A stretch of DNA of 64,000 nucleotides, from NCBI GenBank assembly GCA_000004985.1, contig GG738887.1, one strand, 5' to 3'. How positions within the stretch are numbered: the stretch's first letter is position 1; every line of letters starts with the position of its first letter. The translations under genes and the position numbers were made by a program. Positions 1 to 64,000 of the stretch are shown here, one piece after another. The notes under the pieces are model-generated. The model worked only from the letters and a program-made list of their open reading frames with translations, ran no database searches and had not been told where the DNA came from. This DNA comes from Naegleria gruberi. Its lineage: Eukaryota.

Positions 1-113
1 TTAAATCAAGATTGGGCAATTGACTACATGAAAGTGATAACTCAACTTCTGTGCTAATATCTTCGGTGGCAACAGTATTTTGAACACCGAGGTTTGTTGG
101 AGCAGAAGAAAGC
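1..113 (-). CDS. Possible 5' end of a minus-strand gene running off the window edge (ATG at 113..111, open frame to position 1)
   Basis: Revcomp of 1..113 reads ATG CTT TCT ... with no stop (MLSSAPTNLGVQNTVATEDISTEVELSLSCSQLPNLDL...); it lies divergent to the downstream + gene. No recognisable domain. Confidence 0.2.
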
Positions 114-726
114 ATCAAAAGAGTTTAGTTTGGGTGAGTTAGTTTGTGTGTAAACCGACGAGAGAACAAAGCTTTAAGCTTTTTTGTTTTTTTTAGAATG
201 GACAAGAAAAATTGCTTGATTTTGGTTATTTTCCAGTATTATCAAGTGGAACCAAGATGGAACACATGAAGAAGAGCATTTCATTGTTTCAATATGAATG
301 ATAAAAATAATAATATTTTGTGGTGGGAATGAAGAATGAACAATTCACTAGGAGGGAGAAAACAAATTAGTGAAGAGTTGTAAAATTTGTTAATCTCAAT
401 TCCGACTACTTTGTTGCATAGTGTTTGTGAACAAAATATTAAGGCGTTTAAAATATAAATAAAAAATGCTGTATTAATGTTTTCGTGATTGAAAACACTT
501 CAATGAGGTATAGAAAAATAATCTCGGAATGTACAGCATGATAATCATACAGGTAATCATTAACCTTATTTAATAACAAAAAATATATTGTTTGATTGTG
601 GATGGCCATTACATTAATAAATCAAGATCTTGTTGATTTCAGCTTCAGTTTGACCTTCATCTCGTGTCCAATATCAATCATCAATCACCAAATATTTTTC
701 TAAACATCAAAAAAAAAACATTAGGA

Positions 727-3700
727 ATGTGTAAGTAATTAACAACCCTAACATCAGTCATTAATCACCCAATAATCAAATAATCCATCCTGTTGATTAG
801 CAAGTGATATTAAAGGAACATTGACCAAGATTAAAGGTGGTAGTGTTCAAAATCGTTTGGCAGCCATTGGTGCTTTATTTTCTTTAGCATCAGATGATGA
901 TATTAGAGAGGAAATTAGAAATATGGGAGGAATTGGTACTCTTGTTGGATGTTTAGAGGATAATTCTGATCCACGTATTCCTAGACAAGCCTGTGGTGCT
1001 CTCTTGTAAGTTTTTTATTACCAACTAATTTACTTACATAATAATTATTTAATATTATAATTATAATAATTATTAATTGAATGATGATTGTTTATTTATA
1101 TTATATCTATCTAGAAACATGGCAAATGATGATCAATGTAGAGAGGAAATTCGTGATTATGGTGGTGTTGAATTGATGCTCAAGCTTATTGAAAATCAAT
1201 TCAAAGATGCAACCAGTGTTGAATATGCTACAGGTGCCTTGCTAAATTTGAGCTCTGACGATGACACTAGAGAAATGGTTAGAGAAGCTGATGGTGCTCG
1301 TATTTTGGCTCGTTGCTTGTCTGATGCTCCAAGTGAAGAATCTAGAAGAAACTCTGTTGGTGCCATTGCTCAATTGTGCTTTGATCAAGAATTTACTAAA
1401 CAATTGGTTTCTGGAGATGCTTTGAAACACATTGTTGAATGTTTAAACTCAAGTGATGAAGAAACCAGAAACAGGACCTCAGGTTGTATCTGGAATTTGA
1501 GTGTTACTGCTGATGAAACTAGAGAAGCTTTGGCTCGTGAAGGTTGTTTGGAAAGTTTGGTCAATTTATTGCAAAAAAGTGAGGATGTTAATGAAGATCC
1601 TGAAACTGTTGGTAATTGTGTAATGTAAGTTTTATATAATTATATAGAAATATTCTAATTTTAACATTTTACAATAATTACTATTGCACTACATTATATT
1701 GTCAAATGTATGATGTTTAAACAGGTGTCTTTCAATTTTAAGTTCAAATGACATGGTTGCTGAAACTTTACGTGAAATGGACGGATGTTTCGAAATGATT
1801 ATTAAATTATTGAGTAATTCTGATTCTACTATTGCTCAAAATGCTGCGGCTGCCGTTTGGAATTTGGCTCACAATGATGATAACAAGAAGGTTTTGGCCA
1901 ATTTGGACACAATGGCATCTTTGATTCCACTTTTGGATTCTTTCAACTCTGCTTCCGATTGGGAAGCTTTGGAAAAAGTTTTGGGTGCTGTTTTAACTAG
2001 CAGTACCAATGACAATATGGCTGATCAATTCCGTGAAAATTCTGGATTTGGTCCACTCAAGACAATCATTGAAGGCAAGGTTGATCCAACCACTATTCAA
2101 AATGACCAACATAAGAAGTGTGTATTATATGGTATTATTGGATTTGCCGTTTTGGCTTACAATGATAAGAATAAGGATGAGATTCGTGAATGTGGAGCTA
2201 TTGCTGACTTGATTGAATTACTTTCTTTGGAGTATGATGACGATTTACTTGAAAAGGTTACTGCAGCCATTTTGAACTTGACTCACAATATTGAAAATAG
2301 AACAGCCATTCGTAAGCTTGACGGTATTTCAGTTCTTATTGAGCTTCTCTACCATCACAATGAAACCATCTCAATGAACTCTGCTGGTTGTTTGTGGAAT
2401 TTGAGTAACGACGAGGCTTGTAAAGCAGTTATTCGATCTTTGGGTGGTTTAAAGCCATTGTTAGCTTTGATTGGAGGTGGCAAGGTTGAACCACGTTCAA
2501 AGAAGGACAGAAAGATTTCAAAGGAAGCTATTGAAGCTGCCAATCGTCTTGTTGAAGGTGAAGAAGAAGAATCTGAACCAGTTCCAGAAGAAAAATTCGA
2601 TGTTATGGAATTTGTTGAAGACATCTTCAATCCAAAGAAGGACTTTGAAAAGTTGGACGATGAGGATGGATCTTCTGATAAGAAGAAACCTCAAGTCAAC
2701 AGAAATGGTGAACAAAGAACCACTACTGGTGCTGGTGTTGAATATGGTGAAGAAACTGGCATGACTCCTGCCAAGATCATTGTTGGTGCTGCTCGTATCG
2801 ATATTAAGAACAGAAGAAAGGTTGCAGAGGCCGAACGTGAAAAGAAGGAGGCAGAAGAAAGAGAAGCCAGAAGAAAGGAACGTGAAGAAAGAGAACGTGA
2901 AAGAAAACGTAAGGAAGAAGAAGAAAAGAAGAGAAAGGAAGAGGAGGAAAAGAAGAGACAAAAGGAAGAGGAGGAGAGAAAGAAGAAACTTGAAGCCGAA
3001 ATGAAAAAGAAGGCTGAAGAGGAAGCTGAAAAGGAAAGACTCCGTTTGCTTGCTGAAGCTGAACAAACAAAGAATCAACTTAAGGAAGCTTTCAATGCCA
3101 AACACAAGAGAAAGGGTGTTAAGGATGAAGACATTGATTGGGATGAAATCTATGAAGATGGATTCACTCCTTCTGCTACTAAGGATGAAGCCAAGGACAA
3201 GTTGGAAGGTCAAATTGATGAATATTCCAATCTCATTGACCCATTCAATAATAATGGTGTTTATGATCAACTCACTCCTGATGATATCAAATTCATTGAA
3301 AGTGAAATTGAAAGAGCTAAACGTTTCCTCGCTGAAAATCCAAATGCTACCAAGGAACAAATTGATGATGCCAGAAGAGAACTTGATGCCAATGTCAAAC
3401 CAATCATTGAAAGAGCTAAGGCCAGAAAGGTTCTTGGCGACATGACCACCAGCATCAGAGATCGTCTCTTGAATGACTCTGAATTGTTGAACAATTTGAC
3501 TCCTGAAGAAAGAAAGGAATTAGAACAAGCTGTTGCTGAAATGGAACAATGGTTACGTGACCATCCAGATGCTACCAAGGAAGAAATTGAAGAAAAGGAA
3601 CGTGAATTGCTTGCCAAGATTAAGCCAATTTTGGCTCGTGCTGCTACCAGAAATGATTTGGAAAATTATGCTCATGATTTGAGAAAGAAGGCAGCCAATG

Positions 3701-6700
3701 AAGATGATGACATTGATTTTGACTTGTTGGGTGATGAAGATAAGGGTACTTTCCATGATGCTATCAAGGAAATTGAAGATTTCTTACTTGAACATCCAAA
3801 TGCCTCTGCTCAAGATATTGAGGACAAGAAGGATGAAGTCAAGAGGCGCATTGATCCAATCATTAAGAAGGCCAAGGCCAAGAAGGATCTCTTACAATAT
3901 GCTGCTGACATGAGAGATAGATTGAACAATGATCATGATTTGAAGAAGAGACTCACTCCAGAAGAAAAGAGATCTATTGAAACTGCTTTGGATGACTTTG
4001 ACAAGTGGATTAAAAACCATCCAAATGCTGATGCTGAAAGCTTGAACAAGCAAAAACAAAGACTCAAACAAAAGTTGGATCCAATCGTTTCCAGAGCTGA
4101 TGCTCACAACAACTTGGACGAATACATCAACAGAACAAGAAAGAGAATTGATGATAATGATGATTTGGGTGAATTGTTGGATGATGCTGACAAGAGAACT
4201 CTTCAAAAGGAATTGAAGGATGCTGAAGAATTCTTGAAGAAGGTCGAAAAGGAACCAGTCAAATTCACTGCTGAAGAAATCGACAACAAGAAGAAGGAAA
4301 TCAAGGAAAAGCTTGCCCCTCTTATTGAAAAGGCTGAAAAGAGAAGAGAACTCAAGGACTATGCCAGCCAAATTCGTGACATTGCAAGCAATGATAATGA
4401 ACTTGCTGAATTTATCACACCAAAGGAAAGAAAGTTGCTCGAAAATGAGGCTAAGGAACTTTCTGACTGGGTAAAAAACAATAAGAAGGCCACTCCTCAA
4501 CAAGTTGAAGAGAGAAGAAAGAAGGCTGAAGAAAAGGTTCAACCAATCTTGGATAATGCCAATCAAAGAAAGGCTCTCAAGGAAACTGTTCAAAGATTGA
4601 GAGATCGTTTGAATGATGACAAGTATGTCGAAAAGTTGAAACCAGAAGAAAAGAAGGCTCTCAAGGATGCTGCTGATGAATTGGCCAACTTTTTGGCTAA
4701 GAATCCAGAAGCTTCTGCCAAGGAAATTGAACAACAAAGAGAAAAGACCAATGAAAAGGTTCTTCCAATCTTGGACAGAGTTAGAGAACAAATCTCACTC
4801 GAAAATCATGTTAACAATGTTAGAGATAAGGTTAGAGATGATCCAGCATTGAACAAATTCTTATCTGATAAGGAGAAGAAGGCCATTGAAAAGGCTGCTC
4901 AAGATGTTGAAAAAGTCCTTGCTAGTAAACCATCCATTAAGGATACCAAGAAGGCAAGAGAAGATTTCAATGATGCTGTCAAGCCTCTCCTTGAAAATGC
5001 TGCTGCTAGATCTAAACTTGCAATCTATGGTGATAAGGTTTTGGATGATGTCTTGTCTGATCCACATACAAGTGATAAGGATAAGGAAGCTGTCAAGAAG
5101 GCAAAGAAGGAATTGATTGATGACTTTTTGGCTAAGAATCCAGATGCCACTAAGGAACAACTTGATCAACAAAGAAAGAAGTTCGATGAAGCTGTTGCTC
5201 CAATCACTGATCGTATTAATAAGAAGAAGGAATTGGAAAGAAAGATCAATGATATCAAGAGAAAGTTGGATGATCCAGATTCTGCAATCTGTTCAAAGGC
5301 AACCCCAGAAGAAAGACAATATTTGGCCTCAAAGGTTGATGAATTGTCTAAATTCTTGAAGGAAAATCCAAATGCCTCTGCTAAACAATTGGAAGAAAAG
5401 ATTAACGAATTCAACTCTCAAGTCGAACCAATTGCCAAGACATGCGAAAAGAGAGACCAATTAGAAAAGCAAGCAAACACTATCAGAGACAGATTAGTTG
5501 ATCCAAATGACGATCTCAACAAGTATATGAGTGAATCTGAGAAGACTCAACTCAGAGACGCTACCAATGAAGCTCTTCGTTTCTTGGAAAAGAATCCATC
5601 TTGCTCATCCTCAGAAGTTGCTCAAGCCAAGAAGAAATTGGACGATAAGACCAAGGAATTGGTTGAAAAGGCCAAGGCTAAGGGTGGTTTGTATAAGAGA
5701 GCTGGTGGACTTCTTTCTGATGTTAACAATTATGGTGAAGGCGGTCTTGGAGGTAAATTGAACAGTGTTGAAAAGAGCGAAATTGCTGATAAATGCAATG
5801 ATATCATCAATCACTTGAACAAGAATCCAAACCTCTCAACCAAGCAAATCAAGGAAAAGGAGAAGGAACTCAACAAGGTTGTTGCTCCAATTCTTGATAA
5901 GATCAGAGAAAGAGACAATCTCCGTGAAATTATTAATGGTATTCGTGATCAAATCTTCAATATTGATGATAAACTTGAAGATGACAAGTCAGATGCTTCC
6001 TCTGATTCTGACAGTGATCGTGAAGATTTGGAAGATTTATTGGATGGACCAATCAAGAAGTCTAAGGCTCAAAGAGATGAAAAGGGTAAGACCGACAAGT
6101 TGGGTAACTTCTTGTCCAACGAGGAAAAGAAGAAGATTGACGAAACTACCAAACAAGCATTGCAAGCTATTGATTCTGATCCAAATCTTTCAGTCTCTGA
6201 CTTGAAGGAACAAGCAAGAAACCTCAAGCAAGACACTGAAAATATCTTGAAGGCTGCCAAGACCAGATCTGATCTCAACGACTATTTGAATAACATTCGT
6301 GAACAAGTCAAGGATGAAGATGGTATGATTGCTAATCACTTGAGTGAAAAGGATAAGAAGTTGATTGATGAAACTATTAATGAAGCACTCAACTGGTTGA
6401 ATAAGGAAGGTGCTAATGCTACACCAGAAGCCGTTGAAAAGAAGAAGAAACAAGTTATGGACAAGATTGATCCAGTCATTCGTAATGCCAAGCAAAGAGG
6501 TGAATTGGAATCAATTGCTAACAAGGTTAAGCAACGTTTAGAAGATGATGTTGATTTGACATCAGCTCTCAGTGAAAAGGACAAGAAGGCATTACATGAT
6601 GAAGTTCAAGAAATTCTTGATTTCTTGAAGAAGAATCCTAATGCTACTCCTGAACAAATTCAACAAAAGAAGAAGCAATTCGAGGAAAGAGTTCTTCCAA

Positions 6701-8871
6701 TTCTTGAAAAGGCTGAAGCCAGAAACAAGTTGAAGGATTTGACCAATGAACTCCGTACCAGACTCTATGATGAAGATGATCTTGGAAACAAGCTCAGTGA
6801 AGCTGATAAGAAGAAGGTTGAAAAGTTGATTGATGAAGCTGTTGACTTTTTGGAAACTAATCCAGATGCTTCAAAGGAAAAGATTGATCAAAAGAGACAT
6901 GCTTTGGAATCCAATGTCATGCCAATTATCAAGAAGGCTGAAAAGGCCAAGAAGGCTGCTGACTATGCATCTGCAATTAGAGACAATTTGGAAAATGATT
7001 CTCTCCTTAAGGATGCTCTCACTCAAGAAGAAAAGAAATTGATTGATACTCACACCAAGGATTTGCTTGACTGGATTGAAAAGAATGCAGCCACTGCTAC
7101 TTCTAATGAAATTAGTGATAAGGAAAGACAATGTAAGGAAAAGGTTGATCCAATCCTCAATAAGGCCAAGGCAAGAAATGCTCTCAAGGAAGATATTGAA
7201 AAGTTGTATGAAAAGTTGAATGATGAAAACAAGCACAAGTTCTCTGAAAAGGAAAAGAAGGCCATTCTCGATGAAATCAATAAGGCCAATGACTACCTTG
7301 ATACAGTTGCCAAGAATCCAAATACCACTTCTGATGATATTGAAAAGAAGAGAAACGAATTGAAGATTGCCACTCAACCATTGGTTCAAAAGGCCAAACA
7401 AAGAAAGGAATTGCAAGAATATGCTGCAGGTGTTCGTGATAAACTCCAAAATGATAGCAAGCTCACCTCTCGTATGACTCCAGAAGAAAAGAAGACCCTT
7501 GATAATGCTGCTAAGGAAGCTCTTGACTGGGTCAACAAACATGGTGATGATGCCTCATTGAATGATTTGAAGGAAAAGTTGCGTCAAACTAAAGCTAAGG
7601 TTGAAGCTACTATGCAACGTGCTGAGAAACATCAAAAGTTGGAAGATATGGCCAACAAGATCAAGGATAAGGTTGAAGGTGATTTGAAGGACTGCATGTC
7701 TTCAGAAGAAAAGAAGACTGTTCTCCAAGAAGTTCAAAAGACTCTCGATTGGTTGAACAAGAATAAGACTGCTCCAATTGGTGAAGTTGAAGCTCAACAA
7801 AGAGCTCTCGAAAATAAGATTGCTCCAATTATGGAAAAGGCTCAAACCAAGAAGGATTTGGCTGACTTTGCTAATACTGTTAGAGACAGATTGAAGAATG
7901 ATAAGGAACTTGCCAGTCTCTTGTCAGCTGAAGAAAAGAAGGCCATCAATGATGCTGTCCAAGAAACTCTTGATTGGTTGAACAAGAATCCAAATGCTTC
8001 TCTTGCTGAGTTGAAGGATAGAAAGAAGAAATTGGAAGATGTTGTTAACAATGTTCTTGGTGATAAGGAAGCTGCTGAAAACTTTAGAAATTATGCTGAA
8101 AAGGTTTTGGAAGTCTTGAAGAAGAATAAGCAAGTTCAAAAGGACTTGACTGATGAAGAAAAGCGTGCCATTCAAGACTTTGCTGAAGAAGCCAGAGATT
8201 GGTTATTAGAAAATCCAAATGCCACTGCCAGACAAATCAGAATGGAAAAGAAGAGATTGGAAGAAAAGTTGGGCAAGATTAAGAAATTCAAATTTGAAAT
8301 TCCTGCCACTCACTACATTGGTAACTTCTCAGAACGTACCAGATGGGGTGATGACAGTAAGCGTACCAAAGATATCAACTCATTATTGGGTTCATACATT
8401 AAGAAGGGTGACAAGGTTGCTACTACTCCTGTCAAGCCAACAGCCACCTCTACTCCAACAAAGACTCCACAAAGAAATTTGAAACCAGTTGCCACTCCAA
8501 AGAAGCTCACCAAGGAAGAAGAAGAAGAAATGAAATTGTTCGATACCATGAAGTTCAATAAGGGTGGTTTGATTCAAGCTAAATTACAAAGTCTCATGGG
8601 AAGTGTTGGCTCTGCAAGTGCTGTCAGCGGTTCAGTTGTTGAAGAAGAAGAAGAACCAGCTGTTGTTTATCCATACTCTGAATTGAAGAATAACAAGCAA
8701 AAGAAGTATCCATCAGGTATTGACATTAACAAGAGAGAACAATACTTGAGCAATGATGAATTCCAACAAATTTTCAAGATGTCTCGTGATGAATTCAAAA
8801 ACTTGCCAGAATTCAGACAAACCAAATTGAAGAGAGATGCTGAATTATTTGCCTATGCTTATGAACTTTAA
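727..8871 (+). CDS. Giant armadillo-repeat / E-R-K helix / about 22 Hsp70-C-terminal-lid-like tandem modules / villin-headpiece protein (about 2621 aa); join(727..730,801..1005,1115..1624,1725..8871)
   Basis: Rebuilt from track ORFs 821..1009, 1077..1628 and 1753..8871. The first exon is ATGT, followed by a GTAAGT donor at 731; acceptors are TAG 798-800, TAG 1112-1114 and CAG 1722-1724; further donors are GTAAGT at 1006 and 1625. All junctions keep frame (7866 nt) and give GALL|NMANDD and GNCVM|CLSIL. The N-terminus has ARM-type motifs (GALLNLS, WNLS, IREEIR). An E/R/K-rich block follows (ERKKEREERERERKRKEEEEKKRK). The repeated module fits the pattern L..YA..IRD.L..D..L...L...EKK.I......L..WL..NPNA...EI..K..EL.....PI..KA. 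The C-terminus reads YPYSELKNNKQKKYPSGIDINKREQYLSNDEFQQIFKMSRDEFKNLPEFRQTKLKRDAELF, close to the villin headpiece [35 protein letters not shown]. Confidence 0.75.
3250..8290 (+). repeat. Coding tandem array: about 22 diverged copies of a ~198-nt (66-aa) unit inside the giant gene
   Basis: The NPNA(T/S)..E.I motif recurs at a 63-70 aa spacing, seen as ENPNATKEQIDDARRELDANVKPI, DHPDATKEEIEEKERELLAKIKPI, EHPNASAQDIEDKKDEVKRRIDPI, KNPDATKEQLDQQRKKFDEAVAPI, KNPNATPEQIQQKKKQFEERVLPI and so on. Copies are diverged at the nucleotide level. Confidence 0.8.
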
Positions 8872-9028
8872 ATAAATTAATTGTGTTCAATTAATTCCCT
8901 TGAACAATCTTATAACAATTTTTCACACGTGTGAATAATATCAATTTTCCATAATTATAAACAAAATTTCAACTTCAACAAACAATTAATTTTCTAATTG
9001 ATTGAAATTTTTAAATTCCTCAAAAAAA

Positions 9029-10522
9029 ATGCAAAACTCTAAAATTTTAAATTCCTCTTCATCGTTAGGGAGAAAATTGTTCATCAAAAAGTTTCAACCT
9101 TTCGGAACAACTTGTTCGTATAATAATAGTAACAAATCAACATCCCTTCTTCAACAACAATATCAACAAGAACAAACATTAAATTTTTCATCATCGAAAT
9201 GTACTCTCCGAAAGAAGAATTTCAGCGAGAAGAATATAACCACTATTATTAAAGTTAAATATGATCCTAGAAAGGATGCTACTCCACGTAAACATATTAT
9301 TGAAGGAAAATTCCATCAAGACCACGCAGAAAAGACACAAGAATCTATTCAACAATTTAATCAAGTACTTTCTCAAGTAGATGTTGATAGAATTACAAAG
9401 GAATATTTAACTCAATTAAAAGAAAGAGAGGAATTTATAAAGAATTATCGAGAGAAAATTGTTAAAAAGCTTTCCGAAGAGGAAAATCTCTTCTTTTCAA
9501 ACATGATGGATATGGAATACATGAAGAAGGCTAAAACATTTTTGAAGGATTTGGGTATTGAAGAAATTCCTATTGAACAGTTTGTTAAAGCAATGACTCA
9601 TATTAGTTTTGTTCCTCCTTCTGCTGATACAATGCAAAATCCGAGTGTTCTTGGACAATGTAATGATGAATATCAACCTATGGGAGGTCAATTATTTACA
9701 ACATTGTGTAACAAGTTTATGTACATGTTTTTGAGATATAGAGAATTTAAGAATAATAGTTCTGAAAAGAATTTGAGATGGTTTTTAGAAGATGCTCTCA
9801 ATATTGAAAAGAGAGGATCTGAATTTGAAATTCAATTTAATTATTTTAATAGATTGAGAAATGATGTGTTGCACCATGTTTCTAAGGAGATTGGTCTCAC
9901 AGATTTTGTTTTGTTTGATACCAATCGATTGACAATTGAAGCACCTCCTTTGAGTAATATTGAAGTGGACGAACCTTTGGATCCAGAAGCTAAGCAATAT
10001 ATTAAACCTAAGGAAGCTGTTCCAGTAGGATATCAATTGGAAGTTATGTCTAATGCAAGTGCTGTTAGATCTTTACTCTATCTCATTGAACATCACTATA
10101 ATTTTGATAAGGTTTCAACAGTGTTTGAACAATTCATGATACCCAAACTTGCAGAATACATACAGAAGGAAACAACAGTTCTCAGAGAAGATGTTCACTA
10201 TCCTCAATTATTGCAAACTTATTTGGATAAGCATACTGAAATGAAGGACAAATTCTACCTCGAATATAGATTCATCACCCAATTTATTGATGAAGATAAC
10301 AAGAAGAGAGTGCAAGTAGGTCTATTTGTAAATGATCAACAGTGGGGAAGTGAATTGGCTCCAAACTTTACAGAGGCTAAATTTATTTTGGCAAAGAAGT
10401 ATTATGATTTGTTCACAACCAATCCAGTAATGTTGAGAAAACTGGTGGAACAACTTGCCAATGTCAACTATATCTATTCTCTTGAAAAATTGACAGGAGC
10501 AAGAGATCAAAAAAAGAAATAA
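9029..10522 (+). CDS. Hypothetical N-rich protein (498 aa); basic N-terminus could be a mitochondrial presequence
   Basis: Uninterrupted ORF. ATG at 9029 sits in an aaaaaaaATG context (the track start at 9002 is a TTG). The N-terminus MQNSKILNSSSSLGRKLFIKKFQPFG is basic and hydroxylated with no acidic residues. I recognise no family with confidence. Confidence 0.5.
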   Translation: MQNSKILNSSSSLGRKLFIKKFQPFGTTCSYNNSNKSTSLLQQQYQQEQTLNFSSSKCTLRKKNFSEKNITTIIKVKYDPRKDATPRKHIIEGKFHQDHAEKTQESIQQFNQVLSQVDVDRITKEYLTQLKEREEFIKNYREKIVKKLSEEENLFFSNMMDMEYMKKAKTFLKDLGIEEIPIEQFVKAMTHISFVPPSADTMQNPSVLGQCNDEYQPMGGQLFTTLCNKFMYMFLRYREFKNNSSEKNLRWFLEDALNIEKRGSEFEIQFNYFNRLRNDVLHHVSKEIGLTDFVLFDTNRLTIEAPPLSNIEVDEPLDPEAKQYIKPKEAVPVGYQLEVMSNASAVRSLLYLIEHHYNFDKVSTVFEQFMIPKLAEYIQKETTVLREDVHYPQLLQTYLDKHTEMKDKFYLEYRFITQFIDEDNKKRVQVGLFVNDQQWGSELAPNFTEAKFILAKKYYDLFTTNPVMLRKLVEQLANVNYIYSLEKLTGARDQKKK

Positions 10523-10566
10523 ATTATTTCATAAATAGGTGCTTAGTGGTTTTAAATCGTATACTG

Positions 10567-13513
10567 TTACAAAAGCTTGGTGAGCTTATCGAATCTTGGA
10601 GGATCATTTGGATCTGTACGTTTTTGAATTTCTTTCTGAATAACTACTAAATCTGAAGATGCTCTATTTTTGACAATTTCGTTTCTGAATATTTCTGGAG
10701 AACGATTATTGATTTGTTCGAATGCCTCACAAATTTTGTCAATGAGCATATCATAAACTCGTTTGGAATACTTTTTCTGTTCAAATTGATCAGAACTAAG
10801 GAAGGTGCTCGAACCCAATGTTCTATAAACACTATTGGCTTGCTTGCACATGGTAATGAATGGTGTTGGATTCTTATCATTTACATTAGTCCAATTATAA
10901 TTTGGAATTTCAGATAGTTGGTATTTGAGAGCATCACCCAGAATTGAGACAATCTTTTCGAAAATAGCAATTCTGTGCTCTAGTAAATCAGTTATAAAAT
11001 CTCCAAATTTGACAAGTTGCTTCTTCTGACCCTCTTGAAGTGCTGTTTCAATCTTGGATTGAATGTAAGGCATCAAGAGAATCAAATAATGCAAACAATC
11101 AGAGGCCAGGATTAAATGTTTTGGTGTTATACTTGTGATGGCACTATTGACCTCTCTTGCCTTGGCCATGAGTACCAATTCTTTGAGTTCTGAATTGTAA
11201 ACTTGCAATAATTGCAAAATTCTTCCATGAAGATCAATTGCACTAATAAATGAAAAATCGTTTGATAATAGCTGAGAATATTGATAGATAAACTTGAGTA
11301 GGCAGAGAGCACTGGTAGATAATTTGAATTTGATACCATTGGCTAAAATATAAGATGATTTGTCTTCTTCTGCAGTCTTGGCATTCTTCTGGGAGGTAGT
11401 AGAGGCAGGAACAGTTGTTGGAGGAGGTAAAGACATGGCTTGAGCTTCACCAGTCAATAGGAATGCACACTTTTGATACTTTTCAGGAATGGATGGCACG
11501 GCTTCCCAAGTATCTCTGGCAAGTCTCTTCTTTAATCTTTGGACATAAGTGGTGTGGAAATCATCCAAAAATACCTGTCCATGATGTTGTAATTTTCCTT
11601 TCAGTATGGTACATTTCTTATAAACCATACTGTCTGATTTGGTGATGAATTTACTACCTGTAGCCATGTATGTGGAAAATAGAGTTGGTGAAAATTTGGA
11701 AATGACCTTATCAATACCAGAGCAAAAGTTTGAAAGTTGTTGTTGAGTACTCTCGTGCATGAAGGATTGAATTTTGGCAACTTCACGGCCTAGGTTTTTC
11801 AGTTTTACAGTATTAATGATAATCTTGTCGGTACTGGAATCGGCTTTCTCATTTTCTTCTTTGCAAAATTGATCCACAGCAAAGCAAAAATCTGTAAATC
11901 TCTGGAGTTTAATTAGGGCTAATGAAACAATGGAATCAAACTGAATTTAAATGTGTCATCAAGGCAAATGTTACAAAATTACTTACACTCTTACACCATG
12001 AATCTGCCAAATCTTTGGTCACTTCGGTGGAGGGTGTGAAAACTGGTGGCTTGATCGATTTCATCAGCTCTTCAGTCTCTGAAGGTACTAGCTTTTTGGC
12101 ATGAGCCATTACAGGTACTGCAAGATTTCTGTATAGAGTGGCTTTCAATAATGAAGCGAGTTTAGTGTTCCAATCTGAAGAAGTCGTATCCTTTTGAAGT
12201 ATTTCAGCTATTAATTCCGAAATTTCTTGTTTGATTGTCATGTCGATTACACCTAATTCAACTTCAATTTCTTTTGGTATGTGCTTTAGGCAGTTAACAT
12301 TGCTCAGTTCACTGTGTTCCTGAAGAGTAGATTCAATAGTATTGATAATTTCAAGGGCTGATAAGACGTCCCCTCTATTTGCAACCATAACCTTGACAGC
12401 AGTCAGACTTTGTTGAATAGAATCAATCAAGACAATATACTCCAATGTCTTGGTTAGATTTTGCTTTTTTCTTACAAGATTACCAACTTCCAAAGGTTTC
12501 AAAACAGCATTCTCCTCATATTTCTTAATTTTAGATCTTAAAGATCCAACTAGAGGTATAGAGCTGATCAGTGTTTCATACAGATCATTGTATTGCATCA
12601 TGGAATCGAAAATTTCACTGGATCTCTTATTGACCTGAGTTTGAACTTGGTTTTCAACCTGATCCAGATAATAACTCAATTTCTCCTGCAAGAGTAGTGA
12701 TGCAGATTCATTCTCCGAGCTAAAAACCTTATTGAAATAAGTTGGTGTTGAAAGTTCAAAATTTTCATCAAAAAAGTAGGCAGGTACGCCCTCTCTCCTT
12801 GACATGTAATCCACAATGTTAAGATTACTTGTTAAACTCTTTTCCGATTTGTGTGGCACCAACTTTGTCATTTCTCGATTAAATGTTTCTATTAATTGAA
12901 TATATTCTTTAAAACTATCAATATTAATAGAATCTCCGAATGTTGGTGAAATTGTTGATGGTGATGTTGTTACATTTCTATTATTTACATTCTTTACTTT
13001 CGGGTTTTTCACAAAACACGATTCTACATTTACATCTTCAAATTTTCTAGCATCAACATTTGCAATTGCTTTAAAATCCTCATCCGTCAAATCATGAATT
13101 TCCATTAATTGTTTTTCCAATAATTCAGCCGATGTTAATGAAGTAGCACTATTCAATGAAGAACTACTACTTGATCCAAACCATGATGAAAACAGTGTTG
13201 ATAAACTTGGTGATGAATTATTCAAAGCCTTCGGATCATTCAAAACCGATGAAAAATCCATGTTATTATATGAAGTAAATGATGAGTAATACTTGTTAAT
13301 ACGATCTCTCGGTGCTATATTTTGAAACTCTTCTTCCATCCTCGTTAAACGTTCTCTTGCTGATGGCGTTGATATAAAACTGGGCAAACTCTCATCTTCT
13401 GTATTGTTGTTGCTTCCTGCTGTTGTTGTTTTGTTAGTCTTCACTGTTTGGACGCTGAGAATTTCTATTGAAAAATCATCATCATCCGATTCTATTTTTC
13501 GTTTATTTTCCAT
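10567..13513 (-). CDS. vps54: VPS54 (GARP complex subunit) homolog, about 966 aa; complement(join(10567..11940,11987..13513))
   Basis: Exon 1 ends ...TGT AAG AGT with a GTAAGT donor (+ strand acttac at 11981-11986). The acceptor is ttcag (+ strand ctgaa 11941-11945), giving a 46-nt phase-0 intron. The track's second ORF 'start' is an in-frame GTG. Segments LLLQEKLSYYLDQVENQVQ...SLRSKI and SVLNDPKALN match my recall of human VPS54 LLQEKLSHYLDIVEVNIAHQISLRSEAF and ALNDPRL; the C-terminal half is also collinear. Confidence 0.75.
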
Positions 13514-13676
13514 GTTATTATTATTATTAGTATTGTTGTTGTTAATTTATTATATGATGAATTGATGTTAGTGAAGAGAGTTTTTGTTGTTGAATATTTT
13601 TGATATTTTTTTTTAATGATGAAAAATTATTGTAATCAAATTAACAATTTTTAATATTATTTAATTTGTTACAATT

Positions 13677-14882
13677 TTATTTAAATATTTTTATAGAGTG
13701 ATTGTTTTCATCGGCAACCAAGAGTTGACCATTCTGATCGTCTATTGTTAAGCCGAATGGACAATACAATGGTCCGAATGAACCGTACGATCTAACAAGT
13801 TTGAGTCTTTCGTCTTTCTGTGGGCCGACTAATCCTGAACTATTCCATTCGAAGGCTAAAATTCGATTTTTGAGTGGACTTGAAACTATAATCTTTTCAG
13901 GTCTCAGAGTATTCTCCCTACTCTTATCAATGCAGATTCCTAGTGGACAGATTCCAAACAGATCTGAAGAATTTACCGAATCTTGATCATCATTTAGAAA
14001 TCCTTCTGGGATGAAGGAGCAAACGAGTTCTAATTGAGAAGGATTTGAGGATGATTCTCTTAGAATCTTAATGGAGCCGTTCCAATATTCTGAAATGATT
14101 AGTTCACCAGCAAGAGAAAAGTCAATCATCCAAGGCTCATGCAAATGACTCGTTTCGAATAAAGGTTGTGATGAGATAATTCCAGGAGGAGATTTTAAAG
14201 GAAATGAAAAGGAAGAAATGGAACGAATGAAACTACCATCTAAGGAACTTAATATGACAATTCTATTATGTCCACTATCACAGACGTACACTTGTTTGTT
14301 TCTTACTGAGATTCCAATAGGATAATAAAACTCAAGTGCTGAATCGACTAAAGAATTGGCTGCATCTTCTTGTGAAGGTTGTTGAATGGCAGTTTCCACA
14401 TCAGAAGCAAGATCTATTTCGTCCAAATTCAATTCTTGTCTCACTTGACGAAAGTTCTTTGCCTTCTCTCCTCTTTCCCATAGTTTCGTATATTTTACAT
14501 CATCTAACATGAGCCAAATTCTCAATTTGCACACTTTTGTAAAACTCAAAGTGATGAACAAGTTGTCAAAATCGTCTTCATCCACAGCTAGGCATTGTGG
14601 ACTTTCGTCCAACTCTATCGAATAGAGAAACATTTTTGTAAATAAATTGAAAAGTGCAATTTTTCGATTTCCAAAATCACTCACAAACACAATTCCCATC
14701 TGATATGAAATTTTCACATCTTTCGGATAAGAAAATCTATAAGAATCCGAATCTTCTTGACCTAAAGAATGAATTTGTTCGAAATTTGCAGAAAATGAAA
14801 TTCTATTTCGTTGATTTGAAGATAATTTATCTCTAAGCATTGGTTGCAGAGGTAGAAAGTCAGAGAGATGGAGTGTTGTCAT
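13677..14882 (-). CDS. NHL-repeat beta-propeller protein (401 aa)
   Basis: Repeated NHL-type blades are visible (VCDSGHNRIVILS, QLLVADENNHSIKIFK). The start is aaagaaATG. It is a paralog of the gene at 32055..33080. Confidence 0.65.
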   Translation of the reverse strand: MTTLHLSDFLPLQPMLRDKLSSNQRNRISFSANFEQIHSLGQEDSDSYRFSYPKDVKISYQMGIVFVSDFGNRKIALFNLFTKMFLYSIELDESPQCLAVDEDDFDNLFITLSFTKVCKLRIWLMLDDVKYTKLWERGEKAKNFRQVRQELNLDEIDLASDVETAIQQPSQEDAANSLVDSALEFYYPIGISVRNKQVYVCDSGHNRIVILSSLDGSFIRSISSFSFPLKSPPGIISSQPLFETSHLHEPWMIDFSLAGELIISEYWNGSIKILRESSSNPSQLELVCSFIPEGFLNDDQDSVNSSDLFGICPLGICIDKSRENTLRPEKIIVSSPLKNRILAFEWNSSGLVGPQKDERLKLVRSYGSFGPLYCPFGLTIDDQNGQLLVADENNHSIKIFK

Positions 14883-15145
14883 TTCTTTTAACTGTTTTTT
14901 GGTTTTTAATTTTTTTTGGTTGCCTTTTTTAGATTGTCAAAGTCAACAATTATTCGAAACCATTCGTCTACAGCTTTACAGTAGTTAAATGTTACAATAA
15001 TGTTGGGTAAAAAGCAAATTGGTACAATTTCCATAATGTAAAAAGTTATTCGAAACTTCGCTGACATCAAAAACGAACCTTTCACATTGTAAACTTTAGA
15101 TTTTTAACATTTCACCTGTCTGGCAGGATATTTCACAATAAAAAA

Positions 15146-16863
15146 ATGTCTCAACCAACAGATAAGAGATTGTGCTTTCTAACAGCATCAGAAATGTTAG
15201 AAAGGTTTCGTTCACTTTCCCTCTCTCCAAAAGATGTAATTCTCGATGTTTTGAATAGAATTGAACAATTAAATGATCGTGCCAATGCTTACTGTTACGT
15301 TGAAAAGAGAGAAACTTTGATCAAATTGGCAGAAGAATCCGAAGGTAAGTTTATTCGAAAATTCTATTCGAAAGATCTAAAAAAATCAGCAAGATATCAA
15401 AAGAATATTGCACTTCCAATGGATGGTATCCCAATTTCTGTCAAGGATTTATTCATGGTCAAGGGAATGCCATCTTTCTTTGGTTCGAAAGCTTACTCCA
15501 CTCAACGTCAAGAAGATTTTGACAGGAAAAATAACACAACACAAGATGAAAGAGCTCTCATTGATGTAATCGATTCTCCAAGTGTTGAACATGCTAGAAA
15601 TGCTGGTTGTATCATTTTGGGTAAAGTAACTAGTCCAGAATTTGGATGGCAAGGTGTCACTCTTTCACCAATGACAGGTGTCACGCCAAATCCTTTTAAT
15701 TTCAAATTGAGTGGAGGTGGAAGTTCAGGAGGAAGTAATTGTGTCATGTTGGGAATGGGGCCTTTGAGCATTGGATCAGATGGAGCTGGAAGTGCTAGAA
15801 TTCCTTGTGCATTTTCAAATGTTTCGTCTATTAAGGTGAGTTTCTAATATTGTCAAGAGTTTAAAATTTTATGGATTTTATTGGAAAGGCAACTGTTTCT
15901 GTAGTGCCACACTATCCAGCTTCTCCATTAGGAACTTTGGCTAACGTGTGTCCTATGGCTACAACCATTCGAGATGCCGCACTATTTTTGGATATCATAG
16001 GACAACCACATCCTTCAGATCCGTTATCGATTCATCCTTCCAGATTTGAAAATGCAAACGATTATCATGATTTCAAAGATTCTTCCCATGAAAAGAGAAA
16101 ATTCTCCACTCAACTCGATACTGGAATTAAGGGTTTGAGAATTGGTTTGAATTTCTCCCTCTCAACCTATTGTGATCCTAAAATTGAGGAATCTGTTAGA
16201 AAGGCAGCCAAAATATTGGAAAATCTTGGAGCTATCGTTGAGGAAGTTCCACTTCTCCCATTCCAAAAGGAGAAGCTTGATGTTTTTGGAACATTTAAGA
16301 TTTTGTGGTGTACGGGATGTAAGGCAATGGTAGAGAAGAGGATTCGTCCAGAGTATCGTCACTTGGTTGATCCAAATTTGATGGATGCTGCCTCGAGAGG
16401 AGAGAAATATAGTGCCTATGATTTTATTAGCTCTGAAATGGTGAGAACGACCATGTCTTCCCTAATGAATACTCAATTCTTTAATAGATATGATCTATTG
16501 ATTACACCAACACTTCCAATTACTCCTTTTGAAGCTCATTTGGAAACAATTCCAGATGAAAATATTCGAAAGCTCTTGTGTGGATTTGGTAATTCAACCA
16601 ACACAATTATGAAACCATCTGATTCTCCATTCTTTGAGGAAGAATATGATCCAATGAGATGGTGGATGTTCTGTCAATATACATATCCATTCAATTTGAT
16701 GAAATTACCCGCTTCAAACGTTCCATGTGATAAATATGTTGGCTTGCAAGTGATTGGACCTGAGTATGGAGAAAGTTTAGTCTTACGTGTTGCTAATGAA
16801 TTTCAAAAGAGTATTGATTTGGAATTCTTGAAAGATTTATCAAAGAATACCTTCACTGATTAA
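15146..16863 (+). CDS. Amidase-signature family enzyme (FAAH/GatA-like), about 554 aa; join(15146..15835,15889..16863)
   Basis: The amidase signature GGSSGGS...GSDGAGSARIPCAF is present. A GTGAGT donor at 15836 and acceptor aaag at 15885-15888 keep frame (...SSIK|ATVSVVPHYP...DAALFLDIIG). The start is aaaaaaATG. Confidence 0.8.
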
Positions 16864-16927
16864 TAAAATGAGGCAACTAAAAACTTTTAATCCATTGTAA
16901 TATTTTCATAGTCTTATTTTCTTTTAT

Positions 16928-18253
16928 TTAACAAAGCATGGAAGGATTATCAAATGCCTCAACACAAGAATACCTACTGAGGTTTGCATTTTCCTTGACC
17001 CAATTATGAAGCATTGTAATGAAGGGAAACACACAGGTAGAACTTCTTGTAGGAGCTGCCAGAATTTGAATCATTCTAATCAAGTGCTCAATCTGTAAAT
17101 GCTCAAAACCAAGATAATCAATGAGACAGTGAAAAATTGATTTTTCAGCTGGTGAGTAGGGTGTTTGTGTGATGAAGGAGAAATCATATGTAAATTCCTC
17201 ATTATTCATGGAAAATATTGGCTCTTTCTGTCTTCTAAAGATACAAATTTTTGTTTCGTCCTCAAAGGCCTCAGCTAATTGAGGATATTCTTCTTGAATT
17301 TTTGGATAGGTACATTCCAGTGAAAAATCCGAATGATTCACAGAGTATTGGCTTCTCAATTCCAAGCAACAAATATTTCCATTCAATCCCTTAATGGAGA
17401 TGGATGAATGATGGTGCTTGACTGCCAAGTCTTGATCAATTCTCACCGATTCTATCACTGTATGATTATAGAAATAGTCAATCTCATTAATTATTGTGGA
17501 GAGTGGTAATTTCTTCTCATGAGGCACATAGTATACACTTTGATAATTTGCAATATTTCTCGTATAGAGAGTACTGGCATATTTACATTGTTCCAAGTGA
17601 TTTTTCCAATCCTCTCCTTTCTGAATATAATTCTTGTACAATTTAAAATCGTGGAATGCATTCTTTCGATGTCTCAATAAATTCACAATTGATCGTTCCA
17701 TCTCCAAAGCAATATTTTTCGATCCCTCAATCTCATAATACAGCATGGCCAGATTTAACTTGTCTGATTCTGATAAATTTCTTCTCCATTCATTCTTCAA
17801 ACTTGAAACCCATAATAATTCATTCACATCTCCATTGTAAAATCCAAGAAAGATATCTCGATGCAAATACAAGAATCTCCAATCTAAATCTCTCCTCTTC
17901 CAAACAACATTATTAGAAAATTCAGAAAATTGCTCCGAATGGAATTCATGCCTCTCGAATGAACCTTTAAATTCAATCCATTGTCTTTCTAATTGTGTTA
18001 CAACAAAATCCTTCCAATATAATTCCTTCCATAATAATTGAGCATAATTTTGATAAGTCTGAGCATGATGATGATGATCGGAAGAATTTGAACAAGTAAT
18101 TAATTCATTCCAAAATTTTGAAACTCTTCTCCATCGTTCCAATTCCTTAGCATCATCCGTAATGAAGAGAAGAATATGAATGATTACATCCTCCTTGCCA
18201 GGAGAGAAGAGTAATGCACATGGATCGGAATATTTACAAATATGTGGAAGCAT
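16928..18253 (-). CDS. F-box-like protein (441 aa), otherwise uncharacterised
   Basis: The N-terminal DVIIHILLFITDDAKELERWRRVSKFWNELI fits the F-box pattern (I..IL.....D...L.R.VSK.W..LI). Single ORF; the start is gaaaaaaATG. Confidence 0.5.
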   Translation of the reverse strand: MLPHICKYSDPCALLFSPGKEDVIIHILLFITDDAKELERWRRVSKFWNELITCSNSSDHHHHAQTYQNYAQLLWKELYWKDFVVTQLERQWIEFKGSFERHEFHSEQFSEFSNNVVWKRRDLDWRFLYLHRDIFLGFYNGDVNELLWVSSLKNEWRRNLSESDKLNLAMLYYEIEGSKNIALEMERSIVNLLRHRKNAFHDFKLYKNYIQKGEDWKNHLEQCKYASTLYTRNIANYQSVYYVPHEKKLPLSTIINEIDYFYNHTVIESVRIDQDLAVKHHHSSISIKGLNGNICCLELRSQYSVNHSDFSLECTYPKIQEEYPQLAEAFEDETKICIFRRQKEPIFSMNNEEFTYDFSFITQTPYSPAEKSIFHCLIDYLGFEHLQIEHLIRMIQILAAPTRSSTCVFPFITMLHNWVKENANLSRYSCVEAFDNPSMLC

Positions 18254-18489
18254 TTTTTTCTAAAAAAATAAAATCTTATTTATCATATGCAAATTATTTA
18301 ATAATATTTTGATTTTTTATGTATAACTGAATCATTGGATTAAAATGATCAAGATTTATGCATAATTATAATAGAAGTTTATTGAACGAAAACTTCAGTC
18401 TTTTCAAAGATGGAAACTCCAAGTTTGGCAATAGAACTGGCACATCTATTAAATGTCGTGTTAAAAAGTGTAAAAATAATATTCGAAAC

Positions 18490-18846
18490 TTACTCTCCCT
18501 TCTTGACAACCTTTCCTTCTTTCAATCTTGAGGCAATAGTAACACCATCAATTTGAATCATTACCCACCAAATAACCCAGAATGGAAGAACACAAATACC
18601 AATGAAAACAAACATTAAAACAACAATCAAGAAGTAAAAGAAAATATTCAAGACAATATAGGTGATACCCTTTCCAGCCTGTAAAGAGAAAATAGTTTAG
18701 AATAGTTATGTACATTGTGTACTTACTTGTCCCATAACAATATGGCCAAGACCAAGGAAAAGGAAGTTCAATAAAAAGACCAAGATTGGTTCAATGTTGG
18801 TATTTGGCACTTGGTCGTCGCTGGCAATAGGTTGTTGTTGTTTCAT
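18490..18846 (-). CDS. Unlisted small two-exon gene for a 102-aa protein with 2-3 TM helices; complement(join(18490..18678,18727..18846))
   Basis: ATG at 18846. Exon 1 is MKQQQPIASDDQVPNTNIEPILVFLLNFLFLGLGHIVMGQ, then GTAAGT (+ strand acttac 18721-18726). Acceptor tttacag, then AGKGITYIVLNIFFYFLIVVLMFVFIGICVLPFWVIWWVMIQIDGVTIASRLKEGKVVKKGE and TAA. The intron is 48 nt and phase 0; codon usage looks host-like. It is not in the ORF track because each exon gives under 60 aa from its ATG. Confidence 0.5.
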
Positions 18847-19915
18847 TGTGTAGAGCTGCACTGTTGATTATGTTGTTTTGTTTTTTTGAAGTGGGGTGAA
18901 ATTTGGCGATAATAAGCGTTTGGTTTCATTGTGTTTTTACATGACAGTTATCTCCAAAAGAGAACAACAAACCACAAAAGCATAAATTGTAAAGAGCAGT
19001 GAAGTTAGCTGGAAAGAATTTGGAAGGTGGATGAATTAACAGATGAACGTACGAATGGTTCATAACAAGTGGCAACTACAGTTCAACCAGCCCTTCTACA
19101 GACTATTTCATTGTATCATCTTCCTTCTTTCTTCTAATTATGCTTGTTGCCATTCGTGCAAGAGCACATGCATTCCATCGTTCCAATCAATGTTTCATCA
19201 ATATTATCCGAAAATTATAATATGTAATATAATAATACTCTCCATGATATTCCTCCATCAAGTCATCATATTAAATAATATTAAAATAATAAATATAATT
19301 TTTCTTTCCGATTTAATTTCACTCATAAAATTCATGGCAATTTCCCTTATTCCACTTTCCATATATTTCCCAGAACACAAATCTTTCCAACACCAACCAA
19401 TACCTGACCACCACTGAAACAATCTCAAAGATGATGAACCTATTAGTGATGATATCATCACAGTTCCATCACAAACTCGCTTCAAAAAAATAGCGCGAAA
19501 ACTCAAAGCCTTTTCTCTCCATTTTTTAGGCTTGTTTTTTGTCTAAGCCTACTTGCCTGTTGTTCTCTATAGTTCTAAGCAGACAAGGAAACAAGCCTTC
19601 CTCATTGATTACAAAGCATAACTATTGACAAATATACAAACACACGGTCCAATTTAAGGTCGTTACGATATAAAAGGAATGCGCTAGAGTTCAACAAGAC
19701 TAAAAAACAAACTCAAAAAAAACAAATCAATTAATTGCATTGCACTTTTTGCTCTCAAAGTTCACATATTGAGATTTAACAAGGCTTTGAAATTTATATT
19801 CCCTATATTCATCATCATCATTAATCTATTATATTGGCACATAGACGAAACGTTTCGGTAAGTAATTATGCAATATTATCCAACTCATTGATTGCTTCCT
19901 ATATGATAAAGAAAG

Positions 19916-21967
19916 ATGGAAACTATGCAAATTGACTCAACTCCACAACACACCAAGGCTATCACACAATCTCCACATTCATCATCATCACTCGTCGACA
20001 CTTGCACTCCAATCAAGAAGAGAAAGAATTATTCCAATAGAATGTCAACTTCATTATCATCTGTAGAACAAGGCTCCGCTCCATGTGACCAGCCTTCATC
20101 AGCTACTGACTCTAACATTTCCTCACTCTCATCAGGTCACAACAATGAAGTGGATCATGATGATTCATTCATGCATCAAATCTCTTCTCCTATTCCTCAT
20201 TTTCAAGTTGGTTCATTGATTAGAGGAGGTCTGAGAAGAGATTTCGAGGAAGATCATCTCCTTTTGGAACAAGTTGAAGGTGCTTTAGATTCTCCAATGA
20301 AAACAACTCTTTCATCTCCAATGAATCAAAGTAACACTCCTCCAAGAAGAAAGAGAAGCTTGGATAAATTAGATGAAATTCCAGAATGGAGAAAGAAGGA
20401 AGAAGCAAACACCAACAGTGAATTCTCAGCCTTTTCAAGTGGAAGTTCAACAGCCACTCCAAAGAAGACAAGATCTAGGAATGGATCCTTTACCACTCCT
20501 CAACATGGTCGTAGCTCTTGGTTCAGAAATGTCACACCAAACAAGCCTAGTCCTGCATCCTCTGATTGTGCTTCAACTGATTCCACTCCAACTCAAGCCT
20601 CAACTGATAGAGCTAATTCAAGTCCATTCAAATCAGATTTGAAGAATAGTAATTTTACATTTCAAAAGTTTGCCCCTCATGCTTTGCACGTTCACTGTTC
20701 CTTAATGAAAGCAAAGGCTCCAACTGTTTACATGCAAAACGAATCCAAAGTTGACACTGATGGCAGAATCAATTACACCTTCGAATGTGGTCTCTCCTGT
20801 GTCAGCAGAGAGAATACGATTATGAGTGCATCTGGTAAGCATCATAACAAGACTCACGCCAAATCCATTGCTGCAAGAAGACTCCTCTCAGACTTGTATC
20901 CAGAGTTTAAGGGTAATTTGGAGCAAATCATCAGGTTTTTGGATAAGGAACTTCAAGAAAAGAAGCTTAATTTGAGAAGAATCCTTCCAAACGATGTTGA
21001 AATGAATAAGCAACAGCAACAAATCAAGATGGCTAATGAACGTCTCTTGAAAGAAGGTTTCAATTCTATGGACACTGCTTCTGATTCTAGCTCTCAACAA
21101 CTACCAACTCAAGATTCTAACAAACCAGCCAGCAATCAACCAAATCAATACAATTTCTTCCATGTTCCTTTCGAGGAAGCTATTAAGGTTTTGAATGAAT
21201 TGATTCACATTAGAGGATACAATTATCCAACTTGTCAACAGAGAGAAATTGAAGAGAATGGAGGCACTGTTCAACAAGTTACAATGATTTTAGAAATGCC
21301 AAACGACAAGGGGGTTTACTACTCTGAAGGTAAGGCATATGATCTCAAGGTTGCCAAAGGAGAATGTTCATGGAAGATGCTCTGCTACTTGTTCCCTAGC
21401 TTTAATTCTAACTGGTATTTGATTAGAGATTTCGTCGAAGATTTGAGAACCAAGAGAAAGATGGAGAAACTCAAGAAGAGAGAAGAAACCTTGGTGAGAA
21501 GAAAGTTGGAATTTAGCAATCAAGAACAATCTGAAGATTCCAGACAAATGGCTGAACACTCCCAACATGAATATGGAAAGAAGGGAGAAGAAGTACTTTC
21601 CAAGCAAGTTCCTCCTCCACCTCCTATGCCTCCTCGTGATATGAATAATGGATCTCCAAGTTGGTTCTATTCCAATATGCACAATATCAGTCCACCAATG
21701 AACATGTATCATCATAATCAATTCTTGCAATATAATCCTCCAATCAATAGTCATTCAATGATGTTCTCCAATCAAATGCATCATCAACATCCTTACTGGT
21801 ATCACCCATATCAAAACAATCATGGCCATTGCTATTGTAGTAGTTGTGTTGCTTCCAATTCAAATATGCCACCTCCATACTACTCACAACAACAACACTC
21901 CCTCTTTTCTCAATCATTTCCAAACGAACAATCTCAACAAGGAGAATATCGTTCCCAAAAACATTAA
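19916..21967 (+). CDS. Protein with two dsRNA-binding domains, poly-Q and Pro-rich tail (683 aa); RbdB/HYL1-like candidate
   Basis: The first dsRBD C-terminal motif is SASGKHHNKTHAKSIAARRLLSDL. The second is PFEEAIKVLNELIHIRGYNYP...YYSEGKAYDLKVAKGECSWKMLCYL. Both fit G.G.SKK.AK..AA...L. A TATAAAAGG box lies at about 19670. Confidence 0.6.
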   Translation: METMQIDSTPQHTKAITQSPHSSSSLVDTCTPIKKRKNYSNRMSTSLSSVEQGSAPCDQPSSATDSNISSLSSGHNNEVDHDDSFMHQISSPIPHFQVGSLIRGGLRRDFEEDHLLLEQVEGALDSPMKTTLSSPMNQSNTPPRRKRSLDKLDEIPEWRKKEEANTNSEFSAFSSGSSTATPKKTRSRNGSFTTPQHGRSSWFRNVTPNKPSPASSDCASTDSTPTQASTDRANSSPFKSDLKNSNFTFQKFAPHALHVHCSLMKAKAPTVYMQNESKVDTDGRINYTFECGLSCVSRENTIMSASGKHHNKTHAKSIAARRLLSDLYPEFKGNLEQIIRFLDKELQEKKLNLRRILPNDVEMNKQQQQIKMANERLLKEGFNSMDTASDSSSQQLPTQDSNKPASNQPNQYNFFHVPFEEAIKVLNELIHIRGYNYPTCQQREIEENGGTVQQVTMILEMPNDKGVYYSEGKAYDLKVAKGECSWKMLCYLFPSFNSNWYLIRDFVEDLRTKRKMEKLKKREETLVRRKLEFSNQEQSEDSRQMAEHSQHEYGKKGEEVLSKQVPPPPPMPPRDMNNGSPSWFYSNMHNISPPMNMYHHNQFLQYNPPINSHSMMFSNQMHHQHPYWYHPYQNNHGHCYCSSCVASNSNMPPPYYSQQQHSLFSQSFPNEQSQQGEYRSQKH

Positions 21968-22055
21968 GCATCAAGTTGGTAAAGAAAAATAGTTAAGTCT
22001 ATAGTTCATTCCAACTTGGCTTGTTTAAATTGTATATTTATAATAAACTGTGTAT

Positions 22056-24867
22056 TTACTTGACTGAAGAGTAGGTGTTGATTTTTCCATCAAAGGAACA
22101 GCTCAATAAAGTAGTAGAATTTTTAAATTTAACATCAGAAACAACATCTGAATGATATCCAATAATTTTCTCAATGCACTTTTCAGATGTTGTCAAATCA
22201 TAAAGGTACACACATCGATCTTCACTTCCACAAGCAATGTATCGCATACAAGGGCTTATAGCATTTCCAATGGAATGGATCGAATTCTTATGTTGACTAT
22301 ATCTTCTAATTGGATCTTGTTGCCTTGCATCCCACAGCTTTACACATCCATCAACGGAGGAAGTAAGGAAAAAGTTGATCGAATCGCTAGTGGCATTCGG
22401 AGAATTATTTAGAGAAATGGTATGAATTGGTCTTTCATGGGCATTTTCAATTGATCTTACTACTGTATCTTTGCAAACGTCATAAATCTCCAAAGTTTTA
22501 CTAGAATATCCAAGTAAAATATAATTTGACAAGTAGGAATTTGGACATGTTAGGGCTGTAATCTTTTGGGCCTGTCTGCTTTCGAAAACATGACCAAGTT
22601 TGTACTTGTGATTATCTACTTGTCTGTTTAAGAATCAATTGATTAGATGAGTAAATATGATATTAAACATACTTTTTCAAATACTTTTCATCAGAGTTTG
22701 TACTCTTGTGAATATAGTACTTGTAAATATACATCTTATTAGAGCTCGAAAGGACGGTAAATCTATCTTGATGGAAGAAACTTGCATTATTTACACTCGA
22801 TTTGAAAATTTGCTCTGGTCTCTTGTTTTCCTCAGAGGTTGTACTCTTAATATTTCCCAAAATACTCTTAAAATTAATAGCTGGTTCAATTCCATTCTTT
22901 CCATTTTTCCAAATTGTTGCCGTATTGTCAGAGCTTGATGTTAAAATTAATTTTGATGAGAGTGTCCAATTGATTGAATTGACAGCAACAGAATGTTTCT
23001 CAAGTGGTACTCCCTTGTTCTTGTTTGATAGAGGAAGTTTAGAAAGCATGCAGAGCCCAGAATTAGATCCTGTTACAATAGATTCCTTATTGGGGGAAAT
23101 AGACATGCATAGAATTGGAGAGTTGTGAACTCGGAGCTCTGATGAAAGATTAATTGGAGGTTTTTCAAAACTCGGAGTGACAAGTTCTTTGGTCGTTGTT
23201 GTTTTCTTAATTGTAGATGAGGTAGATGATGAGGAAGAGGAGGTGGGTTTTTTCTTCAAGTGAGCAGGAACAAATGGTGCTTCTGAATAACCTGAAGATT
23301 TGATTCTTGTGGAAAAAGTTGATGGCTTGTCAACAAGTGCTTTGGTCTTTTTCTGAGGTGTTGGAGTAACCTTAACTAGTGTTCCTCTCAAATAATTGGG
23401 CAGTTCATCTGTATGAGTCATGGAAATGACGTCTCCTTCAATTTTAGTCTGCTTTGGTTTTAGGATGGAATCTGGAATTTCATTCTTCCTCTCGATGGTC
23501 ATAGATTGATGGTTAATATCCATGACATAGATATATGGTTGAAAGGCACTAGCTGCCACCAAACGTGTACTACATTCCTCAATGAATTGTGCATCAAAAG
23601 AGTGAAACAAGTCCTTGCATTGGTCTGTCACGTTTGCAATATCATACATTCTCTCAATCTCAAAAGATGACAGATCAATATCAACAGCCAATGATTTGGA
23701 GCATATCATTACATAGTCATTGTCATTCTTCGAAAAGAAATTCATCTTGGATGCACAATGTGAATACTCACATAGAGTCAGCTCTTGAGAATCTTCCTCA
23801 GTATCGAATTGTTTTTGAATGAAATTATGTTGCTGTCTCCAAATTGGCTCACTACTAATGACTTCAAATGAGGGTATTGGAGATTTCTCCTCTGGCTTGA
23901 TGAACTTTTTAATCTTCTTGTTGAGGTCAAATTCGTGAAGCAGTTTCACCCAAAGGCACTTTAAACTCTCATCATTTTTCGTCTCGTATATTTGAACTAT
24001 TCCATTACTAAAACCAATCATGAATCTATTCACGCCATATTCCTCACAAACTGAAATAATTGGATACGGTGAGAGAACTCCTGATTTGTACAATACTTTC
24101 CTCTCATAAATATCCCATATCTTAATTACAATAGAAACTTTCAATCAGAATTATCAAATATTGAACACACAAACCTTAAAAGTTCTATCTTCGGAAACAC
24201 TAATGATACAATGTTGTAAATGTCTCAAAAACAAAACCTCAGTCACGGGAGATTGATGCCCCTCCAAGCTCAGTATCACCTTTGCCAGTTCTATATGATA
24301 AATTAATATAGAATCTTCCAATCCAATATACAACAATTCATCGTTATCGCTAAACTTTACAAATGAAACATTTCCAACATTTGATCCAATCACCACTCCA
24401 TCATCCTGAAATCCATCCCGATATGCAAGAACATTCCACAACTTTACACAAGAACTGGATGCTGAACATAACATTTCAGATTTTCGATTTCCAAAGCAAA
24501 CACAACTAATCGGATCTTCCTTTTCATGAGGCAGTATCACAATTGGCTCCAAATCATCATCTATAACAGGTGTCAATACAAGGGCTGCCTCATCCACCTC
24601 GTCGTCATCCCCCAATTCTTGTTTGATTCTTGTATTATTTGATTTTCTGATAACATCATTGCTTCCACTACTACAACCCGATAACATGACATTCCAAATC
24701 AATACTTTTCCTGTCGATTCACCTCCAGCCACCAACATTTGAGAGGAAGTAGACCTCGAAATGGCCACACTCGTAATGTTTGTTCTCGGAGTTGATCCTT
24801 TCAGTATGCTTACTAATTGATGTTTCTTCATTTTTTTAAAGTTGTAGAATGGGTATGGAGGGAACAT
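22056..24867 (-). CDS. WD40-repeat protein, about 902 aa, 3 exons; complement(join(22056..22623,22673..24120,24175..24867))
   Basis: Intron 1 has a GTTTGT donor after ...DRTFK and a ttaag acceptor, giving ...DRTFK|IWDIYERK (54 nt, phase 0). Intron 2 has a GTATGT donor after ...YLK(aa) and an aaacag acceptor, giving ...YLKKQVDNHKYKLGHVFESRQAQKITALTCPNSYLSNYILLGYSSK (49 nt, phase 2). WD signatures include GKVLIWNV, IKIWDI, CVKLWDAR and DRCVYLYDL. Confidence 0.65.
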
Positions 24868-25095
24868 ATAATTTCATAATACAACAATCATTTATGGGGA
24901 TTGGTGATGAATTTGCTGGACTATCATGAATTATCATGTATTGAGATGATTAATACACATTGAGAGTTGACAATATCGGAATAACATGATATAATAATTA
25001 TTGTTTTTTTAATAAAATTAACAAAATTTGAAATTAAATTTCTACTACTACATATACTATTATTCGATTAATCCTAAAATTTGTTGTGATAGCAC

Positions 25096-25770
25096 TTAAT
25101 CAGACTTTTGCTTTTGATTGGCCAAATCAACAATTTGGTTATTAGCATACATATAGACAACATATGGCAAAGCAGTAGGAATGAGAGACAAGATGAAGAA
25201 GACGATCCAATCACCAACGTGGGAAGCGTGCTTTCTATCATATTCAGCTTGAGTCATGACTGGAATAGCTGGCAAAACGTTACTCTTAGAGATGAGCTTC
25301 AATGACTTTTCGTCCTTTTCAGCAGCTGGAGCCAATCTGTAAGTGGCCAAAGCATGTTGAGTATTAATTTCACCAACACTCTTTGGAACAATAGTATACT
25401 TGTAAGAGACACGGTCATTTGGAGCAACCTTTTCAAAACTAGCCTTGGTTTCACCTTCAGCAAGTTCGAATTGAGCTTCTGGCCATTCATTGTCCTTAAC
25501 ATCAATATCATAAGCAGTTTCTTCACCAACATTGATAACAGTGATCGTGAAAGTAATATTAGTATTGACGATTGGTTCGGCTGGAGAAACACTCTTGTGG
25601 AGGAAAAGTCTTACATTGTTTTGTTGAGTTGTTGTTGTTGTGGTAGTAGATGTTTCATCGACAGGGGTGGCTGTAATGTCTTCATCTTGAGCCAAAACAG
25701 ATGTTATTGTGCACAAGGCGAACAAAATGGCCAAAATAACGGCGAGAGAGAATTTCAAAGACTTGTTCAT
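25096..25770 (-). CDS. Translocon-associated protein subunit beta (TRAP-beta/SSR-beta) homolog, 224 aa
   Basis: It has a signal peptide, a lumenal domain (LFLHKSVSPAEPIVNTNITFTITVINVGEETAYDIDVKDNEWP), a C-terminal TM and a short tail (GDWIVFFILSLIPTALPYVVYMY). Length and layout match my recall of SSR2. Confidence 0.7.
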   Translation of the reverse strand: MNKSLKFSLAVILAILFALCTITSVLAQDEDITATPVDETSTTTTTTTQQNNVRLFLHKSVSPAEPIVNTNITFTITVINVGEETAYDIDVKDNEWPEAQFELAEGETKASFEKVAPNDRVSYKYTIVPKSVGEINTQHALATYRLAPAAEKDEKSLKLISKSNVLPAIPVMTQAEYDRKHASHVGDWIVFFILSLIPTALPYVVYMYANNQIVDLANQKQKSD

Positions 25771-26109
25771 TTTTTTTTAAAAAAGACCTGCTGATGATCA
25801 TGCAGTCAAGCTACAGAGCAATGCTGTGAGGTGTGAAATTGTAAACGCAGCAAGTCTTTCAGCTGAAAAAACGCACGTCATGCTCACAAGCTGGCTTGCG
25901 AACAAAAAAATCATGACAACATAATTCTTCGACTCACAATGATAATCATATAAGGATGATTGGATAGGATACCAATAATGGATTGAAAACAAGGATATCT
26001 AGGAATATACAAGTATTACAGGATAATAATATTATTATTGGACAAGTACTTCCGAAGTGATGAAAAAGAATAAAAATCAAAGATTATAATTTCATGTGTT
26101 TATCAAAAT

Positions 26110-28236
26110 TTAAAAGCTCTTCAAAGAGGATTCCATCAAGTTTTGCAATCTATTGACCATTGATCTTGGATCATCCAATAAACCGGCACTGATGAGAGCA
26201 TTATCAAAGATTTGTTCAGCAACAAGCTTGGCCAAATCTGGATTAGCTGACTTGGCATTGAAGAGTTTCATGATGAGTGGATGGCGAGGATTGATTTCAA
26301 CTTGTTGTGGAGAGAGGGCAATATCTTGATTTTGCAATTTACGAATCATTCTGAGGGAGGCATTTTCTGGATTCTTAATGACAGCTGGAGTTGTTGAGAG
26401 ACGCTTAGAGATCTTGGCAGATGAAACCTTATCCTTCAATGAGGTTTGGAACCATTCACACAATTCCTTAGATTGAATTTCAGAGAGTTCATTTTCACCA
26501 GATGTCTTGTCAGCTTCATCATCTTCCAATTCAGCTCTATCAATGGCCTTAGTTTCCTTACCATTGAAATAACCAATTGAACCAAAGACAAAGTCATCAG
26601 GTCCATCATAACCGAACAAGACTTCGATACCCTTCTTCTTGAAAACTTCAAAGTATGGAGAGTTTTCGGCATATTCTCTAGTTGGAGCAATGAGGTAGTA
26701 AATTGTCTTTTGTTCAGTTCCCATTCTGTTAATATATTCTTCCAATGTTGTCTTTTCACCCTTTGGTAAGGCAGATGATTCGTACATGAGCAATTTGGCA
26801 GCTTCATCCTTATACATGTAATCAGTGACAACACCTTCCTTAATGAACTTGTTGAACTTTTCATAGAAACTAATGTACTTTTCACGATCTTGCTTCATCA
26901 TGTCATTGAAGAATTTGGTAATTCTCTTAACGAGGACAGATTTAATCTTTTGAATGAGTGGAGAATCTTGCAAGTGTTCTCTGGAAATGTTCAATGGTAA
27001 ATCTTCAGAGTCAACAACACCCTTCAAGAATCTCAACCAATCTGGGAGAATATCTGGATGCTTGGCACGAATCAAAACTCTTCTACTGTGAACATTGACA
27101 CCAGGTTCCATCTTACCCATACCCAATGATTCAGTGTGGTGATCTGGGACGTAGAACAAGGCATTCATATTCAATGGAATATCCAAGTTAAAGTGGAGAA
27201 TATAGAGTGGGTTTCCACCATAGTGTGAAAGATACTTGTAGAATTCTTGATGTTCTTCAGCAGTGACAGAGTTCTTGCTCTTCAACCAGACAGCATCAAG
27301 AGTATTGACCTTGGCACCGTTCAAAATGATTGGATAAGAGACAAAGTTACTGTACTTTTGAATAATCTTTTGAACAGTATCCTTGAAAGAGAATTCCTTT
27401 TCATTCTTCTTCAAATAAATGACAATCTTTGTACCTCTGGCAACTCCTTCAGCTTCGGAAATTGTGTAATTTCCTTCACCAGTACTTTCCCAACAATATC
27501 CAGGTTGACCTTTGATAGCAGATCTAGTATAAATACGGACCTTATCAGCAACCATGAATGTACTGTAAAAACCAACACCAAATTGACCAATAATGTTGGA
27601 TGTAGCTTCACCCTTATCGGAAGCTTCCTTAAGTTGTTTAACAAAGGCACGAGAACCACTGTGAGCAATAGTACCAATATTCTTGATTAATTCTTCCTTG
27701 GACATACCAATACCAGAGTCTTGAATGACGAAAATATTATTCTTATCATCACAAGAAATTTGGACAGATAATTCCTTTGAAGGATCATCAACCTTGTCTG
27801 GTGAAACTTGATTCATTCTTCTAACCTTTTCCAAAGCATCGGAAGCATTTGAAATTAATTCTCTGATGAAGACTTCCTTGTCAGTATAGAGAGCAGAAGC
27901 AACAATGTGTAAAAGTTGTTTAGTTTCAGTTTCAAAAGTCTTATTTTCCTTGGCACCAACAATGTGTTCAGTTTCTCTAATAATATTTTCTTCCTTGAGT
28001 TCATTGACTTCGGCATCCTCAAAAACATCATCATCAATAACATCCTTCTTTTCATTTCTAACAAATAGTTGTGATGAGAAATTAGCAATCAATTGTTGTT
28101 GTTGTTGATATGATGAACAAGAATTCTTTGAAAGAACGGAAGAAGAAGATGGCAATGCTGATGATGAACATCTCACAGCAGCAGAACGCTTTGAGACGAG
28201 CGAACGGACGATTTTACCAGAGTTTCTGCTCAACAT
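26110..28236 (-). CDS. trap1: TRAP1, mitochondrial Hsp90-family chaperone (about 708 aa)
   Basis: Hsp90 N-domain motifs are present: ETKQLLHIVASALYTDKEVFIRELISNASDALEK, IGQFGVGFYSTFMVADKV and GTIAHSG. The S/R-rich N-terminal presequence fits a mitochondrial paralog. Start aaaaaaaaATG at 28236 (the track adds 5 codons from an alternative start). Confidence 0.88.
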   Translation of the reverse strand: MLSRNSGKIVRSLVSKRSAAVRCSSSALPSSSSVLSKNSCSSYQQQQQLIANFSSQLFVRNEKKDVIDDDVFEDAEVNELKEENIIRETEHIVGAKENKTFETETKQLLHIVASALYTDKEVFIRELISNASDALEKVRRMNQVSPDKVDDPSKELSVQISCDDKNNIFVIQDSGIGMSKEELIKNIGTIAHSGSRAFVKQLKEASDKGEATSNIIGQFGVGFYSTFMVADKVRIYTRSAIKGQPGYCWESTGEGNYTISEAEGVARGTKIVIYLKKNEKEFSFKDTVQKIIQKYSNFVSYPIILNGAKVNTLDAVWLKSKNSVTAEEHQEFYKYLSHYGGNPLYILHFNLDIPLNMNALFYVPDHHTESLGMGKMEPGVNVHSRRVLIRAKHPDILPDWLRFLKGVVDSEDLPLNISREHLQDSPLIQKIKSVLVKRITKFFNDMMKQDREKYISFYEKFNKFIKEGVVTDYMYKDEAAKLLMYESSALPKGEKTTLEEYINRMGTEQKTIYYLIAPTREYAENSPYFEVFKKKGIEVLFGYDGPDDFVFGSIGYFNGKETKAIDRAELEDDEADKTSGENELSEIQSKELCEWFQTSLKDKVSSAKISKRLSTTPAVIKNPENASLRMIRKLQNQDIALSPQQVEINPRHPLIMKLFNAKSANPDLAKLVAEQIFDNALISAGLLDDPRSMVNRLQNLMESSLKSF

Positions 28237-28981
28237 TTTTTTTTCAATCAAAAACTGAAGCTATTGATTGAAGATGGAACGGAAAGTGTTGTGCTTCCGA
28301 TCCAGAGCCATGTTTGCTTTCTTAATTGCTATTAAATGGAATAAGAAATTCCGATTAGTATTAATGAAAGTAGGTTGGGATTTTAAATTGATTGAGGGAG
28401 GTTGAATGATATATTTATTTGCTACTGATTGAGGAAGCACAGTTAGAAAACAATAGAGTTCTTCCTTAATATAATCAGTAACATTGAAAAGATACTATTG
28501 TTAATTCAAACAAGGAACATAAATTTCAAAGCTCAACTGAAACATCCTTTTAGTTAAATGAAGTTATTGCTAAGTGAGGTCTTCAACTTGAAATGAGATA
28601 TATTGTGTGGGTTTAACATAAAGGAATGGTTTCATTATCTTCCCCATGATCTGGAGATTATTCAATAGACCTGTTAAAGAGATCAAATCTCCATAATAAG
28701 ATCCAGAATCTTAAAGATGAAAATTCCGCTTCCTATCCAGATTTTCCGCACAACCACACAATCACAATCTTTGTTATCATTCTCACCTCAGCAGAAGTAA
28801 CAACAAATCATCAACTGTACCTCAGCAGTAACAAGAAAAACCATTTGAAAAAAAAATTGTTTAAGGTCGTGCTCGTCATTATTGTGCATGAAGAAAGTGG
28901 CCATTGTATTGTCATGTTGGTGGCTCTTGTTCATCGCTTGGAATTGCATGCACGAGTGGCTAGTATGGAAGATAACTGTTC

Positions 28982-29338
28982 ATGGCCAGCAACTCGTTGT
29001 ACCAAGGTTTGAATGTTCGTGATGCTAATGGTCGTGTGATACGTTCATTGGGACCTGAGACTGCAGTTACTGTCTATGGTATTATGGTTAAGGATGGAGG
29101 AAGATGGGCAAAGATTGGAACCAATGAATATGTTTCTGCTGATTATTTAAAAATGTCATGTGGATGTGGTGGAGGATACAATAATCAAGATCCAACACTA
29201 CCAGATAAGCTTCAATCACCCAAGCAAAAACTGGTGTACCGCCACTGGTTTCAGTCTGTGTTAACTTTTCCGCCACTTACTTCGGATACATCCCAACATC
29301 AGTCCGCCACAGGCAATAAGCAAGAATCGCTACACTAG
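28982..29338 (+). CDS. ORF with a bacterial-type SH3 (SH3b/SH3_3-like) domain followed by a CGCGGGY motif; 3' part may be read-through or a pseudogene
   Basis: LNVRDANGRVIRSLGPETAVTVYGIMVKDGGRWAKIGTNEYVSADYL fits the SH3b pattern (NVRSGP....G....V......GW.K......GWV...YL). The segment is GC-richer than the surrounding spacer. A signal-peptide-like ORF (MKKVAIVLSCWWLLFIAWNC, ATG 28888) lies just upstream in another frame. Confidence 0.4.
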   Translation: MASNSLYQGLNVRDANGRVIRSLGPETAVTVYGIMVKDGGRWAKIGTNEYVSADYLKMSCGCGGGYNNQDPTLPDKLQSPKQKLVYRHWFQSVLTFPPLTSDTSQHQSATGNKQESLH

Positions 29339-29999
29339 TTTTTAATATGACATTTCAATCAAAAAATCAAATGGTTTATTACATATTGACATGTGACATT
29401 AATCCAAACAAGATTATTTCAACATTCAAAATTCAATCAATAATTGAATGAAATTTATCTCATTTGTAAATAAACAATCGTTTCCCAGTAGCAACATAAC
29501 AATATCCAGTTATTTCATCAATTGTTAATCCAATAATGTCACTACCAACGACTTTCGAATTGATTTTTTTGCATTTGCTAGAAAGTTGAATGAAAGACAC
29601 AGAGAAGGTTATAAGAAATGGGGTGGTAAGTATCGTATGTATTTATTCGTGAATTTTTTGTTCGATTCCATACGAATTGTTTCAATTTTGCAAAGTATGA
29701 TAATATTTAGACTCCAATTTGATTGAATCAAAATTCTCGAACTTCATTGTAAAACAAATCCTATGTACTTGAAGAAAATCTCAAAAAAGAAAGTATTATT
29801 TCAGAAATTGGACATTTTGGATTTCCCATTTTGTTGATTTACCATTTAAGTAGGTTGAGTTAGACCAATTTAAACAAATCAATGTGAAACTATACCCAAT
29901 CAAAAACAATCAAAACAAATTGATATAATTCAATCACGCTTTTCAAACTAACTTTCCAATCAACTTATCAACTCTCCAACTCTAACTCTATACGAAACC

Positions 30000-30449
30000 A
30001 TGAAAAAGATACTCTTCATAGTCCTTGTATGCATCTTGGCTGCTCTCTTCTTGAATGCTGATAAGGCAGATGGTCAATTGACATACAGCTATCGTTATGC
30101 CTACAGCTACCCTTCCACCTATGGTTACTCATATCCATCTAGTTACGGATACGGCTATCCTTCAACCTATGGTTACTCATATCCATATAGTTACGGATAT
30201 GGCTACCCTTCAACCTACGGATACGGCTACCCTTCAACCTACGGATACTCATATCCATCCTCCTATAGCTATCGTTACGCCTACAGCTACCCTTCCACCT
30301 ATGGTTACTCATATCCTTATAGTTACGGATACGGCTACCCTTCCACCTATGGTTACTCATATCCATCTAGTTATTCTTATGGTTATCCTTACTCATATGG
30401 TGGCTATGGATATCCTTCTTCATATGCTTATTCATACAGATATTGGTAA
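30000..30449 (+). CDS. Secreted Tyr/Gly/Ser/Pro-rich repeat protein (149 aa): signal peptide plus about 20 tandem Y(G/S)Y(S/G)YPS(T/S) units
   Basis: The start is accATGAAAAAG. The hydrophobic leader is MKKILFIVLVCILAALFLNA. The mature region is almost entirely YGYSYPSSYGYGYPSTYGYSYPYSYGYGYPSTYGYGYPS... with a higher-order duplication of a roughly 70-aa block; it ends ...YAYSYRYW. Confidence 0.65.
   Translation: MKKILFIVLVCILAALFLNADKADGQLTYSYRYAYSYPSTYGYSYPSSYGYGYPSTYGYSYPYSYGYGYPSTYGYGYPSTYGYSYPSSYSYRYAYSYPSTYGYSYPYSYGYGYPSTYGYSYPSSYSYGYPYSYGGYGYPSSYAYSYRYW
30067..30440 (+). repeat. 18/21-nt coding minisatellite (tatggttactcatatccatctagttacgga-type units) underlying the Y-rich protein
   Basis: A direct tandem repetition of tacggatacggctacccttcaacc / tatggttactcatatcca units is visible across the whole block. 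Confidence 0.8.
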
Positions 30450-30810
30450 GAAATCAATTAATTGTAAATCTATAATAAAAATGTAACACTTTGAAAGAGT
30501 TTATTGTAATTTTGATGGAAAGAACCACCCAAAACATCACCAATCAAACTAAAATCACTTGAGAAAGCTTGGCATCTGTTACGAAGGAGTCCTTTAGAAA
30601 TCAAATCAGTTTTTCCATGACTCAATCGAGAATGAAGTATTTGTTGAAAACGAAACTGTTCCGAAGAGACTGAGAAGGAAAGAACACATACGTGTGAAAA
30701 ACAACTGACACCAAAAGGTCAAAACACTTCATTGCAAGACAGGAACAGTTTTGATGAAACAAATTAACAATTTTTGTAAATTTAATAAAAATGTTTATTT
30801 ACAACACAAT

Positions 30811-31110
30811 TTATGGAAATAGATCAATTTCTTCTTCGTCTTCCAATTCCAAATAACAATGATTGAATATTTCATTCAGATCTTCTTCAGTCTCATTCAC
30901 TGCCAAATGGAAATCTTTAAACGCCTCTCTAATTTGGTGTTCCCTCTCCTCTTCTGATAAATCATATTCTGCATGATCTGAACAACTTTCAATCTTTTGT
31001 TTTTTACTCAAATCATTTAGAGGAGTGGGTGAATCCTTTCTCTTATTGTGATCTTGAGTTTTTCTTAGTACTTTTCGATTGGGAGTTTTGGAAGGTGTTA
31101 ATTGAAGCAT
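30811..31110 (-). CDS. Small acidic hypothetical protein (99 aa)
   Basis: ORF with start gaaaATG and an acidic C-terminus (LELEDEEEIDLFP). No recognisable domain. Confidence 0.35.
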   Translation of the reverse strand: MLQLTPSKTPNRKVLRKTQDHNKRKDSPTPLNDLSKKQKIESCSDHAEYDLSEEEREHQIREAFKDFHLAVNETEEDLNEIFNHCYLELEDEEEIDLFP

Positions 31111-31209
31111 TTTCTTTTGTAGAGTTGTGATTAGTTTTAATGTTTGAAAGGTGGGTTTCGAATCATGTTAATTGATTTCAACTGGTTTATTTTTACCAAT
31201 TCCTCCTCA

Positions 31210-31881
31210 CTATTTTTTCTCTATTAAGGCATCAATGACCAAATTAACAGAATCTTGCAAGATTTTTCTCAATTTCTTCAATTTTTCATAATCCAATGTC
31301 TTGATTTCTTCTTCTGTGAAGGTTGCTCTTTGCATGACATCCGAAACCATCTCCTCTTGTTGTTCACAATCACTTTGAATTGAGGTCAGCAATGTTTTTA
31401 CCATTTCCCATCGCTTATTCATTGACAATTCCACACCCGAATCATTTTCCATCATTTTACAATTTGGTGGTGATGAGAATGATGATGTTGGTGGAACTGT
31501 TGTTGTGCCATGTTGAATGGTTGAAGTATTATCTACCAATGATTTGAATAATTGTTGCTCACCACCATCACGACTCGATTTTTCATTCAAAGTTGTGTTT
31601 TTTGCTAAATCTCCTTGATGATCAGCTTGATGTGATGTAGCCACTGCAATTTCGGAAGCAGTTTCCTTTTGTCTTTTCAAGCTCGGTTCAAGATTTTGCT
31701 CCTCTTGTTCATCATTTTCTTCTTCAATTTCATCAATTTCATCAATTTCATCATCATTTTGTTCATCAATTTGTTCCTCTTCATCCTCATCATCGTTTTG
31801 TGAGCAATCCCTGAATTCATTGTAGGATATCTTTCTCTTTTCACGTAATTGGTACGGTGATGACTTTGAAGTGGACGACAT
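31210..31881 (-). CDS. Acidic hypothetical protein (223 aa) with a DEIDEIDEIEEENDEQEEQ tract
   Basis: ORF with start aaaaaaATG and a low-complexity acidic N-terminal half. It has its own stop and start, separate from the 99-aa ORF downstream. Confidence 0.4.
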   Translation of the reverse strand: MSSTSKSSPYQLREKRKISYNEFRDCSQNDDEDEEEQIDEQNDDEIDEIDEIEEENDEQEEQNLEPSLKRQKETASEIAVATSHQADHQGDLAKNTTLNEKSSRDGGEQQLFKSLVDNTSTIQHGTTTVPPTSSFSSPPNCKMMENDSGVELSMNKRWEMVKTLLTSIQSDCEQQEEMVSDVMQRATFTEEEIKTLDYEKLKKLRKILQDSVNLVIDALIEKK

Positions 31882-32054
31882 TTTTTTATTGTGTGTGAAT
31901 TTGAGCTCTTGTCCATGTCATCATCGACAAGTGAGCGAGGAAAGGTTAAATAACTTAGGACAGATCTCATTGTATTCTTATGTCGTTGTAACGAAACTAT
32001 TTCCTTGTTGTTTCTTCTTGCAAGAAGTTTTGTTGAAATGATTATGAAGTACTT

Positions 32055-33080
32055 TTATTTGAAAAATGATAATTGATGATTGACTTGATCACAAACGATA
32101 AGTTCACCACTCTTTCTGTTAAGGCAACATCCCTGTGGATATTGCAATTTTTTGTTTGTGCATTTGGCATTCAAGTTGGAAATTAGTGTGAAATTTTGGT
32201 CAATTGAAAGGACGAAGATTTCACAACTAAAATGTTCAATGATAAAGAGCTGATTACTTGATTCATCAATTTCTAATCCTCTAAACTTGTTTCTTGGTTG
32301 ATTAAATGGATGAGGTAGTAATTGACAGGAGCTGTCGTCAATCAAGAATAATCTGCCACATCTACAATCATTAACTATCATTCTTTCACTGTTCGGGAGC
32401 ATCAATGCATAACACGGTTCAATTAATAACCCATTATTAAACGTTGGCGTTTTGGGTCCAAAGTTAATTTCCTTAAATGGCTCTCCGTTTATGGAATGCA
32501 CAAATAAAATTCTATATTTGGAAGGATCACAAAGAATAATTACATTCTCATCTCTGCTCTTTCCATATTTAAGACTCATCCCAATCTGGCATCCAAAATG
32601 ATCCCAATCATCATCTCCAAATTCATTAGCAGTTCCAGAAATCCAAATTAATTTCAATCTTGAATTGAGAATTTCCAATAAATCCAATTTGTAAACACAA
32701 TAATCATCACAGGAAACAAGAATTGCATCTTGTGATCTTCCACATCCATTCCTTTCCACTAGAACGTTTTCAACCATTTTTGGAAATATTGCACTTGTTA
32801 AATATTTCAAATTTTGGAGGGAAAAAATCTGAACTCTATGGTTCATGCTATCTGAAACTAGAATGCAATTATGATTGTAGGATATATCAACATTGTTTGG
32901 ACAATCGAATTGAGTTTCTTCTCCTCCACAAACTTGATATTCGCCTAATTCTCTTATCAACTGAAAATTTAATGAAAATGGAATTGTGTCGTCTTGTTGG
33001 TTTTGAAACTTTTTCTTAAGCAAAGGGCTTGAAAAGTTGCAATCGAGAGCAACGACAACAGACTGATCATGTTGATTCAT
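32055..33080 (-). CDS. NHL-repeat beta-propeller protein (about 341 aa), paralog of 13677..14882
   Basis: DSMNHRVQIFSL and CDQVNHQLSFFK are NHL blades, and the C-terminus mirrors DENNHSIKIFK of the other paralog. ATG at 33080 (aaaaATGAATCAACAT); the track start is a TTG. Confidence 0.6.
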   Translation of the reverse strand: MNQHDQSVVVALDCNFSSPLLKKKFQNQQDDTIPFSLNFQLIRELGEYQVCGGEETQFDCPNNVDISYNHNCILVSDSMNHRVQIFSLQNLKYLTSAIFPKMVENVLVERNGCGRSQDAILVSCDDYCVYKLDLLEILNSRLKLIWISGTANEFGDDDWDHFGCQIGMSLKYGKSRDENVIILCDPSKYRILFVHSINGEPFKEINFGPKTPTFNNGLLIEPCYALMLPNSERMIVNDCRCGRLFLIDDSSCQLLPHPFNQPRNKFRGLEIDESSNQLFIIEHFSCEIFVLSIDQNFTLISNLNAKCTNKKLQYPQGCCLNRKSGELIVCDQVNHQLSFFK

Positions 33081-33371
33081 TTTTAATTCTTTCAAATTGT
33101 TTCGAATAGTTGAATTTGAAACTTCTTATATTTGGAATTTGAAGGTTACCTTCAATTTGAACATTTTTGAGTTTGAATTCAAAGCAGTAACACCCAATAC
33201 AACAGTTTACAACCAATCTACAACATGTTAGAATTTCTTCATTTCAACCCATCTTCGGATGCACTTTTCGACATTTTTCCTTATCCTCACCAAGATTTTT
33301 AAACTAATCTCTGTGAAACATTTAAAACAGATGAGCCCAGCACCAAATCCTCTTCAAATCAAATCAAAAAA

Positions 33372-34322
33372 ATGTCTTCAGTTATCGTTCTTGGAGCTAA
33401 TGGTTATATTGGCATTGGTGTTTCCCAATCTTTACAGAGAAATGGTTTTTCAGTGTATGGCACTGTTCGATCAGAAAAACATGAGAAATTCCTGTTGGCG
33501 AATGAAATTACTCCACTCGTCATTCCAAAAGTTACATCCTTGTTTAGTGATGAGAAATTTGGCAAGATTTTGGAAAGGACAAGTGCAATTATTGATTGTA
33601 TTGGGCTGACTGATGAAACTGACAAGATTGTGCAATTGGTGAAGGAACATTCTGCTGACAGATTGAAAAGGAAACTTTCCAAGTTGGTTTTCGTATTTAC
33701 TAGTGGAATTATGACTTATGGAAAGGCCTCTGCTGAACTATTCCTGGATGAGAATGTGAGACCAGAGCCAACTCATGCATGGGTTGAGAAGAGAAGAGAT
33801 GTTGAATATGAATTATTGAATGGAGAGTTTACCCATTTGGATACTGTTGTAATTCGTCCTGGTTTCGTATATGGTAAGAGTGGTGGTGAAATTTTCAAAG
33901 ATTTTTTCAATCCAAAAATTACTTCAGATGGTAAATTGACAATTATTGGATCTCCTAAAAAGAGATGGAGTTGGGTTCATGTAGATGATTTAGGAGAAGC
34001 CTATACTAAGGTTCTAACAGTTGGACGAAACTTAGTTTCTGGTCAATTGTTCAACATTGCAAATCCAAATGATTATCCAACCTATGATCGTGTCAGAATT
34101 GAAATTGCCAAACAAACTGGATGGCAACCAAACTCTGAGAATGAAACTGATTCACTTCTTATTGAGCCAGTTCCACAAGAAAATGCTGGATTGGTTGTTT
34201 GGGAGAATACAGTGATGATTAATCCGAGAAAGGCCATTGAAGTATTGGGTTGGAATCCAAAACATTTGAATTTTATTGAAAAGATTCATGTTTATTATCA
34301 ATCATGGAAGAATTCTCAATAA
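33372..34322 (+). CDS. NAD(P)-binding Rossmann-fold protein, NmrA-like / atypical short-chain reductase (316 aa)
   Basis: The N-terminal dinucleotide-binding motif is VIVLGANGYIGIGV. Size and spacing are typical of the NmrA/epimerase family. The start is aaaaaaATG. Confidence 0.6.
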   Translation: MSSVIVLGANGYIGIGVSQSLQRNGFSVYGTVRSEKHEKFLLANEITPLVIPKVTSLFSDEKFGKILERTSAIIDCIGLTDETDKIVQLVKEHSADRLKRKLSKLVFVFTSGIMTYGKASAELFLDENVRPEPTHAWVEKRRDVEYELLNGEFTHLDTVVIRPGFVYGKSGGEIFKDFFNPKITSDGKLTIIGSPKKRWSWVHVDDLGEAYTKVLTVGRNLVSGQLFNIANPNDYPTYDRVRIEIAKQTGWQPNSENETDSLLIEPVPQENAGLVVWENTVMINPRKAIEVLGWNPKHLNFIEKIHVYYQSWKNSQ

Positions 34323-34678
34323 AATTGATTCAATTTTTGTGATTATTTGAAGTAACGGTAAATTTGGAGGGAAATTAAAAAAATTGAAAAACAATTAATT
34401 CGCATCACCAACATCACGTGTTATAATATTAATATTATTGGAAGATATTAATTTCTATCATGCTTCTAACATGGAACACACTGTGTTCGGAATGACAATT
34501 TGACGTCGACTGAAAGGAAGATATGCAAGAAGAATAATTTTCTTCTATTTGAAATGGTCGGTGCTGCTAACGGAGGCTAAGTCGAACAACACAACTCTCA
34601 ATTAGAAGTAGAAAGTAATGAGTAATATTTGTACATTCTTTCGAAACATATATACTCAGTAGAAACAAAAGAAAACAA

Positions 34679-37600
34679 ATGAATATGAGGATTCTTCTCT
34701 TCCTTCTCTTATTGGCACTTCTCTCCCCAAGTATTTCCTCCACCTCATCATCATCATCATCATCAACACTCCTTAATCGCATGTGTAGTAGTGATGATAG
34801 AGCTCCCTCTTTCAATCAGAGAGATTTGTGTTCAGCATCAAATAATTCAATGATTACTCCCTCCTGGTGCACTCGTCATAATCCATTCTCTTCGGTTCCT
34901 TATTTATTTAGTGATAATAACTTTCCGAGTTGGTTAAATGTTGAGGATGGAGCCATTTGTAATACGGCCAATCCCTACGTGTTCAGTTTTATTAATGGAA
35001 CAATTAGATATTCTGCTCCGTATGCTCTCGATGGAAATGCACAAGTATTGCCATCATCATCTTCATCTTCATTGAGTTATTCTGCAATGATTTCACCAAG
35101 AGACAAGTGTAGATTTATATCAAAGATTAATACGATTGAGTTTAGTGGTGAATTTGGATTCAATAGTAGTACTACGATTGAAGCTAAGAGATATCTGGTT
35201 TTGGGATTAGTTTCTGGACAAATTATTCTAATGAATTTCAATAAGGATGATGAGATTTACTTGTTGGGAAATACTGAAGATAAGACAAATATTAGAACAT
35301 TGGAAACTTTGACAAATGGTACTGATTTATATGTTTCGACTGTTTCATTTGGTAATTCAGTTTCTCTATTTTATGGAAATTCTTCAAATATTGCTTCTAT
35401 TCAACGTTGTGGAAACATTTTACAATTTGAATCGAGAAATCAATTTCCACCAGATGTCAAATTAATTACTCACGATGGAAAAATATACGCCTCTCTCATT
35501 GTTTACAATAGTACCGAAATGTGCTATTTCATTTACTTTTATCAACTAGATGGTTGCTCATTCACAAAACAATTCCAGTACAAGGTTAAGGAAAAGTGGG
35601 AATCTAATCTGAAATTCAAAATTTCCACTCAAGTTGGTGGATTTGACAATGTTCTCACCACTAACAATTTTGTATATTCGAGAACTATACTCCAATTCTC
35701 CACAAGAAAACATGTGAAAATCATTGAAATGACCACACAAGATATTGAAATGGATCTGAGTACCAATGACAATTCCACATTTTATGTTGCCACTGATGAG
35801 GAAGAAATTACAGCATCTACCATAGCATATGAATACATTAGAAGGATTGACTTTACAAAATCCTCATGCGCCAAAATTTATGCCAACCCAGCTCAAGGTG
35901 CAAACTTGATTCTTTCACTCAAGAGGAGAAATAGCAATTATTTGAAAGCAAGAAATTTATTAGAGTTTGGAAATTATCCATTCTATAGATATTCGAATAG
36001 AACTTATAATAATCCTGTTGGAAGAACAGTTGAGTGCAATGTTGCTGATGGTACATTTTATGATGCTTTAACACAGAGTTGTACTCATGCTTTTGAGGTA
36101 GAGAATGTGATTGGAGACATTTCTATTGGAGAAGAAATTCAAGAGCTTTCGAGTAGATTCCATGATGCTCCACTCAATTATTCACAATACTTTGAAGTTG
36201 ATTTGACTGAAAAACTTGACACCAAAGATATTTGTAATAATATTGCTCAATTTCCAGCACTTGCTTCCTTATGTGAAGAAAATTTAAATCAAACAGAGTG
36301 TGCATTTGATGCATTTACCATGTTTGGAAACAAGTTCCTTCCTAAAATATTAGCAGATTTTTGGGTAAATCAAATTTACATTTCTAAAACTGGAAAGGAG
36401 GTTTTGGTTTATGGTTTACAACAAGAAATGTGTTCACTCAATGGTCTTTATATGGACAATTATAATACGATTAGTTTAATGGGAGAATCTACATATATGG
36501 ATATCACAAGGAATGCTCAACACATGTTTGTAACAGTGTCCAGAGAACGATGGGAGTTACAATCCCTTACCAGATTTTACAATATTTGTAAACAATTAGA
36601 AGTAGATCCAGAAGATCCATTTTTGAAACCATTTGCTGAGCAATGTAAGGCAAATACACCTTCTCCAGTCACTCTTAATCAATTTGGACAATACACCTCA
36701 AGTTGTTTCAGTGGAATGAGTTGCCCATCTCTAAAACATGTGGAAATTGATATTATACCTGAAGGATTTTACACAACCAGACCAAATGTTGTCAAAGAAT
36801 GTGAGGAAAAATACTTTTGCTTACAGGGTGTGAGACAGCCATGTCCAATTGGATTTTATTGCCCAAACAAGGGAATGACTAAACCATTGCCATGTAAATT
36901 CTCCACTTCACATAATTTACACAAACGAGGTCTTTCATGGGAGGAACCAAAGGGATCAGATACTTGCTACTCACAAGCCAACAGTTTACCTCAACCTTGT
37001 TTGAATGGTACTCTATGTATTACACCTTATTTTCCACCTATTCCTATTTCTCCTGGTCTTTATTTGGAAGGAAACAAGATTAAAGAATGTCAATTGGGAG
37101 ATTATTGTAATTTGGGAAGATATATAGGTGAAAATCAAAATAGCTCAATATTGGCATGTCCTGAAAACACCTATTGTGAAGAACCCTCTACAATGGAACC
37201 TTCATTGTGTATTCCAGATGAAAAGTTATCATTATATTGCCCACCTGGAACTACATTCAGAAGACCATGTAATAAGGGATTCTATTGCCCAAAGCCAAGT
37301 GTTGAAGTTCCTTGTAAATTGACTCAATATTGTGAGGAGGGATCCTATATTCCTGAAACATGTCCAGCTGGTTATTACTGTCCATCACCATCTGAGAAGT
37401 TGATTTGTCCAAAGGGATTTTATTGTGTTGTTGGCAGTGTTTATCCTACCAATTGTCCGACATTTAGTATTTGTCCAGAGGGAACTAAGGCCTATGAAGA
37501 TTATGCTCTTGGTGTCTTGATTGACATTTTAATTATCATGGGAGTAATTTTGACATTTAAAATTTATTCGTGGACTTCTAATTGTTATATTCGATATAAG

Positions 37601-39731
37601 GCAAAGAAACTCAAAAACCAACAAGATTTGGAATTACTAACCATAGATGAAAATGATGCTGAATATATTGTTGTGGAACAGAAAACTCAAAAATTGACAC
37701 TTTCACAATGTATGCAAGGACTTTACAAGGACATTGGAGTGGAAATTTCATTTGAGGATTTGTCAGTTGACTTGAAAACAAGTAACAGAAGAATTTTGCA
37801 TAATCTTAATGGTAAATTTGGCGCTGGTAGATTGACCTGTATTATGGGTCCCAGTGGAAGTGGTAAGACCACCCTATTATCAGCCATTAGTGGTAAAGCA
37901 TCCTATGCCAACATTTCAGGTTCTATCAGAATTAACGGAGAAATATCATCCATGAAGAAATTCAAAAATATTTGTGCATTTGTACAACAAGAAGATTGCA
38001 TGCACAGAGAGTTGACTGTGGAAGAGTGTATTTATTTCAGTGCTAGAACAAGATTGGCCTCTCAAGTGAGCCAGAAAACTGTGGAATCCATAGTGAATGG
38101 AGTGATTCAAATATTGGACTTGGAAAATGTGAGACATTCTGTAATTGGAGATGAGAATAAGAGAGGAATATCTGGTGGTCAGAGAAAGAGGGTCAGTATT
38201 GCTATGGAGCTAGTAGCTTGTCCTTATGTTTTATTTTGTAAGTTTTAACATTTTCGAAAATGAAAGACTTATTAATTTTTCAAATATAGTGGACGAACCT
38301 ACATCTAGTCTCGATGCATACAGTAGCTTTGAAGTGTCTAAGGCAATGAAAGATATTGCCTCGAGTGGAATTACAGTTGTTGCAGTTTTGCATCAGCCAA
38401 GATTTGAAATTTTTGAAATGTTTGACGATGTGGTCTTGCTTGGAAATGGAGGTAGGATTGTGTATATGGGACCTTCCTCTGATGCTTTGCCTTACTTTGA
38501 GGAGAAACTCAATTTGGAGCCACCACCAAGAGTGAATCCGAGTGATTTCTTTTTGGATGCAATTTATGATCCTAAATTGGCATATGAATCACAGAAAAAG
38601 ATTAACGGAAAACAAGTTCAACAATATACATGCAAGGAAATGTTTGATGTTTGGGAAAATAATTATAAGAAACTTGACGAATTTAATGGAACCGATTTTT
38701 CCAAATTAGTGATGGAAGAGAAGGCAAAATCTCAGAATCCTCTCATTCATTTCTACATGAACATTAATAGATCATTCCTATTGAAGATTAGAAACATTTT
38801 TGGATTTTTCATGGATTGCCTATTGGTATACGTTGCTGGACTAGCTCTTGGATTGACTTTCCTCAAAGATGCCTATGTTGGACCTCTTCCTGAAGACATG
38901 ATTGACTCGTGTCCAGCAGCCATGAGAAAAATCTGTGAATATCCACTCAACAATCCAATCATCAACATGGCAAGTACCATTCCACTTGCTTTAGGATTGT
39001 GTGCAGGTATGTCCTCACTGACAACATTCGGTTCCAGACAAGAACAATTAATTTTCAAAAAGGAAAGAGAATCTGGACTCTCAGTTCTTGCCTATTTCAG
39101 TTCTAAAATGTTGGAACAATTGCCAAACATTCTTCTTGGACCAATTGTCTTTCTTTCCATTTTCTTTTCACTCTACTCTCCAAGAGCAACATTTGGAGAA
39201 TATTATTTGGTTCTCTTTTTAATGCATTTCACAACATTTGGATTGGGAAGTTTGGTGAGTGTTGTTGTACCTTTGGATTTGATTCAATTGGCAACTGCAG
39301 TTTCAATTCTAGTTTCTCAATTGGTTAGTGGTTCTAAACCAACTCTTCCACAAATGAAAAAGATTATTCCACCTCTGTTTTGGATTAGTTGCATTTCGTA
39401 TATTCGATATGCCCAGGAAGCACTTTACCTCATTGAAATCAAATATTATAAGGACATTTTTGACATTAGTTCATCATTGGAAATGTTTGATTATCATTTA
39501 GAGGATTTGGATTATTGTATCTTTATGATTCCAGTCTTTGGAATTGTTTTCAGATTATTAACATTGATAGTTTTGTATCAGAAGAGCGACGATTCATTGT
39601 GGAATACTTGTTTAATGTTTATTTCTTATTATTCGAATTTTGATCATTTTAAAACTGGCATGGTTTCAATGTGGAGAAGAATACAAATGGTAATGATATG
39701 GAAAGGTCATGAAAAAGAAGGATTATTGTAA
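34679..39731 (+). CDS. ABCG-type half transporter fused to a ~930-aa N-terminal cysteine-rich ectodomain (about 1666 aa); join(34679..38237,38290..39731)
   Basis: It has a signal peptide (MNMRILLFLLLLALLSPSISS), a large domain with repeated C-P-x-G-(F/Y)-Y-C units (CPIGFYCPNKG, CPPGTTFRRPCNKGFYCPKPS, CPAGYYCPSPSEKLICPKGFYCVVG), a TM helix (LGVLIDILIIMGVILTF), Walker A GPSGSGKTTLL and the ABC signature ISGGQRKRVSIA. A GTAAGT donor at 38238 and atatag acceptor restore the Walker B (VLF|LDEPTSSLD). A 6-TM ABC2-type membrane domain follows. Confidence 0.75.
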
Positions 39732-39954
39732 AAGTAAAGGTTTCGAATATTTTTTTCACAATATCTTTATATTGTAATCAAATGCAATCATTCAAAAACG
39801 GAAATTTTGCTCTACAGGAGATTTGAAATGGGAAATTTCAATATTTATCTTTGAATTGAGTGAAAAATTGGTGACCGAGGTCAATACATAAATTGAACCC
39901 ACCCTCAATTAATATCCGAAAGTGCAATTTCAAACAACATTTCACTGAAAAAAA

Positions 39955-41070
39955 ATGAAGATATTCATTCTGCTACTAGTGCTGACAACAGTTGTCATTC
40001 ATGGCCAAACAACATCGGTTCATGATTGGGAGAAGAAACAAAATATGCTCACCAAGAGAAGTGACCTTTCGGCTCAAACTATTGGAAACTTGATTTATTT
40101 GACTGGTGGATGTACTTCTAATCAACCAATAGCAAAAGATGCCACTTGTCCATCAATCACCAATTCAATGGAAATTTACAATCCACAAACTAATTCATTT
40201 ACTTTTGGAAAAGCAATGCCTAGGCCAAGATATAGACACACTACTGTTGCTATTCAAAATAGATATTTATTTGTGATTGGTGGAAGAGATTTGAATGAGA
40301 ATATTATTACCCAAGTGGATGTATTCGATACTGTTAATGGAAACTGGACGATACATAATGCTACGTTGACTTCTGACTGTTGTTCTGACTCTATTGCTTT
40401 CGTATTGAAGGATAGCAATGGAAATGAGAATATTTACTTACCTGGTGGATATTACGCCAATTACACAACCTCAGGAAAAGTTTTACAGTTGACTACCAAA
40501 AATGGAGTTTATTCTGGAACATTCCAATCAGGTTTAGTTTCAGATATGAATGTCAAAAGAGGTGATTCCATGACATTAACCTATAATAATAAGGCCTATG
40601 TAATTGGTGGATTTTTGGAAGATAATTTTTGTAAACCAATTACAACTGTGGAAGTATACGATTCCTCAACTAATAAGTGGACAATTACATCACCACTTTC
40701 ACATGAGAGAGCTGATGGTGCTGCTATCATGGTTGGTTCTGCATTATTTGTTTTGGGAGGAGAATCTAAGGATAAATCATGTAATGTTTCATTACCTGTC
40801 AGTGATGTTGAGAAATTTGACACTGCTAGCGGGAAATGGAGTGATTTTGTGGCTCTTCCAACAGCTCGTTTTAGACAAACTGGTGAAATTGTCAACAATG
40901 TCATGTATGTGTTTGGTGGACAAATTGAAATTGAGATAGCTCAGCAATATTCAGTTTTGGATTGGACCTATGCTTACAATTTCACAGATTTTGTAAAGAT
41001 TTCTGCAGCCAACTCGCAAATAATTTCATGGATATTTGTTTTCTCATTACTTTTCATTCTAGTAGTATAA
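39955..41070 (+). CDS. Secreted Kelch-repeat beta-propeller protein with a C-terminal hydrophobic (GPI-anchor-like) tail (371 aa)
   Basis: It has a signal peptide, Kelch-type blades (YLTGGC, RYLFVIGGRD, AYVIGGF, LFVLGGES, MYVFGGQ) and a C-terminal IISWIFVFSLLFILVV. Confidence 0.6.
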   Translation: MKIFILLLVLTTVVIHGQTTSVHDWEKKQNMLTKRSDLSAQTIGNLIYLTGGCTSNQPIAKDATCPSITNSMEIYNPQTNSFTFGKAMPRPRYRHTTVAIQNRYLFVIGGRDLNENIITQVDVFDTVNGNWTIHNATLTSDCCSDSIAFVLKDSNGNENIYLPGGYYANYTTSGKVLQLTTKNGVYSGTFQSGLVSDMNVKRGDSMTLTYNNKAYVIGGFLEDNFCKPITTVEVYDSSTNKWTITSPLSHERADGAAIMVGSALFVLGGESKDKSCNVSLPVSDVEKFDTASGKWSDFVALPTARFRQTGEIVNNVMYVFGGQIEIEIAQQYSVLDWTYAYNFTDFVKISAANSQIISWIFVFSLLFILVV

Positions 41071-41313
41071 ATTGTTTTTGAAATTTTTAATTGAAAATCC
41101 CAAATATTACAATTCTTCTGATTCTCATTTAAATTCATTCGTATCTTATTCAATTTTCAGAATGTCAAAGGAGTTTTTGAAAATTTACTCAATTTCCAAA
41201 AACAACTTCCTTACTCTTTTTCATTGCATGGAGTTTCAGGAGATTAAACTCCAATCTCCCGCCAAAAACTTAAAGTTCGAGAAAAAACAAATTGAAAAAA
41301 ACCACAAAAAAAA

Positions 41314-43317
41314 ATGAAGAGATCAACAATTCTCTCCGCGCTCATCATGATGCTGCTGAGTTTTGCAGTCGTGATGGTTTGTGCCGGAACATTAAATAAT
41401 TTGGCTGATGAATTATTAAAGAATGGAAATTATGTTAGAATGGAAAGCGAGAGAGTCAATAGTAGAGCATCTAAAAGTATTGTACCAAAGGGATGGAGAG
41501 TAGTTGAAGGAAAATTTGAAGATCAACATGTTCATCTTACATTTGCATTGAAGAATCAAAATATTGAAAAGTTGAAAGATTTATTGTTGAAGATTTCTGA
41601 TCCAAAGCATCCACAACATGAAAATTATCTTACCACTGAACAAGTTGCTAGAATGACTACTCCTACTGATGAACACAAGAGTATTGTTTTGAATTATATC
41701 AAGTCTATTCCAGGAGCTCTCCTTGTCAAGGTTTCCAAGCATGAAAACTTTGTTTCTGCATTGATGCCACTCTCTTCTGTCAACAAGTACTTTAAAGCTG
41801 ACATGAAAAAGTTCACTCATGAAATTACTGGAGCTGTTGCTTTTAGATCCGAACAAGGATATGCATTGCCACAAAAGTTGGCTGAAGCTGTTAATTTGGT
41901 TTCTGGTGTTTATGGTTTCCCAACTATGAATGCCAAGTTTGATAAAAAGCTTGAATCTAAGAGTAGTCAAAGAGTCACTCCACAATTCATTTGGGCTAGA
42001 TACAATGTCACCTTCCCAAGCACTGTTAGTCCAAAGTCAACTCAAGCTGTTGCTTCATTCCTCCAACAATACTATTCCAATGCTGATTTGCAACTCTTCC
42101 AAAATACTTTCAAGCTTGAAAGACAAACTCCAAAGGTTATTGGACCAAATGATGAATCCAATCCTGGTGTTGAAGCTTCTTTGGATATTCAATATTTGTA
42201 AGTTTTTTCAACACGGTTATTTACCAACATTTCATTGTTTCAATTAATTAATTGGAAATAATTGTGGAATAATTTGGACTTGTTGGATAAAATTTTAAAA
42301 TAATACAGGATGGGTGTTGGTCAAAAGATTAATACTACCTTTGTTTCCACTGAAGGTGTCAATCCAATTACTCACCAAGAAAGATTTGTTCATTGGGTTA
42401 TTGGTCAACAAGAATTAGGAGATTCTTCTGCTTGGGTTCACTCTGTTTCATATGGTGATATCGAATATCAAGCTACCGTTGCTTTGGCTGATCAATTAGA
42501 TGCTGAATTCATCAAATTTGGTGCTACTGGTAGAACTGTTTTAATTGCTTCTGGTGATGATGGTGCTAGATGTAATGATAATGGAAATGCCTTTGAACCT
42601 GAATGGCCAACCTCTTCCCCATGGATTACCTCAGTTGGTGCCACTGAACCATCTGATTCTGATTATGAAACCACAACTAGCTGGTCTGGAGGTGGCTACA
42701 GTAATTATTATGATCGTCCAAAGTATCAAGATGAAGCTGTCAAGGCCTACCTTGCCTCAAATGCTGCTCCTCCAACTTCATACTTTAATGTTTCTGGTAG
42801 AGCTTATCCTGATGTTGCTGCATGTATGTATTTTATATTTCTAATCTATATCAATATCATCATACCAATAATTATTTTTCAATTATTTTCAATTAATTAT
42901 AGTTGGTGTTAGTAAGTAGTATTAATAATTATTCAATTTTATTAACTTGTTATCAGACTATCAAGTTTATGTTAATGGAATGATTCAAAATGTTGCTGGT
43001 ACCTGTAAGTAGTTAACATTTCACTTCTTTCAATAATCAACATTTCAATAGCTGCCTCAACACCTTGTTTCGCTGGTATTGTTTCCTTGATGAATGATGC
43101 TCGTTTCAGAGCTAACAAGAAACCACTCGGTTTCCTCAATATTTGGCTCTATCAACATGCTGGCAAGACTTCTGGTGCTTTCTATGATATTGTTAAGGGT
43201 AACAATGCTCACGGTGCTTGTCAATATGGTTTCTCTGCTACTAATGGATGGGATCCAATCTCAGGTTGGGGTGTTCCAAATTATAAGATTTTGCAACACT
43301 TGGCTCTCCTTAAATAA
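41314..43317 (+). CDS. Sedolisin (S53, tripeptidyl-peptidase-like serine-carboxyl protease), 570 aa, 4 exons; join(41314..42197,42309..42823,42957..43004,43052..43317)
   Basis: A signal peptide and S53 pro-domain are followed by ...EASLDIQYL|MGVGQ... A GTAAGT donor at 42198 pairs with acceptor tacag at 42304-42308. A GTATGT donor at 42824 pairs with acceptor tatcag at 42951-42956. A GTAAGT donor at 43005 pairs with acceptor caatag at 43046-43051. The spliced product reads YPDVAAYYQVYVNGMIQNVAGTSASTPCFAGIVSLMNDARF, containing the sedolisin catalytic-Ser motif GTSAS.P. Confidence 0.8.
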
Positions 43318-43484
43318 ATTGGAAACTTGTCGAGTGTTACATAATTGAAATAATTTAACATTTTACAAAAATCTTCCATTCCAGTTCTGTATTGTTCTGG
43401 ATGAGCACATGGTGGTGAACCTTGATTTTGGTGACCTCTAATTGAATGAGAAGATATTCAGTATCATGCAAATTCATCAAAAAA

Positions 43485-44579
43485 ATGTCCACAAACAATC
43501 CATCATTGGAAACCATTAATTCTAACAATTTATTCTTTCAAGAATTTCTGCAGAAAATGGAGGAAGGAAATAATTTACAACGTAAATTATTGGCAACACA
43601 ACAGGAAATTCTCTGTGCTGTTAAAGAGAATAACGATTTGCAAGTACAAGTATTGGAAAGGTTATCTAAAAGTAAAAAGGAAAAACGAAAGGTTTCATCC
43701 GATTTAACAATAATGAATGCTGATGATCAATTTGATGATTCAGTATCAACCAACTCTAATTCTACCACTATTTCTCATAGTACAACAACTGAAAGAGAAC
43801 GAAAAAAGAGTAAGAAAAATGTTCAATGTTCAGAGGACGAAATATGCATTATTTATGAAGGAAGTTCGAATCATTCACTAATTATTCGAAAGGAATTATT
43901 GAAAGGACCTGTTTTGAGAGCTGCAATTTCTGGTAATTTCTTGGAGGAAAGTAATTTCATTCTGCCAAGTGATTCGATCAAACTTTCGAATATTCCCAAA
44001 GCAATGAAACAATTGAAGAAATTCTTTCATGATGAAAAACTAGACAAGTGCAATGAAGAAACAAAAAAGGATTTGCAGAATTTGGCTGATTTTCTTGTCC
44101 TCCCAGAACTCAAACTTGAATTACTGAAATATCAAATTTGTGATATTCCAATTCTTAAAACAAACAAAAAGAAAGGTGAACACAAGAATTATTCACAAGT
44201 TTTGGAAAAGATTGAAGAAATTTCAACTCAACTTCCTGGAATTTTAATTGATTTGGAGTCTGATGGCATGTTATCGGTATTGGAATCATTTCATGAATTT
44301 CTTAAAAGTGATGAAAAAAGAGCAGAAACTTTCGCAAGCGTTTGTGAAATAGTTTGGGACAAGAAGTACGCAAATAGAGGAATACTCTCGATCATATTGA
44401 AAGGATGTAAGTCATTGGATGCTTTGAAATATTATCTATTGGAAGAATGTGCAACTAATAAGGATCTTTACAATATTGATGAGGAAAAGGTTCAATTATT
44501 GAGCAAGTCCATTAGTGAGAAGTGGCAACATCTTTTACCTACTATTCACGAAAGTTTTTTGAAAGATTCATTCATCTAA
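43485..44579 (+). CDS. Hypothetical protein (about 364 aa), possibly BTB/Skp1-like in its central part
   Basis: ORF with the better start aaaaaaATG at 43485. ICIIYEGSSNHSLIIRKELLKGPVLRAAISGNF weakly resembles a BTB core. No confident family. Confidence 0.4.
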   Translation: MSTNNPSLETINSNNLFFQEFLQKMEEGNNLQRKLLATQQEILCAVKENNDLQVQVLERLSKSKKEKRKVSSDLTIMNADDQFDDSVSTNSNSTTISHSTTTERERKKSKKNVQCSEDEICIIYEGSSNHSLIIRKELLKGPVLRAAISGNFLEESNFILPSDSIKLSNIPKAMKQLKKFFHDEKLDKCNEETKKDLQNLADFLVLPELKLELLKYQICDIPILKTNKKKGEHKNYSQVLEKIEEISTQLPGILIDLESDGMLSVLESFHEFLKSDEKRAETFASVCEIVWDKKYANRGILSIILKGCKSLDALKYYLLEECATNKDLYNIDEEKVQLLSKSISEKWQHLLPTIHESFLKDSFI

Positions 44580-44624
44580 ACAATAATTATTGGAAAACAG
44601 TGCAAAACGTGTATTGCTCTTACA

Positions 44625-46898
44625 CTAGATATTCAAAATTTGTCTGATAGATTGCTTGTTAGTCGAGTAATAAACAATCTTGCCACTTTCTCTAAACTTG
44701 GAAACAACATTTGGCTCCTCGCTAAATTCGTTTTGATAAAGACTGAGAACTCTTAAATGAGACAAGTGCGAGAAACAGCTTTCAAATGAAGGAATTTCAC
44801 AAAGCTCATTATGACTCAGATCCAACATTTCTAAATTCCTCAACAAGGTAGAAAAGAGCGTGCAGTTTGCATTTGTAATCTTCTCAATCTTGTTATGTCC
44901 GAGTCTCAAATCGACAATCTTGTTCGGTATCAATTCACTATTCCTATCATCCACTGTAGGTAATTGTTTTAAATTATTAAATGAAAGATTTAAAATTCTC
45001 AATTGTGGTAATGTTAGCAATTCCAACGGTATAGTTTCCAAAAGATTGTGACTCAAGTCTAACTCAACCAATGATTCAACTTGATAATTGAACAGAGATG
45101 AAAGGCATGATATTTGATTCCATTGAAGTTCTAACATGAGCAATTTAGAAAGACGTTGTGAAAATTTCATCTCTGTACTCTTTTTGTAATTCTCAATTTC
45201 TTCTGGCTCAGTGAGAGATGGATCAATGAATAAAAACTTGGGTGGAAATTCCTTGAGCTTTAAATAGTTGAGACTAATCATGGCAGAGTGATGATTTTCA
45301 TCATAGTTAAAAATCTGCCTTTGTACATAAGATTCAAAGTTTGGTCCTTTAAAATCCTTGCCAATATCTTCGTAGAGTTGAATTTGTAAAAGAAATCCAG
45401 TATTTGGAGCAATACAACATCTCTTATCTCTAACGTAGACAAAAGCCTCTTCAGCACTCATTTTCATTCGATTCATGACATAGGCAATAATAATGGTTGC
45501 AGATCGAGACATTCCTGCAGAGCAATGCACAAGAACCTTGTTGGAAGGATCAGCATTGAGACATTCATCGATCCAATCTAAGGCCTCATCAAATCGTCCC
45601 ATAATATTGGTCTTTTCTTCATCTGTCTCTGATATTTGTTTGTAATTTTTGAATAGACGAGATCTTTCCTCCTCGTCTGGGAAGGGAGAAATAACATTCA
45701 CACACAAAATACTATTAATACCAATTGATTTCAACTCTTCAATATTTGTAGCAGCAGTAACGGATCCCAAATAGAGTCTATCTGCAATCCTTTGTGGCAC
45801 TCGTTGCATGTGACATAAAAATCTCATTGCATTATGTGAATTGTGAGAGCCCTTCTTGGTTAGCACTTTAGAGAAGGATAGTCTGGCTTTTGGTGAATTT
45901 TTCTTGATTGACATTTTGATTGGAGAGGAAAAGTCCTCGTTGTGGTGAGTTTGAGACTTTTCTCTTCCAGTAATATATTTCAATTCTATAGGAATAGCAT
46001 CAGCTAAATCTATGTAATTCTCCTGTACATTCAAAGTTAAAAGACTATGTTGAATAAATAGGTTGGAAAAGTATTTTGGAATCCTTTTGATATTATTATT
46101 GGAAAGATTCAAAACTTTGAGAGGACATAAAGAAGCAACCTTGAAAAACTCTTCAGAAATCTCCTCAATAGCATTCGAGCTCAAATTAATGGACGTTAAT
46201 TGTTTAAATTGTGAGAGAAATTCAATAGGAATCCTCTTGAGTCCACAATTTGTTAATTCCACCACTGTAATATTCTCTTTCAAATAATTTGCCAATTTCC
46301 TCTTCTCGTCAAACATAACTTCTACCAAATTGACTCTCAAATATTCGTCCATATCACTCACACCATCATGCAATAAATTATTAAATTCCAAACCTTCAAA
46401 CGGAGCCACAACCTGTTCATTCTCAATCAATTCATTTACATTATTTACAATTGAAACTCTATCAGAATTTTCATTAAACTTCAGGATTAAATTTTCCAAA
46501 GCCTCCGATCTAATAGTATTCTCCACAACACTCATCGAACACTTTCTAAAGAAGAGAATCTTTCCATGCTGTTCTCCACTCTCGACTGATGCAGCAGCGG
46601 TTGAAGAAGTTGATGAAGCAATCCTCTTGGAAATATCCGTAGTATTGTCATTTGTAGAATGAATAGCTTGTTCTATAGTAGAAAAGAATTTACTAAGAGT
46701 TTCACCTATTGAAGAAGTAGAAGGAGATGAAGAATTTGTTATTGTTGTATTACTGGATTTTCTTCTGGGAGAATTTTCAGAGTTTGAATTTGTTGTTGTT
46801 GTTGTTTTTGTTGTTGTTGGTGATGAGAACCATCTCCGACCACCGGAAAAGAACGCCAAGACCGGAAGAAGCGTGAGCCACCAGAGAGCGGCAAGCAT
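44625..46898 (-). CDS. Leucine-rich-repeat protein with a central dual-specificity phosphatase domain (MPL-like), 757 aa
   Basis: The DUSP catalytic loop is VHCSAGMSRSATIIIAYVM (HC..G..RS). LRR blocks sit on both sides (LTSINLSSNAIEEI, LKVLNLSNNNIKRIP, LVELDLSHNLLETIP, LRILNLSFNNLKQLP). An N-terminal hydrophobic segment (MLAALWWLTLLPVLAFF) is present. Confidence 0.75.
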   Translation of the reverse strand: MLAALWWLTLLPVLAFFSGGRRWFSSPTTTKTTTTTNSNSENSPRRKSSNTTITNSSSPSTSSIGETLSKFFSTIEQAIHSTNDNTTDISKRIASSTSSTAAASVESGEQHGKILFFRKCSMSVVENTIRSEALENLILKFNENSDRVSIVNNVNELIENEQVVAPFEGLEFNNLLHDGVSDMDEYLRVNLVEVMFDEKRKLANYLKENITVVELTNCGLKRIPIEFLSQFKQLTSINLSSNAIEEISEEFFKVASLCPLKVLNLSNNNIKRIPKYFSNLFIQHSLLTLNVQENYIDLADAIPIELKYITGREKSQTHHNEDFSSPIKMSIKKNSPKARLSFSKVLTKKGSHNSHNAMRFLCHMQRVPQRIADRLYLGSVTAATNIEELKSIGINSILCVNVISPFPDEEERSRLFKNYKQISETDEEKTNIMGRFDEALDWIDECLNADPSNKVLVHCSAGMSRSATIIIAYVMNRMKMSAEEAFVYVRDKRCCIAPNTGFLLQIQLYEDIGKDFKGPNFESYVQRQIFNYDENHHSAMISLNYLKLKEFPPKFLFIDPSLTEPEEIENYKKSTEMKFSQRLSKLLMLELQWNQISCLSSLFNYQVESLVELDLSHNLLETIPLELLTLPQLRILNLSFNNLKQLPTVDDRNSELIPNKIVDLRLGHNKIEKITNANCTLFSTLLRNLEMLDLSHNELCEIPSFESCFSHLSHLRVLSLYQNEFSEEPNVVSKFRESGKIVYYSTNKQSIRQILNI

Positions 46899-47103
46899 TT
46901 TTTTAATTTAAGAAAATTGGATATTAATATTTTAATATTTTTAATATTTTGTAAAGTTGTTTTGAAATACAAGGGCGAAATTCTGAAAATAGCAGATTAG
47001 GAAATAGTTATGAAACAGGCTGCTGAAACATGAATTTCCCATCCAACTAATGCATTCTGTTGCATTGCATTAAGGAAGAGTTTATGATTTAATAACCTTG
47101 ATA

Positions 47104-48783
47104 TTAGTGCATGAGCAGAATGGCTGAATATTCGTGTTCACACCTTTCAAGAAATAATCTTTCTGAATAAATAGTAAAGAATCCATCAGATATAGAGGCT
47201 GCTCTTTGAATCTCTGGATCTGTTCTCAATTTCATAGAGAGTATGTTGATATTATTTCCTGTCTTCTTGACAAACTCCATGGCAAGCTCTTTATCTATCT
47301 CACCATAGTAATTATTTAAACCACCCCTTATAGCTGCAATCAATACATCTCGATCAGATGGAAATAAGTTACGCAACATTGAATAGTCAGAGCCCTTACG
47401 AATTAGTCCCTCAATTGCTAGCTCTTTATCCAATTGACCTGGATACAAAGCACGTAGATCTGATAAAGACAAGCCACTTCTTACAGCCTCTAAAGCAAAA
47501 TTTCTATTGGATAGTAATAGTGCTGGTGGCTCAGCATCTGGTGGACTTTCCAAAAAGTTGGGCATGTCTTTTGGAACAAACAATGCAACAGAACCATTTT
47601 GCTTGACAGCTGCCATAATAATTTCACTGTCTCTCGTTAAACGTGGAGAAACAAACTGATAGCAACATCCGTTCTGTTTGACAAGTTCCAAAACCACCTC
47701 TCTATCATCTTGCAATATTTTCATCAAGTGTAAATGCAGTGGATTGTCTCTGACAGCTGTCAATGCCAAATTTTTATCATTTAACAGATCTGGATGAGCA
47801 TAAGCATACATTTTTGCCTTAACCAAAATATCTACATCTGTTTTCAATCTGTAAGATGCATAATGATATGCTTGATTGTCATTCTCCAAGGCCAACAATA
47901 CAATTTCCTTGTTATCTTTAATTTCTTTCGAAGCATAATTGAGAGAAGTTCCTTTTCTAGTAATTGCCCTTGTTACCACTCTCAAATCCCCCTTCAGTTC
48001 TTGGCTTGCAAACTCGAGTGCATCTGGATTCTGATTAATTGCCAAGTTGACAATTTTCTTATTATTTTTCAATTCAACAGATGCATATTGCAAACCTTTT
48101 CCATAAACCTTTACAATTTCTGTAAGTACATCAGGATTCGATCCATAATTCTTTAAAATTTGATCCAAATACCTTGTATCTGTCCATTCCTTCACACTAA
48201 ACTCTCCTCTATTAAACAAATCCAAAACAAATGCAATATCCTCCTCTCCATACTTATTGTGCATAATTCCACTCAATTTTCCCTTTTCATTTGCAATATC
48301 ATTCAAATACTTTTCAAATCCCTCAACACTTCTCAATTGTCCATAATCTTTCAAACTGGGATTATAAATCTTCCTCATAATTGCTCTCATCACCAAAGCA
48401 TCTCTCAAAACCTCTCGAGGTAATATCTGAATAATTGTCTCTATCGATAACTTGACCAAATTCCTCATATAATCAATTACACAATCTCTGTGCTTCATAA
48501 ACTCAATCGGAATAAAATCATTATTTGTTTTAAATTCCTTCTTACGATCCAATCGGAGATGAATTCGTTGAAACCACTTGACTCTTCCTTTCTGTTGATT
48601 TTCAAATTTTGATTTTAATTTTAAATATAAATGATGAAGATGATCATGATGATGATTATTAATATTGGAATGATGATCGGAGAGAATTAGAATGACAGCA
48701 TCACGATGATGATAAGAAGCAGGAGGAGCAGTTGCTTTTGTACCTTTTCTAATTGTTGTTTTTTTGCTTTTGTTTGTAAGCAT
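47104..48783 (-). CDS. Protein made of DUF4116-like helical repeats (559 aa)
   Basis: A repeated pattern ...(V/I)L.A(V/I)..N..AL.(Y/F)AS.(E/R)LK.D.E(I/V)V..A... is visible (IVNLAINQNPDALEFASQELKGDLRVVTRA, IVLLALENDNQAYHYASYRLKTDVDILVKA, LALTAVRDNPLHL, VVLELVKQNGCCYQFVSPRLTRDSEIIMAAVKQNGSVALF). Confidence 0.5.
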   Translation of the reverse strand: MLTNKSKKTTIRKGTKATAPPASYHHRDAVILILSDHHSNINNHHHDHLHHLYLKLKSKFENQQKGRVKWFQRIHLRLDRKKEFKTNNDFIPIEFMKHRDCVIDYMRNLVKLSIETIIQILPREVLRDALVMRAIMRKIYNPSLKDYGQLRSVEGFEKYLNDIANEKGKLSGIMHNKYGEEDIAFVLDLFNRGEFSVKEWTDTRYLDQILKNYGSNPDVLTEIVKVYGKGLQYASVELKNNKKIVNLAINQNPDALEFASQELKGDLRVVTRAITRKGTSLNYASKEIKDNKEIVLLALENDNQAYHYASYRLKTDVDILVKAKMYAYAHPDLLNDKNLALTAVRDNPLHLHLMKILQDDREVVLELVKQNGCCYQFVSPRLTRDSEIIMAAVKQNGSVALFVPKDMPNFLESPPDAEPPALLLSNRNFALEAVRSGLSLSDLRALYPGQLDKELAIEGLIRKGSDYSMLRNLFPSDRDVLIAAIRGGLNNYYGEIDKELAMEFVKKTGNNINILSMKLRTDPEIQRAASISDGFFTIYSERLFLERCEHEYSAILLMH

Positions 48784-49025
48784 TAGTAATTAGTAAAAGA
48801 AAATTTGATTAAAGTATTGGCGGGAAAGTTAATGTAAAGATATTTTTTTTGTGAATGGTAAATATCCCGCTAAACACTTACTGTCAAAGCGTGCTGGTAC
48901 TTTGACGATTTTGCGTCAAGCTATTTTCGTCAAACAAGCGAAAAGTTGTCTTAGCAGGAGGGAACTTGGAAATTTTTCCAATTTCAAATAACAAATAAAT
49001 TTCCAAGTCAATAAATTTCAATTTA

Positions 49026-50001
49026 TTAAAAGTTTTGATATGCATAATAATGCACAGGAATATATTTCTCTTCATCAGGGAGTTTGACAACAACACATGG
49101 GAGCATTTCAAATGCTTCACTTCTACTAATCTCCCTTGTCTTATTGGTGGTGTTGGAAATTAAGGTAATCTCATTAAAATCTTTTGAGAAAGATGCCACT
49201 TTGAAAACTTCGTTCGTTTTGATATCCTTGATACAATCTAATTCCTTTCTTACAACGTAGTGACCAACTATACATTCAGAGGCAATAAGAGGTTCATTTA
49301 AATCCATTAAATCACATAATTGGCACATATCAAAGTACATGATTGAATATCGAGCAGAATTTGAACAAACGTAAGTCTTTGAGAGTGTGAAATTGAGTCC
49401 TTCTCCAATAAAAGCAGAATTTACACCAAGAGGGCCGTACATTCTACAAGAATTGACTAACTCAGTACAAATATGAAAGTTTGGTGTTGCTTTCTTTTCT
49501 CCAACCACTTTCTGATAATCAATTAACACTTGAAACAATTCAACCTCAATGTCTCCTAATTTGGATAACTGAAATGAGTCTGTCAGCTTATCAATTATAG
49601 AGGCAAATCTATGAATTATTTCAACCTTTGATTCTATTTCCTTAAATCCTTCGATATGTGTAAACAGCTCTAAATAATGATGACAGATCATGTAAATTTC
49701 AATTGCCTTTAGACTGTTCATAATCTGGCCATTTGTGGTCTTTCTAGGATGCTTGTGAAGGAATGATGGATACTTTTATTTCAGAAACAATGTCAAATCT
49801 TTCCCAGTATTGAACTGGGATCATTTTCATCATTTCTTGGAAAACTCCTTCATATAATACATGCATTGAATCATAGCAACAAATATCTGATGGTGATGGA
49901 TTCCAATCTTGATCCAAAATTGGTGAAATTGATTTCAACCCTTGATCAAAATTCCCTTTTTGAATGTGATTTTTCCAATACTCTTTATCTCTAAAGGTGC
50001 A
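49026..50001 (-). pseudogene. Frameshifted transposase-like ORF (Tnp2 / DUF4218-like motif C.D.MH..YEG), probably a decayed mobile-element gene
   Basis: Two minus-strand ORFs (49744..50001 and 49026..49721) overlap in alternate frames across about 30 nt, so a single +/-1 shift joins them. The motif CCYDSMHVLYEGVFQEMM resembles the conserved CLD.MH.EKN block of En/Spm Tnp2-family transposases. The region is gene-poor and flanked by TGACG-motif clusters. Confidence 0.3.
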
Positions 50002-50035
50002 AGATTAATTGTATCATATTTAGGGTGTATTCTTA

Positions 50036-50650
50036 TTGGGTATCGAGTTTGTTTCAAAGATTTTGAATTTTCTTTGGTTGATTCTATATCAACACTTTAC
50101 AGATTCTGAACCACTTGTTCAGTTTTCAAGTCAGAAATCTACAAGCAAGCCAAAGTCTTCTACCAAGAATGCTTCTTCTTACAATGAACCTTCCAACAAG
50201 AAGGCTTCTTCAAGCAATGATGATTCAAATGAAGTTCCGGAATCATTTGCAAATTCTGCATTTTTGAAACACTATAATGATTTAGTTGATGAGAATGAAA
50301 GAATTAAGAAAGAATTGGCTAGATATAAACAGGCAGTCAGAAATATGAATGAAATGATTAATCAAATGGTGAGCTGTTTAGATGAGTATCAAGATGTCTT
50401 TGCATTGGGAGACTCTATTGTGCATCATGATGATAAAACCATTGTGCTCACCCATAAAGAGATAGCAAAGATTTGTGAATTAGGTGAGAAAACCTCTCAA
50501 ATCATACATGTTTGCTCAACCTACTTTGAAAAGTCAATTACAAAGCACAACCAAGATGAAAGAAAGCTATTGTTTAAGATAATATTTGATGCAATGGGTT
50601 GGAAAATAAGCAAACACAAGAACAAACTCAGTAAATACAGAGGTCTTTAG
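50036..50650 (+). CDS. Hypothetical protein (about 204 aa), possibly part of the same decayed element or a truncated gene
   Basis: ORF with a low-complexity S/K-rich start, then a predicted helical region. A charged tail continues in another frame (50651..50848). No family recognised. Confidence 0.25.
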   Translation: MGIEFVSKILNFLWLILYQHFTDSEPLVQFSSQKSTSKPKSSTKNASSYNEPSNKKASSSNDDSNEVPESFANSAFLKHYNDLVDENERIKKELARYKQAVRNMNEMINQMVSCLDEYQDVFALGDSIVHHDDKTIVLTHKEIAKICELGEKTSQIIHVCSTYFEKSITKHNQDERKLLFKIIFDAMGWKISKHKNKLSKYRGL

Positions 50651-51439
50651 TTCAATTGCAAGCAACCTTAAGAAAAAGAAGGGTGCAAAACAAAATGAAT
50701 CAGTAAAGAAGAAGAAGACAGAACTTGAGGAGACCACCTCAAAAAAGAGAAAAGAAAGAGAGGAAAACAATGATTCTGGATCATCCTCTTGTGAGGAAGA
50801 AACCATTGAAGAGGATTCCACTGATGATATGAGTGATGATGAATGTTGATTGTAAAATGTTGGGTTACTAAATCGTTATTTTTAATAAAAAAATGTCTAC
50901 ACATCAACTCCCTCATCATATCATACAAAACTGTCGGTTAGTACTACAACATTATTTTTACTACAATTTAAAATCATCAGTTTTATTGTTTATTGGTTTG
51001 TTGTATTTAAATTTCTTAATTTCTTAATTTTTTAATTATTGTTGTTAGTTGGATTTATAAAGATTTTATTCTTCGAAATTGGTTTGTTGTATTATTTTCA
51101 TATTATATGATTTTACCTGCTACGGATCATCAAAATTATTCATCACAAGAAATTAGGTAATTTGTTATAATTCAATTTGTGCTAAACAGCACGATTTATA
51201 TGCAAGCAACAATGTAAGTAATTTTGATTTATTATCATTAATTTTGAATGTAACTGAAGAGGTGAGTGATATTTCATCAGTTGGAGTGAGGATGAGGAGT
51301 GTAGATATTTTTTTCGGTTGGAAATTTGGAATGGAAGTGGATCTAATAATAGATGAGTTTGGAACTTGGAAATTTTACAAGATTTTGTAGTAAATAATTG
51401 CTGGAATTTAGTCAATAATTGACAATAATTATTATGAAT

Positions 51440-51720
51440 TTTTTGACGTAATTATTGATGTTTTTTCATCAATATTTGATACAAAACATTATTGATTTAT
51501 TATCAATTTTTGACGTCAAAAATTGATAATAAATCATTAAGAATTGACGATAATTCTTGACGTCAATTGCGCGTTAATTTGGAATTTTTCTCCCAACACT
51601 TGTTGACGATTTTATTATGCTTTAAGCATCAATTTTTAACATTTTTCAATAAACTTTATTTCATAATTTTGCAATCTGATACGTTAAAATTTGACGAAAA
51701 AATTGTTAAAATTATCATCA
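51440..51720. repeat. Cluster of TTGACG / TGACGTCA motifs including a 44-nt perfect palindrome (51493..51536) and a second TGACGTCA palindrome at 51558..51565
   Basis: The palindrome tgatttattatcaatttttgacgtcaaaaattgataataaatca reads identically on both strands. Nearby are tttgacgtaatt, attgacgataattcttgacgtcaattg, tgttgacgatttt and aatttgacgaaaaaatt. A similar TGACG cluster (ctttgacgattttgcgtcaagctattttcgtcaaac) lies at about 48900-48940, on the other flank of the TE-like ORFs. Confidence 0.6.
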
Positions 51721-51808
51721 AAATAATTTAGCGGGTATTTATTGTAATGCGTTTGAAAAATGATCAAATGTATCACGTTTCCAATATTGTTCAACTTTCC
51801 AATAAAAA

Positions 51809-52369
51809 ATGGACGAATCAACACCTCTCTATAATTTCGGAAATTCTGTGGAAAAAGATGAACGTTCGGAAGATGATGATATTGTCATTCAATTCGTTCA
51901 ATTAATTTCATGTTTATTACTTTCATGTTTTACATTATTTGATTTAGTTTTGGGGATTTGGGGAAGTGTAATTTTTGGAATCTATTCGAAAGGGTCCAAT
52001 CTGATAGATCCAGAGCCATGTAATATGACAACTGCCACTGCTTTAATAATGACATGCTCTGTGTGTTATTTCTCATTCTTTATTTTCAAGATTAGTTTAG
52101 TTTGTTGTCATTGTTTCGGATGTAGAAAGAAAAGGATTTATCTTGTACCAAGCATTTGTTTCTTCTACATTCCTTGTTTAATAATTAATGGAATTTCGTG
52201 TACGATCTTGGCATTCATTGGTGGAAATAGAAAATGTCAAGAAATTCATGTTCAGGAATTCGCATTTTCCATAACAAGCGTAATTCTAATGTCTCTAATT
52301 ATATGTATATGGACTTGTCAAAATTGTTTATTGGGTGGATGTAAATTAGTTGCCGCTAACGAGGATTAA
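51809..52369 (+). CDS. Cys-rich four-TM membrane protein (186 aa), family not recognised
   Basis: The start is aaaaaATG. Four hydrophobic helices are LISCLLLSCFTLFDLVLGIWGSVIFGIY, ATALIMTCSVCYFSFFIFKISLVCC, IYLVPSICFFYIPCLIINGISCTILAFIGG and FAFSITSVILMSLIICIWTC. Confidence 0.5.
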   Translation: MDESTPLYNFGNSVEKDERSEDDDIVIQFVQLISCLLLSCFTLFDLVLGIWGSVIFGIYSKGSNLIDPEPCNMTTATALIMTCSVCYFSFFIFKISLVCCHCFGCRKKRIYLVPSICFFYIPCLIINGISCTILAFIGGNRKCQEIHVQEFAFSITSVILMSLIICIWTCQNCLLGGCKLVAANED

Positions 52370-52875
52370 TTATGTTTGTAAAACTTTACAATAAAATCAT
52401 CAAAATAAAATTTCATTACTTGATTATCTTTATCCCCCAACCTGAAATACTTCTTTTAAATAGATCATTCAGAAAATCCACCAAAGATGAAATCCCAATA
52501 AGATTCAACACATCTTTAACTAAGAAAACAACTGAGGAATTATTAACAATCCCAAACTTTTTATTAAAATCATGAATCAGTTTCATTGCAATCCAAAAAA
52601 TTTTACAAACATATAATTGTTATTGAACCACTTCAACTTCTAACATTTGGGAAAACCAGTCCACGTTCCTAGATCAATTATGAAATGAATAGTGTCGAAT
52701 GTGGGGCATGGCACTTTGTTGTCAATGCTCAAATATTTCAGAAGTCGATTGTTGGAACAGATGAAAATTGCTTTTCATAATTGTAAAATATTTACTCTCA
52801 AATAAAGATGTTTCGTAGTGACGGATTCGAAGAATTGAATAAAAAGATCAATTTGTTGTGTGAAAATTTATAAAT

Positions 52876-53853
52876 TTACTCGGCACCAATTAACAAATCA
52901 GAGAGCTTGTACTCAATGACAAACTTTTGATTACTCTTCAATGAATCAATCAAGGCCAAGACTGGATTACGGCTCTTCAAAGTTTCAGCATTAGCTTGAG
53001 ACACTTCACCAGTATTTTCCAAATCAGTAGCAGCTTGCTTCTTGGCATTAACCTTAATGAGATATCTGAAACCTAACTTGGTACAGAAAATAGAAGAGAA
53101 GAAGAAGAGAGACATTAAAATACCATAACCATGAACCATTGTACCAATTAAACAGACAAGATTGAGTGCCAAATTGAGAGCCATCATGATTGGAGACTTT
53201 AAGAGCATTGAAATAGTTTCCAAAACTACCAAAATCCAGAAAATAACATGAACAAAAACTGGGAATCTCCATCCATTAGTATCAGCAGCAACCCAAATGA
53301 CACCAATAATTTGTAAGAGAAGTGTCAAGGCCAACAAGTTACACAATGACCCAATCAATGCAGTTGGAGAACGAACACGAGTCTTGAGTTTGTTCAACAT
53401 TTGTCTAAAGGTCGATGTTGGACGCATTCTCATAGTCGAATCTTCTGTAGAAGCTTGAGCCATACCACCATTTCCATCAATAGTAGTTGTTGTGGTTGTA
53501 ATTGTAGTGGTATATGGGAGTTGTTGTTGAATTTGAATTGGTTCGGTAGTTATTGTTGTAGGATAAGGAGTTGCTTGTTGTTGACCAATGAATTGAACTG
53601 GAGGAATTGGTTGATTATTCATTCCGTATGGCATATATGAAGCACCTTGTAAAGTTGGATACATGTGTTGTTGGTGTGGGAGAACCGGTAATTGAACCAT
53701 TGGATTACTTGAAGGCAAAGAAGATGCTTGCAAGACTGGATAAGGAGTTGTCGTTGCTTGTATTGTAGGATTGGATGAAGGAATTGTTGTTGGTAAATTT
53801 GTATTCATCATTTGTTGTGCGTATGGATGTGGTGGAGGTGAAGTAAGAGTCAT
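52876..53853 (-). CDS. Paralog A of a 4-TM protein pair: Q/P/T-rich N-terminus, membrane core, conserved C-terminal ...KLSDLLIGAE (325 aa)
   Basis: It is collinear with the + strand gene at 54370..55197. Shared blocks are KLKTRVRSPTALIGSLCNLLALTLL / KLKSRVRSPYTLVSSLCNMLSLAML, HVIFWILVVLETISMLLKSPIMMALNL / HIVFWILFVVQPIFMILKSPLLMVVSL, and both end SDLLIGAE. Confidence 0.6.
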   Translation of the reverse strand: MTLTSPPPHPYAQQMMNTNLPTTIPSSNPTIQATTTPYPVLQASSLPSSNPMVQLPVLPHQQHMYPTLQGASYMPYGMNNQPIPPVQFIGQQQATPYPTTITTEPIQIQQQLPYTTTITTTTTTIDGNGGMAQASTEDSTMRMRPTSTFRQMLNKLKTRVRSPTALIGSLCNLLALTLLLQIIGVIWVAADTNGWRFPVFVHVIFWILVVLETISMLLKSPIMMALNLALNLVCLIGTMVHGYGILMSLFFFSSIFCTKLGFRYLIKVNAKKQAATDLENTGEVSQANAETLKSRNPVLALIDSLKSNQKFVIEYKLSDLLIGAE

Positions 53854-54369
53854 CTTTAGTTAGTATAAATCTTCAAGGAATTATATTTTCTTATTATTAT
53901 TATTATTTTGATTATTATTTGTACAAAAGTCGCGACGATATTAGATGTCGGTTGGTTTTATGATAATTTTTTTAGTGATTTTGTTTGATGTGAGATGAAC
54001 AAGAATTTGAATGGAAGCATCAATTTTCGAATTCCTTTCCAATTTGATTTTTGACTTCTTTTAAGGAGGTTGTTAACGTTGAGGAGTTGTTGAAACAAGC
54101 TGTTGATTATCAGCGATATTCGATATCGACTAGATTTTGAATCATGTATTCATCCTTAATATCTACTTCGATAATCGAAAATAATTCCTTTCTAATTCTC
54201 TCGCGATCTTGTTCAACTAGGCTTCTACTTCCAACAGACATCAAATTTTTAAACCTTAAAAAAAATCGCAAAATTCTGCCAAGCTCGTAAATTTGCAGCC
54301 AATTTCAAACTCTAACCGCCTGTACCATCATCACAATCATTTTCATTATTTAAATAATTCGCGATCACA

Positions 54370-55197
54370 ATGAATAATAATAATGCTACAAATAATAACC
54401 ATGTTCATCCGTACATGATGGCACAACAACAACAACAACAATTTACAAAATCACCTGATGCTCCTCCAATTCAATATCATTCCGGTCTTGCTCAACAACA
54501 ACAACAACCAGTTTTTACCACCTCAAGTCCATATCCAACCTCTACCACCACCACTACCTATACAACTACTATTGAATCAGTGCCACAACAATATCCTACA
54601 AACATGGATAATGTTGCTCAAGCATCTATGGAAGATTCTTCTTTAAAGCTTGTTGGAACTTCTATTGCAAAGCAAATGTGGACTAAATTGAAGAGTAGAG
54701 TACGTTCTCCATACACTCTTGTCTCTTCATTGTGTAACATGTTGTCATTGGCCATGCTTTTTGAATTTATCTTTATCATTGTTGCTTCCTGTCAATATTA
54801 TAACGCCACACCAGCTCATATGCACATTGTCTTTTGGATTTTGTTCGTGGTTCAACCAATTTTCATGATTTTGAAATCACCTTTATTGATGGTTGTTTCC
54901 TTGTTTATGAATTTGGCCATGTTTGTTATGAGTTGTGTTCAAACTGCTGCCTATGGCAAGAATACTGGTATTTCATATGGTGTTTTGGTTGTCATGTTCT
55001 TGTACTCGTGTTTCTTTTCAGTTATTTTGGCTATCAGTTATCTCAAGAAGGTCAACAAGTCAACAGAACAACAAGCAACTCAATCACCAAAAGCTGCTAT
55101 CATGGCTGACATTGTTACCATTACTCAAAATATTAAGCGTTATAGAGAAATGATCAAGGCTTGTAAAATTTCTGATCTCTTAATTGGTGCTGAATAA
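54370..55197 (+). CDS. Paralog B of the 4-TM protein pair (275 aa), divergently transcribed from paralog A
   Basis: See paralog A. It has a poly-N/Q N-terminus and a T-rich tract (TSTTTTTYTTTIES). A shared intergenic region of about 515 bp (53854..54369) lies between the two start codons. Confidence 0.6.
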   Translation: MNNNNATNNNHVHPYMMAQQQQQQFTKSPDAPPIQYHSGLAQQQQQPVFTTSSPYPTSTTTTTYTTTIESVPQQYPTNMDNVAQASMEDSSLKLVGTSIAKQMWTKLKSRVRSPYTLVSSLCNMLSLAMLFEFIFIIVASCQYYNATPAHMHIVFWILFVVQPIFMILKSPLLMVVSLFMNLAMFVMSCVQTAAYGKNTGISYGVLVVMFLYSCFFSVILAISYLKKVNKSTEQQATQSPKAAIMADIVTITQNIKRYREMIKACKISDLLIGAE

Positions 55198-55433
55198 ATA
55201 ATCACTGTAAATATTAATTGTAAATAACTATAAAACTCAATCTTCAACAATATTAGTTTTAAATGAGCGCATGTTTAAGAATGAACACCAGATGTAGTTG
55301 AAGAATTTCAAAAAGACAGGGAAATAGCTGCTTTAAATAAGAATGCATAGAAACATGCATCGAGATGGTAACAAGAAATAATTACAGGTATTTTTCTAAT
55401 TTACAATAGTTTAATCTCAATATTCTCAAATAT

Positions 55434-56235
55434 TTAACAAGCTGTGCAATTCTTTCCTAATTGCTTTGCTGACAAGCTCAATAATAATGGTCTCACATAC
55501 ACGACGGAATTGGCAATAGCTGTTGGAATATATCCATTAGGAGCTGCTTGAGCTATGAAAGTAGCTCTCAAATCTCCATTGTTTAATTCGGTAAATTTCA
55601 GATAGGTGAAAATGTTGGTTCCTCTGACGTGGCCCTTTGCTGGCTTAATGTCGAGAGCTTCATCGATGGAAGTTGTCAATAGGATGGTTGTCTTTTTGGC
55701 ATCAGAAACTTCTGGTTTAACATCGAAATATCTTTCAACATAGAGAAAATCTCTTTCCGAAACCATCATGCCTTTTTTCCAATAAAATTTCCAATATTTT
55801 CCACACATGAATTATCAATAATTTTGATAAGAAATGAAATATTCCAATACAACCAATCGTTAGCAAACCATGCACAAACAATCAAAACCTACTTGGTGAA
55901 GTTACAACATAATGTCTGACACTCCAATTTCCCTCCTCAGTGCTAAACTTTCCTACTTCAGTAATTGATTTGGTATTCTCATCAAAAATTTGTCTAGTTT
56001 TCGTATCTGCAGTAGTCAACAATGGAACAATCTCATCAACAGTACATTGTGAAATAAGTGTCTCTCCACGAATGACACTTCCTTCATTGGCAGATGCTAC
56101 AGAAATTGTCACCTGATCGACGACCTTGTATGGTTTGAATAGATCAGTGCTCTTTTCATAATGTTGGGCAACTGAGAGAGCTTTGGAGTAGAGAGTGGAG
56201 GAAATGACCTTGTTGATGGATTCGATGGAGAACAT
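55434..56235 (-). CDS. START (StAR-related lipid-transfer / Bet v1-fold) domain protein, about 226 aa, 2 exons; complement(join(55434..55771,55893..56235))
   Basis: ATG at 56235 in an aaaaaaATG context (the track start at 56367 is further upstream in a GC-richer leader). A GTAGGT donor (+ strand acctac 55887-55892) and acceptor aaaaaag give a 121-nt phase-1 intron. The spliced protein reads ...EEGNWSVRHYVVTSPSMMVSERDFLYVERYFDVKPE...GTNIFTYLKFTELNNGDLRATFIAQAAPNGYIPTAIANSVVYVRP, which is START-like. Confidence 0.6.
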
Positions 56236-56652
56236 TTTTTTTAAAGTTTTGAATAGTTGATTTGGAGAATTTAATAGGGAAATTGAGAGAGGAGTCGGAT
56301 AGTCGGCCGGTGCAGTTTGCTCAGTCCTATCCGATCTCAAATTATTGATTAGGGATTCTCTTTGCATTTAAGTGTGCTGATTACAGCAACTGTTATTGTA
56401 AACTTGACTAAGTTAGTGATGAGAAAGTTGAAAACTGTAGATGCCTATCCATGATACTCCATCCTTTTCCTTATGAAAAAACCGTTCAATTGGACTATTA
56501 ATGATTAAATATATTTAATAATTTATATTCCAAATTCTTTCGTGAAGAAATTTCTTTTGAAAATACTGTAAAACTACCAAATTTATTTATTGGCGCCACT
56601 TTTTCCCGCCTCTCACTTACTATTATTTTAATATAAATAATAAAAAAAACGA

Positions 56653-59508
56653 ATGAACAGCAAATTCTCGACTCGGCCAATTTCATCGAGAAAATCTTCG
56701 GCACTGTCGAATAGTCGCTCGGCCAGTGCTGCTGATGAGGATGATGACGATGAAGAACATCAACGTTTATTTAAGAATTTTTCAAGAGGAGACGATAGTG
56801 ATGAGGATTTTTCTGCTACTAGTGGAGGAGGAATGGATTACATTAGGAATAGAATTTATTTTGAAACACCAACGCCAAAAGGCTCTGGACGATCATCGAC
56901 AATTCCCTTACCTGTCGGTGATTCTAGTATTAATATCGAAGTATTTAATCATGAAAATGATGAATATGATGACGATGATGATGAGCCTCTGATATTTGGA
57001 ATTGAAAAGAAGGATGATACAAAGATTGCTATTAGTATTGTACCAGGGACTCGTGATAAGGAAAAGTTTTTAAACACTAAGGAAAATAATAATTTTGATA
57101 GGAGCTTGCCAAGTGCAATTAAGAGAGAGGGTTCTTCGGCATCGTCTTATGGAAGATTTGAGACTCCGAGTCCATTTCAAACTGAGGAAGGAAATTTTGA
57201 AGAGGATTTTGGAAGTGAAAGTGGAAGAATTACAACATTTACTAATAGATCTGAGGATGCACCTTCAGTTTCAACAACAACAGGGGCTGTATTACAAAAA
57301 CCATCATTGAAAAAGTTTGAGAGCATTCCGCTTGGGCTTTCCTCTCCCTTCACTAAGAAGAATAGTGCTGGAGGTTTATTGAAAAAAAGTACTGGTTCCT
57401 CAAACGTCTCAATACAGGGAGATTTTGATGAGGAAGATACAAGTCATCTCAAAGATGATCCTCTTGCAGTGAATTTAAAACCATCTAGAACCTCCTATGT
57501 TGCAGGTTCAACAAAGAAGGGCATTAATAGTGATGCTGCCTCCACAGTAACATCTCTTGCCCCTAATTCTCTATTCTCTAGGGACCAAGCTGTCTTCAAT
57601 GATCCTAATTTTCACGACCTAACAGAGGACGAATTGATTAACAAGCAGAAAAAACTTGGTCAAAAAAAGGTAAACACTTCCAATGCAAAGATTAACCTCA
57701 ATTTATCACAAGCTCAAACGGCTGCTCTAGGAACAGAGGCTCTTTCTGAATTGAAACGAAAAATGGAAACCAAAGAGGAAGATATGGAAATAATGAATGG
57801 AATTATTGATTTTGCAAAGAAGGAAGAATCTAAACTATTGCTCAAAACTGGGAATTTCAGCACTGTTGCCAAGTATGAAAGAGAATCGAAACGACAAGAC
57901 GAAAAAAGGAATATCTCACAATTATTGACCACTGTTAAAAAGAGGCAACACAATGAGAAGCAAGTCACCAAGAAGAATGAAATCACCATCCCAATGTCTA
58001 GCAAGAAAATCAAGTGGGTAGAAGACGCTAAAAAGAAGGGAAGAGAAAATTTGAAAGAACACTTGTTTGCTGAAAAGATGGAAGATTTTGCAATTCAGGC
58101 CAGAATCAATCACGAAAAGACTGTCGAAAATTACAAGATTCATTACGACAATTTATTTGCTGAACACCAACAAGCTCTGCAACAAATCAAAATTGAAAAG
58201 GAAAATGTAACCAAACATCAGGAAGAGAACAAATCTCTCAAATATACTATCGAAATGTTGAGACAAAAATTGGGAAAGCAATCGGTGAGAGAAATTGAAA
58301 AGGAACAAAAACTGAGACTCTTCTCAAATTATGAACCTCTTTTTGAAACATTGCAGAAGAATTTCAACTTTGATTCACCGTATGATGTTATTAGGAGAAT
58401 TGAAATGTTGGAGAAGGCTCAATCTGATTCTTTCACACAACTTTTGGAAGCACAAGAACAAAAGAATGCTTTGGAACGACAATTTGAAAAGTACAAGACT
58501 GAAATAGAGAACAAACACAGAAAGGCCATTGGGGAATTGGAAAAGCAAATCGAACGTGATCAAAATCAAATCAAGGAAGATAATATGAACATGAAAAAGT
58601 TTCAACAAACTCTGGATTCCAGTGAAAATTACAGACAAAAGTTTTTAGTATTAAGTGATTCTGTGATAGATTTGTGGCACACCTGGGTGAAAGATGTGGA
58701 AAAATTGGGCTATAGAGATACAACTGTTTTTTACAAGAATGGGGAACATTCATTGACTGGTGGAGCAGCCACTTTGTTAATGCACTCTGATCCAGATTTT
58801 AGTGATTCCAATCAAGTCATGTCTGCCGTTAAGAATTTATTGATTGCCTTCACTCCCAACAAGGCAGGTCACTCTTACTCGGAGCTTGCAAAAATGGCAA
58901 ATGGATATTGGCTTAAATATTTCAAGACTGATTTTGATATCAAGAGTAAACCAAAGCAAATATTTGAAAAGATGGCTCAATCCATTGATGTAAGAAATAC
59001 TCGAATCAAGGAATTGGAAAGGAAGGTCAAGGAAATTGAAATTCTCGTAAAGCAATTGGAAGATGACAAGAATAAGGCCACCAGAGAAAAGAGGGCTCTC
59101 GAAGTTCAAGTCAACGTAGGCCAACAATTCCAAAGGCCACAATCAGCCGGGGCTCGTCTCAAAAATGTCAAATCTCCCACACTACACTACATTTACGGTG
59201 CAGAAAACAACAAGGAAAAGAAGTCCAATTCAAGACCTCAGAGTGCTCGAGTTTGGCCTAGACCTCAGAGTGGAGCAAGTAGCCCATCAAATAATACCAA
59301 TAGATTTAGACCTTCCACTGCAAAAAGTGATCATCCAACGACAACATCTGACAATTCTAGACCCTCCTCTTCATCCTCATTGAGAGCATTTGTTAAAAGA
59401 CCAATGAGTGCACCTTCTAATAAGAGACCACAATCCTCCTCAGCAAAGAGTACAACTACTCATGATGATCTTGGCTCCTTCTTTATTACACAAGTTGGTA
59501 TCACTTAA
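56653..59508 (+). CDS. Large coiled-coil protein (951 aa) with acidic N-terminal and S/P-rich C-terminal regions
   Basis: Single ORF; the start is acgaATG. A long heptad-rich central region spans roughly residues 330-830. Low-complexity DDDDEE and S/P/R tails flank it. No specific family recognised. Confidence 0.55.
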   Translation: MNSKFSTRPISSRKSSALSNSRSASAADEDDDDEEHQRLFKNFSRGDDSDEDFSATSGGGMDYIRNRIYFETPTPKGSGRSSTIPLPVGDSSINIEVFNHENDEYDDDDDEPLIFGIEKKDDTKIAISIVPGTRDKEKFLNTKENNNFDRSLPSAIKREGSSASSYGRFETPSPFQTEEGNFEEDFGSESGRITTFTNRSEDAPSVSTTTGAVLQKPSLKKFESIPLGLSSPFTKKNSAGGLLKKSTGSSNVSIQGDFDEEDTSHLKDDPLAVNLKPSRTSYVAGSTKKGINSDAASTVTSLAPNSLFSRDQAVFNDPNFHDLTEDELINKQKKLGQKKVNTSNAKINLNLSQAQTAALGTEALSELKRKMETKEEDMEIMNGIIDFAKKEESKLLLKTGNFSTVAKYERESKRQDEKRNISQLLTTVKKRQHNEKQVTKKNEITIPMSSKKIKWVEDAKKKGRENLKEHLFAEKMEDFAIQARINHEKTVENYKIHYDNLFAEHQQALQQIKIEKENVTKHQEENKSLKYTIEMLRQKLGKQSVREIEKEQKLRLFSNYEPLFETLQKNFNFDSPYDVIRRIEMLEKAQSDSFTQLLEAQEQKNALERQFEKYKTEIENKHRKAIGELEKQIERDQNQIKEDNMNMKKFQQTLDSSENYRQKFLVLSDSVIDLWHTWVKDVEKLGYRDTTVFYKNGEHSLTGGAATLLMHSDPDFSDSNQVMSAVKNLLIAFTPNKAGHSYSELAKMANGYWLKYFKTDFDIKSKPKQIFEKMAQSIDVRNTRIKELERKVKEIEILVKQLEDDKNKATREKRALEVQVNVGQQFQRPQSAGARLKNVKSPTLHYIYGAENNKEKKSNSRPQSARVWPRPQSGASSPSNNTNRFRPSTAKSDHPTTTSDNSRPSSSSSLRAFVKRPMSAPSNKRPQSSSAKSTTTHDDLGSFFITQVGIT

Positions 59509-59791
59509 ATATTGATCTCCTCTTGGATATTACTATCAAAACTAGTGTGTACTTGCTAATTTATTTAGCTAGAGATTTCTCACCTCAGAATCATTGATTG
59601 GCTGTTGGATTCTTATCTTGTAAAGATGAGCAAAAAAGGGACCCTTAATTGGTTGTTTAAAATACCACAAAAAAATTGTCCAAATCCACCACAGTATAGA
59701 TCCTCATCACCAGTAACTCGATCCAGAACAAGCCAAAACATTGAAAAAGTTCTTGGTCTTCTTGTTTATCAAAAAGCAAAGCTAAGAAAAA

Positions 59792-60250
59792 ATGTCTCCA
59801 CATCCAAAATGTCCATGCAAAGGTAGTTGTGTGAATTGTATGAAAAAGTTTAGTGGTATTGTGAAGAATAAAATTGGAGTGAGTAAGGTGCTTAATAGCT
59901 TGAAAAAGATTGGTTGGGGAGGTGAATTCTTCTCCCGTGAACAACCATCTCCATCAATGAACTCTTCGAATTGCTCATCATCTGGAGTGGTATCACCATT
60001 GCTTAATAGAAGATCATCAGTAGCAAATCTGGCCACATGTTCGACAGGTGCTGTTGGAGAATCCTCAACAAACTCCTCTGTCACTTCCCTTATTTCATCA
60101 ACTTCATCGGATAACTTGATGGTTGTTGGTTCTTCATCTTCATCATCAACGAATTGTTCCACCTTCTCGCCTACTTGTCGTTCTGTTGCTCATCATCACC
60201 ACGAACAGAAAGCAACATCATGTACAGTTCAAGAATCATCCTCCATGTAA
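59792..60250 (+). CDS. Small Cys-then-Ser-rich hypothetical protein (152 aa)
   Basis: The start is aaaaaATGTCTCC. The N-terminus has C-x-C-x3-C-x2-C (PKCPCKGSCVNCMKKF), followed by Ser-rich low complexity. The overlapping minus-strand ORF has no ATG. Confidence 0.4.
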   Translation: MSPHPKCPCKGSCVNCMKKFSGIVKNKIGVSKVLNSLKKIGWGGEFFSREQPSPSMNSSNCSSSGVVSPLLNRRSSVANLATCSTGAVGESSTNSSVTSLISSTSSDNLMVVGSSSSSSTNCSTFSPTCRSVAHHHHEQKATSCTVQESSSM

Positions 60251-60607
60251 ATAGATAAGGTTGTGTAGAACTCTGAAGAATTTTGCTTAATCTTTCACAT
60301 AGTTAAAATCGAGTCGTTACAAATTAGTGTAAATAAATATAACACAAGTTGTTTTAATAGTAACGAATTATTGATTATTTGTGTAAAGTGTAACTTGTTA
60401 ATAGTCAAAGGTCTCAAACTGGTATTATTATCAGGTGTAGAAGAATTAACATAGTTTGGCAACAAGTACTGTTTATTCCTTGTTAGGATGCAGTTTCTTC
60501 AGATATTTATTTCTAATGGTTTGAAAGATGTGATATCGTGATATTTTCTAAGAGGAACAGAGGGCCTGTTAGAAACTCATCTTAATATTGTTTATTTAAA
60601 AAAAAAT

Positions 60608-60883
60608 TTATATTAAAGTCTCCCTGTTTTTGCTTGTGTACACAATCAGAACAACCAGAGCAAGAACAGCGCCATGAATTATTTGAGTGGCTGGTAGTAA
60701 TTCCAGTTGTTTCTTCATTTCTTGAACCTCAGCACTTAATTGGTTAATATAAGTATTTAACTGGTTAATATTAGTAGTTAACTGAATATTAATCATCTCT
60801 TGTCTAGCGAGAACATCTCGCAAGTGCATATAATTATACATAAAATCATCTTGGAGTTGGGAAAATTGAAGTATTGAATCCAT
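60608..60883 (-). CDS. Tail-anchored coiled-coil protein (91 aa), SNARE-like in shape
   Basis: The start is ggccATGG. A helical Q/N-rich segment (NIQLTTNINQLNTYINQLSAEVQEMKKQLELL) is followed by a C-terminal TM (IIHGAVLALVVLIVYT) and a short tail. Confidence 0.35.
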   Translation of the reverse strand: MDSILQFSQLQDDFMYNYMHLRDVLARQEMINIQLTTNINQLNTYINQLSAEVQEMKKQLELLPATQIIHGAVLALVVLIVYTSKNRETLI

Positions 60884-61185
60884 GGCCGGGTAGAACTTGC
60901 TTAATTCAATACAAATTCCAACTGTAGAGTCATTTTGTAATTTTAATTCATGAGAAAATGTAGAAAGACCAATATCTACTAGTAGTTAATTTTCTTGTTC
61001 AATTTCGAGTTCTTGCTCACAGCCTAATAATCGTTGTCTCCTCCTTAATAATTTCTTCAATCAATCTAGTAGATTCATATAACACTGCATTAACTGGAAA
61101 ACTTAGTTCAATTTCAAGCTCACGTAGTGATGGATGTTTTTCAATTATAATTATCTCCTCATTATTGAATGTGATATTTGTTTTG

Positions 61186-61235
61186 NNNNNNNNNNNNNNN
61201 NNNNNNNNNNNNNNNNNNNNNNNNNNNNNNNNNNN
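61186..61235. other. Assembly gap (50 N)
   Basis: Run of n characters. Confidence 1.
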
Positions 61236-61602
61236 ACCCATAACCGAATTTGAGGCATGTAGTGTAATTCTAACATCACGATCAGCTCATTACTCTATGA
61301 AGTTTAATCTTTGCATCAAATCTGCTAAATTAACTTTTCAAATTTTAATGAAGAGGTCAGCAAATGTTTTTAAAGTTCCCAAAATGTTTTCAATGTTCAT
61401 TTTCAAAATTTCTTATCTATTTTTAAATATAATGACGAAATTTTCATCATCATTACAAAAAGTATGATGTCAACAACTCCGAAATTCAATGATGAAGACA
61501 CACGGTTTTCATTCATATAAAACCCATTGAACGATATTCTTGAAAAAAACAAGAATTTGCAAACAAGCAATTCAACTAACAATTCTAATAACTCAAACAA
61601 AA

Positions 61603-62150
61603 TGGACTTTTTCAAAAAGATTGGTCAATTCTTCTCTGGATGGCTCAGAGGTTTATTCGAAAATAAGGAAGCCAAGATTCTATTCCTTGGTTTGGATGCA
61701 GCTGGTAAAACTTCAGCTCTATATAAGATTCAATTAGATGAAAATGTTAGCACTATTCCCACCATTGGTTTCAATGCTGAAGTGTTACAATATAAGAAGG
61801 TAACTTTCAGAGTGTTTGATATTGGTGGCCAGGATAAGATTAGAAAGTTATGGAGACACTATTATCAATCGACAAATGCTATCATTTTCATTGTCGATTC
61901 TAATGATACTGAGAGATTTAAAGAAGCTGCCGAAACCTTACGGGAAGTTATGCAGGATGATTTATTGAAAGATGCCAAGTTATTGGTGTGGGCTAATAAG
62001 CAAGATTTGCCAAGAGCTGCCAATGTTAAAGATATGGTCAATACTTTGAAATTACACGAGATTAAGCAAGAATGGTACATCCAACCATGTAGTGCCCTGT
62101 CTGGCAATGGATTATTCGAAGGTTTGGATTGGTTATCCAGTAAATTGTAA
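61603..62150 (+). CDS. Arf-family small GTPase (Arf-like/ARL), 182 aa
   Basis: [14 protein letters not shown] is an amphipathic N-helix. Motifs [32 protein letters not shown] and NKQDL are present. It is close to my recall of Arf1 ([16 protein letters not shown]...WDVGGQDKIRPLWRHYF). ATG at 61603 (caaaATGG); the track start at 61527 is upstream of the conserved N-terminus. Confidence 0.85.
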
Positions 62151-62364
62151 ATAAACACTTTGATATCTCATATTTCAAACTTGTCAAATAGGATTTCATC
62201 ATATTAGCCTCCAACCAATCTAAACACCATGACTAATTTAGAATTACTGTTAATTTCTAATTCTTGCAAAGTTTTTTCATCATCTTCCATTGACATCACT
62301 TTCGAATTGTGAATTATTCTAAATTCATTTCCAATGTTCCACTCCTCAGCCACCCTCCAACGTA

Positions 62365-64000
62365 NNNNNNNNNNNNNNNNNNNNNNNNNNNNNNNNNNNN
62401 NNNNNNNNNNNNNNNNNNNNNNNNNNNNNNNNNNNNNNNNNNNNNNNNNNNNNNNNNNNNNNNNNNNNNNNNNNNNNNNNNNNNNNNNNNNNNNNNNNNN
62501 NNNNNNNNNNNNNNNNNNNNNNNNNNNNNNNNNNNNNNNNNNNNNNNNNNNNNNNNNNNNNNNNNNNNNNNNNNNNNNNNNNNNNNNNNNNNNNNNNNNN
62601 NNNNNNNNNNNNNNNNNNNNNNNNNNNNNNNNNNNNNNNNNNNNNNNNNNNNNNNNNNNNNNNNNNNNNNNNNNNNNNNNNNNNNNNNNNNNNNNNNNNN
62701 NNNNNNNNNNNNNNNNNNNNNNNNNNNNNNNNNNNNNNNNNNNNNNNNNNNNNNNNNNNNNNNNNNNNNNNNNNNNNNNNNNNNNNNNNNNNNNNNNNNN
62801 NNNNNNNNNNNNNNNNNNNNNNNNNNNNNNNNNNNNNNNNNNNNNNNNNNNNNNNNNNNNNNNNNNNNNNNNNNNNNNNNNNNNNNNNNNNNNNNNNNNN
62901 NNNNNNNNNNNNNNNNNNNNNNNNNNNNNNNNNNNNNNNNNNNNNNNNNNNNNNNNNNNNNNNNNNNNNNNNNNNNNNNNNNNNNNNNNNNNNNNNNNNN
63001 NNNNNNNNNNNNNNNNNNNNNNNNNNNNNNNNNNNNNNNNNNNNNNNNNNNNNNNNNNNNNNNNNNNNNNNNNNNNNNNNNNNNNNNNNNNNNNNNNNNN
63101 NNNNNNNNNNNNNNNNNNNNNNNNNNNNNNNNNNNNNNNNNNNNNNNNNNNNNNNNNNNNNNNNNNNNNNNNNNNNNNNNNNNNNNNNNNNNNNNNNNNN
63201 NNNNNNNNNNNNNNNNNNNNNNNNNNNNNNNNNNNNNNNNNNNNNNNNNNNNNNNNNNNNNNNNNNNNNNNNNNNNNNNNNNNNNNNNNNNNNNNNNNNN
63301 NNNNNNNNNNNNNNNNNNNNNNNNNNNNNNNNNNNNNNNNNNNNNNNNNNNNNNNNNNNNNNNNNNNNNNNNNNNNNNNNNNNNNNNNNNNNNNNNNNNN
63401 NNNNNNNNNNNNNNNNNNNNNNNNNNNNNNNNNNNNNNNNNNNNNNNNNNNNNNNNNNNNNNNNNNNNNNNNNNNNNNNNNNNNNNNNNNNNNNNNNNNN
63501 NNNNNNNNNNNNNNNNNNNNNNNNNNNNNNNNNNNNNNNNNNNNNNNNNNNNNNNNNNNNNNNNNNNNNNNNNNNNNNNNNNNNNNNNNNNNNNNNNNNN
63601 NNNNNNNNNNNNNNNNNNNNNNNNNNNNNNNNNNNNNNNNNNNNNNNNNNNNNNNNNNNNNNNNNNNNNNNNNNNNNNNNNNNNNNNNNNNNNNNNNNNN
63701 NNNNNNNNNNNNNNNNNNNNNNNNNNNNNNNNNNNNNNNNNNNNNNNNNNNNNNNNNNNNNNNNNNNNNNNNNNNNNNNNNNNNNNNNNNNNNNNNNNNN
63801 NNNNNNNNNNNNNNNNNNNNNNNNNNNNNNNNNNNNNNNNNNNNNNNNNNNNNNNNNNNNNNNNNNNNNNNNNNNNNNNNNNNNNNNNNNNNNNNNNNNN
63901 NNNNNNNNNNNNNNNNNNNNNNNNNNNNNNNNNNNNNNNNNNNNNNNNNNNNNNNNNNNNNNNNNNNNNNNNNNNNNNNNNNNNNNNNNNNNNNNNNNNN
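62365..64000. other. Assembly gap / unsequenced to the end of the window (1636 N)
   Basis: Run of n characters from 62365 to the window end. Confidence 1.

Follow-up and report, generated by a model that had tools for sequence, protein, structure and literature searches.

What kind of gene, if any, lies behind the open reading frame (ORF) at positions 28982–29338 (plus strand) of the stretch of Naegleria gruberi nuclear DNA analysed here (64,000 nucleotides; hereafter the window)? Its 118-residue product is 100% identical to XP_002673929.1 (NAEGRDRAFT_70989; UniProt D2VPU4), a "predicted protein" of N. gruberi with the database status of a protein-coding gene (JGI/NCBI annotation), and its neighbours (TRAP1, TRAP-beta, WD40, NHL and ABC) are ordinary eukaryotic genes. 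A sequence-only reading of the window had recognised in this ORF a bacterial-type SH3 domain within a GC-richer patch, with a signal-peptide-like ORF upstream in another frame, and had proposed a laterally acquired, secreted peptidoglycan-binding protein that is now frameshifted or carries an unresolved intron.

A bacterial-type SH3 domain and its Naegleria relatives

The first 60 residues of the ORF are a genuine bacterial-type SH3 (SH3b) domain, as the sequence-only reading had maintained. In a Pfam search, residues 14–57 match SH3_3 (PF08239) at E=7e-4; the score of 20.2 bits does not reach the gathering score of 27, nor does that of the domain alone (22.7 bits); SH3_3 is the sole Pfam family matched by the ORF. 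The domain could also have scored better as a eukaryotic SH3 or not at all, and in the same search the eukaryotic families SH3_1, SH3_2 and SH3_9 give no match at E≤1. An NCBIfam search of the ORF returned nothing meaningful. The SH3_3 assignment is nevertheless solid because the relatives of the ORF are themselves SH3_3 members. A word-indexed protein search returned the ORF itself only, and the relatives emerged with an exhaustive HMMER search, in which the ORF matches Naegleria proteins combining SH3b with glycoside hydrolase family 108 (GH108) at E=1e-26 to 1e-8 (P0002 at 1e-26; P0005, P0006 and P0007 at about 1e-8). The scores against SH3_3 are 31 bits for P0007 and 27.0 bits for P0005; the family is matched by all nine domains in our alignment (the target and eight domain copies from intact paralogs), with a best E of 9e-10. 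The SH3b segment of the window scores 62.5 bits against the profile of the Naegleria family, and this profile in turn matches SH3_3 structures from C. perfringens at E 1e-4.

Structure prediction agrees with this assignment. AlphaFold2 places seven strands within residues 3–58, with pLDDT of 77–88 over residues 11–50. In Foldseek the model best matches SH3b and S-layer cell-wall-binding domains of bacteria (probability 0.96–1.0, E no better than 7e-3), and eukaryotic SH3 domains rank lower (probability 0.35–0.75). Profile and predicted fold are shared with bacterial SH3b/SH3_3 wall-binding domains, such as those of Clostridium perfringens (NMR structures 2kyb, 2kt8, 2krs), lysostaphin (5leo) and phage endolysins, although the target scores just 20–23 bits alone, is encoded in a eukaryotic nuclear genome and is a putative peptidoglycan binder. 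All columns that are invariant in the nine-sequence alignment are unchanged in the window copy, but a cysteine upstream of the domain, present in all eight aligned intact domain copies, has been lost.

The only close relatives of the ORF are secreted Naegleria SH3b–GH108 muramidases, which supports the earlier suggestion of an origin in a secreted peptidoglycan-targeting protein. There are two intact genes in N. gruberi (NAEGRDRAFT_74668, NAEGRDRAFT_80430) and two genes in N. lovaniensis (C9374_004067, C9374_002860), and N. fowleri has at least three loci (FDP41_009823, FDP41_003618, FDP41_004685). They carry the database label 'TtsA-like glycoside hydrolase family 108', for which UniProt borrows the name of Salmonella TtsA, and match GH108 (PF05838; 46.7 bits for P0006). 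Bacterial relatives of the intact paralogs occur at about 50% identity (L005, which has bacterial neighbours, and L006); a tblastn search of 50,697 phage genomes with the intact paralog P0025 gave no match at E≤1e-3. Our literature search found no paper that names or discusses the Naegleria SH3b–GH108 genes. Secreted eukaryotic enzymes among the Foldseek matches, including one of T. vaginalis, share with the intact Naegleria family the design of a bacterial-type SH3 joined to a wall-cleaving domain. Their catalytic domains belong to NlpC/P60, GH24 and GH184, whereas that of the Naegleria family is GH108, and what remains of it in the window is non-catalytic. The enzyme of T. vaginalis is a lateral acquisition.

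Homology and lesions along the former gene

Comparison with the intact genes extends the homology well beyond the annotated ORF on both sides. At the 5' end, positions 28827–28910 include an A-rich leader resembling that of the intact N. gruberi paralog: 28827–28856 is 80% identical to positions 298–325 of locus L003 (blastn), and a global alignment of 28800–28982 to the L003 5' region gives z=5.7 relative to shuffles. The ATG at 28888 (frame 1), which we infer to be the ancestral start, opens a 44-codon signal-peptide-like ORF (28888–29022, MKKVAIVLSCWWLLFIAWNC), which begins 94 nt 5' of the ATG of the annotated ORF and in a different frame. The upstream ORF of the sequence-only reading is present, and it is part of the same former gene. 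Positions 28911–29003 encode in frame 0 what remains of the hydrophobic core of the signal peptide, a linker and the conserved WPxTRCT motif (VMLVALVHRLELHARVASMEDNCSWPATRCT), and this frame matches neither that of ATG 28888 nor that of the SH3b domain (frame 2). The motif itself (WPETRCT/WPATRCT) is found at 28983–29003 by tblastn and corresponds to family profile positions 51–70 in hmmsearch, and the DNA alignments agree.

Between the codons for WPxTRCT and those for LNVR there is a clean 10-bp deletion (junction at 29008–29010 in pairwise and five-sequence DNA alignments), which puts the N-terminal part out of frame. It is seen against all four intact paralog loci, with 14 of 14 flanking bases identical; the window reads ACCAAGGTT/TGAATGTT at the junction and L003 reads ACCAATGTT(GATAATGCAT)TGAATGTT. 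Frame 0 closes at a TGA (29010–29012). The frameshift that had been suspected is thus real. Codons 1–8 of the annotated ORF (MASNSLYQ), its ATG included, result when the ancestral S-W-P-A-T-R-C-T codons are read out of frame. The SH3b domain that follows (LNVR...YLKMSC, 29009–29161) is intact and in frame by Pfam, the family profile, AlphaFold2 and Foldseek.

Downstream of the domain, positions 29170–29195 encode GGYNNQDP, which corresponds to GGYNGQDP downstream of the GH108 core of the intact genes; by blastn 29170–29195 is 85% identical to L003 1162–1187, and 29171–29191 is 90% identical to L004 2441–2461. As this match is short, homology is probable on sequence grounds and not certain, and it would imply that about 464 nt, comprising linker, intron and catalytic core, were lost between 29161 and 29170. 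No part of the family is better conserved than the GH108 core (E147, G148, C150 and N152 are among the invariant residues of the core), and this core is absent both from every frame of 28400–30100 (family profile, filters off) and from the whole window (tblastn, E≤10). Compared with phage and bacterial GH108 N-acetylmuramidases, the window copy retains about 26 residues only, from the region after the core. As for the marks of a processed (retroposed) pseudogene, the conserved intron site of the family falls within the deleted segment, and no poly(A) tail or flanking duplication was noticed on reading the sequence by eye.

The following 375 nt or so (29196–29570) have no similarity to the family in any frame by tblastn or hmmsearch. 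They yield only chance matches, and no second copy, in blastn against the window and the fetched loci, and no match in Rfam. This segment supplies residues 72–118 of the ORF (47 codons) and its stop, after which AT-rich sequence comes next; the stop is a plain TAG (29336–29338). The tail so encoded is predicted to be disordered (pLDDT <50) and has no homologs in the exhaustive HMMER search. The tail bears a faint likeness to the C-terminal block (TLPDKLQSPKQKLVYRHW versus KAFARQLNERHRQDYLYW); a tandem duplication was considered as the cause, and was rejected because the DNA identity between 29195–29254 and 29571–29630, about 33% by eye, is at chance level.

Similarity to the family resumes at 29571–29624, in frame 0 and 235 nt past the ORF stop. 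The fragment encoded there, AFARKLNERHREGYKKWG, is in a different frame from the ORF and lines up collinearly with ...KAFARQLNERHRQDYLYWG... in the intact genes, with 70% identity in tblastn; it corresponds to family profile positions 271–290 (14.6 bits) and is 74–77% identical to L001–L004 in blastn. An alignment of the region after 29624 shows no trace of the final 26 or so codons of the family. The muramidase ancestry, the loss of the catalytic domain and this downstream fragment lie beyond what the sequence-only reading had described.

Taken block by block, the window copy shares with the family, in collinear order, WPxTRCT before the SH3b domain, KM(S/A)C after it, GGYNxQDP and AFARxLNExHRxxYxxWG. 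Nucleotide identity in the shared blocks is 61–77%, and 74–90% in the two downstream ones (29170–29195 and 29571–29624); over the SH3b domain identity is 46–57% at the amino acid level and 61–68% at the nucleotide level. WPATRCT, GGYNNQDP and AFARKLNERHREGYKKWG all lie outside the generic SH3b domain and stand in family order, which marks the locus as a derived copy of this family. Unlike the family, the window copy lacks an in-frame signal peptide, the GH108 core and the C-terminal end, and it carries the 10-bp frameshift and the 375-nt insert; its pieces lie in three frames, with no canonical splice sites that would rejoin them as a functional member. The dN between its SH3b segment and the paralogs is 0.34–0.48, compared with 0.18–0.34 among intact paralogs at similar dS. 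The TRAP1 locus of N. fowleri, the syntenic site, holds no family gene, and the window locus has no synteny in common with either of the N. lovaniensis family loci.

Probable decay and its alternatives

Judging from the sequence comparisons above, we propose that 28827–29624 is probably a paralog from the secreted Naegleria SH3b–GH108 family that has decayed and been rearranged into a unitary gene relic or pseudogene. To go by the domain families, an intact protein would enter the secretory or phago-lysosomal route by its signal peptide, its SH3b domain, bracketed by conserved cysteines in the alignment, would anchor the enzyme on peptidoglycan, and its GH108 domain, in which the Glu of the SEGxCQN motif is invariant, would cleave the MurNAc-GlcNAc backbone of bacterial prey. 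In the window copy, the start and signal-peptide regions have lost their common frame, the 10-bp deletion cuts both off from the SH3b frame, the catalytic core is missing, unrelated DNA has come in, and the C-terminus is truncated and stranded in another frame. These lesions are observed; the loss of function and the order of the lesions are inferred from them. The 118-residue ORF would have survived by accident, pieced together from an ATG in the wrong frame, an SH3b segment that is still open and 47 unrelated codons, and the relic would neither be secreted by way of the ancestral signal peptide nor hydrolyse peptidoglycan. What speaks against decay is that the SH3b segment is still open, with its invariant columns unchanged and a confidently predicted fold, so that decay must have set in recently unless the domain remains under constraint. 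An ORF of 118 codons is also long for chance in an AT-rich genome, though 60 of its codons are inherited coding sequence.

The same features, together with the JGI/NCBI annotation of an uninterrupted 118-codon ORF and pairwise dN/dS values of 0.37–0.62, below 1, could instead mean that the truncated ORF is a functional, lineage-specific mini-protein, a stand-alone SH3b lacking signal peptide and enzyme, which would bind peptidoglycan without catalysis, or would regulate the intact muramidases or compete with them. We regard this as unlikely. The start codon and first eight residues stem from reading out of frame, the upstream cysteine is gone, there is no in-frame signal peptide, half of the protein is the unrelated, predicted-disordered tail, and the dN/dS values mostly reflect a long functional history preceding the lesions; moreover, neither an ortholog nor a variant emerged from 5.8 billion protein clusters or from two pattern scans of JGI metagenomes. 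Looking up the exact protein sequences of this ORF and of two neighbouring ones likewise revealed no independent copy of the locus. A gene that was kept intact and secreted, its frameshifts being due to unresolved short introns or assembly errors, seems to us very improbable. Removal of a 34-nt GT..AG segment (28956–28989) would bring the 28888 ORF into frame with the SH3b ORF, and at 29626, after the C-terminal fragment, there is a consensus GTAAGT. However, the 34-nt candidate, the sole one found that restores the frame, has a non-consensus GTGGCT donor and is shorter than all four family introns (51, 79, 157 and 160 nt, with GTAAGT or GTATGT donors), and its removal would take the conserved WPATRC codons with it; for these reasons it was rejected along with other GT..AG combinations. 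With just 3 nt between the homologous pieces that flank the 10-bp deletion, an intron has no room there; the 29195 boundary lacks a GT, and the absent GH108 core is beyond any splicing scheme. The intron offered by the sequence-only reading is accordingly not supported. The sole other N. gruberi-like contig (ENA) stops at window position 28492, short of the locus; a single-base assembly error at the deletion is formally conceivable, and the catalytic domain would stay absent.

The sequence-only reading had proposed a lateral acquisition, and one form of it would be that a bacterial or phage SH3b gene reached this locus recently and independently and is still foreign in composition. SH3_3 is indeed a bacterial and phage family, bacterial multi-SH3b hydrolases are matched at E 1e-11 to 1e-4, and the ORF is GC-rich overall (0.431, within the top 0.4% of in-frame windows of equal length from 28 long ORFs, which have 0.363 ± 0.029). 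The GC-richer patch is thus real, but GC3 is host-like (0.345 against 0.313 ± 0.060, the 33rd percentile from the top) and the excess stems from the non-homologous tail (46% GC), the SH3b part having 39% GC and a GC3 of 0.21. CGT is used in three of the five Arg codons of the ORF, numbers too small to carry meaning. The intact paralogs are host-like in GC3 too, and recent transfer is therefore not supported by composition. The Naegleria paralogs are by far the nearest relatives and share family-specific flanking motifs, the neighbouring genes are eukaryotic, and there is no phage match. As these nearest relatives are intron-bearing paralogs common to three Naegleria species, any transfer predates the window copy, and a recent acquisition at this locus is extremely unlikely. 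The match list, which is not a tree, points to a position of the SH3b segment inside the Naegleria clade. A scan for bacterial promoters and terminators showed no enrichment, such signals not being relevant to a eukaryote. An ordinary pseudogene, as opposed to a fresh bacterial import, is most likely what the relic is, because it is the broken remainder of a gene that is kept intact elsewhere in N. gruberi.

Meaning for the family

The value of this result is mainly corrective. NAEGRDRAFT_70989 is carried as a protein-coding gene and looks like a gene relic, and hence should be left out both of the evidence for recent bacterial transfer and of the lysozyme arsenal of the amoeba. There is a rather slim chance that the fragment, having lost enzyme and signal peptide, is retained as a non-secreted, stand-alone SH3b protein, which might serve this bacterivorous amoeba as a cytosolic or phagosome-associated peptidoglycan-binding factor; if so, it would represent an early stage of a new eukaryotic gene born from a laterally acquired bacterial module.

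The family is of greater interest than its relic. It is old and probably derived from a bacterium, and several secreted SH3b–GH108 muramidases have been kept that combine bacterial relatives at about half identity with spliceosomal introns and host-like codon usage. Eukaryotes that feed on bacteria or are exposed to them are known to acquire bacterial wall-degrading enzymes, and the Naegleria SH3b–GH108 family fits this theme. The presence of the relic, if correctly read, indicates that the family undergoes both duplication and loss within N. gruberi.

The SH3b ORF and its Naegleria relatives

The ORF at 28982–29338 (+ strand, 118 aa) is 100% identical to an N. gruberi entry named "predicted protein" at NCBI (XP_002673929.1, EFC41185.1, NAEGRDRAFT_70989; UniProt D2VPU4) on a scaffold of 508 kb. 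Its sole match in a Pfam search is SH3_3 (E=7e-4; 20.2 bits, the gathering score being 27), and no eukaryotic SH3 family is found at E<=1. The SH3b-type domain proposed in the sequence-only reading is borne out by this search and, as judged from sequence, the call is correct, though weak from the ORF by itself. When 1.84 billion representatives were searched exhaustively with HMMER, the ORF had 22 matches, with Naegleria proteins at the top (E 1e-26 to 1e-8) followed by bacterial multi-SH3_3 wall hydrolases of phage-lysozyme, peptidase C39 and YkuD architectures. SH3_3 is matched by all nine of the nine aligned Naegleria family domains (best E 9e-10), and a profile built from them finds Clostridium perfringens SH3_3 structures (E 1e-4). 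The AlphaFold2 model of the ORF has a seven-strand beta fold at residues 3–58, with pLDDT of 77–88 for residues 11–50 and below 50 for the tail (residues 59–118). Foldseek matches this model best to bacterial SH3b-type wall-binding domains, an SH3-like module of a fungal muramidase and Trichomonas NlpC2, at probabilities of 0.96–1.0 with weak E values (no better than 7e-3), and places eukaryotic SH3 domains below the SH3b-type domains.

The close relatives are named in the databases as "TtsA-like glycoside hydrolase family 108 domain-containing" or "SH3b domain-containing", and we found no publication naming the genes. There are two intact genes in N. gruberi (NAEGRDRAFT_74668, 313 aa; NAEGRDRAFT_80430, 321 aa), two in N. 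lovaniensis (C9374_004067, C9374_002860) and at least three loci in N. fowleri (FDP41_009823, with two SH3b domains in tandem, FDP41_003618 and FDP41_004685). The four intact paralog loci compared here are at 335–1327 of L003, 1561–2605 of L004, 8001–9144 of L001 and 8001–9216 of L002. The proteins begin with a hydrophobic signal-like peptide, followed by a linker of ~50 aa, the motif WPxTRCTNV, the SH3b domain with KM(A/S)C after it, a second linker, the GH108 domain (PF05838; 46.7 bits in the related protein P0006), the segment GGYNGQDPKAFARxLNExHRxDYxxWG and the C-terminal FLxGWLxRAxxRxxYIDNY. Spliceosomal introns in the family are 51, 79, 157 and 160 nt long with GTAAGT or GTATGT donors, and the GC3 of the intact genes is host-like.

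Anatomy of the window copy

We mapped the window copy by tblastn, by a family HMM with filters off and by blastn against the four paralog loci, and the three agree on its layout. The segment at 28911–29003 (+, frame 0; ...VMLVALVHRLEL...NCSWPATRCT) is collinear with the part of the paralogs that holds their signal-peptide core, linker and WPxTRCT; against shuffles, the 5' region has a score of z=5.7. Compared with each of the four intact genes, the window copy is 10 bp short between ACCAAGGTT and TGAATGTT; this clean deletion, whose flanks are nearly identical to those genes, has moved the SH3b domain (29009–29161) to frame 2, as the suspicion of a frameshift had anticipated; frame 0 stops at 29010–29012. 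The annotated ATG at 28982 is tc-ATG-g read out of frame within an ancestral TCA TGG CCA (Ser-Trp-Pro), and because of this and the frameshift the Cys preceding the domain, present in eight of eight aligned intact-paralog copies, falls outside the ORF. The signal-peptide-like ORF reported upstream is indeed there, starting at 28888 in a different frame, 94 nt 5' of the ATG. As this is the sole ATG opening such an ORF and is in frame 1, with no frame-0 ATG upstream of 28914, the 5' end has been disrupted a second time, by a lesion whose exact nature we infer.

Directly after KMSC comes GGYNNQDP (29170–29195, +), the DNA of which is 85–90% identical to the intact-gene segment located past the GH108 core, which implies that ~464 nt, with linker, family intron and the whole catalytic core, have been lost. 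No trace of that core is detected in any frame of the window by tblastn, family HMM or blastn; the predicted ancestral protein is an SH3b-GH108 muramidase whose catalytic domain is lost here. Unrelated sequence that occurs once in the window and matches nothing in Rfam occupies 29196–29570 (+) and supplies ORF residues 72–118 and the stop codon. A frame-0 C-terminal fragment follows at 29571–29624 (+; AFARKLNERHREGYKKWG; DNA 74–77% identical to the paralogs), 235 nt past the ORF stop, and since no homology to the family is detectable after 29624, the last ~26 codons are missing.

Relic, surviving mini-protein or masked gene

These lesions are probably those of a non-functional relic, which is the reading we find best supported. 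That an intact gene is masked by introns or errors seems very unlikely. The unresolved intron once suspected finds no place, as the homologous blocks flanking the 10-bp deletion are just 3 nt apart, and the sole frame-restoring GT..AG candidate upstream, of 34 nt with donor GTGGCT, would cut out the conserved WPATRC codons. The 29195 boundary lacks a GT, and no splicing scheme supplies the absent catalytic domain. A single-base assembly error at the 10-bp deletion, which only reads could dismiss, would mend just one of several lesions. No independent assembly of the relic locus was found in the ENA contig, exact-protein look-ups or metagenome pattern scans. The ENA contig L007 (metagenome assembly ERZ929261, PRJEB11402), from an N. 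gruberi-like strain that also has both intact paralogs (L003, L004), corresponds to window 24295–28492 reversed at 97.5% DNA identity and ends at 28492, ~400 nt short of the relic.

The main rival to a relic is a stand-alone SH3b mini-protein that still survives, which we regard as rather improbable. All invariant columns of the nine-sequence alignment, target included, are unchanged in the window copy. At sites conserved in eight intact domain copies, the Pro after LNVRxA is missing and V to I, Q/R to E and Q/K to D substitutions are seen. Pairwise over ~50 SH3b codons, a small sample, dN is 0.34–0.48 for the window copy against intact paralogs and 0.18–0.34 between intact paralogs at comparable dS, with dN/dS of 0.37–0.62 and 0.14–0.53 respectively, which suggests, within that small sample, relaxed constraint on the relic branch.

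A recent independent transfer appears more improbable still. The ORF has GC 0.431 and GC3 0.345, compared with 0.363 +/- 0.029 and 0.313 +/- 0.060 in same-length in-frame windows from 28 long ORFs; of these, 0.4% are at least as high in total GC but 33% in GC3, so that of the GC-rich, foreign composition claimed earlier the first part stands and the second does not. Its codon-preference score is marginal (6.6th percentile). The two intact N. gruberi paralogs have GC 0.38–0.39 and GC3 0.26–0.29, with a high GC2 of 0.46 in intact paralogs, the relic SH3b segment 0.39 and 0.21, and the non-homologous tail GC 0.46. The tail and amino-acid composition account for the GC excess of the ORF, and foreign codon usage does not. 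Three copies of the heptamer CCGCCAC within ~80 nt of the tail (29233–29315) form part of the local GC peak. Neither an intron nor foreign composition plays a part at this locus.

Locus history and the muramidase family

The window is AT-rich (34.8% GC) and eukaryotic, with long, mostly uninterrupted ORFs; ordinary eukaryotic neighbours are mitochondrial HSP90/TRAP1 (26110–28236, −), TRAP-beta, a split WD40 protein, an NHL-repeat protein, an epimerase and an ABC transporter. The TRAP1-WD40 adjacency is kept in N. fowleri with no family sequence beside TRAP1, and the window has no flanking genes in common with either of the N. lovaniensis family loci; the copy at this position is thus specific to the N. 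gruberi lineage. The HSP90/TRAP1 gene is one unbroken ORF (26110–28251, −) starting at the ATG at 28236, the TTG listed at 28251 being a tool artefact, and at the protein level it shares 100% identity with the ENA strain, 81% with N. fowleri and 78% with Willaertia magna. A 149-aa ORF at 30000–30449 (+) has a signal-like N-terminus (MKKILFIVLVCILAALFLNA), a body nearly all Tyr/Gly/Ser/Pro repeats (YGYSYPSS...; period 48 nt, 5.9 copies) and no Pfam match, and may encode a secreted structural or cyst-wall-like protein. N runs occupy 61186–61235 (a 50-nt assembly gap) and 62365–64000 (1,636 nt of padding or scaffold end), leaving the last ~1.6 kb without sequence.

Bacterial relatives of the GH108 part have ~50% identity to it, as in two MAG contigs, L005 (348–1085; 48.5% GC) and L006 (2001–2243), the former with clearly bacterial neighbours (transposase, histidine-kinase fragment, TPP enzyme). 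Family-specific patterns match just two loci among 185,579 species genomes, and a related gene (P0046) is present in the anaerobic fungus Anaeromyces robustus. The family looks like an old inter-domain transfer, by now fully naturalised, the direction and number of transfers being what we infer. The sequence-only description, laterally derived, secreted and now frameshifted, is essentially right; the lateral origin would be that of the whole Naegleria family, by an old transfer, and not of this locus alone.

From their domain families, the intact proteins would be secreted or phago-lysosomal muramidases in which the SH3b module may anchor GH108 on prey bacteria by their peptidoglycan. Such a role agrees with the "large arsenal of lysozymes" of Naegleria (PMC9928731), and that of the module with fungal muramidases, which have SH3-like modules for wall binding (PMC10394673). 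As a decayed family member, the relic has its value in annotation correction, and it draws attention to a Naegleria muramidase family that has gone unstudied.

Follow-up and report, generated by a model that had tools for sequence, protein, structure and literature searches.

Analysis of a 64-kb window of the Naegleria gruberi NEG-M genome, the window being the whole stretch of DNA examined, identified an open reading frame (ORF) on the plus strand, at 30000..30449, that runs without interruption over 149 codons and is very probably a genuine, lineage-restricted coding gene whose product is secreted. The precursor translation begins MKKILFIVLVCILAALFLNADKADGQ and continues as a run composed almost wholly of Tyr, Ser, Gly, Pro, and Thr residues ending in ...YSYRYW; its distinguishing design is a Tyr content of about 41%, in alternating positions, along the entire mature chain. 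We tentatively propose that this orphan protein is a self-associating or cross-linkable structural protein, for which a place in the cyst-wall or pore-plug matrix would be the most likely role. A first-pass annotation of the same DNA had described a secreted Tyr-rich repeat protein and suggested looking for dityrosine in spore or stalk walls; the coding frame, the predicted signal peptide, and the Tyr-rich repeat of that description hold up, the repeat being predicted to be disordered, but the organism forms cysts and not spores or stalks.

RESULTS

A single-exon ORF with a predicted signal peptide

The features of the locus are collected in Table 1. A stop codon in the same frame lies at 29949-29951, 16 codons 5' of the ATG, and an AATAAA hexamer that may serve as a polyadenylation signal is found 25 nt 3' of the TAA. 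We considered whether the upstream SH3-like gene could include the ORF as one of its exons; this was ruled out by its own ATG, its own signal peptide, and the upstream in-frame stop.

By inspection, the N terminus has the n/h/c layout of a signal peptide, with MKK followed by an unbroken 15-residue hydrophobic core and then the polar stretch NADKADG. A single-sequence AlphaFold model placed residues 2-28 in a helix (pLDDT of ~90). The six frames of the 64-kb window hold 106 ORFs that start with ATG and span 60 amino acids (aa) or more, and only 2 of them have a hydrophobic N-terminal run of at least 12 residues: the Tyr-rich gene and TRAP-beta, a genuine endoplasmic reticulum (ER) protein. The layout, the predicted helix, and this rarity together support the signal peptide proposed in the first-pass annotation. 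We infer that cleavage would occur after G24 (A-D-G/Q) or A19 (L-N-A/D), both sites having small residues at positions -3 and -1. The protein has no C-terminal hydrophobic segment, so a glycosylphosphatidylinositol (GPI) or membrane anchor is not expected, and the possibility of a GPI- or membrane-anchored protein was ruled out for this reason.

Table 1. Features of the Tyr-rich gene and its surroundings in the 64-kb window
Feature	Coordinates	Strand	Description	Basis
Tyr-rich protein precursor CDS	30000..30449	+	Complete, single exon	149 codons + TAA
Predicted signal peptide	30000..30071	+	Residues 1-24, MKKILFIVLVCILAALFLNADKADG	n/h/c layout, AlphaFold helix, rarity among window ORFs
Mature region (predicted)	30072..30446	+	~125 aa, ~14.7 kDa, calculated pI ~8.6	Composition, motif counts, pLDDT
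Canonical Y-x-Y-x-Y-P-x-x units	30096..30395	+	12 units, 24 nt each, residues 33-132	Codon-by-codon unit alignment
Higher-order duplication, copy 1	30084..30210	+	180-nt offset	90% identical to 30264-30390
Higher-order duplication, copy 2	30264..30390	+		90% identical to 30084-30210
AATAAA hexamer	30474..30479	+	Candidate polyadenylation signal	Sequence reading; putative function
Rival +2-frame ORF	30097..30486	+	129 aa, starts MPTATLPPMVTH	Judged non-coding repeat by-product

Composition and repeat architecture of the mature region

Residues 27-149 contain 50 Tyr residues in 123 positions (40.7%), in agreement with the earlier estimate of more than 40% for the mature protein, followed by Ser (22.8%), Gly (13.8%), Pro (10.6%), and Thr (5.7%); the share of Tyr in the whole precursor is 33.6%. 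Past residue 24, Cys, Lys, Asp, and Glu are all missing and Arg occurs three times. The net charge is about +3, and no segment is amphipathic. Tyr occurs at nearly every second position, the spacing from one Tyr to the next being two residues in 38 cases and four residues in 10. Motif counts gave 38 overlapping Y-x-Y, 17 [G/S]Y[G/S], and 13 YP[S/Y][S/T], one GGY, and neither SPP nor pairs of Lys/Arg residues. None of the frames of the 64-kb window contains another Tyr-rich stretch. In the AlphaFold model, residues 34-149 had pLDDT values below 50 and lacked secondary structure or a fold, and the mature region is predicted to be disordered.

The array is built from the octapeptide Y-[G/A/S]-Y-[S/G]-Y-P-[S/Y]-[S/T], with a period of 8 residues or 24 nt and a 48-nt double unit; Tandem Repeats Finder recovered the periods of 24 and 48 nt across 30102-30373. 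The array has a single break, YSYR at residues 89-92, and degenerate units at both ends. The motif had been recognized correctly as a Tyr-rich repeat of the YGYSYPS type; the count of about 20 hexa- or heptapeptides gives way to 12 clean octapeptides with degenerate ends. The nested duplication noted earlier is present within the array, its copies being 127 nt long and 90% identical. To judge from this one internal duplication, the array may still be evolving.

Substitution patterns support one coding frame

The repeat is free of stops in several frames, so the length of an ORF is by itself no evidence of coding. As the first-pass annotation had pointed out, the rival ORF at 30097..30486 is open in the +2 frame; two minus-strand ORFs are open there as well. 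We compared the repeat units and the large duplicates with one another. Among the 12 aligned units, mean entropy was 0.32 bits at the first codon position, 0.44 bits at the second, and 1.15 bits at the third, and all-against-all comparison counted 76, 121, and 295 differences, respectively. At one and the same position of the unit, Ser is specified by TCN codons in some copies and by AGY codons in others; switches between these families with Ser kept would be difficult to account for unless the amino acid were under selection.

The large duplicates were compared over the first 43 in-register codons of each copy. In frame +1, eight codon differences are synonymous and four are non-synonymous; in the rival frame of 30097, none is synonymous and 12 are non-synonymous; and the remaining four frames gave ratios of synonymous to non-synonymous differences of 2:10, 0:12, 0:12, and 6:6. 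Codon log-odds scores, trained on 16 long ORFs of the window, reached +10 bits in frame +1 only, the other five frames scoring between -31 and -230 bits (-40 bits for the rival frame of 30097). The rival ORF also lacks a signal peptide. These patterns support coding in frame 30000..30449 over the alternative at 30097..30486, the substitution comparison having been made on the internal duplicates rather than on relatives; the rival ORF and the two minus-strand ORFs are by-products of the stop-free repeat. The refutation that the first-pass annotation had named, conservation of a different reading frame, is not borne out for the rival ORF by these internal copies.

The GC content and codon usage of the Tyr-rich gene match those of the host window. 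Its share of C-ending codons (35.6%) is the highest among 33 window ORFs, the others ranging from 9 to 21%; this would fit high expression if such codons were preferred, which is suggestive only, the measure being uncalibrated and the repeat copies not independent of one another. A caution on the coding evidence is that variation at third positions in the repeat is mostly between TAT and TAC and could partly reflect transition bias.

Searches for relatives

No homologue was found in a word-indexed search of 5.8 billion proteins or in an exhaustive phmmer search of 1.84 billion representatives, both of which returned only look-alikes with period-8 or Tyr/Gly low-complexity sequence. Exact look-ups of the Tyr-rich ORF and the rival-frame ORFs gave no match. 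No Pfam-A family was matched at an E value of 0.01 or below and no PDB sequence at an E value of 1 or below, and Rfam gave only sub-threshold matches, located outside the Tyr-rich ORF. Peptide patterns and a degenerate DNA pattern for the signal peptide, run against JGI metagenome and viral contigs, retrieved only unrelated bacterial signal peptides.

The look-alikes fell into two kinds, proteins with period-8 repeats whose composition is unrelated and proteins with short arrays of Y/G/P/S; several are small secreted bacterial proteins (P0002, P0003, P0005, P0006, and P0090). One of these, P0005, carries four copies of YGYGYPSS, ends in RRYW (compared with YRYW in the Naegleria protein), and is encoded on a contig of 59% GC with bacterial genes around it. 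The bacterial matches are short and compositional, with E values of 1e-4 to 1e-6 after bias correction, and the signal peptides do not align; we read the resemblance as probable convergence of low-complexity sequence.

Proteins of N. fowleri and Willaertia magna were present in the searched libraries, and none of them resembles the Tyr-rich protein. Similar Y/G/S arrays, which the first-pass annotation had proposed to seek in related genomes, were thus not seen among N. fowleri and Willaertia proteins or, as described below, at the syntenic loci. Since no orthologue was seen among these proteins or at the syntenic place, conservation, the strongest functional test, is missing.

Genomic neighborhood, annotation, and synteny

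The neighboring genes encode TRAP1, TRAP-beta, an SH3-like protein, an NHL protein, an epimerase, and an ABC transporter; the bacterial-type SH3 domain of the flanking gene is a weak match (E = 7e-4). No genes for wall synthesis or oxidative cross-linking were found in the 64-kb neighborhood. Four annotated N. gruberi proteins are identical to ORFs of the window: XP_002673929 (NAEGRDRAFT_70989) at 28982-29338, XP_002674013 (NAEGRDRAFT_70992) at 32058-33080, XP_002673931 (NAEGRDRAFT_70993) at 33372-34319, and XP_002673933 (NAEGRDRAFT_70995) at 39955-41067. Neither of the two protein libraries, which include the remainder of the N. gruberi proteome, contains the frame +1 product; in a control, the score to be expected was 273 bits for a self-match and 180 bits for a truncated model. 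GenBank numbering on this scaffold runs strand by strand (EFC41184, 85, 87, 89, and 93-95 on the plus strand; EFC41263, 69, 70, and 73 on the minus strand), and this separate numbering implies one plus-strand model, EFC41186, between 29338 and 32055, which would correspond to XP_002673930.1 (UniProt D2VPU5 or D2VPU6; locus tag NAEGRDRAFT_70990 or NAEGRDRAFT_70991). The Tyr-rich ORF is the sole substantial plus-strand ORF in the same interval.

The block of TRAP1/HSP90, TRAP-beta, and WD40 genes is kept in N. fowleri, W. magna, and a metagenomic heterolobosean (loci L004, L007, and L008, respectively), and the genes directly upstream of HSP90 differ in all three. At these syntenic loci, the nearest 10 kb contain no Tyr-rich ORF, and the syntenic position in N. 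fowleri holds the orthologue of the window gene at 56653-59508. When the epimerase gene was taken as the anchor, the search retrieved N. gruberi paralogues and a contig of the N. fowleri type that is not syntenic; no N. fowleri locus in synteny was found. In another strain resembling N. gruberi (ENA ERZ929261; 97-98% DNA identity), contigs end at 28492 and 30976, bracketing the gene. The segment from 28.5 to 31.0 kb, which contains the SH3-like and Tyr-rich genes, looks lineage-specific.

DISCUSSION

A candidate matrix protein of the cyst wall

To our knowledge, the cyst is the only walled structure of N. gruberi, which does not form spores or stalks; because it is the only walled stage, a cyst-wall (or pore-plug) matrix appears the most likely setting for a secreted structural protein of this kind. 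In the mechanism that we envisage, the precursor would enter the secretory pathway through its cleavable N-terminal signal peptide, and the released product would be a slightly basic, predicted-disordered chain of ~125 residues (~15 kDa) without Cys, Lys, or acidic residues. Each octad, (Y-x)3-P-x-x, would present a stretch with Tyr at alternate positions, followed by a Pro-Ser/Thr break. Outside the cell, the dense, exposed phenol rings (38 Y-x-Y motifs) might cause the chains to stick to each other and to polysaccharide by stacking and hydrogen bonds, and di- or tri-tyrosine or 3,4-dihydroxyphenylalanine (DOPA) cross-links, driven by a peroxidase or oxidase, might then convert them into an insoluble matrix. 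The mature chain has no residues for disulfide or lysine-based cross-links.

Tyr cross-linking is established for extensins, resilin, and eggshell proteins. For the Naegleria protein, the cross-linking idea is plausible by analogy, resting on coccidian oocyst-wall proteins (PMC4776368) together with general knowledge. A literature search found no link between Naegleria, including its cyst walls, and Tyr-rich proteins or dityrosine, nor did it turn up an account of any protein that forms part of the wall of a Naegleria cyst.

In Naegleria, the genus to which the pathogen N. fowleri belongs, the cyst is the stage that is resistant and tolerates disinfectants. A protein that is secreted and has ~41% Tyr would be a concrete candidate for a cross-linked wall matrix and would also exemplify the de novo rise of such materials from short repeats. 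No N. fowleri counterpart was found, and the immediate importance of the protein is probably limited. The locus may in addition mark a blind spot of annotation, the frame +1 product being missing where the rest of the N. gruberi proteome is present. One could go further and speculate that this is the first identified Naegleria cyst-wall protein, its alternating-Tyr strands zipped into a dityrosine network, and that it arose when a 24-nt unit expanded recently in the N. gruberi lineage and so came to share, by convergence, the bacterial YGYGYPSS octad; we regard the whole of that scenario as unlikely.

Relation to known Tyr-rich materials

The wall proteins of coccidian oocysts and sporocysts have a signal peptide, are intrinsically disordered, and contain Tyr/Ser-rich regions; in Eimeria they are cross-linked by peroxidase through dityrosine/DOPA (PMC4776368). 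The Naegleria protein resembles coccidian GAM56, GAM82, EtSWP1, and the Tyr-rich oocyst proteins of Toxoplasma in its predicted signal peptide, predicted disorder, and richness in Tyr and Ser, and, like the coccidians, Naegleria is a protist that builds an environmentally resistant wall. However, there is no sequence similarity between them, and no apicomplexan homologue was matched. The coccidian proteins are also larger, with the Tyr-rich part limited to one region and processed out, whereas in Naegleria an octapeptide array with ~41% Tyr makes up the whole mature chain.

Plant extensins and other cell-wall hydroxyproline/tyrosine-rich glycoproteins (HRGPs) are secreted, repetitive structural proteins and carry Y-x-Y motifs, which serve in extensins as sites of isodityrosine and higher cross-links; the Naegleria protein is similarly repetitive and predicted to be secreted, has 38 such motifs, and has Pro followed by Ser/Thr, which could be modified. 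It differs from extensins in having no SPP, one Pro per unit, many-fold more Tyr, and no Lys or His, and identity as an extensin was ruled out, since Ser-(Pro)3-5 blocks are absent (no SPP).

Several animal Tyr/Gly-rich extracellular materials are hardened by dityrosine or DOPA chemistry. Schistosome eggshell proteins, insect chorion proteins and resilin, mussel foot proteins, and the nematode NLP/CNC proteins are secreted and share with the Naegleria protein, itself predicted to be secreted, a repetitive, Gly/Tyr/Ser-rich sequence. There is nevertheless no homology to these materials, and the Naegleria mature chain lacks Lys, which is prominent in mussel and eggshell proteins. The protein is therefore best regarded as a functional analogue of the coccidian, plant, and animal Tyr-rich wall and glue proteins, and as a member of none of these families. 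A ribosomally synthesized and post-translationally modified peptide (RiPP) precursor of the fungal/plant ustiloxin type, with repeated core peptides that contain Tyr, was considered separately and ruled out, as there are no Kex2-type KR sites in the protein and no modifying enzymes nearby.

Alternative readings

It is possible, if doubtful, that the protein acts in trophozoites and not in the cyst wall, as a non-covalent adhesive or a hydrogel- or coacervate-forming protein used for attachment, for a trail, or for prey capture. Reversible aromatic self-association would then be driven by the [G/S]Y[G/S] and Y-x-Y motifs, as in FUS-type domains and in Tyr/DOPA-rich animal glues. FUS low-complexity domains self-associate through aromatic contacts, and the Naegleria protein shares with FUS-family domains dense [G/S]Y[G/S] motifs (17 copies), predicted disorder, and an expected aromatic self-association. 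FUS-family domains are intracellular and attached to RNA-binding modules, however, whereas the Naegleria protein has a predicted signal peptide and no other domain, and Tyr is found at every second residue in the latter compared with every fifth to eighth in the former. The 17 [G/S]Y[G/S] and 38 Y-x-Y motifs, the predicted disorder, and the predicted signal peptide all suit a secreted adhesive, as does the absence of Cys and Lys, which leaves other cross-linking chemistries without residues. The literature search found no such secreted Naegleria glue, and sequence alone does not tell an adhesive from a wall protein.

We consider it improbable that the ORF is instead evolutionarily young or effectively functionless, with no selected protein product, a stop-free 24-nt minisatellite that expanded beside a chance ATG and a hydrophobic leader. 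Such an origin would be in keeping with several findings: the ORF is an orphan with no homologue in any searched set, its segment is non-syntenic in N. fowleri, Willaertia, and the metagenomic relative, three further frames are open across the repeat, and the frame +1 product is missing from libraries in which the annotated N. gruberi proteome is included. However, differences among the units and between the duplicates concentrate at the synonymous sites of one frame only, Ser is kept across the TCN and AGY families, and the codon score is positive in frame +1 only. Also counting against such an origin are a textbook in-frame signal peptide, of a kind seen in 2 of the 106 ORFs, and an AATAAA hexamer 25 nt past the stop.

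By analogy with the Gly/Tyr-rich NLP/CNC peptides of nematodes, an antibacterial or defense effector was also considered, since the product is small, predicted to be secreted, and Gly/Tyr-rich in an organism that feeds on bacteria, and since the adjoining gene has a bacterial-type SH3 domain, albeit a weak match (E = 7e-4). This role seems very unlikely: unlike the NLP/CNC proteins, the Naegleria protein has no YGGYG units and no dibasic processing sites (no K/R pairs); GGY occurs in it just once, its net charge is about +3, and it lacks an amphipathic segment. The product is, moreover, long and uniformly repetitive and not a set of short peptides.

The last alternative concerns ancestry and not function, namely that the gene is a domesticated copy of a bacterial gene for a signal peptide and YGYPS array. 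Proteins P0005, P0090, and P0002 combine a signal peptide with a short Y-G-Y-x-Y-P-S array, as does the Naegleria protein, and P0005 shares with it the exact octad YGYGYPSS and the R-Y-W end (RRYW compared with YRYW); P0003 and P0006 are further look-alikes, the SH3 domain of the flanking gene is of bacterial type, and the segment appears lineage-specific. The bacterial YGYPS proteins, which are uncharacterized, differ in having four to six units only, extra non-repeat domains, and high-GC contexts. Acquisition from bacteria is very improbable in our view: the matches are short and compositional (1e-4 to 1e-6 after bias correction) with unaligned signal peptides, convergence of low-complexity sequence is common and no phylogeny is possible, and the GC content and codon usage of the Tyr-rich gene fit those of the host window.

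Annotation and codon usage of the Tyr-rich locus

In the tyrosine-rich gene (ORF 30000-30449, frame +1), the share of C-ending codons was 35.6%, the highest among 33 ORFs of the window compared with 9 to 21% elsewhere, and TAC made up 48% of its Tyr codons, against 27% in 16 long reference ORFs from the window pooled. The frame +1 product was not found in protein libraries that hold neighboring N. gruberi proteins. GenBank numbers the plus-strand genes (EFC41184-95) and the minus-strand genes (EFC41263-73) in separate series, which implies that one of the annotated models on the plus strand, EFC41186.1 (tagged 70990 or 70991), lies within window positions 29338-32055; the Tyr-rich locus may have been modeled in another frame.

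Two large protein-library searches with the Tyr-rich product matched small secreted bacterial proteins, among them P0005 and P0090, whose arrays closely resemble its own. This likeness between bacterial and Naegleria arrays is probably the result of convergence.

Upstream of the Tyr-rich gene lies the SH3-like gene NAEGRDRAFT_70989, and immediately 5' of it an ORF starting at 28888 (+), in a different frame, opens with a signal-peptide-like sequence (MKKVAIVLSCWWLLFIAWNC...). This arrangement, together with the weak SH3_3 match of NAEGRDRAFT_70989, suggests that an exon was missed or that a frameshift is present within 28888-29338 (+), and that a secreted SH3b-like protein may be encoded beside the Tyr-rich gene.

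The segment in related genomes

Willaertia magna, N. fowleri, and a heterolobosean relative from a metagenome all keep the gene order HSP90(TRAP1)-TRAPbeta-WD40, and each of the three diverges immediately upstream of HSP90 (window positions 28252-31000). At this place N. fowleri carries the ortholog of the window gene at 56653-59508. A second N. gruberi-like genome, with 97.4 to 97.9% identity to the window, was present in the metagenome assembly ENA ERZ929261 (run ERR1078381); contig ends of this assembly (L001 and L045) flank, on both sides, the segment carrying the SH3-like and Tyr-rich genes.

Features of the window and of matching sequences
Feature	Position	Strand	Remarks
C/D-box snoRNA-like match	28106-28163	+	archaeal sR2 model; 28.5 bits, below gathering score of 42
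NAEGRDRAFT_70989	28982-29338	+	'predicted protein', 118 aa; weak bacterial-type SH3_3 match, E = 7e-4
Two acidic low-complexity ORFs	30811-31881	-	99 and 223 aa; tail-to-tail with Tyr-rich gene
NAD-dependent epimerase-like gene	33372-34322	+	
Run of N	62366-64000		last 1.6 kb; assembly gap or padding
L001 (ERZ929261 contig)	24295-28492		
L045 (ERZ929261 contig)	30976-37569		
P0005 (bacterial)	L003 8001-8375		YGYGYPSS x4; C-terminal end RRYW
P0090 (bacterial)			YGYSYPS heptads

Other features of the window

The acidic low-complexity ORFs had no Pfam match, and on the related strain's contig they are called as separate products, one of 220 aa and the other partial, at 45 aa. The sub-threshold snoRNA-like match falls within the HSP90 coding region and is probably due to chance. 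The epimerase-like gene shares 80% and 61% identity with two N. gruberi paralogs, which lie on other scaffolds, and its next-best named relatives are found in bdelloid rotifers (Rotaria, ~39% identity), not in other heteroloboseans.

What the first reader, a model, noticed from the sequence alone, without database searches (positions are those of the whole stretch)
34679..39731. ABCG half-transporter fused to a ~930-aa cysteine-rich extracellular domain
The topology is signal peptide, large ectodomain, one TM helix, cytosolic NBD, then 6-TM ABC2 domain. ABCG half-transporters normally start with the NBD. The ectodomain ends in tandem C-P-x-G-(F/Y)-Y-C repeats resembling GCC2/GCC3 ephrin-receptor-like modules, and its first 600 aa have no obvious relatives. 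This looks like a receptor-like ABC protein. The only intron sits inside the Walker B motif (VLF|LDEPTSSLD).
Basis: partly seen in the sequence, partly recalled or inferred. Interest (0 to 1): 0.55.

Follow-up and report, generated by a model that had tools for sequence, protein, structure and literature searches.

The report
ABCG28-type transporter with giant propeller ectodomain
This is an already-annotated Naegleria gruberi gene for an ABCG28/WBC30-type ABC half-transporter, a eukaryote-wide subfamily in which an outside-facing cysteine-rich stalk and an extra membrane helix precede the ATPase; the amoeba version adds an undescribed ~600-residue beta-propeller head.

Summary
One gene (34679-38237 and 38290-39731, with a 52-nt GT..AG intron inside Walker B) encodes a 1666-aa protein. 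Its order is signal peptide, ~915-aa Cys-rich ectodomain, one TM helix, NBD, then ABCG-type TMD. The protein is 100% identical to the NCBI model NAEGRDRAFT_70994 (UniProt D2VPU9), so the organism is Naegleria gruberi, not a dictyostelid.

The topology is not a one-off. The CxxGx[YF]C repeats plus TM0 before the NBD occur in all 16 ABCG28/WBC30-like transporters I sampled, from plants, corals, chytrids, Capsaspora, Andalucia, Amoebozoa and Anaeramoeba. Four of these are transcript-derived.

The separate-genes reading is not supported. The split N. lovaniensis annotation comes from a 157-aa gap with a frameshift.

Verdict: a new variant of a known kind, of moderate interest. The ectodomain's function is untested.

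The parts
34679..38237 (+). CDS exon 1 (residues 1-1186 plus the first base of codon 1187)
   Evidence: Uninterrupted ORF. Coordinates checked. Identical to NCBI XP_002673932.1.
38238..38289 (+). Only intron, 52 nt, GTAAGT...ATATAG, phase 1, splitting the Leu codon of the Walker B motif VLF-L-DEPT
   Evidence: Sequence. Splicing restores the frame and the LDEPTSSLD motif. The N. lovaniensis ortholog reads VLFLDEPTSSLD without an intron.
38290..39731 (+). CDS exon 2 (rest of the NBD, ABCG membrane domain, C-terminal tail, stop codon)
34679..34750 (+). Signal-peptide-like leader (residues 1-24, MNMRILLFLLLLALLSPSISS...)
   Evidence: Kyte-Doolittle scan. Judged a signal peptide by eye; no dedicated predictor was available.
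34850..36643 (+). Distal ectodomain (residues 58-655). It comprises a beta-propeller-like core (about 143-495), a helical insert (499-560), a further five-strand beta segment I take to be part of the propeller (563-623), and helices (624-658). This is the lineage-restricted part.
36644..37492 (+). Cys-rich stalk (residues 656-938): 27 Cys and eight C-x2-[GNKT]-x-[YF]-C motifs. The last ~80 residues are the subfamily-wide membrane-proximal module CPxG[FY]YCPxPxxKxxCPxGxYCxxGSxxPxxC....CPEG.
37508..37564 (+). TM0: the single pre-NBD transmembrane helix (residues 944-962). A K/R-rich stretch follows it, which is the predicted cytosolic side.
   Evidence: Hydropathy. Helix 916-940 in model numbering. 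An equivalent hydrophobic segment lies between the last Cys motif and Walker A in all 16 sampled family members.
37796..38306 (+). Nucleotide-binding domain (ABC_tran, residues 1040-1192; the span includes the intron). Walker A is at 37847-37870, SGGQ at 38171-38182, and Walker B LDEPT at 38237/38290-38303.
   Evidence: Pfam PF00005, E 3e-25. Motif coordinates. The closest solved structures are ABCG/PDR proteins: Pdr5, Cdr1, ABCG16, ABCG2, ABCG25.
38751..39584 (+). ABCG-type membrane domain (residues 1341-1618)
   Evidence: Pfam PF19055 ABC2_membrane_7 at 131.7 bits (cut-off 22.7) and PF01061 at 46.9 bits. Hydrophobic helices.
39585..39728 (+). C-terminal cytosolic tail after the last TM helix (residues 1619-1666)
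   Evidence: A tail of similar length is present in the Willaertia, Acrasis and N. lovaniensis paralogues but absent from the plant and coral members.

Best explanation
One Naegleria gruberi gene (NAEGRDRAFT_70994) encodes a member of the ABCG28/WBC30-like subfamily of ABCG half-transporters.

Shown:
- The polypeptide starts with a cleavable-looking signal peptide.
- About 915 residues are exposed on the extracytoplasmic (cell-surface or lumenal) side.
- It crosses the membrane once (TM0), then continues as a normal cytosolic NBD with every catalytic motif intact, followed by an ABCG-type membrane domain.
- The ectodomain has two layers. The membrane-proximal layer is a disulfide-ladder stalk of CxxGx[YF]C hairpins shared by the whole subfamily from plants to jakobids. 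The distal layer is a beta-propeller fold with a helical insert, found only in Naegleria, Willaertia, Acrasis and unnamed environmental relatives.

Inferred:
- Like other ABCG half-transporters it works as a dimer that hydrolyses ATP to move a small substrate out of the cytosol. The one characterised subfamily member, Arabidopsis ABCG28, is described as a polyamine transporter.
- The two rigid stalks hold the propellers above the exit of the translocation pathway.
- There the propellers act as a binding platform for a partner, a matrix or glycan ligand, or an acceptor of the exported compound.
For: Gene model and identity.

Domain order, intact motifs and ABCG assignment.

Subfamily assignment: PF19055 scores 131.7 bits. 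The best named relatives are 'ABC transporter G family member 28-like' and 'white-brown complex homolog protein 30'.

The Cys repeats and TM0 are subfamily-wide. BLAST of the ectodomain hits the pre-NBD region of ~90 family members. The alignment shows ten Cys that are at least 90% conserved. A motif and hydropathy survey of 16 members, including MMETSP and TRINITY transcripts, shows the same layout.

Type I orientation: the leader, the K/R cluster after TM0, 43 Cys and 12 sequons on the N-terminal side.

Propeller and stalk folds. The mastigoneme paper describes equivalent Eph-CRD-like tandem domains as a rigid disulfide ladder (PMC10602792).

Fused architecture: of 45 N-domain representatives of at least 600 aa, 41 also carry the Cys region and 27 carry the ABC part, always downstream of the N-domain. 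N. fowleri and Anaeramoeba members are listed.

ABCG28 as a polyamine transporter: PMC9774701, citing Do et al. 2019.
Against: There is no transcript, protein, localisation or transport data for this gene or for any giant-ectodomain member.

Substrate, dimer state and membrane (plasma membrane or vesicle/vacuole) are extrapolated from distant relatives that are ~30-35% identical in the ABC part.

The signal peptide and the orientation are inferred from hydropathy and composition, not from a dedicated predictor.

The propeller's alignment is shallow (8-9 sequences over that region), so the blade count and the surfaces are uncertain.

The nearest ortholog, in N. lovaniensis, lacks TM0 and the start of the NBD in the public assembly. 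If that is real, this particular ortholog group is dispensable or decaying in that lineage.
Confidence: 0.72

Rival explanations
1. Receptor-like or ligand-gated ABC protein. The propeller head binds an external ligand, and the signal passes through the stalk and TM0 to switch the ATPase or transport activity on or off. Alternatively the ABC module serves mainly as a signalling engine.
For: The architecture 'extracellular propeller, Cys-rich rod, single TM, cytosolic catalytic module' is that of many receptors. Foldseek ranks Sema and LGI1-EPTP ligand-binding propellers first. The stalk resembles Eph and class C GPCR CRDs, which transmit conformational changes. TM0 and the membrane-proximal module are conserved with the transporter core throughout the subfamily.
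Confidence: 0.15
2. The precursor is cleaved in the secretory pathway. This would release or shed a soluble propeller and stalk glycoprotein (adhesin or matrix protein) and leave a conventional ABCG half-transporter, so the fusion would mainly serve co-expression or co-targeting.
For: The N. lovaniensis locus, as assembled, would encode a secreted ectodomain without TM0. The best structural match of the stalk is a filament-forming surface glycoprotein.
Against: No obvious dibasic or furin-type site lies next to TM0 in the sequence. A membrane-proximal Cys module fixed about 25-30 residues before TM0 in all 16 sampled members argues for a tethered function. The N. lovaniensis ABC part would also lose the first strand of the NBD, which looks like damage rather than design.
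Confidence: 0.07
3. Two separate genes: an ectodomain protein and an ordinary ABCG half-transporter, wrongly merged. lovaniensis is annotated.
For: N. lovaniensis is annotated as an 891-aa protein plus a 612-aa ABC protein 58 bp apart.
Against: In the window a single ORF runs from the start codon through the ectodomain, TM0 and the NBD as far as Walker B, with no stop. The N. lovaniensis split coincides with a 157-aa gap and a frame change at L001 12814/12815, and the annotated ABC protein starts inside Walker A. At least 27 representatives below 50% mutual identity, plus transcript-derived relatives, carry everything on one polypeptide.
Confidence: 0.03

Closest known systems
Arabidopsis ABCG28 (and ABCG24) / 'white-brown complex homolog 30'-type half-transporters (Pfam PF19055 ABC2_membrane_7 group)
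   Same: It has the same subfamily signature and the same best named homologs. It has the same pre-NBD layout of signal peptide, CxxGx[YF]C repeats, TM0, NBD and TMD. The ATPase motifs are intact.
   Different: Plant, animal and fungal members have only ~90-290 residues before TM0. This protein has ~940, because of an added beta-propeller, a helical insert and extra Cys modules. It also has a ~48-aa C-terminal tail that the plant and coral members lack. Substrate and localisation are unknown here.
Canonical ABCG half-transporters with solved structures (ABCG2, ABCG1, ABCG5/G8, ABCG16, ABCG25) and PDR full-size relatives (Pdr5, Cdr1)
   Same: It shares the reverse NBD-then-TMD order, the ABC-2 type membrane domain and NBD sequence similarity (E 1e-18 to 1e-35).
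   Different: Those proteins begin with the cytosolic NBD and have neither TM0 nor an N-terminal ectodomain. No solved structure of the ABCG28-like subfamily appeared among the 60 best PDB matches shown.
Eph-receptor cysteine-rich domain, Elapor1, and the Chlamydomonas mastigoneme MST1 tandem Cys-rich domains (TNFR-like disulfide-ladder class)
   Different: There is no sequence-level relationship. Pfam GCC2_GCC3, TNFR_c6 and Furin-like give nothing on this protein, and a PDB profile search gives nothing. The Cys spacing here is C-x5-C-x9/10-C. From memory, this differs from the CxxC-containing pattern of GCC2_GCC3.
Extracellular beta-propellers (Sema domain of semaphorins/plexins, LGI1 EPTP) and generic WD40 propellers
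   Different: Sequence identity is 5-11%. There is no Pfam Sema, EPTP or WD40 match. TM-scores to Sema are low (0.35). The similarity may be no more than a shared propeller topology.
ABC transporters with large extracytoplasmic domains (ABCA family ECDs, bacterial MacB/LolCDE/FtsEX periplasmic domains)
   Same: This is a functional analogy only: a big domain on the trans side of an ABC exporter that handles substrate or partners outside the membrane. The comparison rests on my own knowledge and was not tested here.
   Different: In those families the domain is inserted between helices of the transporter's own membrane domain. Here it is an N-terminal appendage tethered by a separate helix (TM0) ahead of the NBD.

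Membership tests
ABCG (White/WBC) half-transporters | One NBD followed by one ABC-2 type membrane domain (reverse order) | tested here: met
   ABC_tran is at 1040-1192, then ABC2_membrane_7/ABC2_membrane at 1341-1616.
ABCG (White/WBC) half-transporters | Intact Walker A, Q-loop region, ABC signature, Walker B, D-loop and H-loop | tested here: met
   GPSGSGKT at 1057, SGGQ at 1165, LDEPT at 1187, SSLD at 1192 and LHQP at 1220. The NBD's closest solved relatives are ABCG/PDR proteins.
ABCG28 / ABCG24 / WBC30-like subfamily | PF19055 (ABC2_membrane_7) above its curated cut-off, and closest named homologs in this subfamily | tested here: met
   131.7 bits against a cut-off of 22.7. Named hits include 'ABC transporter G family member 28-like' and 'white-brown complex homolog protein 30', and Anaeramoeba 'abc transporter g family member 28'.
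ABCG28 / ABCG24 / WBC30-like subfamily | Pre-NBD extension: hydrophobic leader, CxxGx[YF]C repeats, then a single TM helix ahead of Walker A (a feature I derived from the family here, not from a published definition) | tested here: met
   All 16 sampled members show Cys motifs, then a hydrophobic segment, then Walker A 90-230 aa later. Ten Cys of the membrane-proximal module are at least 90% conserved in 35 sequences.
ABCG28 / ABCG24 / WBC30-like subfamily | Polyamine transport and secretory-vesicle function, as reported for Arabidopsis ABCG28 | not testable with these tools
   Only a literature statement is available (PMC9774701). The primary paper is not held.
GCC2_GCC3 / ephrin-receptor-like repeat (Pfam PF07699) | Match to the family HMM | tested here: not met
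   There is no Pfam hit on residues 1-939 or sub-segments at E<=10. PF07699 is not among the families hit by any of 36 aligned ectodomains at E<=1.
GCC2_GCC3 / ephrin-receptor-like repeat (Pfam PF07699) | Eph-CRD-like fold | tested here: inconclusive
TNFR/NGFR cysteine-rich domain (PF00020) | Match to the family HMM | tested here: not met
Sema domain (PF01403) | HMM match, and a Sema-specific propeller followed by PSI | tested here: inconclusive
WD40 repeat propellers | WD40 repeat HMM match | tested here: not met

The most novel reading that the evidence does not exclude
The heterolobosean head is a true ligand-binding propeller of the Sema/EPTP kind, sitting on an Eph-CRD-like stalk. That would make these proteins ligand- or contact-regulated ABC exporters: a receptor ectodomain wired directly to a transport ATPase. 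This class has not been described. It would also be present on the surface of the pathogen N. fowleri.
Probability: 0.08. Interest if true: 0.75.

Novelty: new variant of a known kind. Interest (0 to 1): 0.38.

Why it matters
Three things follow from this.

First, the textbook statement that ABCG half-transporters start with the NBD has a eukaryote-wide exception. The ABCG28/WBC30-like subfamily carries an extracytoplasmic Cys-rich stalk and an extra helix (TM0). I found no description of this in the held literature. No solved structure of this subfamily appeared among the PDB matches.

Second, Heterolobosea have enlarged that stalk into a ~900-residue ectodomain with an undescribed propeller. 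That ectodomain is a defined, alignable and confidently modelled domain family. It could be registered and tested.

Third, the family includes members in Naegleria fowleri. A large surface-exposed domain on an essential-type transporter would be of practical interest there.

For this particular gene, however, the finding is an already-annotated paralogue of a recognisable family, with no functional data.

Tried and rejected
- **Dictyostelid origin.** Rejected. The protein is 100% identical to N. gruberi XP_002673932.1.
- **Pfam on the ectodomain.** Scanning whole and in three pieces at E<=10 gave nothing. Scanning 36 aligned ectodomains gave only sporadic Lustrin_cystein (5/36), TNFR_c6 (1), Furin-like_2 (1) and EPTP (1) hits, and no GCC2_GCC3.
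- **Word-indexed homology searches.** The ectodomain and its alignment each returned one hit. This was an index limitation. The exhaustive HMMER search found 148.
- **PDB profile searches.** The N-domain and stalk alignments gave no meaningful hits.
- **afdb50 fold search.** The library was not available.
- **Literature.** Searches for the N-terminal extension of ABCG24/28, for WBC30 and for Naegleria ABCG found nothing relevant. Do et al. 2019 is not held.
- **N-domain outside an ABC context.** None was found. Shorter hits look like contig-end fragments.
- **N. fowleri ortholog of this exact gene.** None was found. N. fowleri proteins cluster with the paralogues P0008 and P0123.
- **Missed intron in the C-terminal tail.** Rejected. 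Heterolobosean paralogues have comparable tails.
Full report
**1. The observation**

The window has a 1189-codon ORF at 34679-38248 and a second ORF ending at 39731. At 38228-38300 the DNA reads gtt tta ttt t|GTAAGT...ATATAG|tg gac gaa. Removing the 52 nt at 38238-38289 joins the frames. It recreates the Walker B/D-loop string VLFLDEPTSSLD and gives a 5001-nt CDS of 1666 codons. Left unspliced, the frame ends after VLFCKF.

The spliced protein is 100% identical over its whole length to 'predicted protein [Naegleria gruberi]', locus NAEGRDRAFT_70994, XP_002673932.1, UniProt D2VPU9.

**2. Anatomy**

- Hydropathy gives a leader (1-24), one helix at 944-962 followed by YIRYKAKKLK, and the multi-helix block at 1341-1618.
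- Pfam places ABC_tran at 1040-1192. It places ABC2_membrane_7 (PF19055, 131.7 bits) and ABC2_membrane at 1341-1616, with nothing on residues 1-939.
- Walker A, SGGQ, Walker B, D-loop and H-loop are intact.
- The NBD's nearest solved relatives are ABCG/PDR proteins.
- The N-terminal 940 residues hold 43 Cys and 12 N-x-S/T sequons, against 3 sequons in the rest.
- 27 Cys lie in residues 656-938. That stretch has eight C-x2-[GNKT]-x-[YF]-C motifs, and near the membrane the Cys spacing alternates 6 and 9-10.
- Together with the positive cluster after the helix, this supports a type I orientation: ectodomain outside or lumenal, NBD cytosolic. This is an inference; no topology predictor was available.

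**3. Is it one gene?**

In the window the ectodomain, TM0 and the NBD up to Walker B lie in one uninterrupted exon. The only contrary hint is N. lovaniensis, where the ortholog is annotated as an 891-aa protein and a 612-aa ABC protein 58 bp apart.

tblastn shows why. N. gruberi residues 41-874 and 1032-1619 align, but residues 875-1031 have no counterpart. That missing stretch covers three Cys repeats, TM0, the linker and the start of the NBD. The two aligned blocks abut at L001 12814/12815 with a change of frame. The annotated ABC protein starts inside Walker A. This is a deletion, a pseudogene or an assembly fault, not evidence for two genes.

The positive evidence is strong. A profile of the distal ectodomain (A1) was searched exhaustively against 1.84 billion representatives and found 148 proteins, 26 of them below 1e-30. 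Among the 45 that are at least 600 aa long, 41 also contain the Cys region and 27 the ABC part, always downstream of the N-domain. Transcript-derived relatives (MMETSP, TRINITY) carry the Cys repeats, TM0 and ABC on a single ORF.

**4. What the architecture is**

BLAST of the ectodomain against the ABC-based hit list shows three nested layers.
- Residues ~830-938 are shared with essentially every 'ABCG28-like / WBC30' half-transporter. These come from monocots, corals, chytrids and other fungi, Capsaspora, Andalucia, diatom-like MMETSP transcripts and others.
- Residues ~590-830 are also shared with Planoprotostelium and several metagenomic proteins.
- Residues ~40-600 are shared only with Naegleria, Willaertia, Acrasis (partly) and unnamed environmental sequences.

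The 35-sequence alignment A3 has ten Cys conserved in at least 90% of sequences. Its membrane-proximal consensus is CPxG[FY]YCPxPxxKxxCPxGxYCxxGSxxPxxC....CPEG.

In all 16 members surveyed, the last Cys motif is followed by a hydrophobic helix, and Walker A lies 90-230 residues later. So 'signal peptide, Cys stalk, TM0, NBD, TMD' is the hallmark of a pan-eukaryotic ABCG subfamily, not a peculiarity of this gene.

The Naegleria protein is a member with a much enlarged ectodomain. N. gruberi has at least one paralogue (D2W267, 1534 aa). N. fowleri has at least two such proteins (FDP41_007827, 1692 aa; FDP41_012002). Anaeramoeba flamelloides has a 1560-aa 'abc transporter g family member 28' that shares the C-terminal part of the N-domain.

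**5. Folds**

AlphaFold2 on residues 25-965 with a 36-row alignment gave mean pLDDT 80.5 and pTM 0.73. Most of the beta-rich region 143-495 scored above 90. It is followed by a four-helix insert (499-560), a further five-strand beta segment (563-623), two helices, a chain of small hairpins, and the TM helix.
- Foldseek ranks extracellular propellers first: Sema3A at E 4e-8 with TM 0.35, and LGI1 EPTP with TM 0.62-0.64 on the target.
- I treat the Sema/EPTP ranking as a lead only. Pfam sees no Sema, EPTP or WD40 match, and a PDB profile search is empty.

The mastigoneme paper describes those domains as Eph-CRD-like and as a regularly spaced disulfide ladder that gives rigidity (PMC10602792). 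Membership of GCC2_GCC3 or TNFR_c6 was tested and not met.

**6. How it most likely works**

Shown: a catalytically complete ABCG half-transporter of the ABCG28 type, tethered by TM0 to a large, Cys-rich ectodomain with many N-glycosylation sequons.

Inferred:
- It dimerises, as ABCG half-transporters do, and exports a small molecule from the cytosol to the outside or into a vesicle or vacuole lumen.
- The only characterised relative, Arabidopsis ABCG28, is referred to as a polyamine transporter needed for apical ROS in pollen tubes (PMC9774701).
- The conserved stalk and TM0 are an integral structural part of the transporter.
- The lineage-specific propeller is an add-on binding module held above the exit of the pore.

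Rivals:
- Ligand- or contact-gated transport, that is a true 'receptor-like' ABC (0.15).
- Proteolytic release of the ectodomain (0.07).
- Two genes (0.03).

None of the functional steps can be tested with sequence tools.

**7. Novelty and score**

The gene is already annotated, and its family is recognisable from database names and Pfam PF19055. Seven literature searches found no description of the subfamily's pre-NBD ectodomain and TM0, or of the heterolobosean propeller head.

I rate it a new variant of a known kind, with interest 0.38. It is an unusual and well-supported domain accretion on an ABC transporter, and it belongs to a structurally uncharacterised subfamily. But it is not a unique fusion, and there is no evidence yet for receptor function.

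Noticed in passing
L001 12300-12900 (N. lovaniensis PYSW02000022.1, ortholog locus): The N. lovaniensis ortholog lacks the equivalent of N. gruberi residues 875-1031 (three Cys repeats, TM0, the linker and the start of the NBD). The flanks abut at 12814/12815 in different frames. This explains its annotation as two genes (891 aa and 612 aa, the latter starting inside Walker A). It could be a real deletion or pseudogene, or an assembly error.
   Followed up: partly
window 38238-38289 versus L001 12364-12430, 12603-12670 and ~14637-14700: Intron positions are not shared between the two Naegleria orthologs. N. gruberi has its single intron in Walker B, where N. lovaniensis has none. N. lovaniensis has introns in the Cys-rich region and in the last extracellular loop, where N. 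gruberi has none.
   Followed up: partly
window 39955-41070 (+): The gene immediately downstream encodes a 371-aa protein. It has an N-terminal hydrophobic leader, a Kelch-repeat beta-propeller (Kelch_1, E 4e-36) and a C-terminal hydrophobic tail. This is another probably surface or secreted propeller next to the ABCG gene.
   Followed up: partly
window 41314-42201 (+): This ORF has a Pro-kumamolisin activation domain (E 2e-25). It is probably the first exon of a sedolisin-type secreted peptidase.
   Followed up: no
window 1753-8871 (+): A 2372-aa single-exon ORF has Armadillo repeats near the N-terminus and a villin headpiece at the extreme C-terminus.
   Followed up: no
P0034 (TRINITY transcript, 1279 aa) and P0148/P0178 (2012 and 1957 aa): Other members of the subfamily have different or even larger ectodomains. 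P0034 carries a Pfam PSI (plexin repeat) domain and 64 Cys before the NBD. This suggests that the pre-TM0 position is a hotspot for domain accretion.
   Followed up: no
window 39585-39728 (residues 1619-1666): A ~48-aa cytosolic tail follows the last TM helix. It is present in the heterolobosean members (Willaertia, Acrasis, the N. lovaniensis paralogue) but absent from the plant and coral ABCG28-like proteins.
   Followed up: partly
profile positions ~470-564 of A1 (residues ~560-655; window ~36356-36643): The segment around NAQHMFVTVSRERWELQS...DPEDPFLKPF is the most widely conserved part of the distal ectodomain. It recurs in many representatives that lack the rest of the propeller, for example Anaeramoeba. 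It may be a separate ancient module between the propeller and the stalk.
   Followed up: no

Follow-up and report, generated by a model that had tools for sequence, protein, structure and literature searches.

A dead, internally deleted element in Naegleria gruberi, very probably from a Naegleria-specific family of cut-and-paste transposons of the CMC/CMCT (Tnp2-like) group

Internal-deletion derivatives of the dSpm type are common in maize En/Spm. At a deeper level, CMC elements, Transib and RAG1 have been linked to each other, and Plavaka is now grouped with EnSpm in the CMCT clade, most members of which have 5'-CA..TG-3' termini (PMC12730594). Here we compare with these systems a locus in a 64,000-nt (64-kb) stretch of N. 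gruberi DNA (assembly GCA_000004985.1, contig GG738887.1), called the window below. An earlier note, made from the letters of this stretch alone, had taken its host for a dictyostelid; the host is a heterolobosean. The features which that note described were all recovered, at its coordinates or close to them.

Positions 48866-51735 very probably hold a dead cut-and-paste DNA transposon, internally deleted and non-autonomous, whose family is specific to Naegleria and falls in the CMC/CMCT (Tnp2-like) group. The element sits in the ~155-bp promoter region that separates two divergent host genes (DUF4116 and 4-TM), and accounts for a 2.9-kb 'gene-less' gap. Its features, in window positions and with the strand where one applies, are the following (a slash marks the element boundary).

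48866..51735, minus (strand of the transposase remnant): whole element, an internally deleted copy of 2,870 bp
48863..48865: left flank TAT, a possible target-site duplication, reading ...aaaTAT/CCCGCT
48866..48875, plus: transposase-side terminal inverted repeat (TIR), CCCGCTAAAC; 9/10 positions match the other end
48902..48933: small subterminal cluster, TTGACG-N6-CGTCAA-N8-CGTCAA
49026..50097, minus: transposase (gene B) remnant, C-terminal ~350 codons spread over three frames
49383..49490, minus: N-x-H-x3-(E) motif and predicted third catalytic residue (Glu of AFIGEGLNF)
49840..49881, minus: D-x-M-H....G block, CCYDSMHVLYEGVF
50097..50098: internal-deletion junction, 2,059 bp lost, 1-nt microhomology
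50099..50849, plus: accessory gene (gene A) remnant, C-terminal ~250 codons, frameshift near 50640
50850..51442: AT-rich non-coding spacer (GC about 25%) between gene A and the large repeat cluster
51443..51696: large subterminal cluster, 10 TTRACG/CGTYAA motifs including two TTGACGTCAA palindromes
51726..51735, minus: accessory-side TIR, ATTTAGCGGG, the reverse complement of CCCGCTAAAT
51736..51738: right flank TAT, reading AGCGGG/TATtta

As boundaries we took the inverted CCCGCT/AGCGGG tips; either hexamer has just two occurrences in the 64-kb window, and the tips agree with the ends of multi-copy elements in N. lovaniensis. At the left edge an E2F-like inverted pair had been described previously; its members are present (ggcgggaaa at 48819-48827 and tatcccgct at 48863-48871) but match imperfectly (7/9). 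The second member is in reality the TIR tip, and pairs with agcggg at 51730-51735. The search for element ends returned TIRs of 10 nt; the copy is flanked by TAT/TAT (3 bp), and the test for a 2-bp duplication failed here. Possibly the target duplication of the window copy measures 3 bp, or it is a degraded duplication of 2 bp. Joining the flanks at one TAT gives the predicted element-free site, …GTGAATGGTAAA[TAT]TTATTGTAATGCG…. Elsewhere in the 64-kb window no further copy or fragment of the element was detected by tblastn.

In N. lovaniensis, three loci encode an identical 751-aa protein; it lies in a 5.9-kb block whose copies share 99.5-99.9% identity and have unrelated flanks, and a second family consists of a 7.06-kb block with 100% identity at two loci. 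Duplications of 2 bp (AA/AA, TG/TG, GA/GA, AT/AT) accompany four of these five insertions, while a 3-bp model fits none of the N. lovaniensis copies. Besides the window, the 2-bp model fails for one of the two family-2 copies (AT/TT) and for L009 (AG/TT), the one additional locus that a single metagenome scan yielded. The tips read CCCGCT[A/T]CTC in N. lovaniensis family 1, CCCGCA/CCCGCT in family 2, CCCGCACAG in L005 and CCCGCTCCT in L009, and CCCGC..GCGGG termini are common to the window and four related lineages. The sister family in N. lovaniensis looks still active. A full-length element measures about 5-7 kb; ~10-nt CCCGCT... TIRs bound it, TTRACG arrays keep a constant spacing from its tips, and its two genes are transcribed divergently. 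The product of one is a DDE transposase of ~750 aa that combines an N-terminal zinc ribbon, a RAG1-like catalytic core and a small C-terminal beta-barrel; that of the other is a ~450-520-aa accessory protein with a coiled coil and no recognised fold. These relatives, with TIRs and target duplications at several N. lovaniensis loci, and the homology to Tnp2/DUF1258/DUF4218-positive transposases described below bear out the suspicion of a decayed DNA transposon with a Tnp2-like ORF.

The hexamer TTGACG/CGTCAA occurs 23 times in the 64-kb window, with 11 of the occurrences located within 300 bp of the element ends (three at 48902-48933, eight at 51443-51696). Given a background of 12 hexamers in about 59 kb, 0.12 would be expected per 600 bp, as against the 11 observed (Poisson P about 2e-18). 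When the degenerate motif TTRACG/CGTYAA was counted, 13 copies were located at most 300 bp from the ends, and the interior had none. In the small cluster TTGACG occupies nt 37-42 from the tip and CGTYAA nt 49-54, and the transposase-side end of N. lovaniensis is identical in motifs and positions. At the other end, ttttttCGTCAA occupies nt 40-45 counted from the tip, both here and in N. lovaniensis, where the accessory-side array that corresponds to the large cluster comprises 15 motifs in 210 bp. With their distances from the tips conserved in two species, the TTGACG clusters are subterminal repeats inside the mobile unit, as had been proposed.

One could instead read the TGACG/TGACGTCA clusters as host CRE/bZIP-like elements of a bidirectional DUF4116/4-TM promoter, and the ORFs between them as unrelated debris. 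The clusters do point towards a divergent pair of host genes, with start codons only 82 and 73 bp farther out, and TGACGTCA is a classic CRE palindrome. An exact 16-nt direct repeat at 48961/51361, within the TTGACG clusters, at first resembled an insertion boundary; neither this boundary nor the assignment of the clusters to a host promoter stood up to the ends seen in N. lovaniensis and the inverted CCCGC tips farther out. Moreover, the same arrays occur within transposed N. lovaniensis blocks at five loci with unrelated neighbours and at the same offsets from the CCCGC tips, all other intergenic regions of the 64-kb window are devoid of a comparable TTGACG cluster, and matching inverted tips enclose the clusters from outside. 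We therefore regard a pure host-promoter origin as highly improbable and treat the clusters as parts of the transposon. As a secondary possibility, the element ends with their CRE-like TGACGTCA palindromes may now act as promoters of both neighbouring host genes.

The transposase remnant was recognized in tblastn searches with the proteins P0004, P0152 and P0007 (39-53% identity, E 1e-62 to 1e-78). Two minus-strand ORFs, 49026..49721 (231 aa) and 49744..49938 (64 aa), had been thought to overlap and to be joined by a single frameshift. Both exist, but they are adjacent and in different frames, a third piece (49935..50057) is in another frame, and several lesions separate gene B from the near-identical L001: one nucleotide is missing near 49996 and two at 49791/49792, and CAA>TAA at 49776-49778 creates a stop. 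The block that had been described as C.D.MH.L.EG is present at 49840-49881, and across 64 relatives the residues D475, M477, H478 and G483 (P0004 numbering) vary little or not at all. The motif at 49383..49490 has its counterparts in N604, H606 and E630 of P0004 and, among Tnp2-positive relatives, in H(3)H and F-x-F-E, which are invariant there. Of the conserved residues only the D.MH, N.H and E parts are kept in the window remnant; the catalytic D1 and D2 and the CxxC are missing.

The reason for this loss is seen in the alignment with L001, where positions 319-734 correspond to window 50529-50098 and positions 2794-3134 to window 50098-49761 (98% nucleotide identity over 49761-50098). Of the divergent genes A and B the 3' halves remain, fused at 50097/50098, and the 2,059-bp loss took both promoters, both 5' gene halves, the catalytic D1 and D2 and the CxxC. 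Judged by this alignment, the window copy is mainly an internal-deletion derivative that gained its extra frameshifts and the stop afterwards. The central deletion, the frameshifts and the stop leave it unable to make a transposase, and at best it could be mobilised in trans by an intact relative.

At 100% identity, the 231-aa ORF corresponds to a 'predicted protein [Naegleria gruberi]', and a paralogue at 57% is located on another N. gruberi scaffold; NAEGRDRAFT_54699 (690 aa) is a further family member in this species. Since the reading frame stays intact between an internal Met and the native stop, since the genome project annotated a gene here, and since the paralogue P0002 likewise survives as a C-terminal ORF, the 231-aa ORF might be a transposase fragment domesticated for a role in the host, to which the rest of the element would be irrelevant. 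However, the internal Met lies directly downstream of the frameshift and stop, the promoter went with the central deletion, and D1, D2 and CxxC are absent from the ORF. The TIRs and the accessory-gene remnant are decaying together with it, and no orthologue was found outside a transposon context. Domestication is accordingly very unlikely in our view, and the annotated protein is better described as a transposase pseudogene fragment.

On the plus strand, the short ORF noted earlier between the other features was recovered at 50036..50650 (204 aa); past the frameshift, reading resumes up to a stop at 50849. This gene A remnant shows 95% nucleotide identity to L001 and is homologous to the divergent transposase-adjacent genes of N. 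lovaniensis, L005 and L008 (BLASTP E 6e-11; alignment). Apart from the coiled coil, gene A has no Pfam or PDB match, and the searches gave just the L001 fragment and coiled-coil matches. The spacer that corresponds to 50850..51442 is 1.7-1.9 kb long in N. lovaniensis.

A profile of the family retrieved 963 proteins at E<=1e-3 from a library of 1.84 billion. In a Pfam scan of 64 sampled profile matches, Transposase_21 (Tnp2) and DUF1258 were each detected in 52/64 and DUF4218 in 10/64, and hhalign of the family against Tnp2-positive transposases gave a probability of 100% (E 5.7e-59, 484 columns). Direct Tnp2 scores were just below threshold (P0152, 27.7 bits at a cut-off of 28.6 bits; P0007, E 0.006). 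Most family members go unrecognised by Pfam, and even at E<=1 no Pfam transposase match was obtained with the window minus-ORF and plus-ORF proteins, a 740-aa reconstruction or P0004. Conserved at the family level are D301, D380, C398-x2-C401, H606 and E630, together with D.MH and N.H; in the Naegleria clade, the second His of H(3-4)H is D/E. An AlphaFold model built on a 64-sequence alignment reached pLDDT 79 and pTM 0.79 (5-sequence input gave pLDDT 38), and its only Foldseek matches were RAG1, BbRAGL and HzTransib (E 2e-7 to 6e-4). The predicted fold is RAG1/Transib-like, as expected of CMC/CMCT, and these matches agree with the published link between CMC, Transib and RAG1 (PMC12730594). 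A profile search of PDB sequences returned zinc-ribbon noise alone.

The termini depart from those of described members of the group. The tips CCCGCTAAAC and CCCGCTAAAT are not CACTA(G) TIRs, and CCCGC..GCGGG is found in place of the 5'-CA..TG-3' of CMCT elements. Subterminal short-repeat arrays of the En/Spm type, in both orientations, are present. Altogether, the element is within the wider CMC/CMCT group and outside En/Spm proper; of the earlier CACTA-type assignment, the CMC/CMCT relationship holds and CACTA termini do not; the N. lovaniensis relatives have duplications of 2 bp, and the window copy is flanked by TAT/TAT. The DUF1258 matches of distant relatives and the 2-bp duplications in N. 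lovaniensis are indirect hints of Mirage. Membership in another Tnp2-resembling group, such as KDZ (Kyakuja-Dileera-Zisupton) or Plavaka, both named in the earlier note, could be considered since D.MH and CxxC motifs are broadly shared and one of the 64 distant relatives matches Plavaka weakly (4e-4). The KDZ model, however, matched none of the 64, the majority of which match Transposase_21 and DUF1258 as given above. The Naegleria proteins match neither KDZ nor Plavaka, the structural neighbours are RAG1 and Transib, and Plavaka itself is placed with EnSpm (PMC12730594). We consider a placement in such a group very unlikely, and the CMC/CMCT assignment is retained.

By homology with CMC, Transib and RAG1, the transposase, perhaps with the accessory protein, would bind the subterminal TTRACG motifs and pair both ends. 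The D-D-E site would then cleave at the CCCGC tips, and the element would be reinserted via a staggered cut of 2 bp (perhaps 2-3 bp). As for the window copy, insertion came first, the loss of its central 2,059 bp next, and the frameshifts and stop later.

These data document a CMC-type, RAG1-like family in Heterolobosea with defined ends, candidate binding sites and apparently active copies in N. lovaniensis. The family is useful for repeat masking and annotation in Naegleria, and it could supply candidate genetic tools and an outgroup-like sample in studies of RAG1/Transib-type evolution. The searchable literature yielded no paper on this Naegleria transposon family. More tentatively, it might form an undescribed heterolobosean RAG1-like lineage of the CMC clade, marked by CCCGC termini, TTRACG arrays, a modified zinc motif and a divergent accessory gene that is an orphan, and still transposing in N. 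lovaniensis. In that case Naegleria would gain a transposon tool of its own, and the CMC-Transib-RAG1 radiation a reference point that branches deeply.

Among known systems, RAG1, ProtoRAG (BbRAGL) and Transib share just 9-12% sequence identity with the Naegleria transposase; the Naegleria element lacks a RAG2-like partner, its termini differ, and Transib duplications are 5 bp. Maize En/Spm (TnpA/TnpD) resembles it in combining a transposase with an accessory protein and in having motifs in both orientations over subterminal regions of ~200-300 bp. Unlike En/Spm, the Naegleria family has no CACTA termini, its N. lovaniensis copies show 2-bp instead of 3-bp duplications, gene A has no sequence similarity to TnpA (no Pfam match), and the two genes are divergent, whereas the En/Spm products derive from alternative splice forms of one transcript. 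From CMC/CMCT in general (EnSpm/CACTA, Mirage, Chapaev) it is set apart by CCCGC..GCGGG instead of CA(CTA)..TG, D/E for the second His, sub-threshold Pfam scores, a separate divergent orphan accessory gene instead of a TnpA-type product, and the heterolobosean host. With the same group it shares a transposase homologous over ~480 residues, the D.MH and N.H motifs and, at the family level, a C(2)C placed between D2 and E of the DDE triad. Subterminal arrays of short repeats and a second, accessory gene are likewise shared, and so, probably, are target duplications of 2-3 bp.

All features that the earlier note had listed for the 2.9-kb gap separating the DUF4116 gene and the 4-TM gene (minus-strand ORFs, a plus-strand ORF and TTGACG clusters) were found.

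Features of the gap and its borders
48783, minus: ATG of the DUF4116 gene (Pfam E 9e-58)
48784-48865: native sequence between element and DUF4116-gene start codon, 82 bp
49026..49721, minus: ORF of 231 aa
49383-49490: N.H motif and predicted catalytic Glu, retained in broken frames
49744..49938, minus: ORF of 64 aa
49840-49881: D.MH block, retained in broken frames
49935..50057, minus: ORF fragment in the third frame
50036..50650, plus: ORF, extended in another frame up to a stop at 50849
51736-51808: native sequence between element and 4-TM-gene start codon, 73 bp
51809, plus: ATG of the 4-TM gene

On a 508-kb scaffold, a 'predicted protein [Naegleria gruberi]' matched the 231-aa ORF at 100% identity, and the GC content of the window (~34%) was consistent with this species. 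Thus, the host is the heterolobosean amoeba N. gruberi and not a dictyostelid, as had been assumed.

A 740-aa reconstruction of the transposase (gene B) retrieved the N. lovaniensis protein P0004 (751 aa; 40% identity, 96% coverage). Three N. lovaniensis loci encode exactly this protein; their neighbours are unrelated, and they have a 5.9-kb DNA block in common (99.5-99.9% identical) with the ends CCCGCTACTC... and ...GAGAAGCGGG and the flanks AA/AA, TG/TG and GA/GA. N. lovaniensis also has a second family (P0152, 786 aa), whose 7.06-kb block, 100% identical at two loci, ends in CCCGCA... and ...GAAGCGGG; the relatives in L005 and L009 were likewise bounded by CCCGC tips. CCCGCT and AGCGGG each occur twice in the 64-kb window; one of each (48866 and 51730-51735, respectively) points inward, directly outside the TTGACG clusters. 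Because these tips and arrays are arranged as in the N. lovaniensis copies, we place the element at 48866-51735. The terminal inverted repeats that the earlier note had proposed to search for were present (CCCGCTAAAC / CCCGCTAAAT, 9/10 positions matching). The window element is flanked by TAT/TAT, a possible target duplication; the N. lovaniensis flanks fit duplications of 2 bp at four of five insertions, the second-family copies having AT/AT in one case and a mismatched AT/TT in the other. Since the neighbouring start codons lie 82 and 73 bp from it, the element splits a divergent promoter region of ~155 bp. An E2F-like motif, GGCGGGAAA, is indeed present at 48819-48827, in the host part of the sequence; its presumed partner is the tip of the element's terminal inverted repeat, which corrects the meaning given to the pair.

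Several further observations were made at these loci. One second-family copy (L006) carries, nested in its right end, a MITE-like insertion of 422 bp (10509-10930) whose inverted ends measure 12 nt (TATGGCGGCGCA / TGCGCCGCCATA) and which contains TTGACG motifs of its own; it stands in place of 9 bp found in the sister copy L007. At L004 (12390-18837), genes for a 525-aa nSTAND/AAA ATPase and a 327-aa short-chain dehydrogenase are duplicated as mirror images, flanked on both sides by inward-facing transposon right ends; either the transposon may have brought about this inverted duplication, or the contig end may be misassembled. More distant metagenomic relatives kept the two-gene layout and varied the repeat: L009 (193-5106) has tips CCCGCTCCT and motifs TTCGTCAT, and L008 (~5000-5163) a TAACG array terminating in AACGGGG.

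The window contains 23 copies of TTGACG/CGTCAA, three of them at 48902-48933 and eight at 51443-51696. The 11 copies in the 600 bp of ends compare with 0.12 expected from the rate outside the ends (Poisson P ~2e-18), and the broadened motif TTRACG was seen 13 times in the two 300-bp ends and never in the element interior. Counted from the tip, TTGACG occupies nt 37-42 and CGTYAA nt 49-54 on the transposase side in both the window and N. lovaniensis. The accessory-gene side in both has ttttttCGTCAA, its CGTCAA covering nt 40-45, and carries the larger of the arrays (10 motifs in the window, 15 in N. lovaniensis). Such striking conservation of position at a mere 40% protein identity argues that the motifs serve the element as functional binding sites, and against their being host promoter elements. 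The large array contains a 52-nt near-perfect palindrome (51489-51540; 96%, centre TTGACGTCAA) that may act as paired binding sites or fold into a hairpin. A stretch of 16 nt (GGAACTTGGAAATTTT) is repeated exactly and in direct orientation at 48961-48976 and 51361-51376, inside the element; this repeat is not a target duplication. Around it, the two subterminal regions show weak direct similarity over ~200 nt (local score 90 vs 49 +/- 6 in shuffles).

The metagenome contig L001 (ENA, 5.5 kb) carries a 98%-identical upstream portion of the transposase (P0003). In BLASTN, L001 319-734 aligned with window 50529-50098 and L001 2794-3134 with window 50098-49761. The window therefore lacks 2,059 bp at 50097/50098 (junction microhomology 1 nt), and its copy is an internal-deletion derivative. 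In L001, the segment absent from the window holds the 5' halves of two divergent genes and their shared intergenic region, and D1, D2 and the CxxC motif were lost with it. The minus ORFs are frameshifted as first described, but not by a single lesion: compared with L001, the gene B remnant has lost 1 nt near 49996 and 2 nt at 49791/49792, and a CAA>TAA change at 49776-49778 has introduced a stop. Alignment with homologues also suggested a frameshift in the accessory gene (gene A) near 50640. No active enzyme can be made from the window copy. Its two tips and its subterminal arrays remain intact, and it could in principle be mobilised in trans. The transposon fragment in L001 itself stops abruptly on both sides (1-318 and 3135-5519), adjoining on one side a BTB-domain gene and an HNH-like ORF; L001 holds either another, truncated copy or a chimera assembled at a repeat.

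Gene A homologues are divergent and adjoin the transposase in all lineages examined. They resemble one another weakly over their full length (BLASTP E 6e-11) and have a coiled coil in the middle; searches of Pfam and PDB gave no domain match. The established case of En/Spm TnpA makes gene A, by analogy, a candidate reader of the subterminal repeats.

Full-text literature searches turned up no account of CMC-type elements in Naegleria (earlier Repbase cataloguing is possible); for the genus, only Kolobok (PMC9587614) and MuDRF (PMC3164196) were mentioned. Altogether, the reading as a decayed DNA transposon is supported, with host, lesion number, 'E2F' meaning and class (CMC, not strict CACTA) corrected: the object is an ordinary decayed copy of a little-charted family.

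Pfam gave no match for the window protein, the gene B reconstruction or P0004, with P0152 just under the Tnp2 cut-off (27.7 vs 28.6 bits) and the family member P0007 a near-match (E 0.006). Transposase similarity emerged from profile comparisons. A Naegleria-protein profile searched against 1.84 billion representative proteins gave 963 matches at E<=1e-3 (126 at E<=1e-10); among 64 sampled, 52 carried Transposase_21 (Tnp2), 52 DUF1258, 10 DUF4218 and none the KDZ model. When the Naegleria clade was compared, profile against profile, with 31 Tnp2-positive proteins, the probability reached 100% (E 5.7e-59, 484 columns). At superfamily level the 'Tnp2-like' call therefore holds; judged by its termini, and probably by its duplication length as well, the element is not CACTA in the strict sense. 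An AlphaFold model from the 64-sequence alignment was confident (pLDDT 79, pTM 0.79), and its only significant Foldseek matches in the PDB were RAG1, amphioxus RAG1-like (BbRAGL) and HzTransib (E 2e-7 to 6e-4). The conserved columns (P0004 numbering: D301, D380, C398/C401, D475-x-M-H478, N604-x-H606, E630) follow the layout described for the CMC/CMCT clade, with D-D-E, C(2)C and H(3-4)H (PMC12730594), whereas the second His of H(3-4)H is D/E in Naegleria.

Follow-up and report, generated by a model that had tools for sequence, protein, structure and literature searches.

A divergent pair of tetraspan membrane protein genes in Naegleria gruberi belongs to an orphan family detected only in Naegleriidae

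Two divergently transcribed genes lie head to head on contig GG738887.1 of Naegleria gruberi (NCBI GenBank assembly GCA_000004985.1), within a window of 64,000 nucleotides, by which we mean the whole stretch of DNA that was analysed. The locus raises two questions: what kind of protein these genes encode, and whether their products work as partners. A first-pass annotation made from the sequence alone had described paralogous four-transmembrane (TM) proteins of an unrecognized family with a shared bidirectional promoter, and had proposed that they are co-regulated, possibly as parts of a heteromeric membrane complex. The pair is laid out as follows.

52876..53853, minus strand: gene A, NAEGRDRAFT_80792 (XP_002674017, D2VPV8), 325 aa, an intact ATG-to-stop open reading frame (ORF).
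53854..54369, no strand: divergent intergenic spacer, 516 bp, 30% GC.
54370..55197, plus strand: gene B, NAEGRDRAFT_80793 (XP_002673938, D2VPV9), 275 aa, an intact ATG-to-stop ORF.

The proteins encoded by A and B are 100% identical to NAEGRDRAFT_80792 and NAEGRDRAFT_80793, respectively, which are predicted or hypothetical proteins of N. gruberi. This organism belongs to Heterolobosea, family Naegleriidae, and the dictyostelid source assumed in the first-pass annotation, which had suggested searching other dictyostelids, was thus wrong. The annotated models coincide with the ORFs; therefore, both genes are single-exon. With both ORFs in place and a BLASTP E-value of 3e-38 between their products, the head-to-head paralogous pair is confirmed, as is the proposed spacer of about 515 bp, which measures 516 bp.

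A and B are truly similar: the resemblance is located in the non-repetitive core and far exceeds chance. The BLASTP alignment covers 208 aa with 36% identity and 57% positives, running from AQAS(T/M)EDS through KLK(T/S)RVRSP and all four hydrophobic segments to the last eight residues, SDLLIGAE, which are identical. The pairwise alignment therefore takes in the juxtamembrane helix, the four hydrophobic segments and the tail, and is not limited to low-complexity sequence. The shared motifs that had been listed, namely KLK(T/S)RVRSP, H(V/I)(I/V)FWIL, LKSP and the C-terminal SDLLIGAE, are all present in both proteins. The conserved core is about 197-208 aa rather than the 170 aa first estimated. 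Kyte-Doolittle windows delineate four hydrophobic segments in A and in B, and AlphaFold2 (AF2) likewise predicts four TM helices, in agreement with the initial description. The parts of the two proteins map to the DNA as follows.

53392..53853, minus strand: A residues 1-154, the N-terminal region, rich in P, Q, T and Y and predicted to be cytosolic (alignments, motif scan).
53059..53391, minus strand: A residues 155-265, with KLKxRxxSP in the juxtamembrane segment and then four TM helices (hydropathy, AF2, invariant columns).
52879..52902, minus strand: A residues 318-325, the tail SDLLIGAE, identical in B.
55171..55194, plus strand: B residues 268-275, the tail SDLLIGAE, part of inverted repeat I3.

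At the DNA level, the tail-coding arms of A and B form this inverted repeat, which is 29 nt long and 86% complementary. The TM helices of A lie at about residues 163-191, 199-218, 221-241 and 244-265, and the junction between TM2 and TM3 is an invariant KSP turn. Upstream of the helices, the N-terminus of A keeps several islands, namely PPHPY (7-11), YPVL (38-41), YPTL (65-68), PPVQF (84-88) and a Thr run.

Searches for relatives extended this pair to a family of six members. Word-indexed searches of 5.8e9 clusters retrieved N. lovaniensis C9374_009493 (49% identity) and N. fowleri FDP41_012681 (50% identity) as orthologues of A. A profile of the core, run against all 1.84e9 cluster representatives at E<=1e-3, found four proteins: A, B, an environmental fragment and Willaertia magna ABK040_015670 (E 1.7e-29). 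The environmental relative comes from a Naegleria-like organism and has a full-length form of 301 aa (P0007). A scan of JGI metagenome contigs with the family pattern yielded no further members, and neither the word-indexed nor the profile searches of proteins found an orthologue of the B type in any other species. The proteins therefore form an orphan family of six members, and all those detected come from Naegleriidae (N. gruberi, N. lovaniensis, N. fowleri, W. magna and one environmental relative). N. gruberi contributes A and B and no others. Literature and supplement searches by every identifier returned no publication on A or B. What was already known is that both genes are annotated as hypothetical proteins; what is new is a family that is undescribed and fits no known one.

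All members share one plan, which consists of a P/Q/T/Y-rich N-terminus, KLKxRxxSP, a compact four-TM bundle, a helical C-terminal region of about 60 aa and the tail. In the alignment of the six members, the invariant features of the N-terminal region are a PP(V/I)x(F/Y) island and a Thr-rich run. KLKxRxxSP directly precedes TM1, which contains SLxN; TM2 opens with P...H..FWI; M.LKSP forms the tight TM2-TM3 turn; and RY..K(V/I)N follows TM4. Two of the invariant positions are polar residues within helices, an N in TM1 and an H at the start of TM2. The set that defines the family, carried by both A and B, comprises KLKxRxxSP, four TM helices with HxxFWI, the KSP turn and the tail DL(L/F)(I/V)GA, which is followed by E or D in 5/6 members and ends at GA in the environmental copy. 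The loops between the hydrophobic segments are short throughout, at 7-10, 2 and 2-13 residues. Compared with the A-type members, B has a shorter N-terminus, carries an insertion of 11 residues in the TM3-TM4 loop and is shortened in its C-terminal region; of the 55 positions on which the other five members all agree, it retains 41. Alignments and conservation here rest on only six sequences, and the conservation statistics are accordingly weak.

That the proteins belong to no recognized family, as the first-pass annotation had stated, held up. In a Pfam scan of the six members at E<=10, no family recurs. B alone matches Reticulon (PF02453), with E 0.016 and 15.5 bits against a gathering score of 31.8, and A and the four other members have no Reticulon match at E<=10. 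A profile search of all PDB sequences returned nothing under E 0.25. Structure prediction gave a usable model of the TM core only: AF2 run on six sequences reached pLDDT 74-88 there, with pTM 0.52 and disordered flanks, and an earlier model from four sequences (pLDDT 46) was unusable. Foldseek of the AF2 model against the PDB found no match at E<1. The resemblances that do appear are to generic four-helix bundles, and soluble Rop, copper storage proteins, talin and designed proteins score equally. The predicted fold is thus a generic up-down four-helix bundle, which assigns the proteins to no family.

Individual tetraspan families were weighed against the same data. MARVEL (PF01284) and tetraspanin (PF00335) had been named as possible explanations that would refute the first-pass description; neither gives a profile match. 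Tetraspanins are marked by a large second extracellular loop with CCG, and the TM3-TM4 loop of the Naegleria family is 2-13 residues long with no CCG. Membership of the Claudin/PMP22/TARP/LHFPL group, which is marked by a long first extracellular loop that forms a beta-sheet and carries W...C...C, is unsupported for want of that loop and of a profile match. Because the family's loops are so short, the large or structured additions of tetraspanins, claudins and reticulons have no place in these proteins. Membership of Reticulon is unsupported as well, given its sub-threshold match in B only and the absence of the hydrophilic inter-hairpin loop of about 60 aa. PY-motif tetraspan adaptors (NDFIP, LAPTM) were likewise set aside, with PPxY or LPxY found in 0/6 sequences, and an internal 2+2 TM duplication was rejected at an hhalign probability of 0.4%.

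Whether the two genes form a conserved unit was addressed through the surroundings of the family gene in other genomes.

N. lovaniensis locus (L001), +-10 kb: one copy, with a divergent ankyrin-repeat gene and a downstream EF-hand gene.
N. fowleri-like Logan contig (L002), 8.6 kb: one copy, with the same ankyrin-repeat and EF-hand neighbours as in N. lovaniensis.
W. magna locus (L003), +-10 kb: one copy, with a peptidase M17 gene and one further gene.
Environmental contigs (L004, L005), 3.1 and 3.4 kb: one copy, with an LRR gene as divergent neighbour.

No paralogous neighbour occurs in the sequence examined around the gene in N. lovaniensis, N. fowleri, W. magna or the environmental relative. 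The head-to-head pair is therefore not a conserved two-gene module and is seen in N. gruberi only. Since the other species carry a single copy at the loci examined, the protein needs no paralogous partner for its basic function. The proposal of co-regulated heteromeric partners is consequently unsupported as a property of the family, in which four relatives are single-copy with unrelated neighbours (ankyrin, LRR, peptidase M17). In N. gruberi itself, the genes surrounding the pair encode an LRR and dual-specificity phosphatase protein, a DUF4116 repeat protein, a START-like protein, an Arf-family GTPase and a 951-aa ORF product with no Pfam match. The window shows no synteny with the N. lovaniensis locus apart from the family gene.

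The duplication that gave rise to the pair appears to be old, given the saturation of silent sites and the position of B outside every A-type copy of Naegleria. In a neighbour-joining (NJ) tree built on 172 ungapped core columns and rooted with Willaertia, the clade that unites A with the N. lovaniensis, N. fowleri and environmental copies excludes B in 426/500 bootstraps, and A and B are sisters in 0/500. B also has the longest branch. Third-codon-position identity is 0.43 between A and B, close to the 0.45-0.47 between A and its orthologues. We interpret the pair as a probable old inverted local duplication without recent gene conversion, both copies of which are seen only in N. gruberi. Two histories would account for this: loss of B from the other lineages, or rapid evolution of an N. 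gruberi duplicate that is pulled towards the base of the tree. The silent-site data make an old origin the more probable. Second-position identity between A and B (0.65) is far above third-position identity, which indicates purifying selection on both copies.

Both promoters are presumably located within the spacer at 53854-54369. Rfam and tRNA scans of the region gave no match, and the spacer holds no RNA genes. The window's other divergent ORF pairs are 285-314 bp apart; the A/B spacer is longer and, given these distances, not unusual. A search for promoter words common to the spacer and the regions upstream of the orthologues found none that was convincing, the sole match being a single AAATTTGCAGC at 54289. 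The proposed shared bidirectional promoter remains putative, suggested by the head-to-head geometry.

The distribution of charge and of short motifs bears on how the proteins might act. The 30 residues ahead of TM1 contain 7 lysines and arginines and the 30 after TM4 contain 5; the three loops contain 1, 1 and 0. As basic residues flank TM1 and TM4, the positive-inside rule places both termini in the cytosol, and we infer that almost nothing would protrude on the far side of the membrane. YPxL motifs recur in the predicted cytosolic N-terminus of the A-type members, with YPVL and YPTL in A, YPSL twice in N. lovaniensis, YPTL twice in N. fowleri and YPSL once in the environmental copy, and the copies occupy aligned positions (YPxLQA, YPxLQG). 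B has no YPxL, and W. magna has a non-canonical YPQQL. Composition shuffles gave P of about 1e-3 to 1e-4, values that are optimistic given that the motif was picked after viewing the alignment. Among the 34 long ORFs of the window, A alone contains YPxL twice; the base rate of the motif is 0.26 per 1000 aa. Scanning the tails and N-termini of the six members for [DE]xxxL[LI], PPxY, LPxY and NPF revealed no conserved occurrence, NPF being limited to the C-terminal region of the copies from N. lovaniensis and N. fowleri. The aligned tails, compared by eye with DxxLL and the clathrin box, did not fit either.

YPx(n)L is a ligand of the ALIX V domain, with further examples in the fungal PacC/Rim pathway and in retroviral late domains, and the YPxL tetrapeptide also fits the YxxPhi adaptor signal. 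The YPx(n)L of the A-type members falls in a region predicted to be cytosolic by the positive-inside rule. Naegleria has been reported to encode ESCRT I-III and an ALIX homologue, and sorting of a membrane protein through YPX3L and ALIX is established for PAR1 (PMC9949670).

Taken together, these observations are consistent with a tetraspan protein of an endomembrane or the plasma membrane that would serve in sorting, or in the recruitment of machinery, through short cytosolic motifs, with B subfunctionalised rather than bound to A in an obligatory complex. We assign this reading a probability of about 0.4. With both ends predicted in the cytosol and loops so short that they expose almost nothing across the membrane, the cytosolic ends are most likely the parts through which the protein works. 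The two YPxL in the N-terminus of the A type, whether as ligands of the ALIX/Bro1 V-domain type or as YxxPhi signals, may engage sorting or other cytosolic machinery, and the conserved extreme C-terminal tail may be a second motif for sorting or recruitment. B kept the membrane core and the tail and lost YPxL, and it would then represent the same membrane module with different sorting; this combination suggests subfunctionalisation, not an obligatory A/B complex. Given that YPxL is absent from B and non-canonical in W. magna, the motif cannot be the core function of the family. A more specific version appears improbable to us: a Naegleriidae-specific adaptor in which YPxL would bind ALIX/ESCRT-III and the tail a second partner, acting in ubiquitin-independent sorting or vesicle shedding at a defined membrane (for example the plasma membrane, endosome or contractile vacuole), with B modulating or antagonising A.

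Other explanations compete with this sorting or recruitment role. An obligatory heteromeric membrane complex of A and B, with both genes co-regulated through a shared bidirectional promoter, would agree with their head-to-head position 516 bp apart, with two ORFs still intact despite saturated silent sites, and with the 41/55 invariant positions and identical tail of B. However, a single copy with unrelated neighbours in N. lovaniensis, N. fowleri, W. magna and the environmental relative implies that the ancestral protein works alone; the spacer yielded no common promoter element and exceeds the 285-314 bp of the window's other divergent pairs, and we regard such a complex as unlikely. If, on the other hand, B were a decaying or functionless duplicate, the pair would have no joint biological meaning. 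The longest branch, the loss of YPxL, the shortened N-terminus, the indels and the failure to find a B orthologue in other species point in that direction, but the 275-codon ORF has stayed intact while silent sites became saturated, 41/55 invariant positions and the exact tail are retained, and the excess of second-position over third-position identity (0.65 against 0.43) is as expected under purifying selection. Decay of B is therefore very hard to reconcile with the data, and we give it little credence.

Two further alternatives concern the membrane core. The four-helix bundle might form a small channel or transporter, or serve one as an accessory subunit, with regulatory tails, comparable to TARP/claudin-like proteins, MS4A, LCI1 or the helices of TTYH, and the invariant N in TM1 and H at the start of TM2 would fit this function equally well. 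Nevertheless, it is a doubtful assignment, as the fold match is generic, soluble four-helix bundles score as well, Foldseek returned nothing at E<1, Pfam gave no match to any of these families, and the extracellular loops that define claudin/TARP and tetraspanin proteins are absent. The core could also shape membranes as reticulons do, with paired hydrophobic hairpins wedged into the cytosolic leaflet of the ER or other tubular membranes. The weak Pfam match of B (E 0.016, 15.5 bits), a superficial likeness in plan and the linkage of TM2 to TM3 by the KSP turn alone speak for this idea, which we nonetheless consider highly improbable: the match is far under the 31.8-bit gathering score and occurs in 1/6 members, all loops of the family are 2-13 residues long against the long reticulon loop, AF2 predicts four full-length helices packed in a bundle, and the profile search with the core reached no reticulon.

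If the motif-based reading is true, the family would provide a lineage-specific link between a membrane module and ESCRT or adaptor machinery. Among the members of that lineage is the brain-eating amoeba N. fowleri, in which we found one orthologue (FDP41_012681), and no counterpart was detected outside Naegleriidae. Protist genomes commonly encode orphan membrane proteins restricted to one lineage, and the present value of this work is mainly descriptive, in that an orphan family of six members is defined. The head-to-head arrangement is best understood as the species-specific survivor of an old duplication, not as a conserved two-gene module.

In kind, the family appears to consist of small tetraspan proteins with motif-bearing cytosolic tails, and three known systems offer useful comparisons. 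In reticulons, a long hydrophilic loop of about 60 aa separates two long hydrophobic hairpins. In the Naegleria family, as in proteins with the reticulon homology domain, a variable N-terminus precedes four hydrophobic segments, and the C-terminal region after them is short, whereas the Naegleria proteins lack the long inter-hairpin loop and are modelled as a four-helix bundle. Cargo sorted by ALIX, exemplified by the YPX3L of PAR1, resembles the A-type members in that these carry two YPxL in a region predicted to be cytosolic and disordered; the likeness is one of sequence motif, and it does not extend to B, which has no such motif, or to W. magna with its YPQQL. LAPTM4/5, NDFIP1/2 and SCAMPs are tetraspan proteins that act through cytosolic sorting motifs, and short linear motifs in their tails recruit trafficking or ubiquitin machinery. 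Like them, the Naegleria proteins are small and multi-TM, with short luminal loops and proline/tyrosine-rich tails that are predicted to be cytosolic. They are unlike them in showing no sequence or profile relationship and in having PPxY or LPxY in 0/6 members; in place of these, the Naegleria family bears motifs of its own, namely YPxL, PP(V/I)x(F/Y), KLKxRxxSP and the tail DL(L/F)(I/V)GA.

Gene A, the minus-strand member of the head-to-head pair of four-TM orphan paralogues, and a small neighbouring ORF are arranged tail-to-tail, and two further ORFs lie on the far side of gene B, its plus-strand partner:

51809-52369, plus strand, cysteine-rich ORF of 186 aa with several hydrophobic segments
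55434-55808 and 55882-56367, minus strand, two consecutive ORFs, the downstream one with a START-domain match

A Pfam scan of the 186-aa ORF gave no match, and TBLASTN detected no relation between this ORF and either A or B; the ORF encodes a further small orphan membrane protein, next to A. Beyond B, the START-domain score of the downstream ORF is 20.2 bits, just below the cut-off of 22, and the two ORFs probably represent a single lipid-transfer-domain gene split by a putative short intron, for which no splice sites could be made out.

The window also contains the following genes:

44625-46898, minus strand, protein of 757 aa with LRR and dual-specificity phosphatase domains
47104-48783, minus strand, DUF4116-repeat protein of 559 aa (192 bits)
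61527-62150, plus strand, ORF for a small GTPase of the Arf family (218 bits to Pfam Arf)

The Arf-family ORF lies near the end of the readable sequence, and the final 1686 positions (about 62315-64000) are all N, a run that is padding or the scaffold end.

Directly downstream of the lone family member, both N. lovaniensis and N. fowleri carry a gene for an EF-hand protein:

11136-12506 of the N. lovaniensis locus (L001) and 3472-4728 of the N. fowleri-like Logan contig (L002), EF-hand protein gene

This neighbour shows faint, putative EH-domain matches in both species, and no counterpart of it adjoins the N. gruberi A/B pair.

The spacer that separates A and B contains one short element, 81 bp upstream of the start codon of B:

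54289-54299, plus strand, AAATTTGCAGC

This site, which was picked out post hoc, is the sole exact match within the window. AAATTTGCAGC is similar to AAATTTACAGC, which is located 75 bp upstream of the orthologue in N. lovaniensis and 70 bp upstream of that in N. fowleri.
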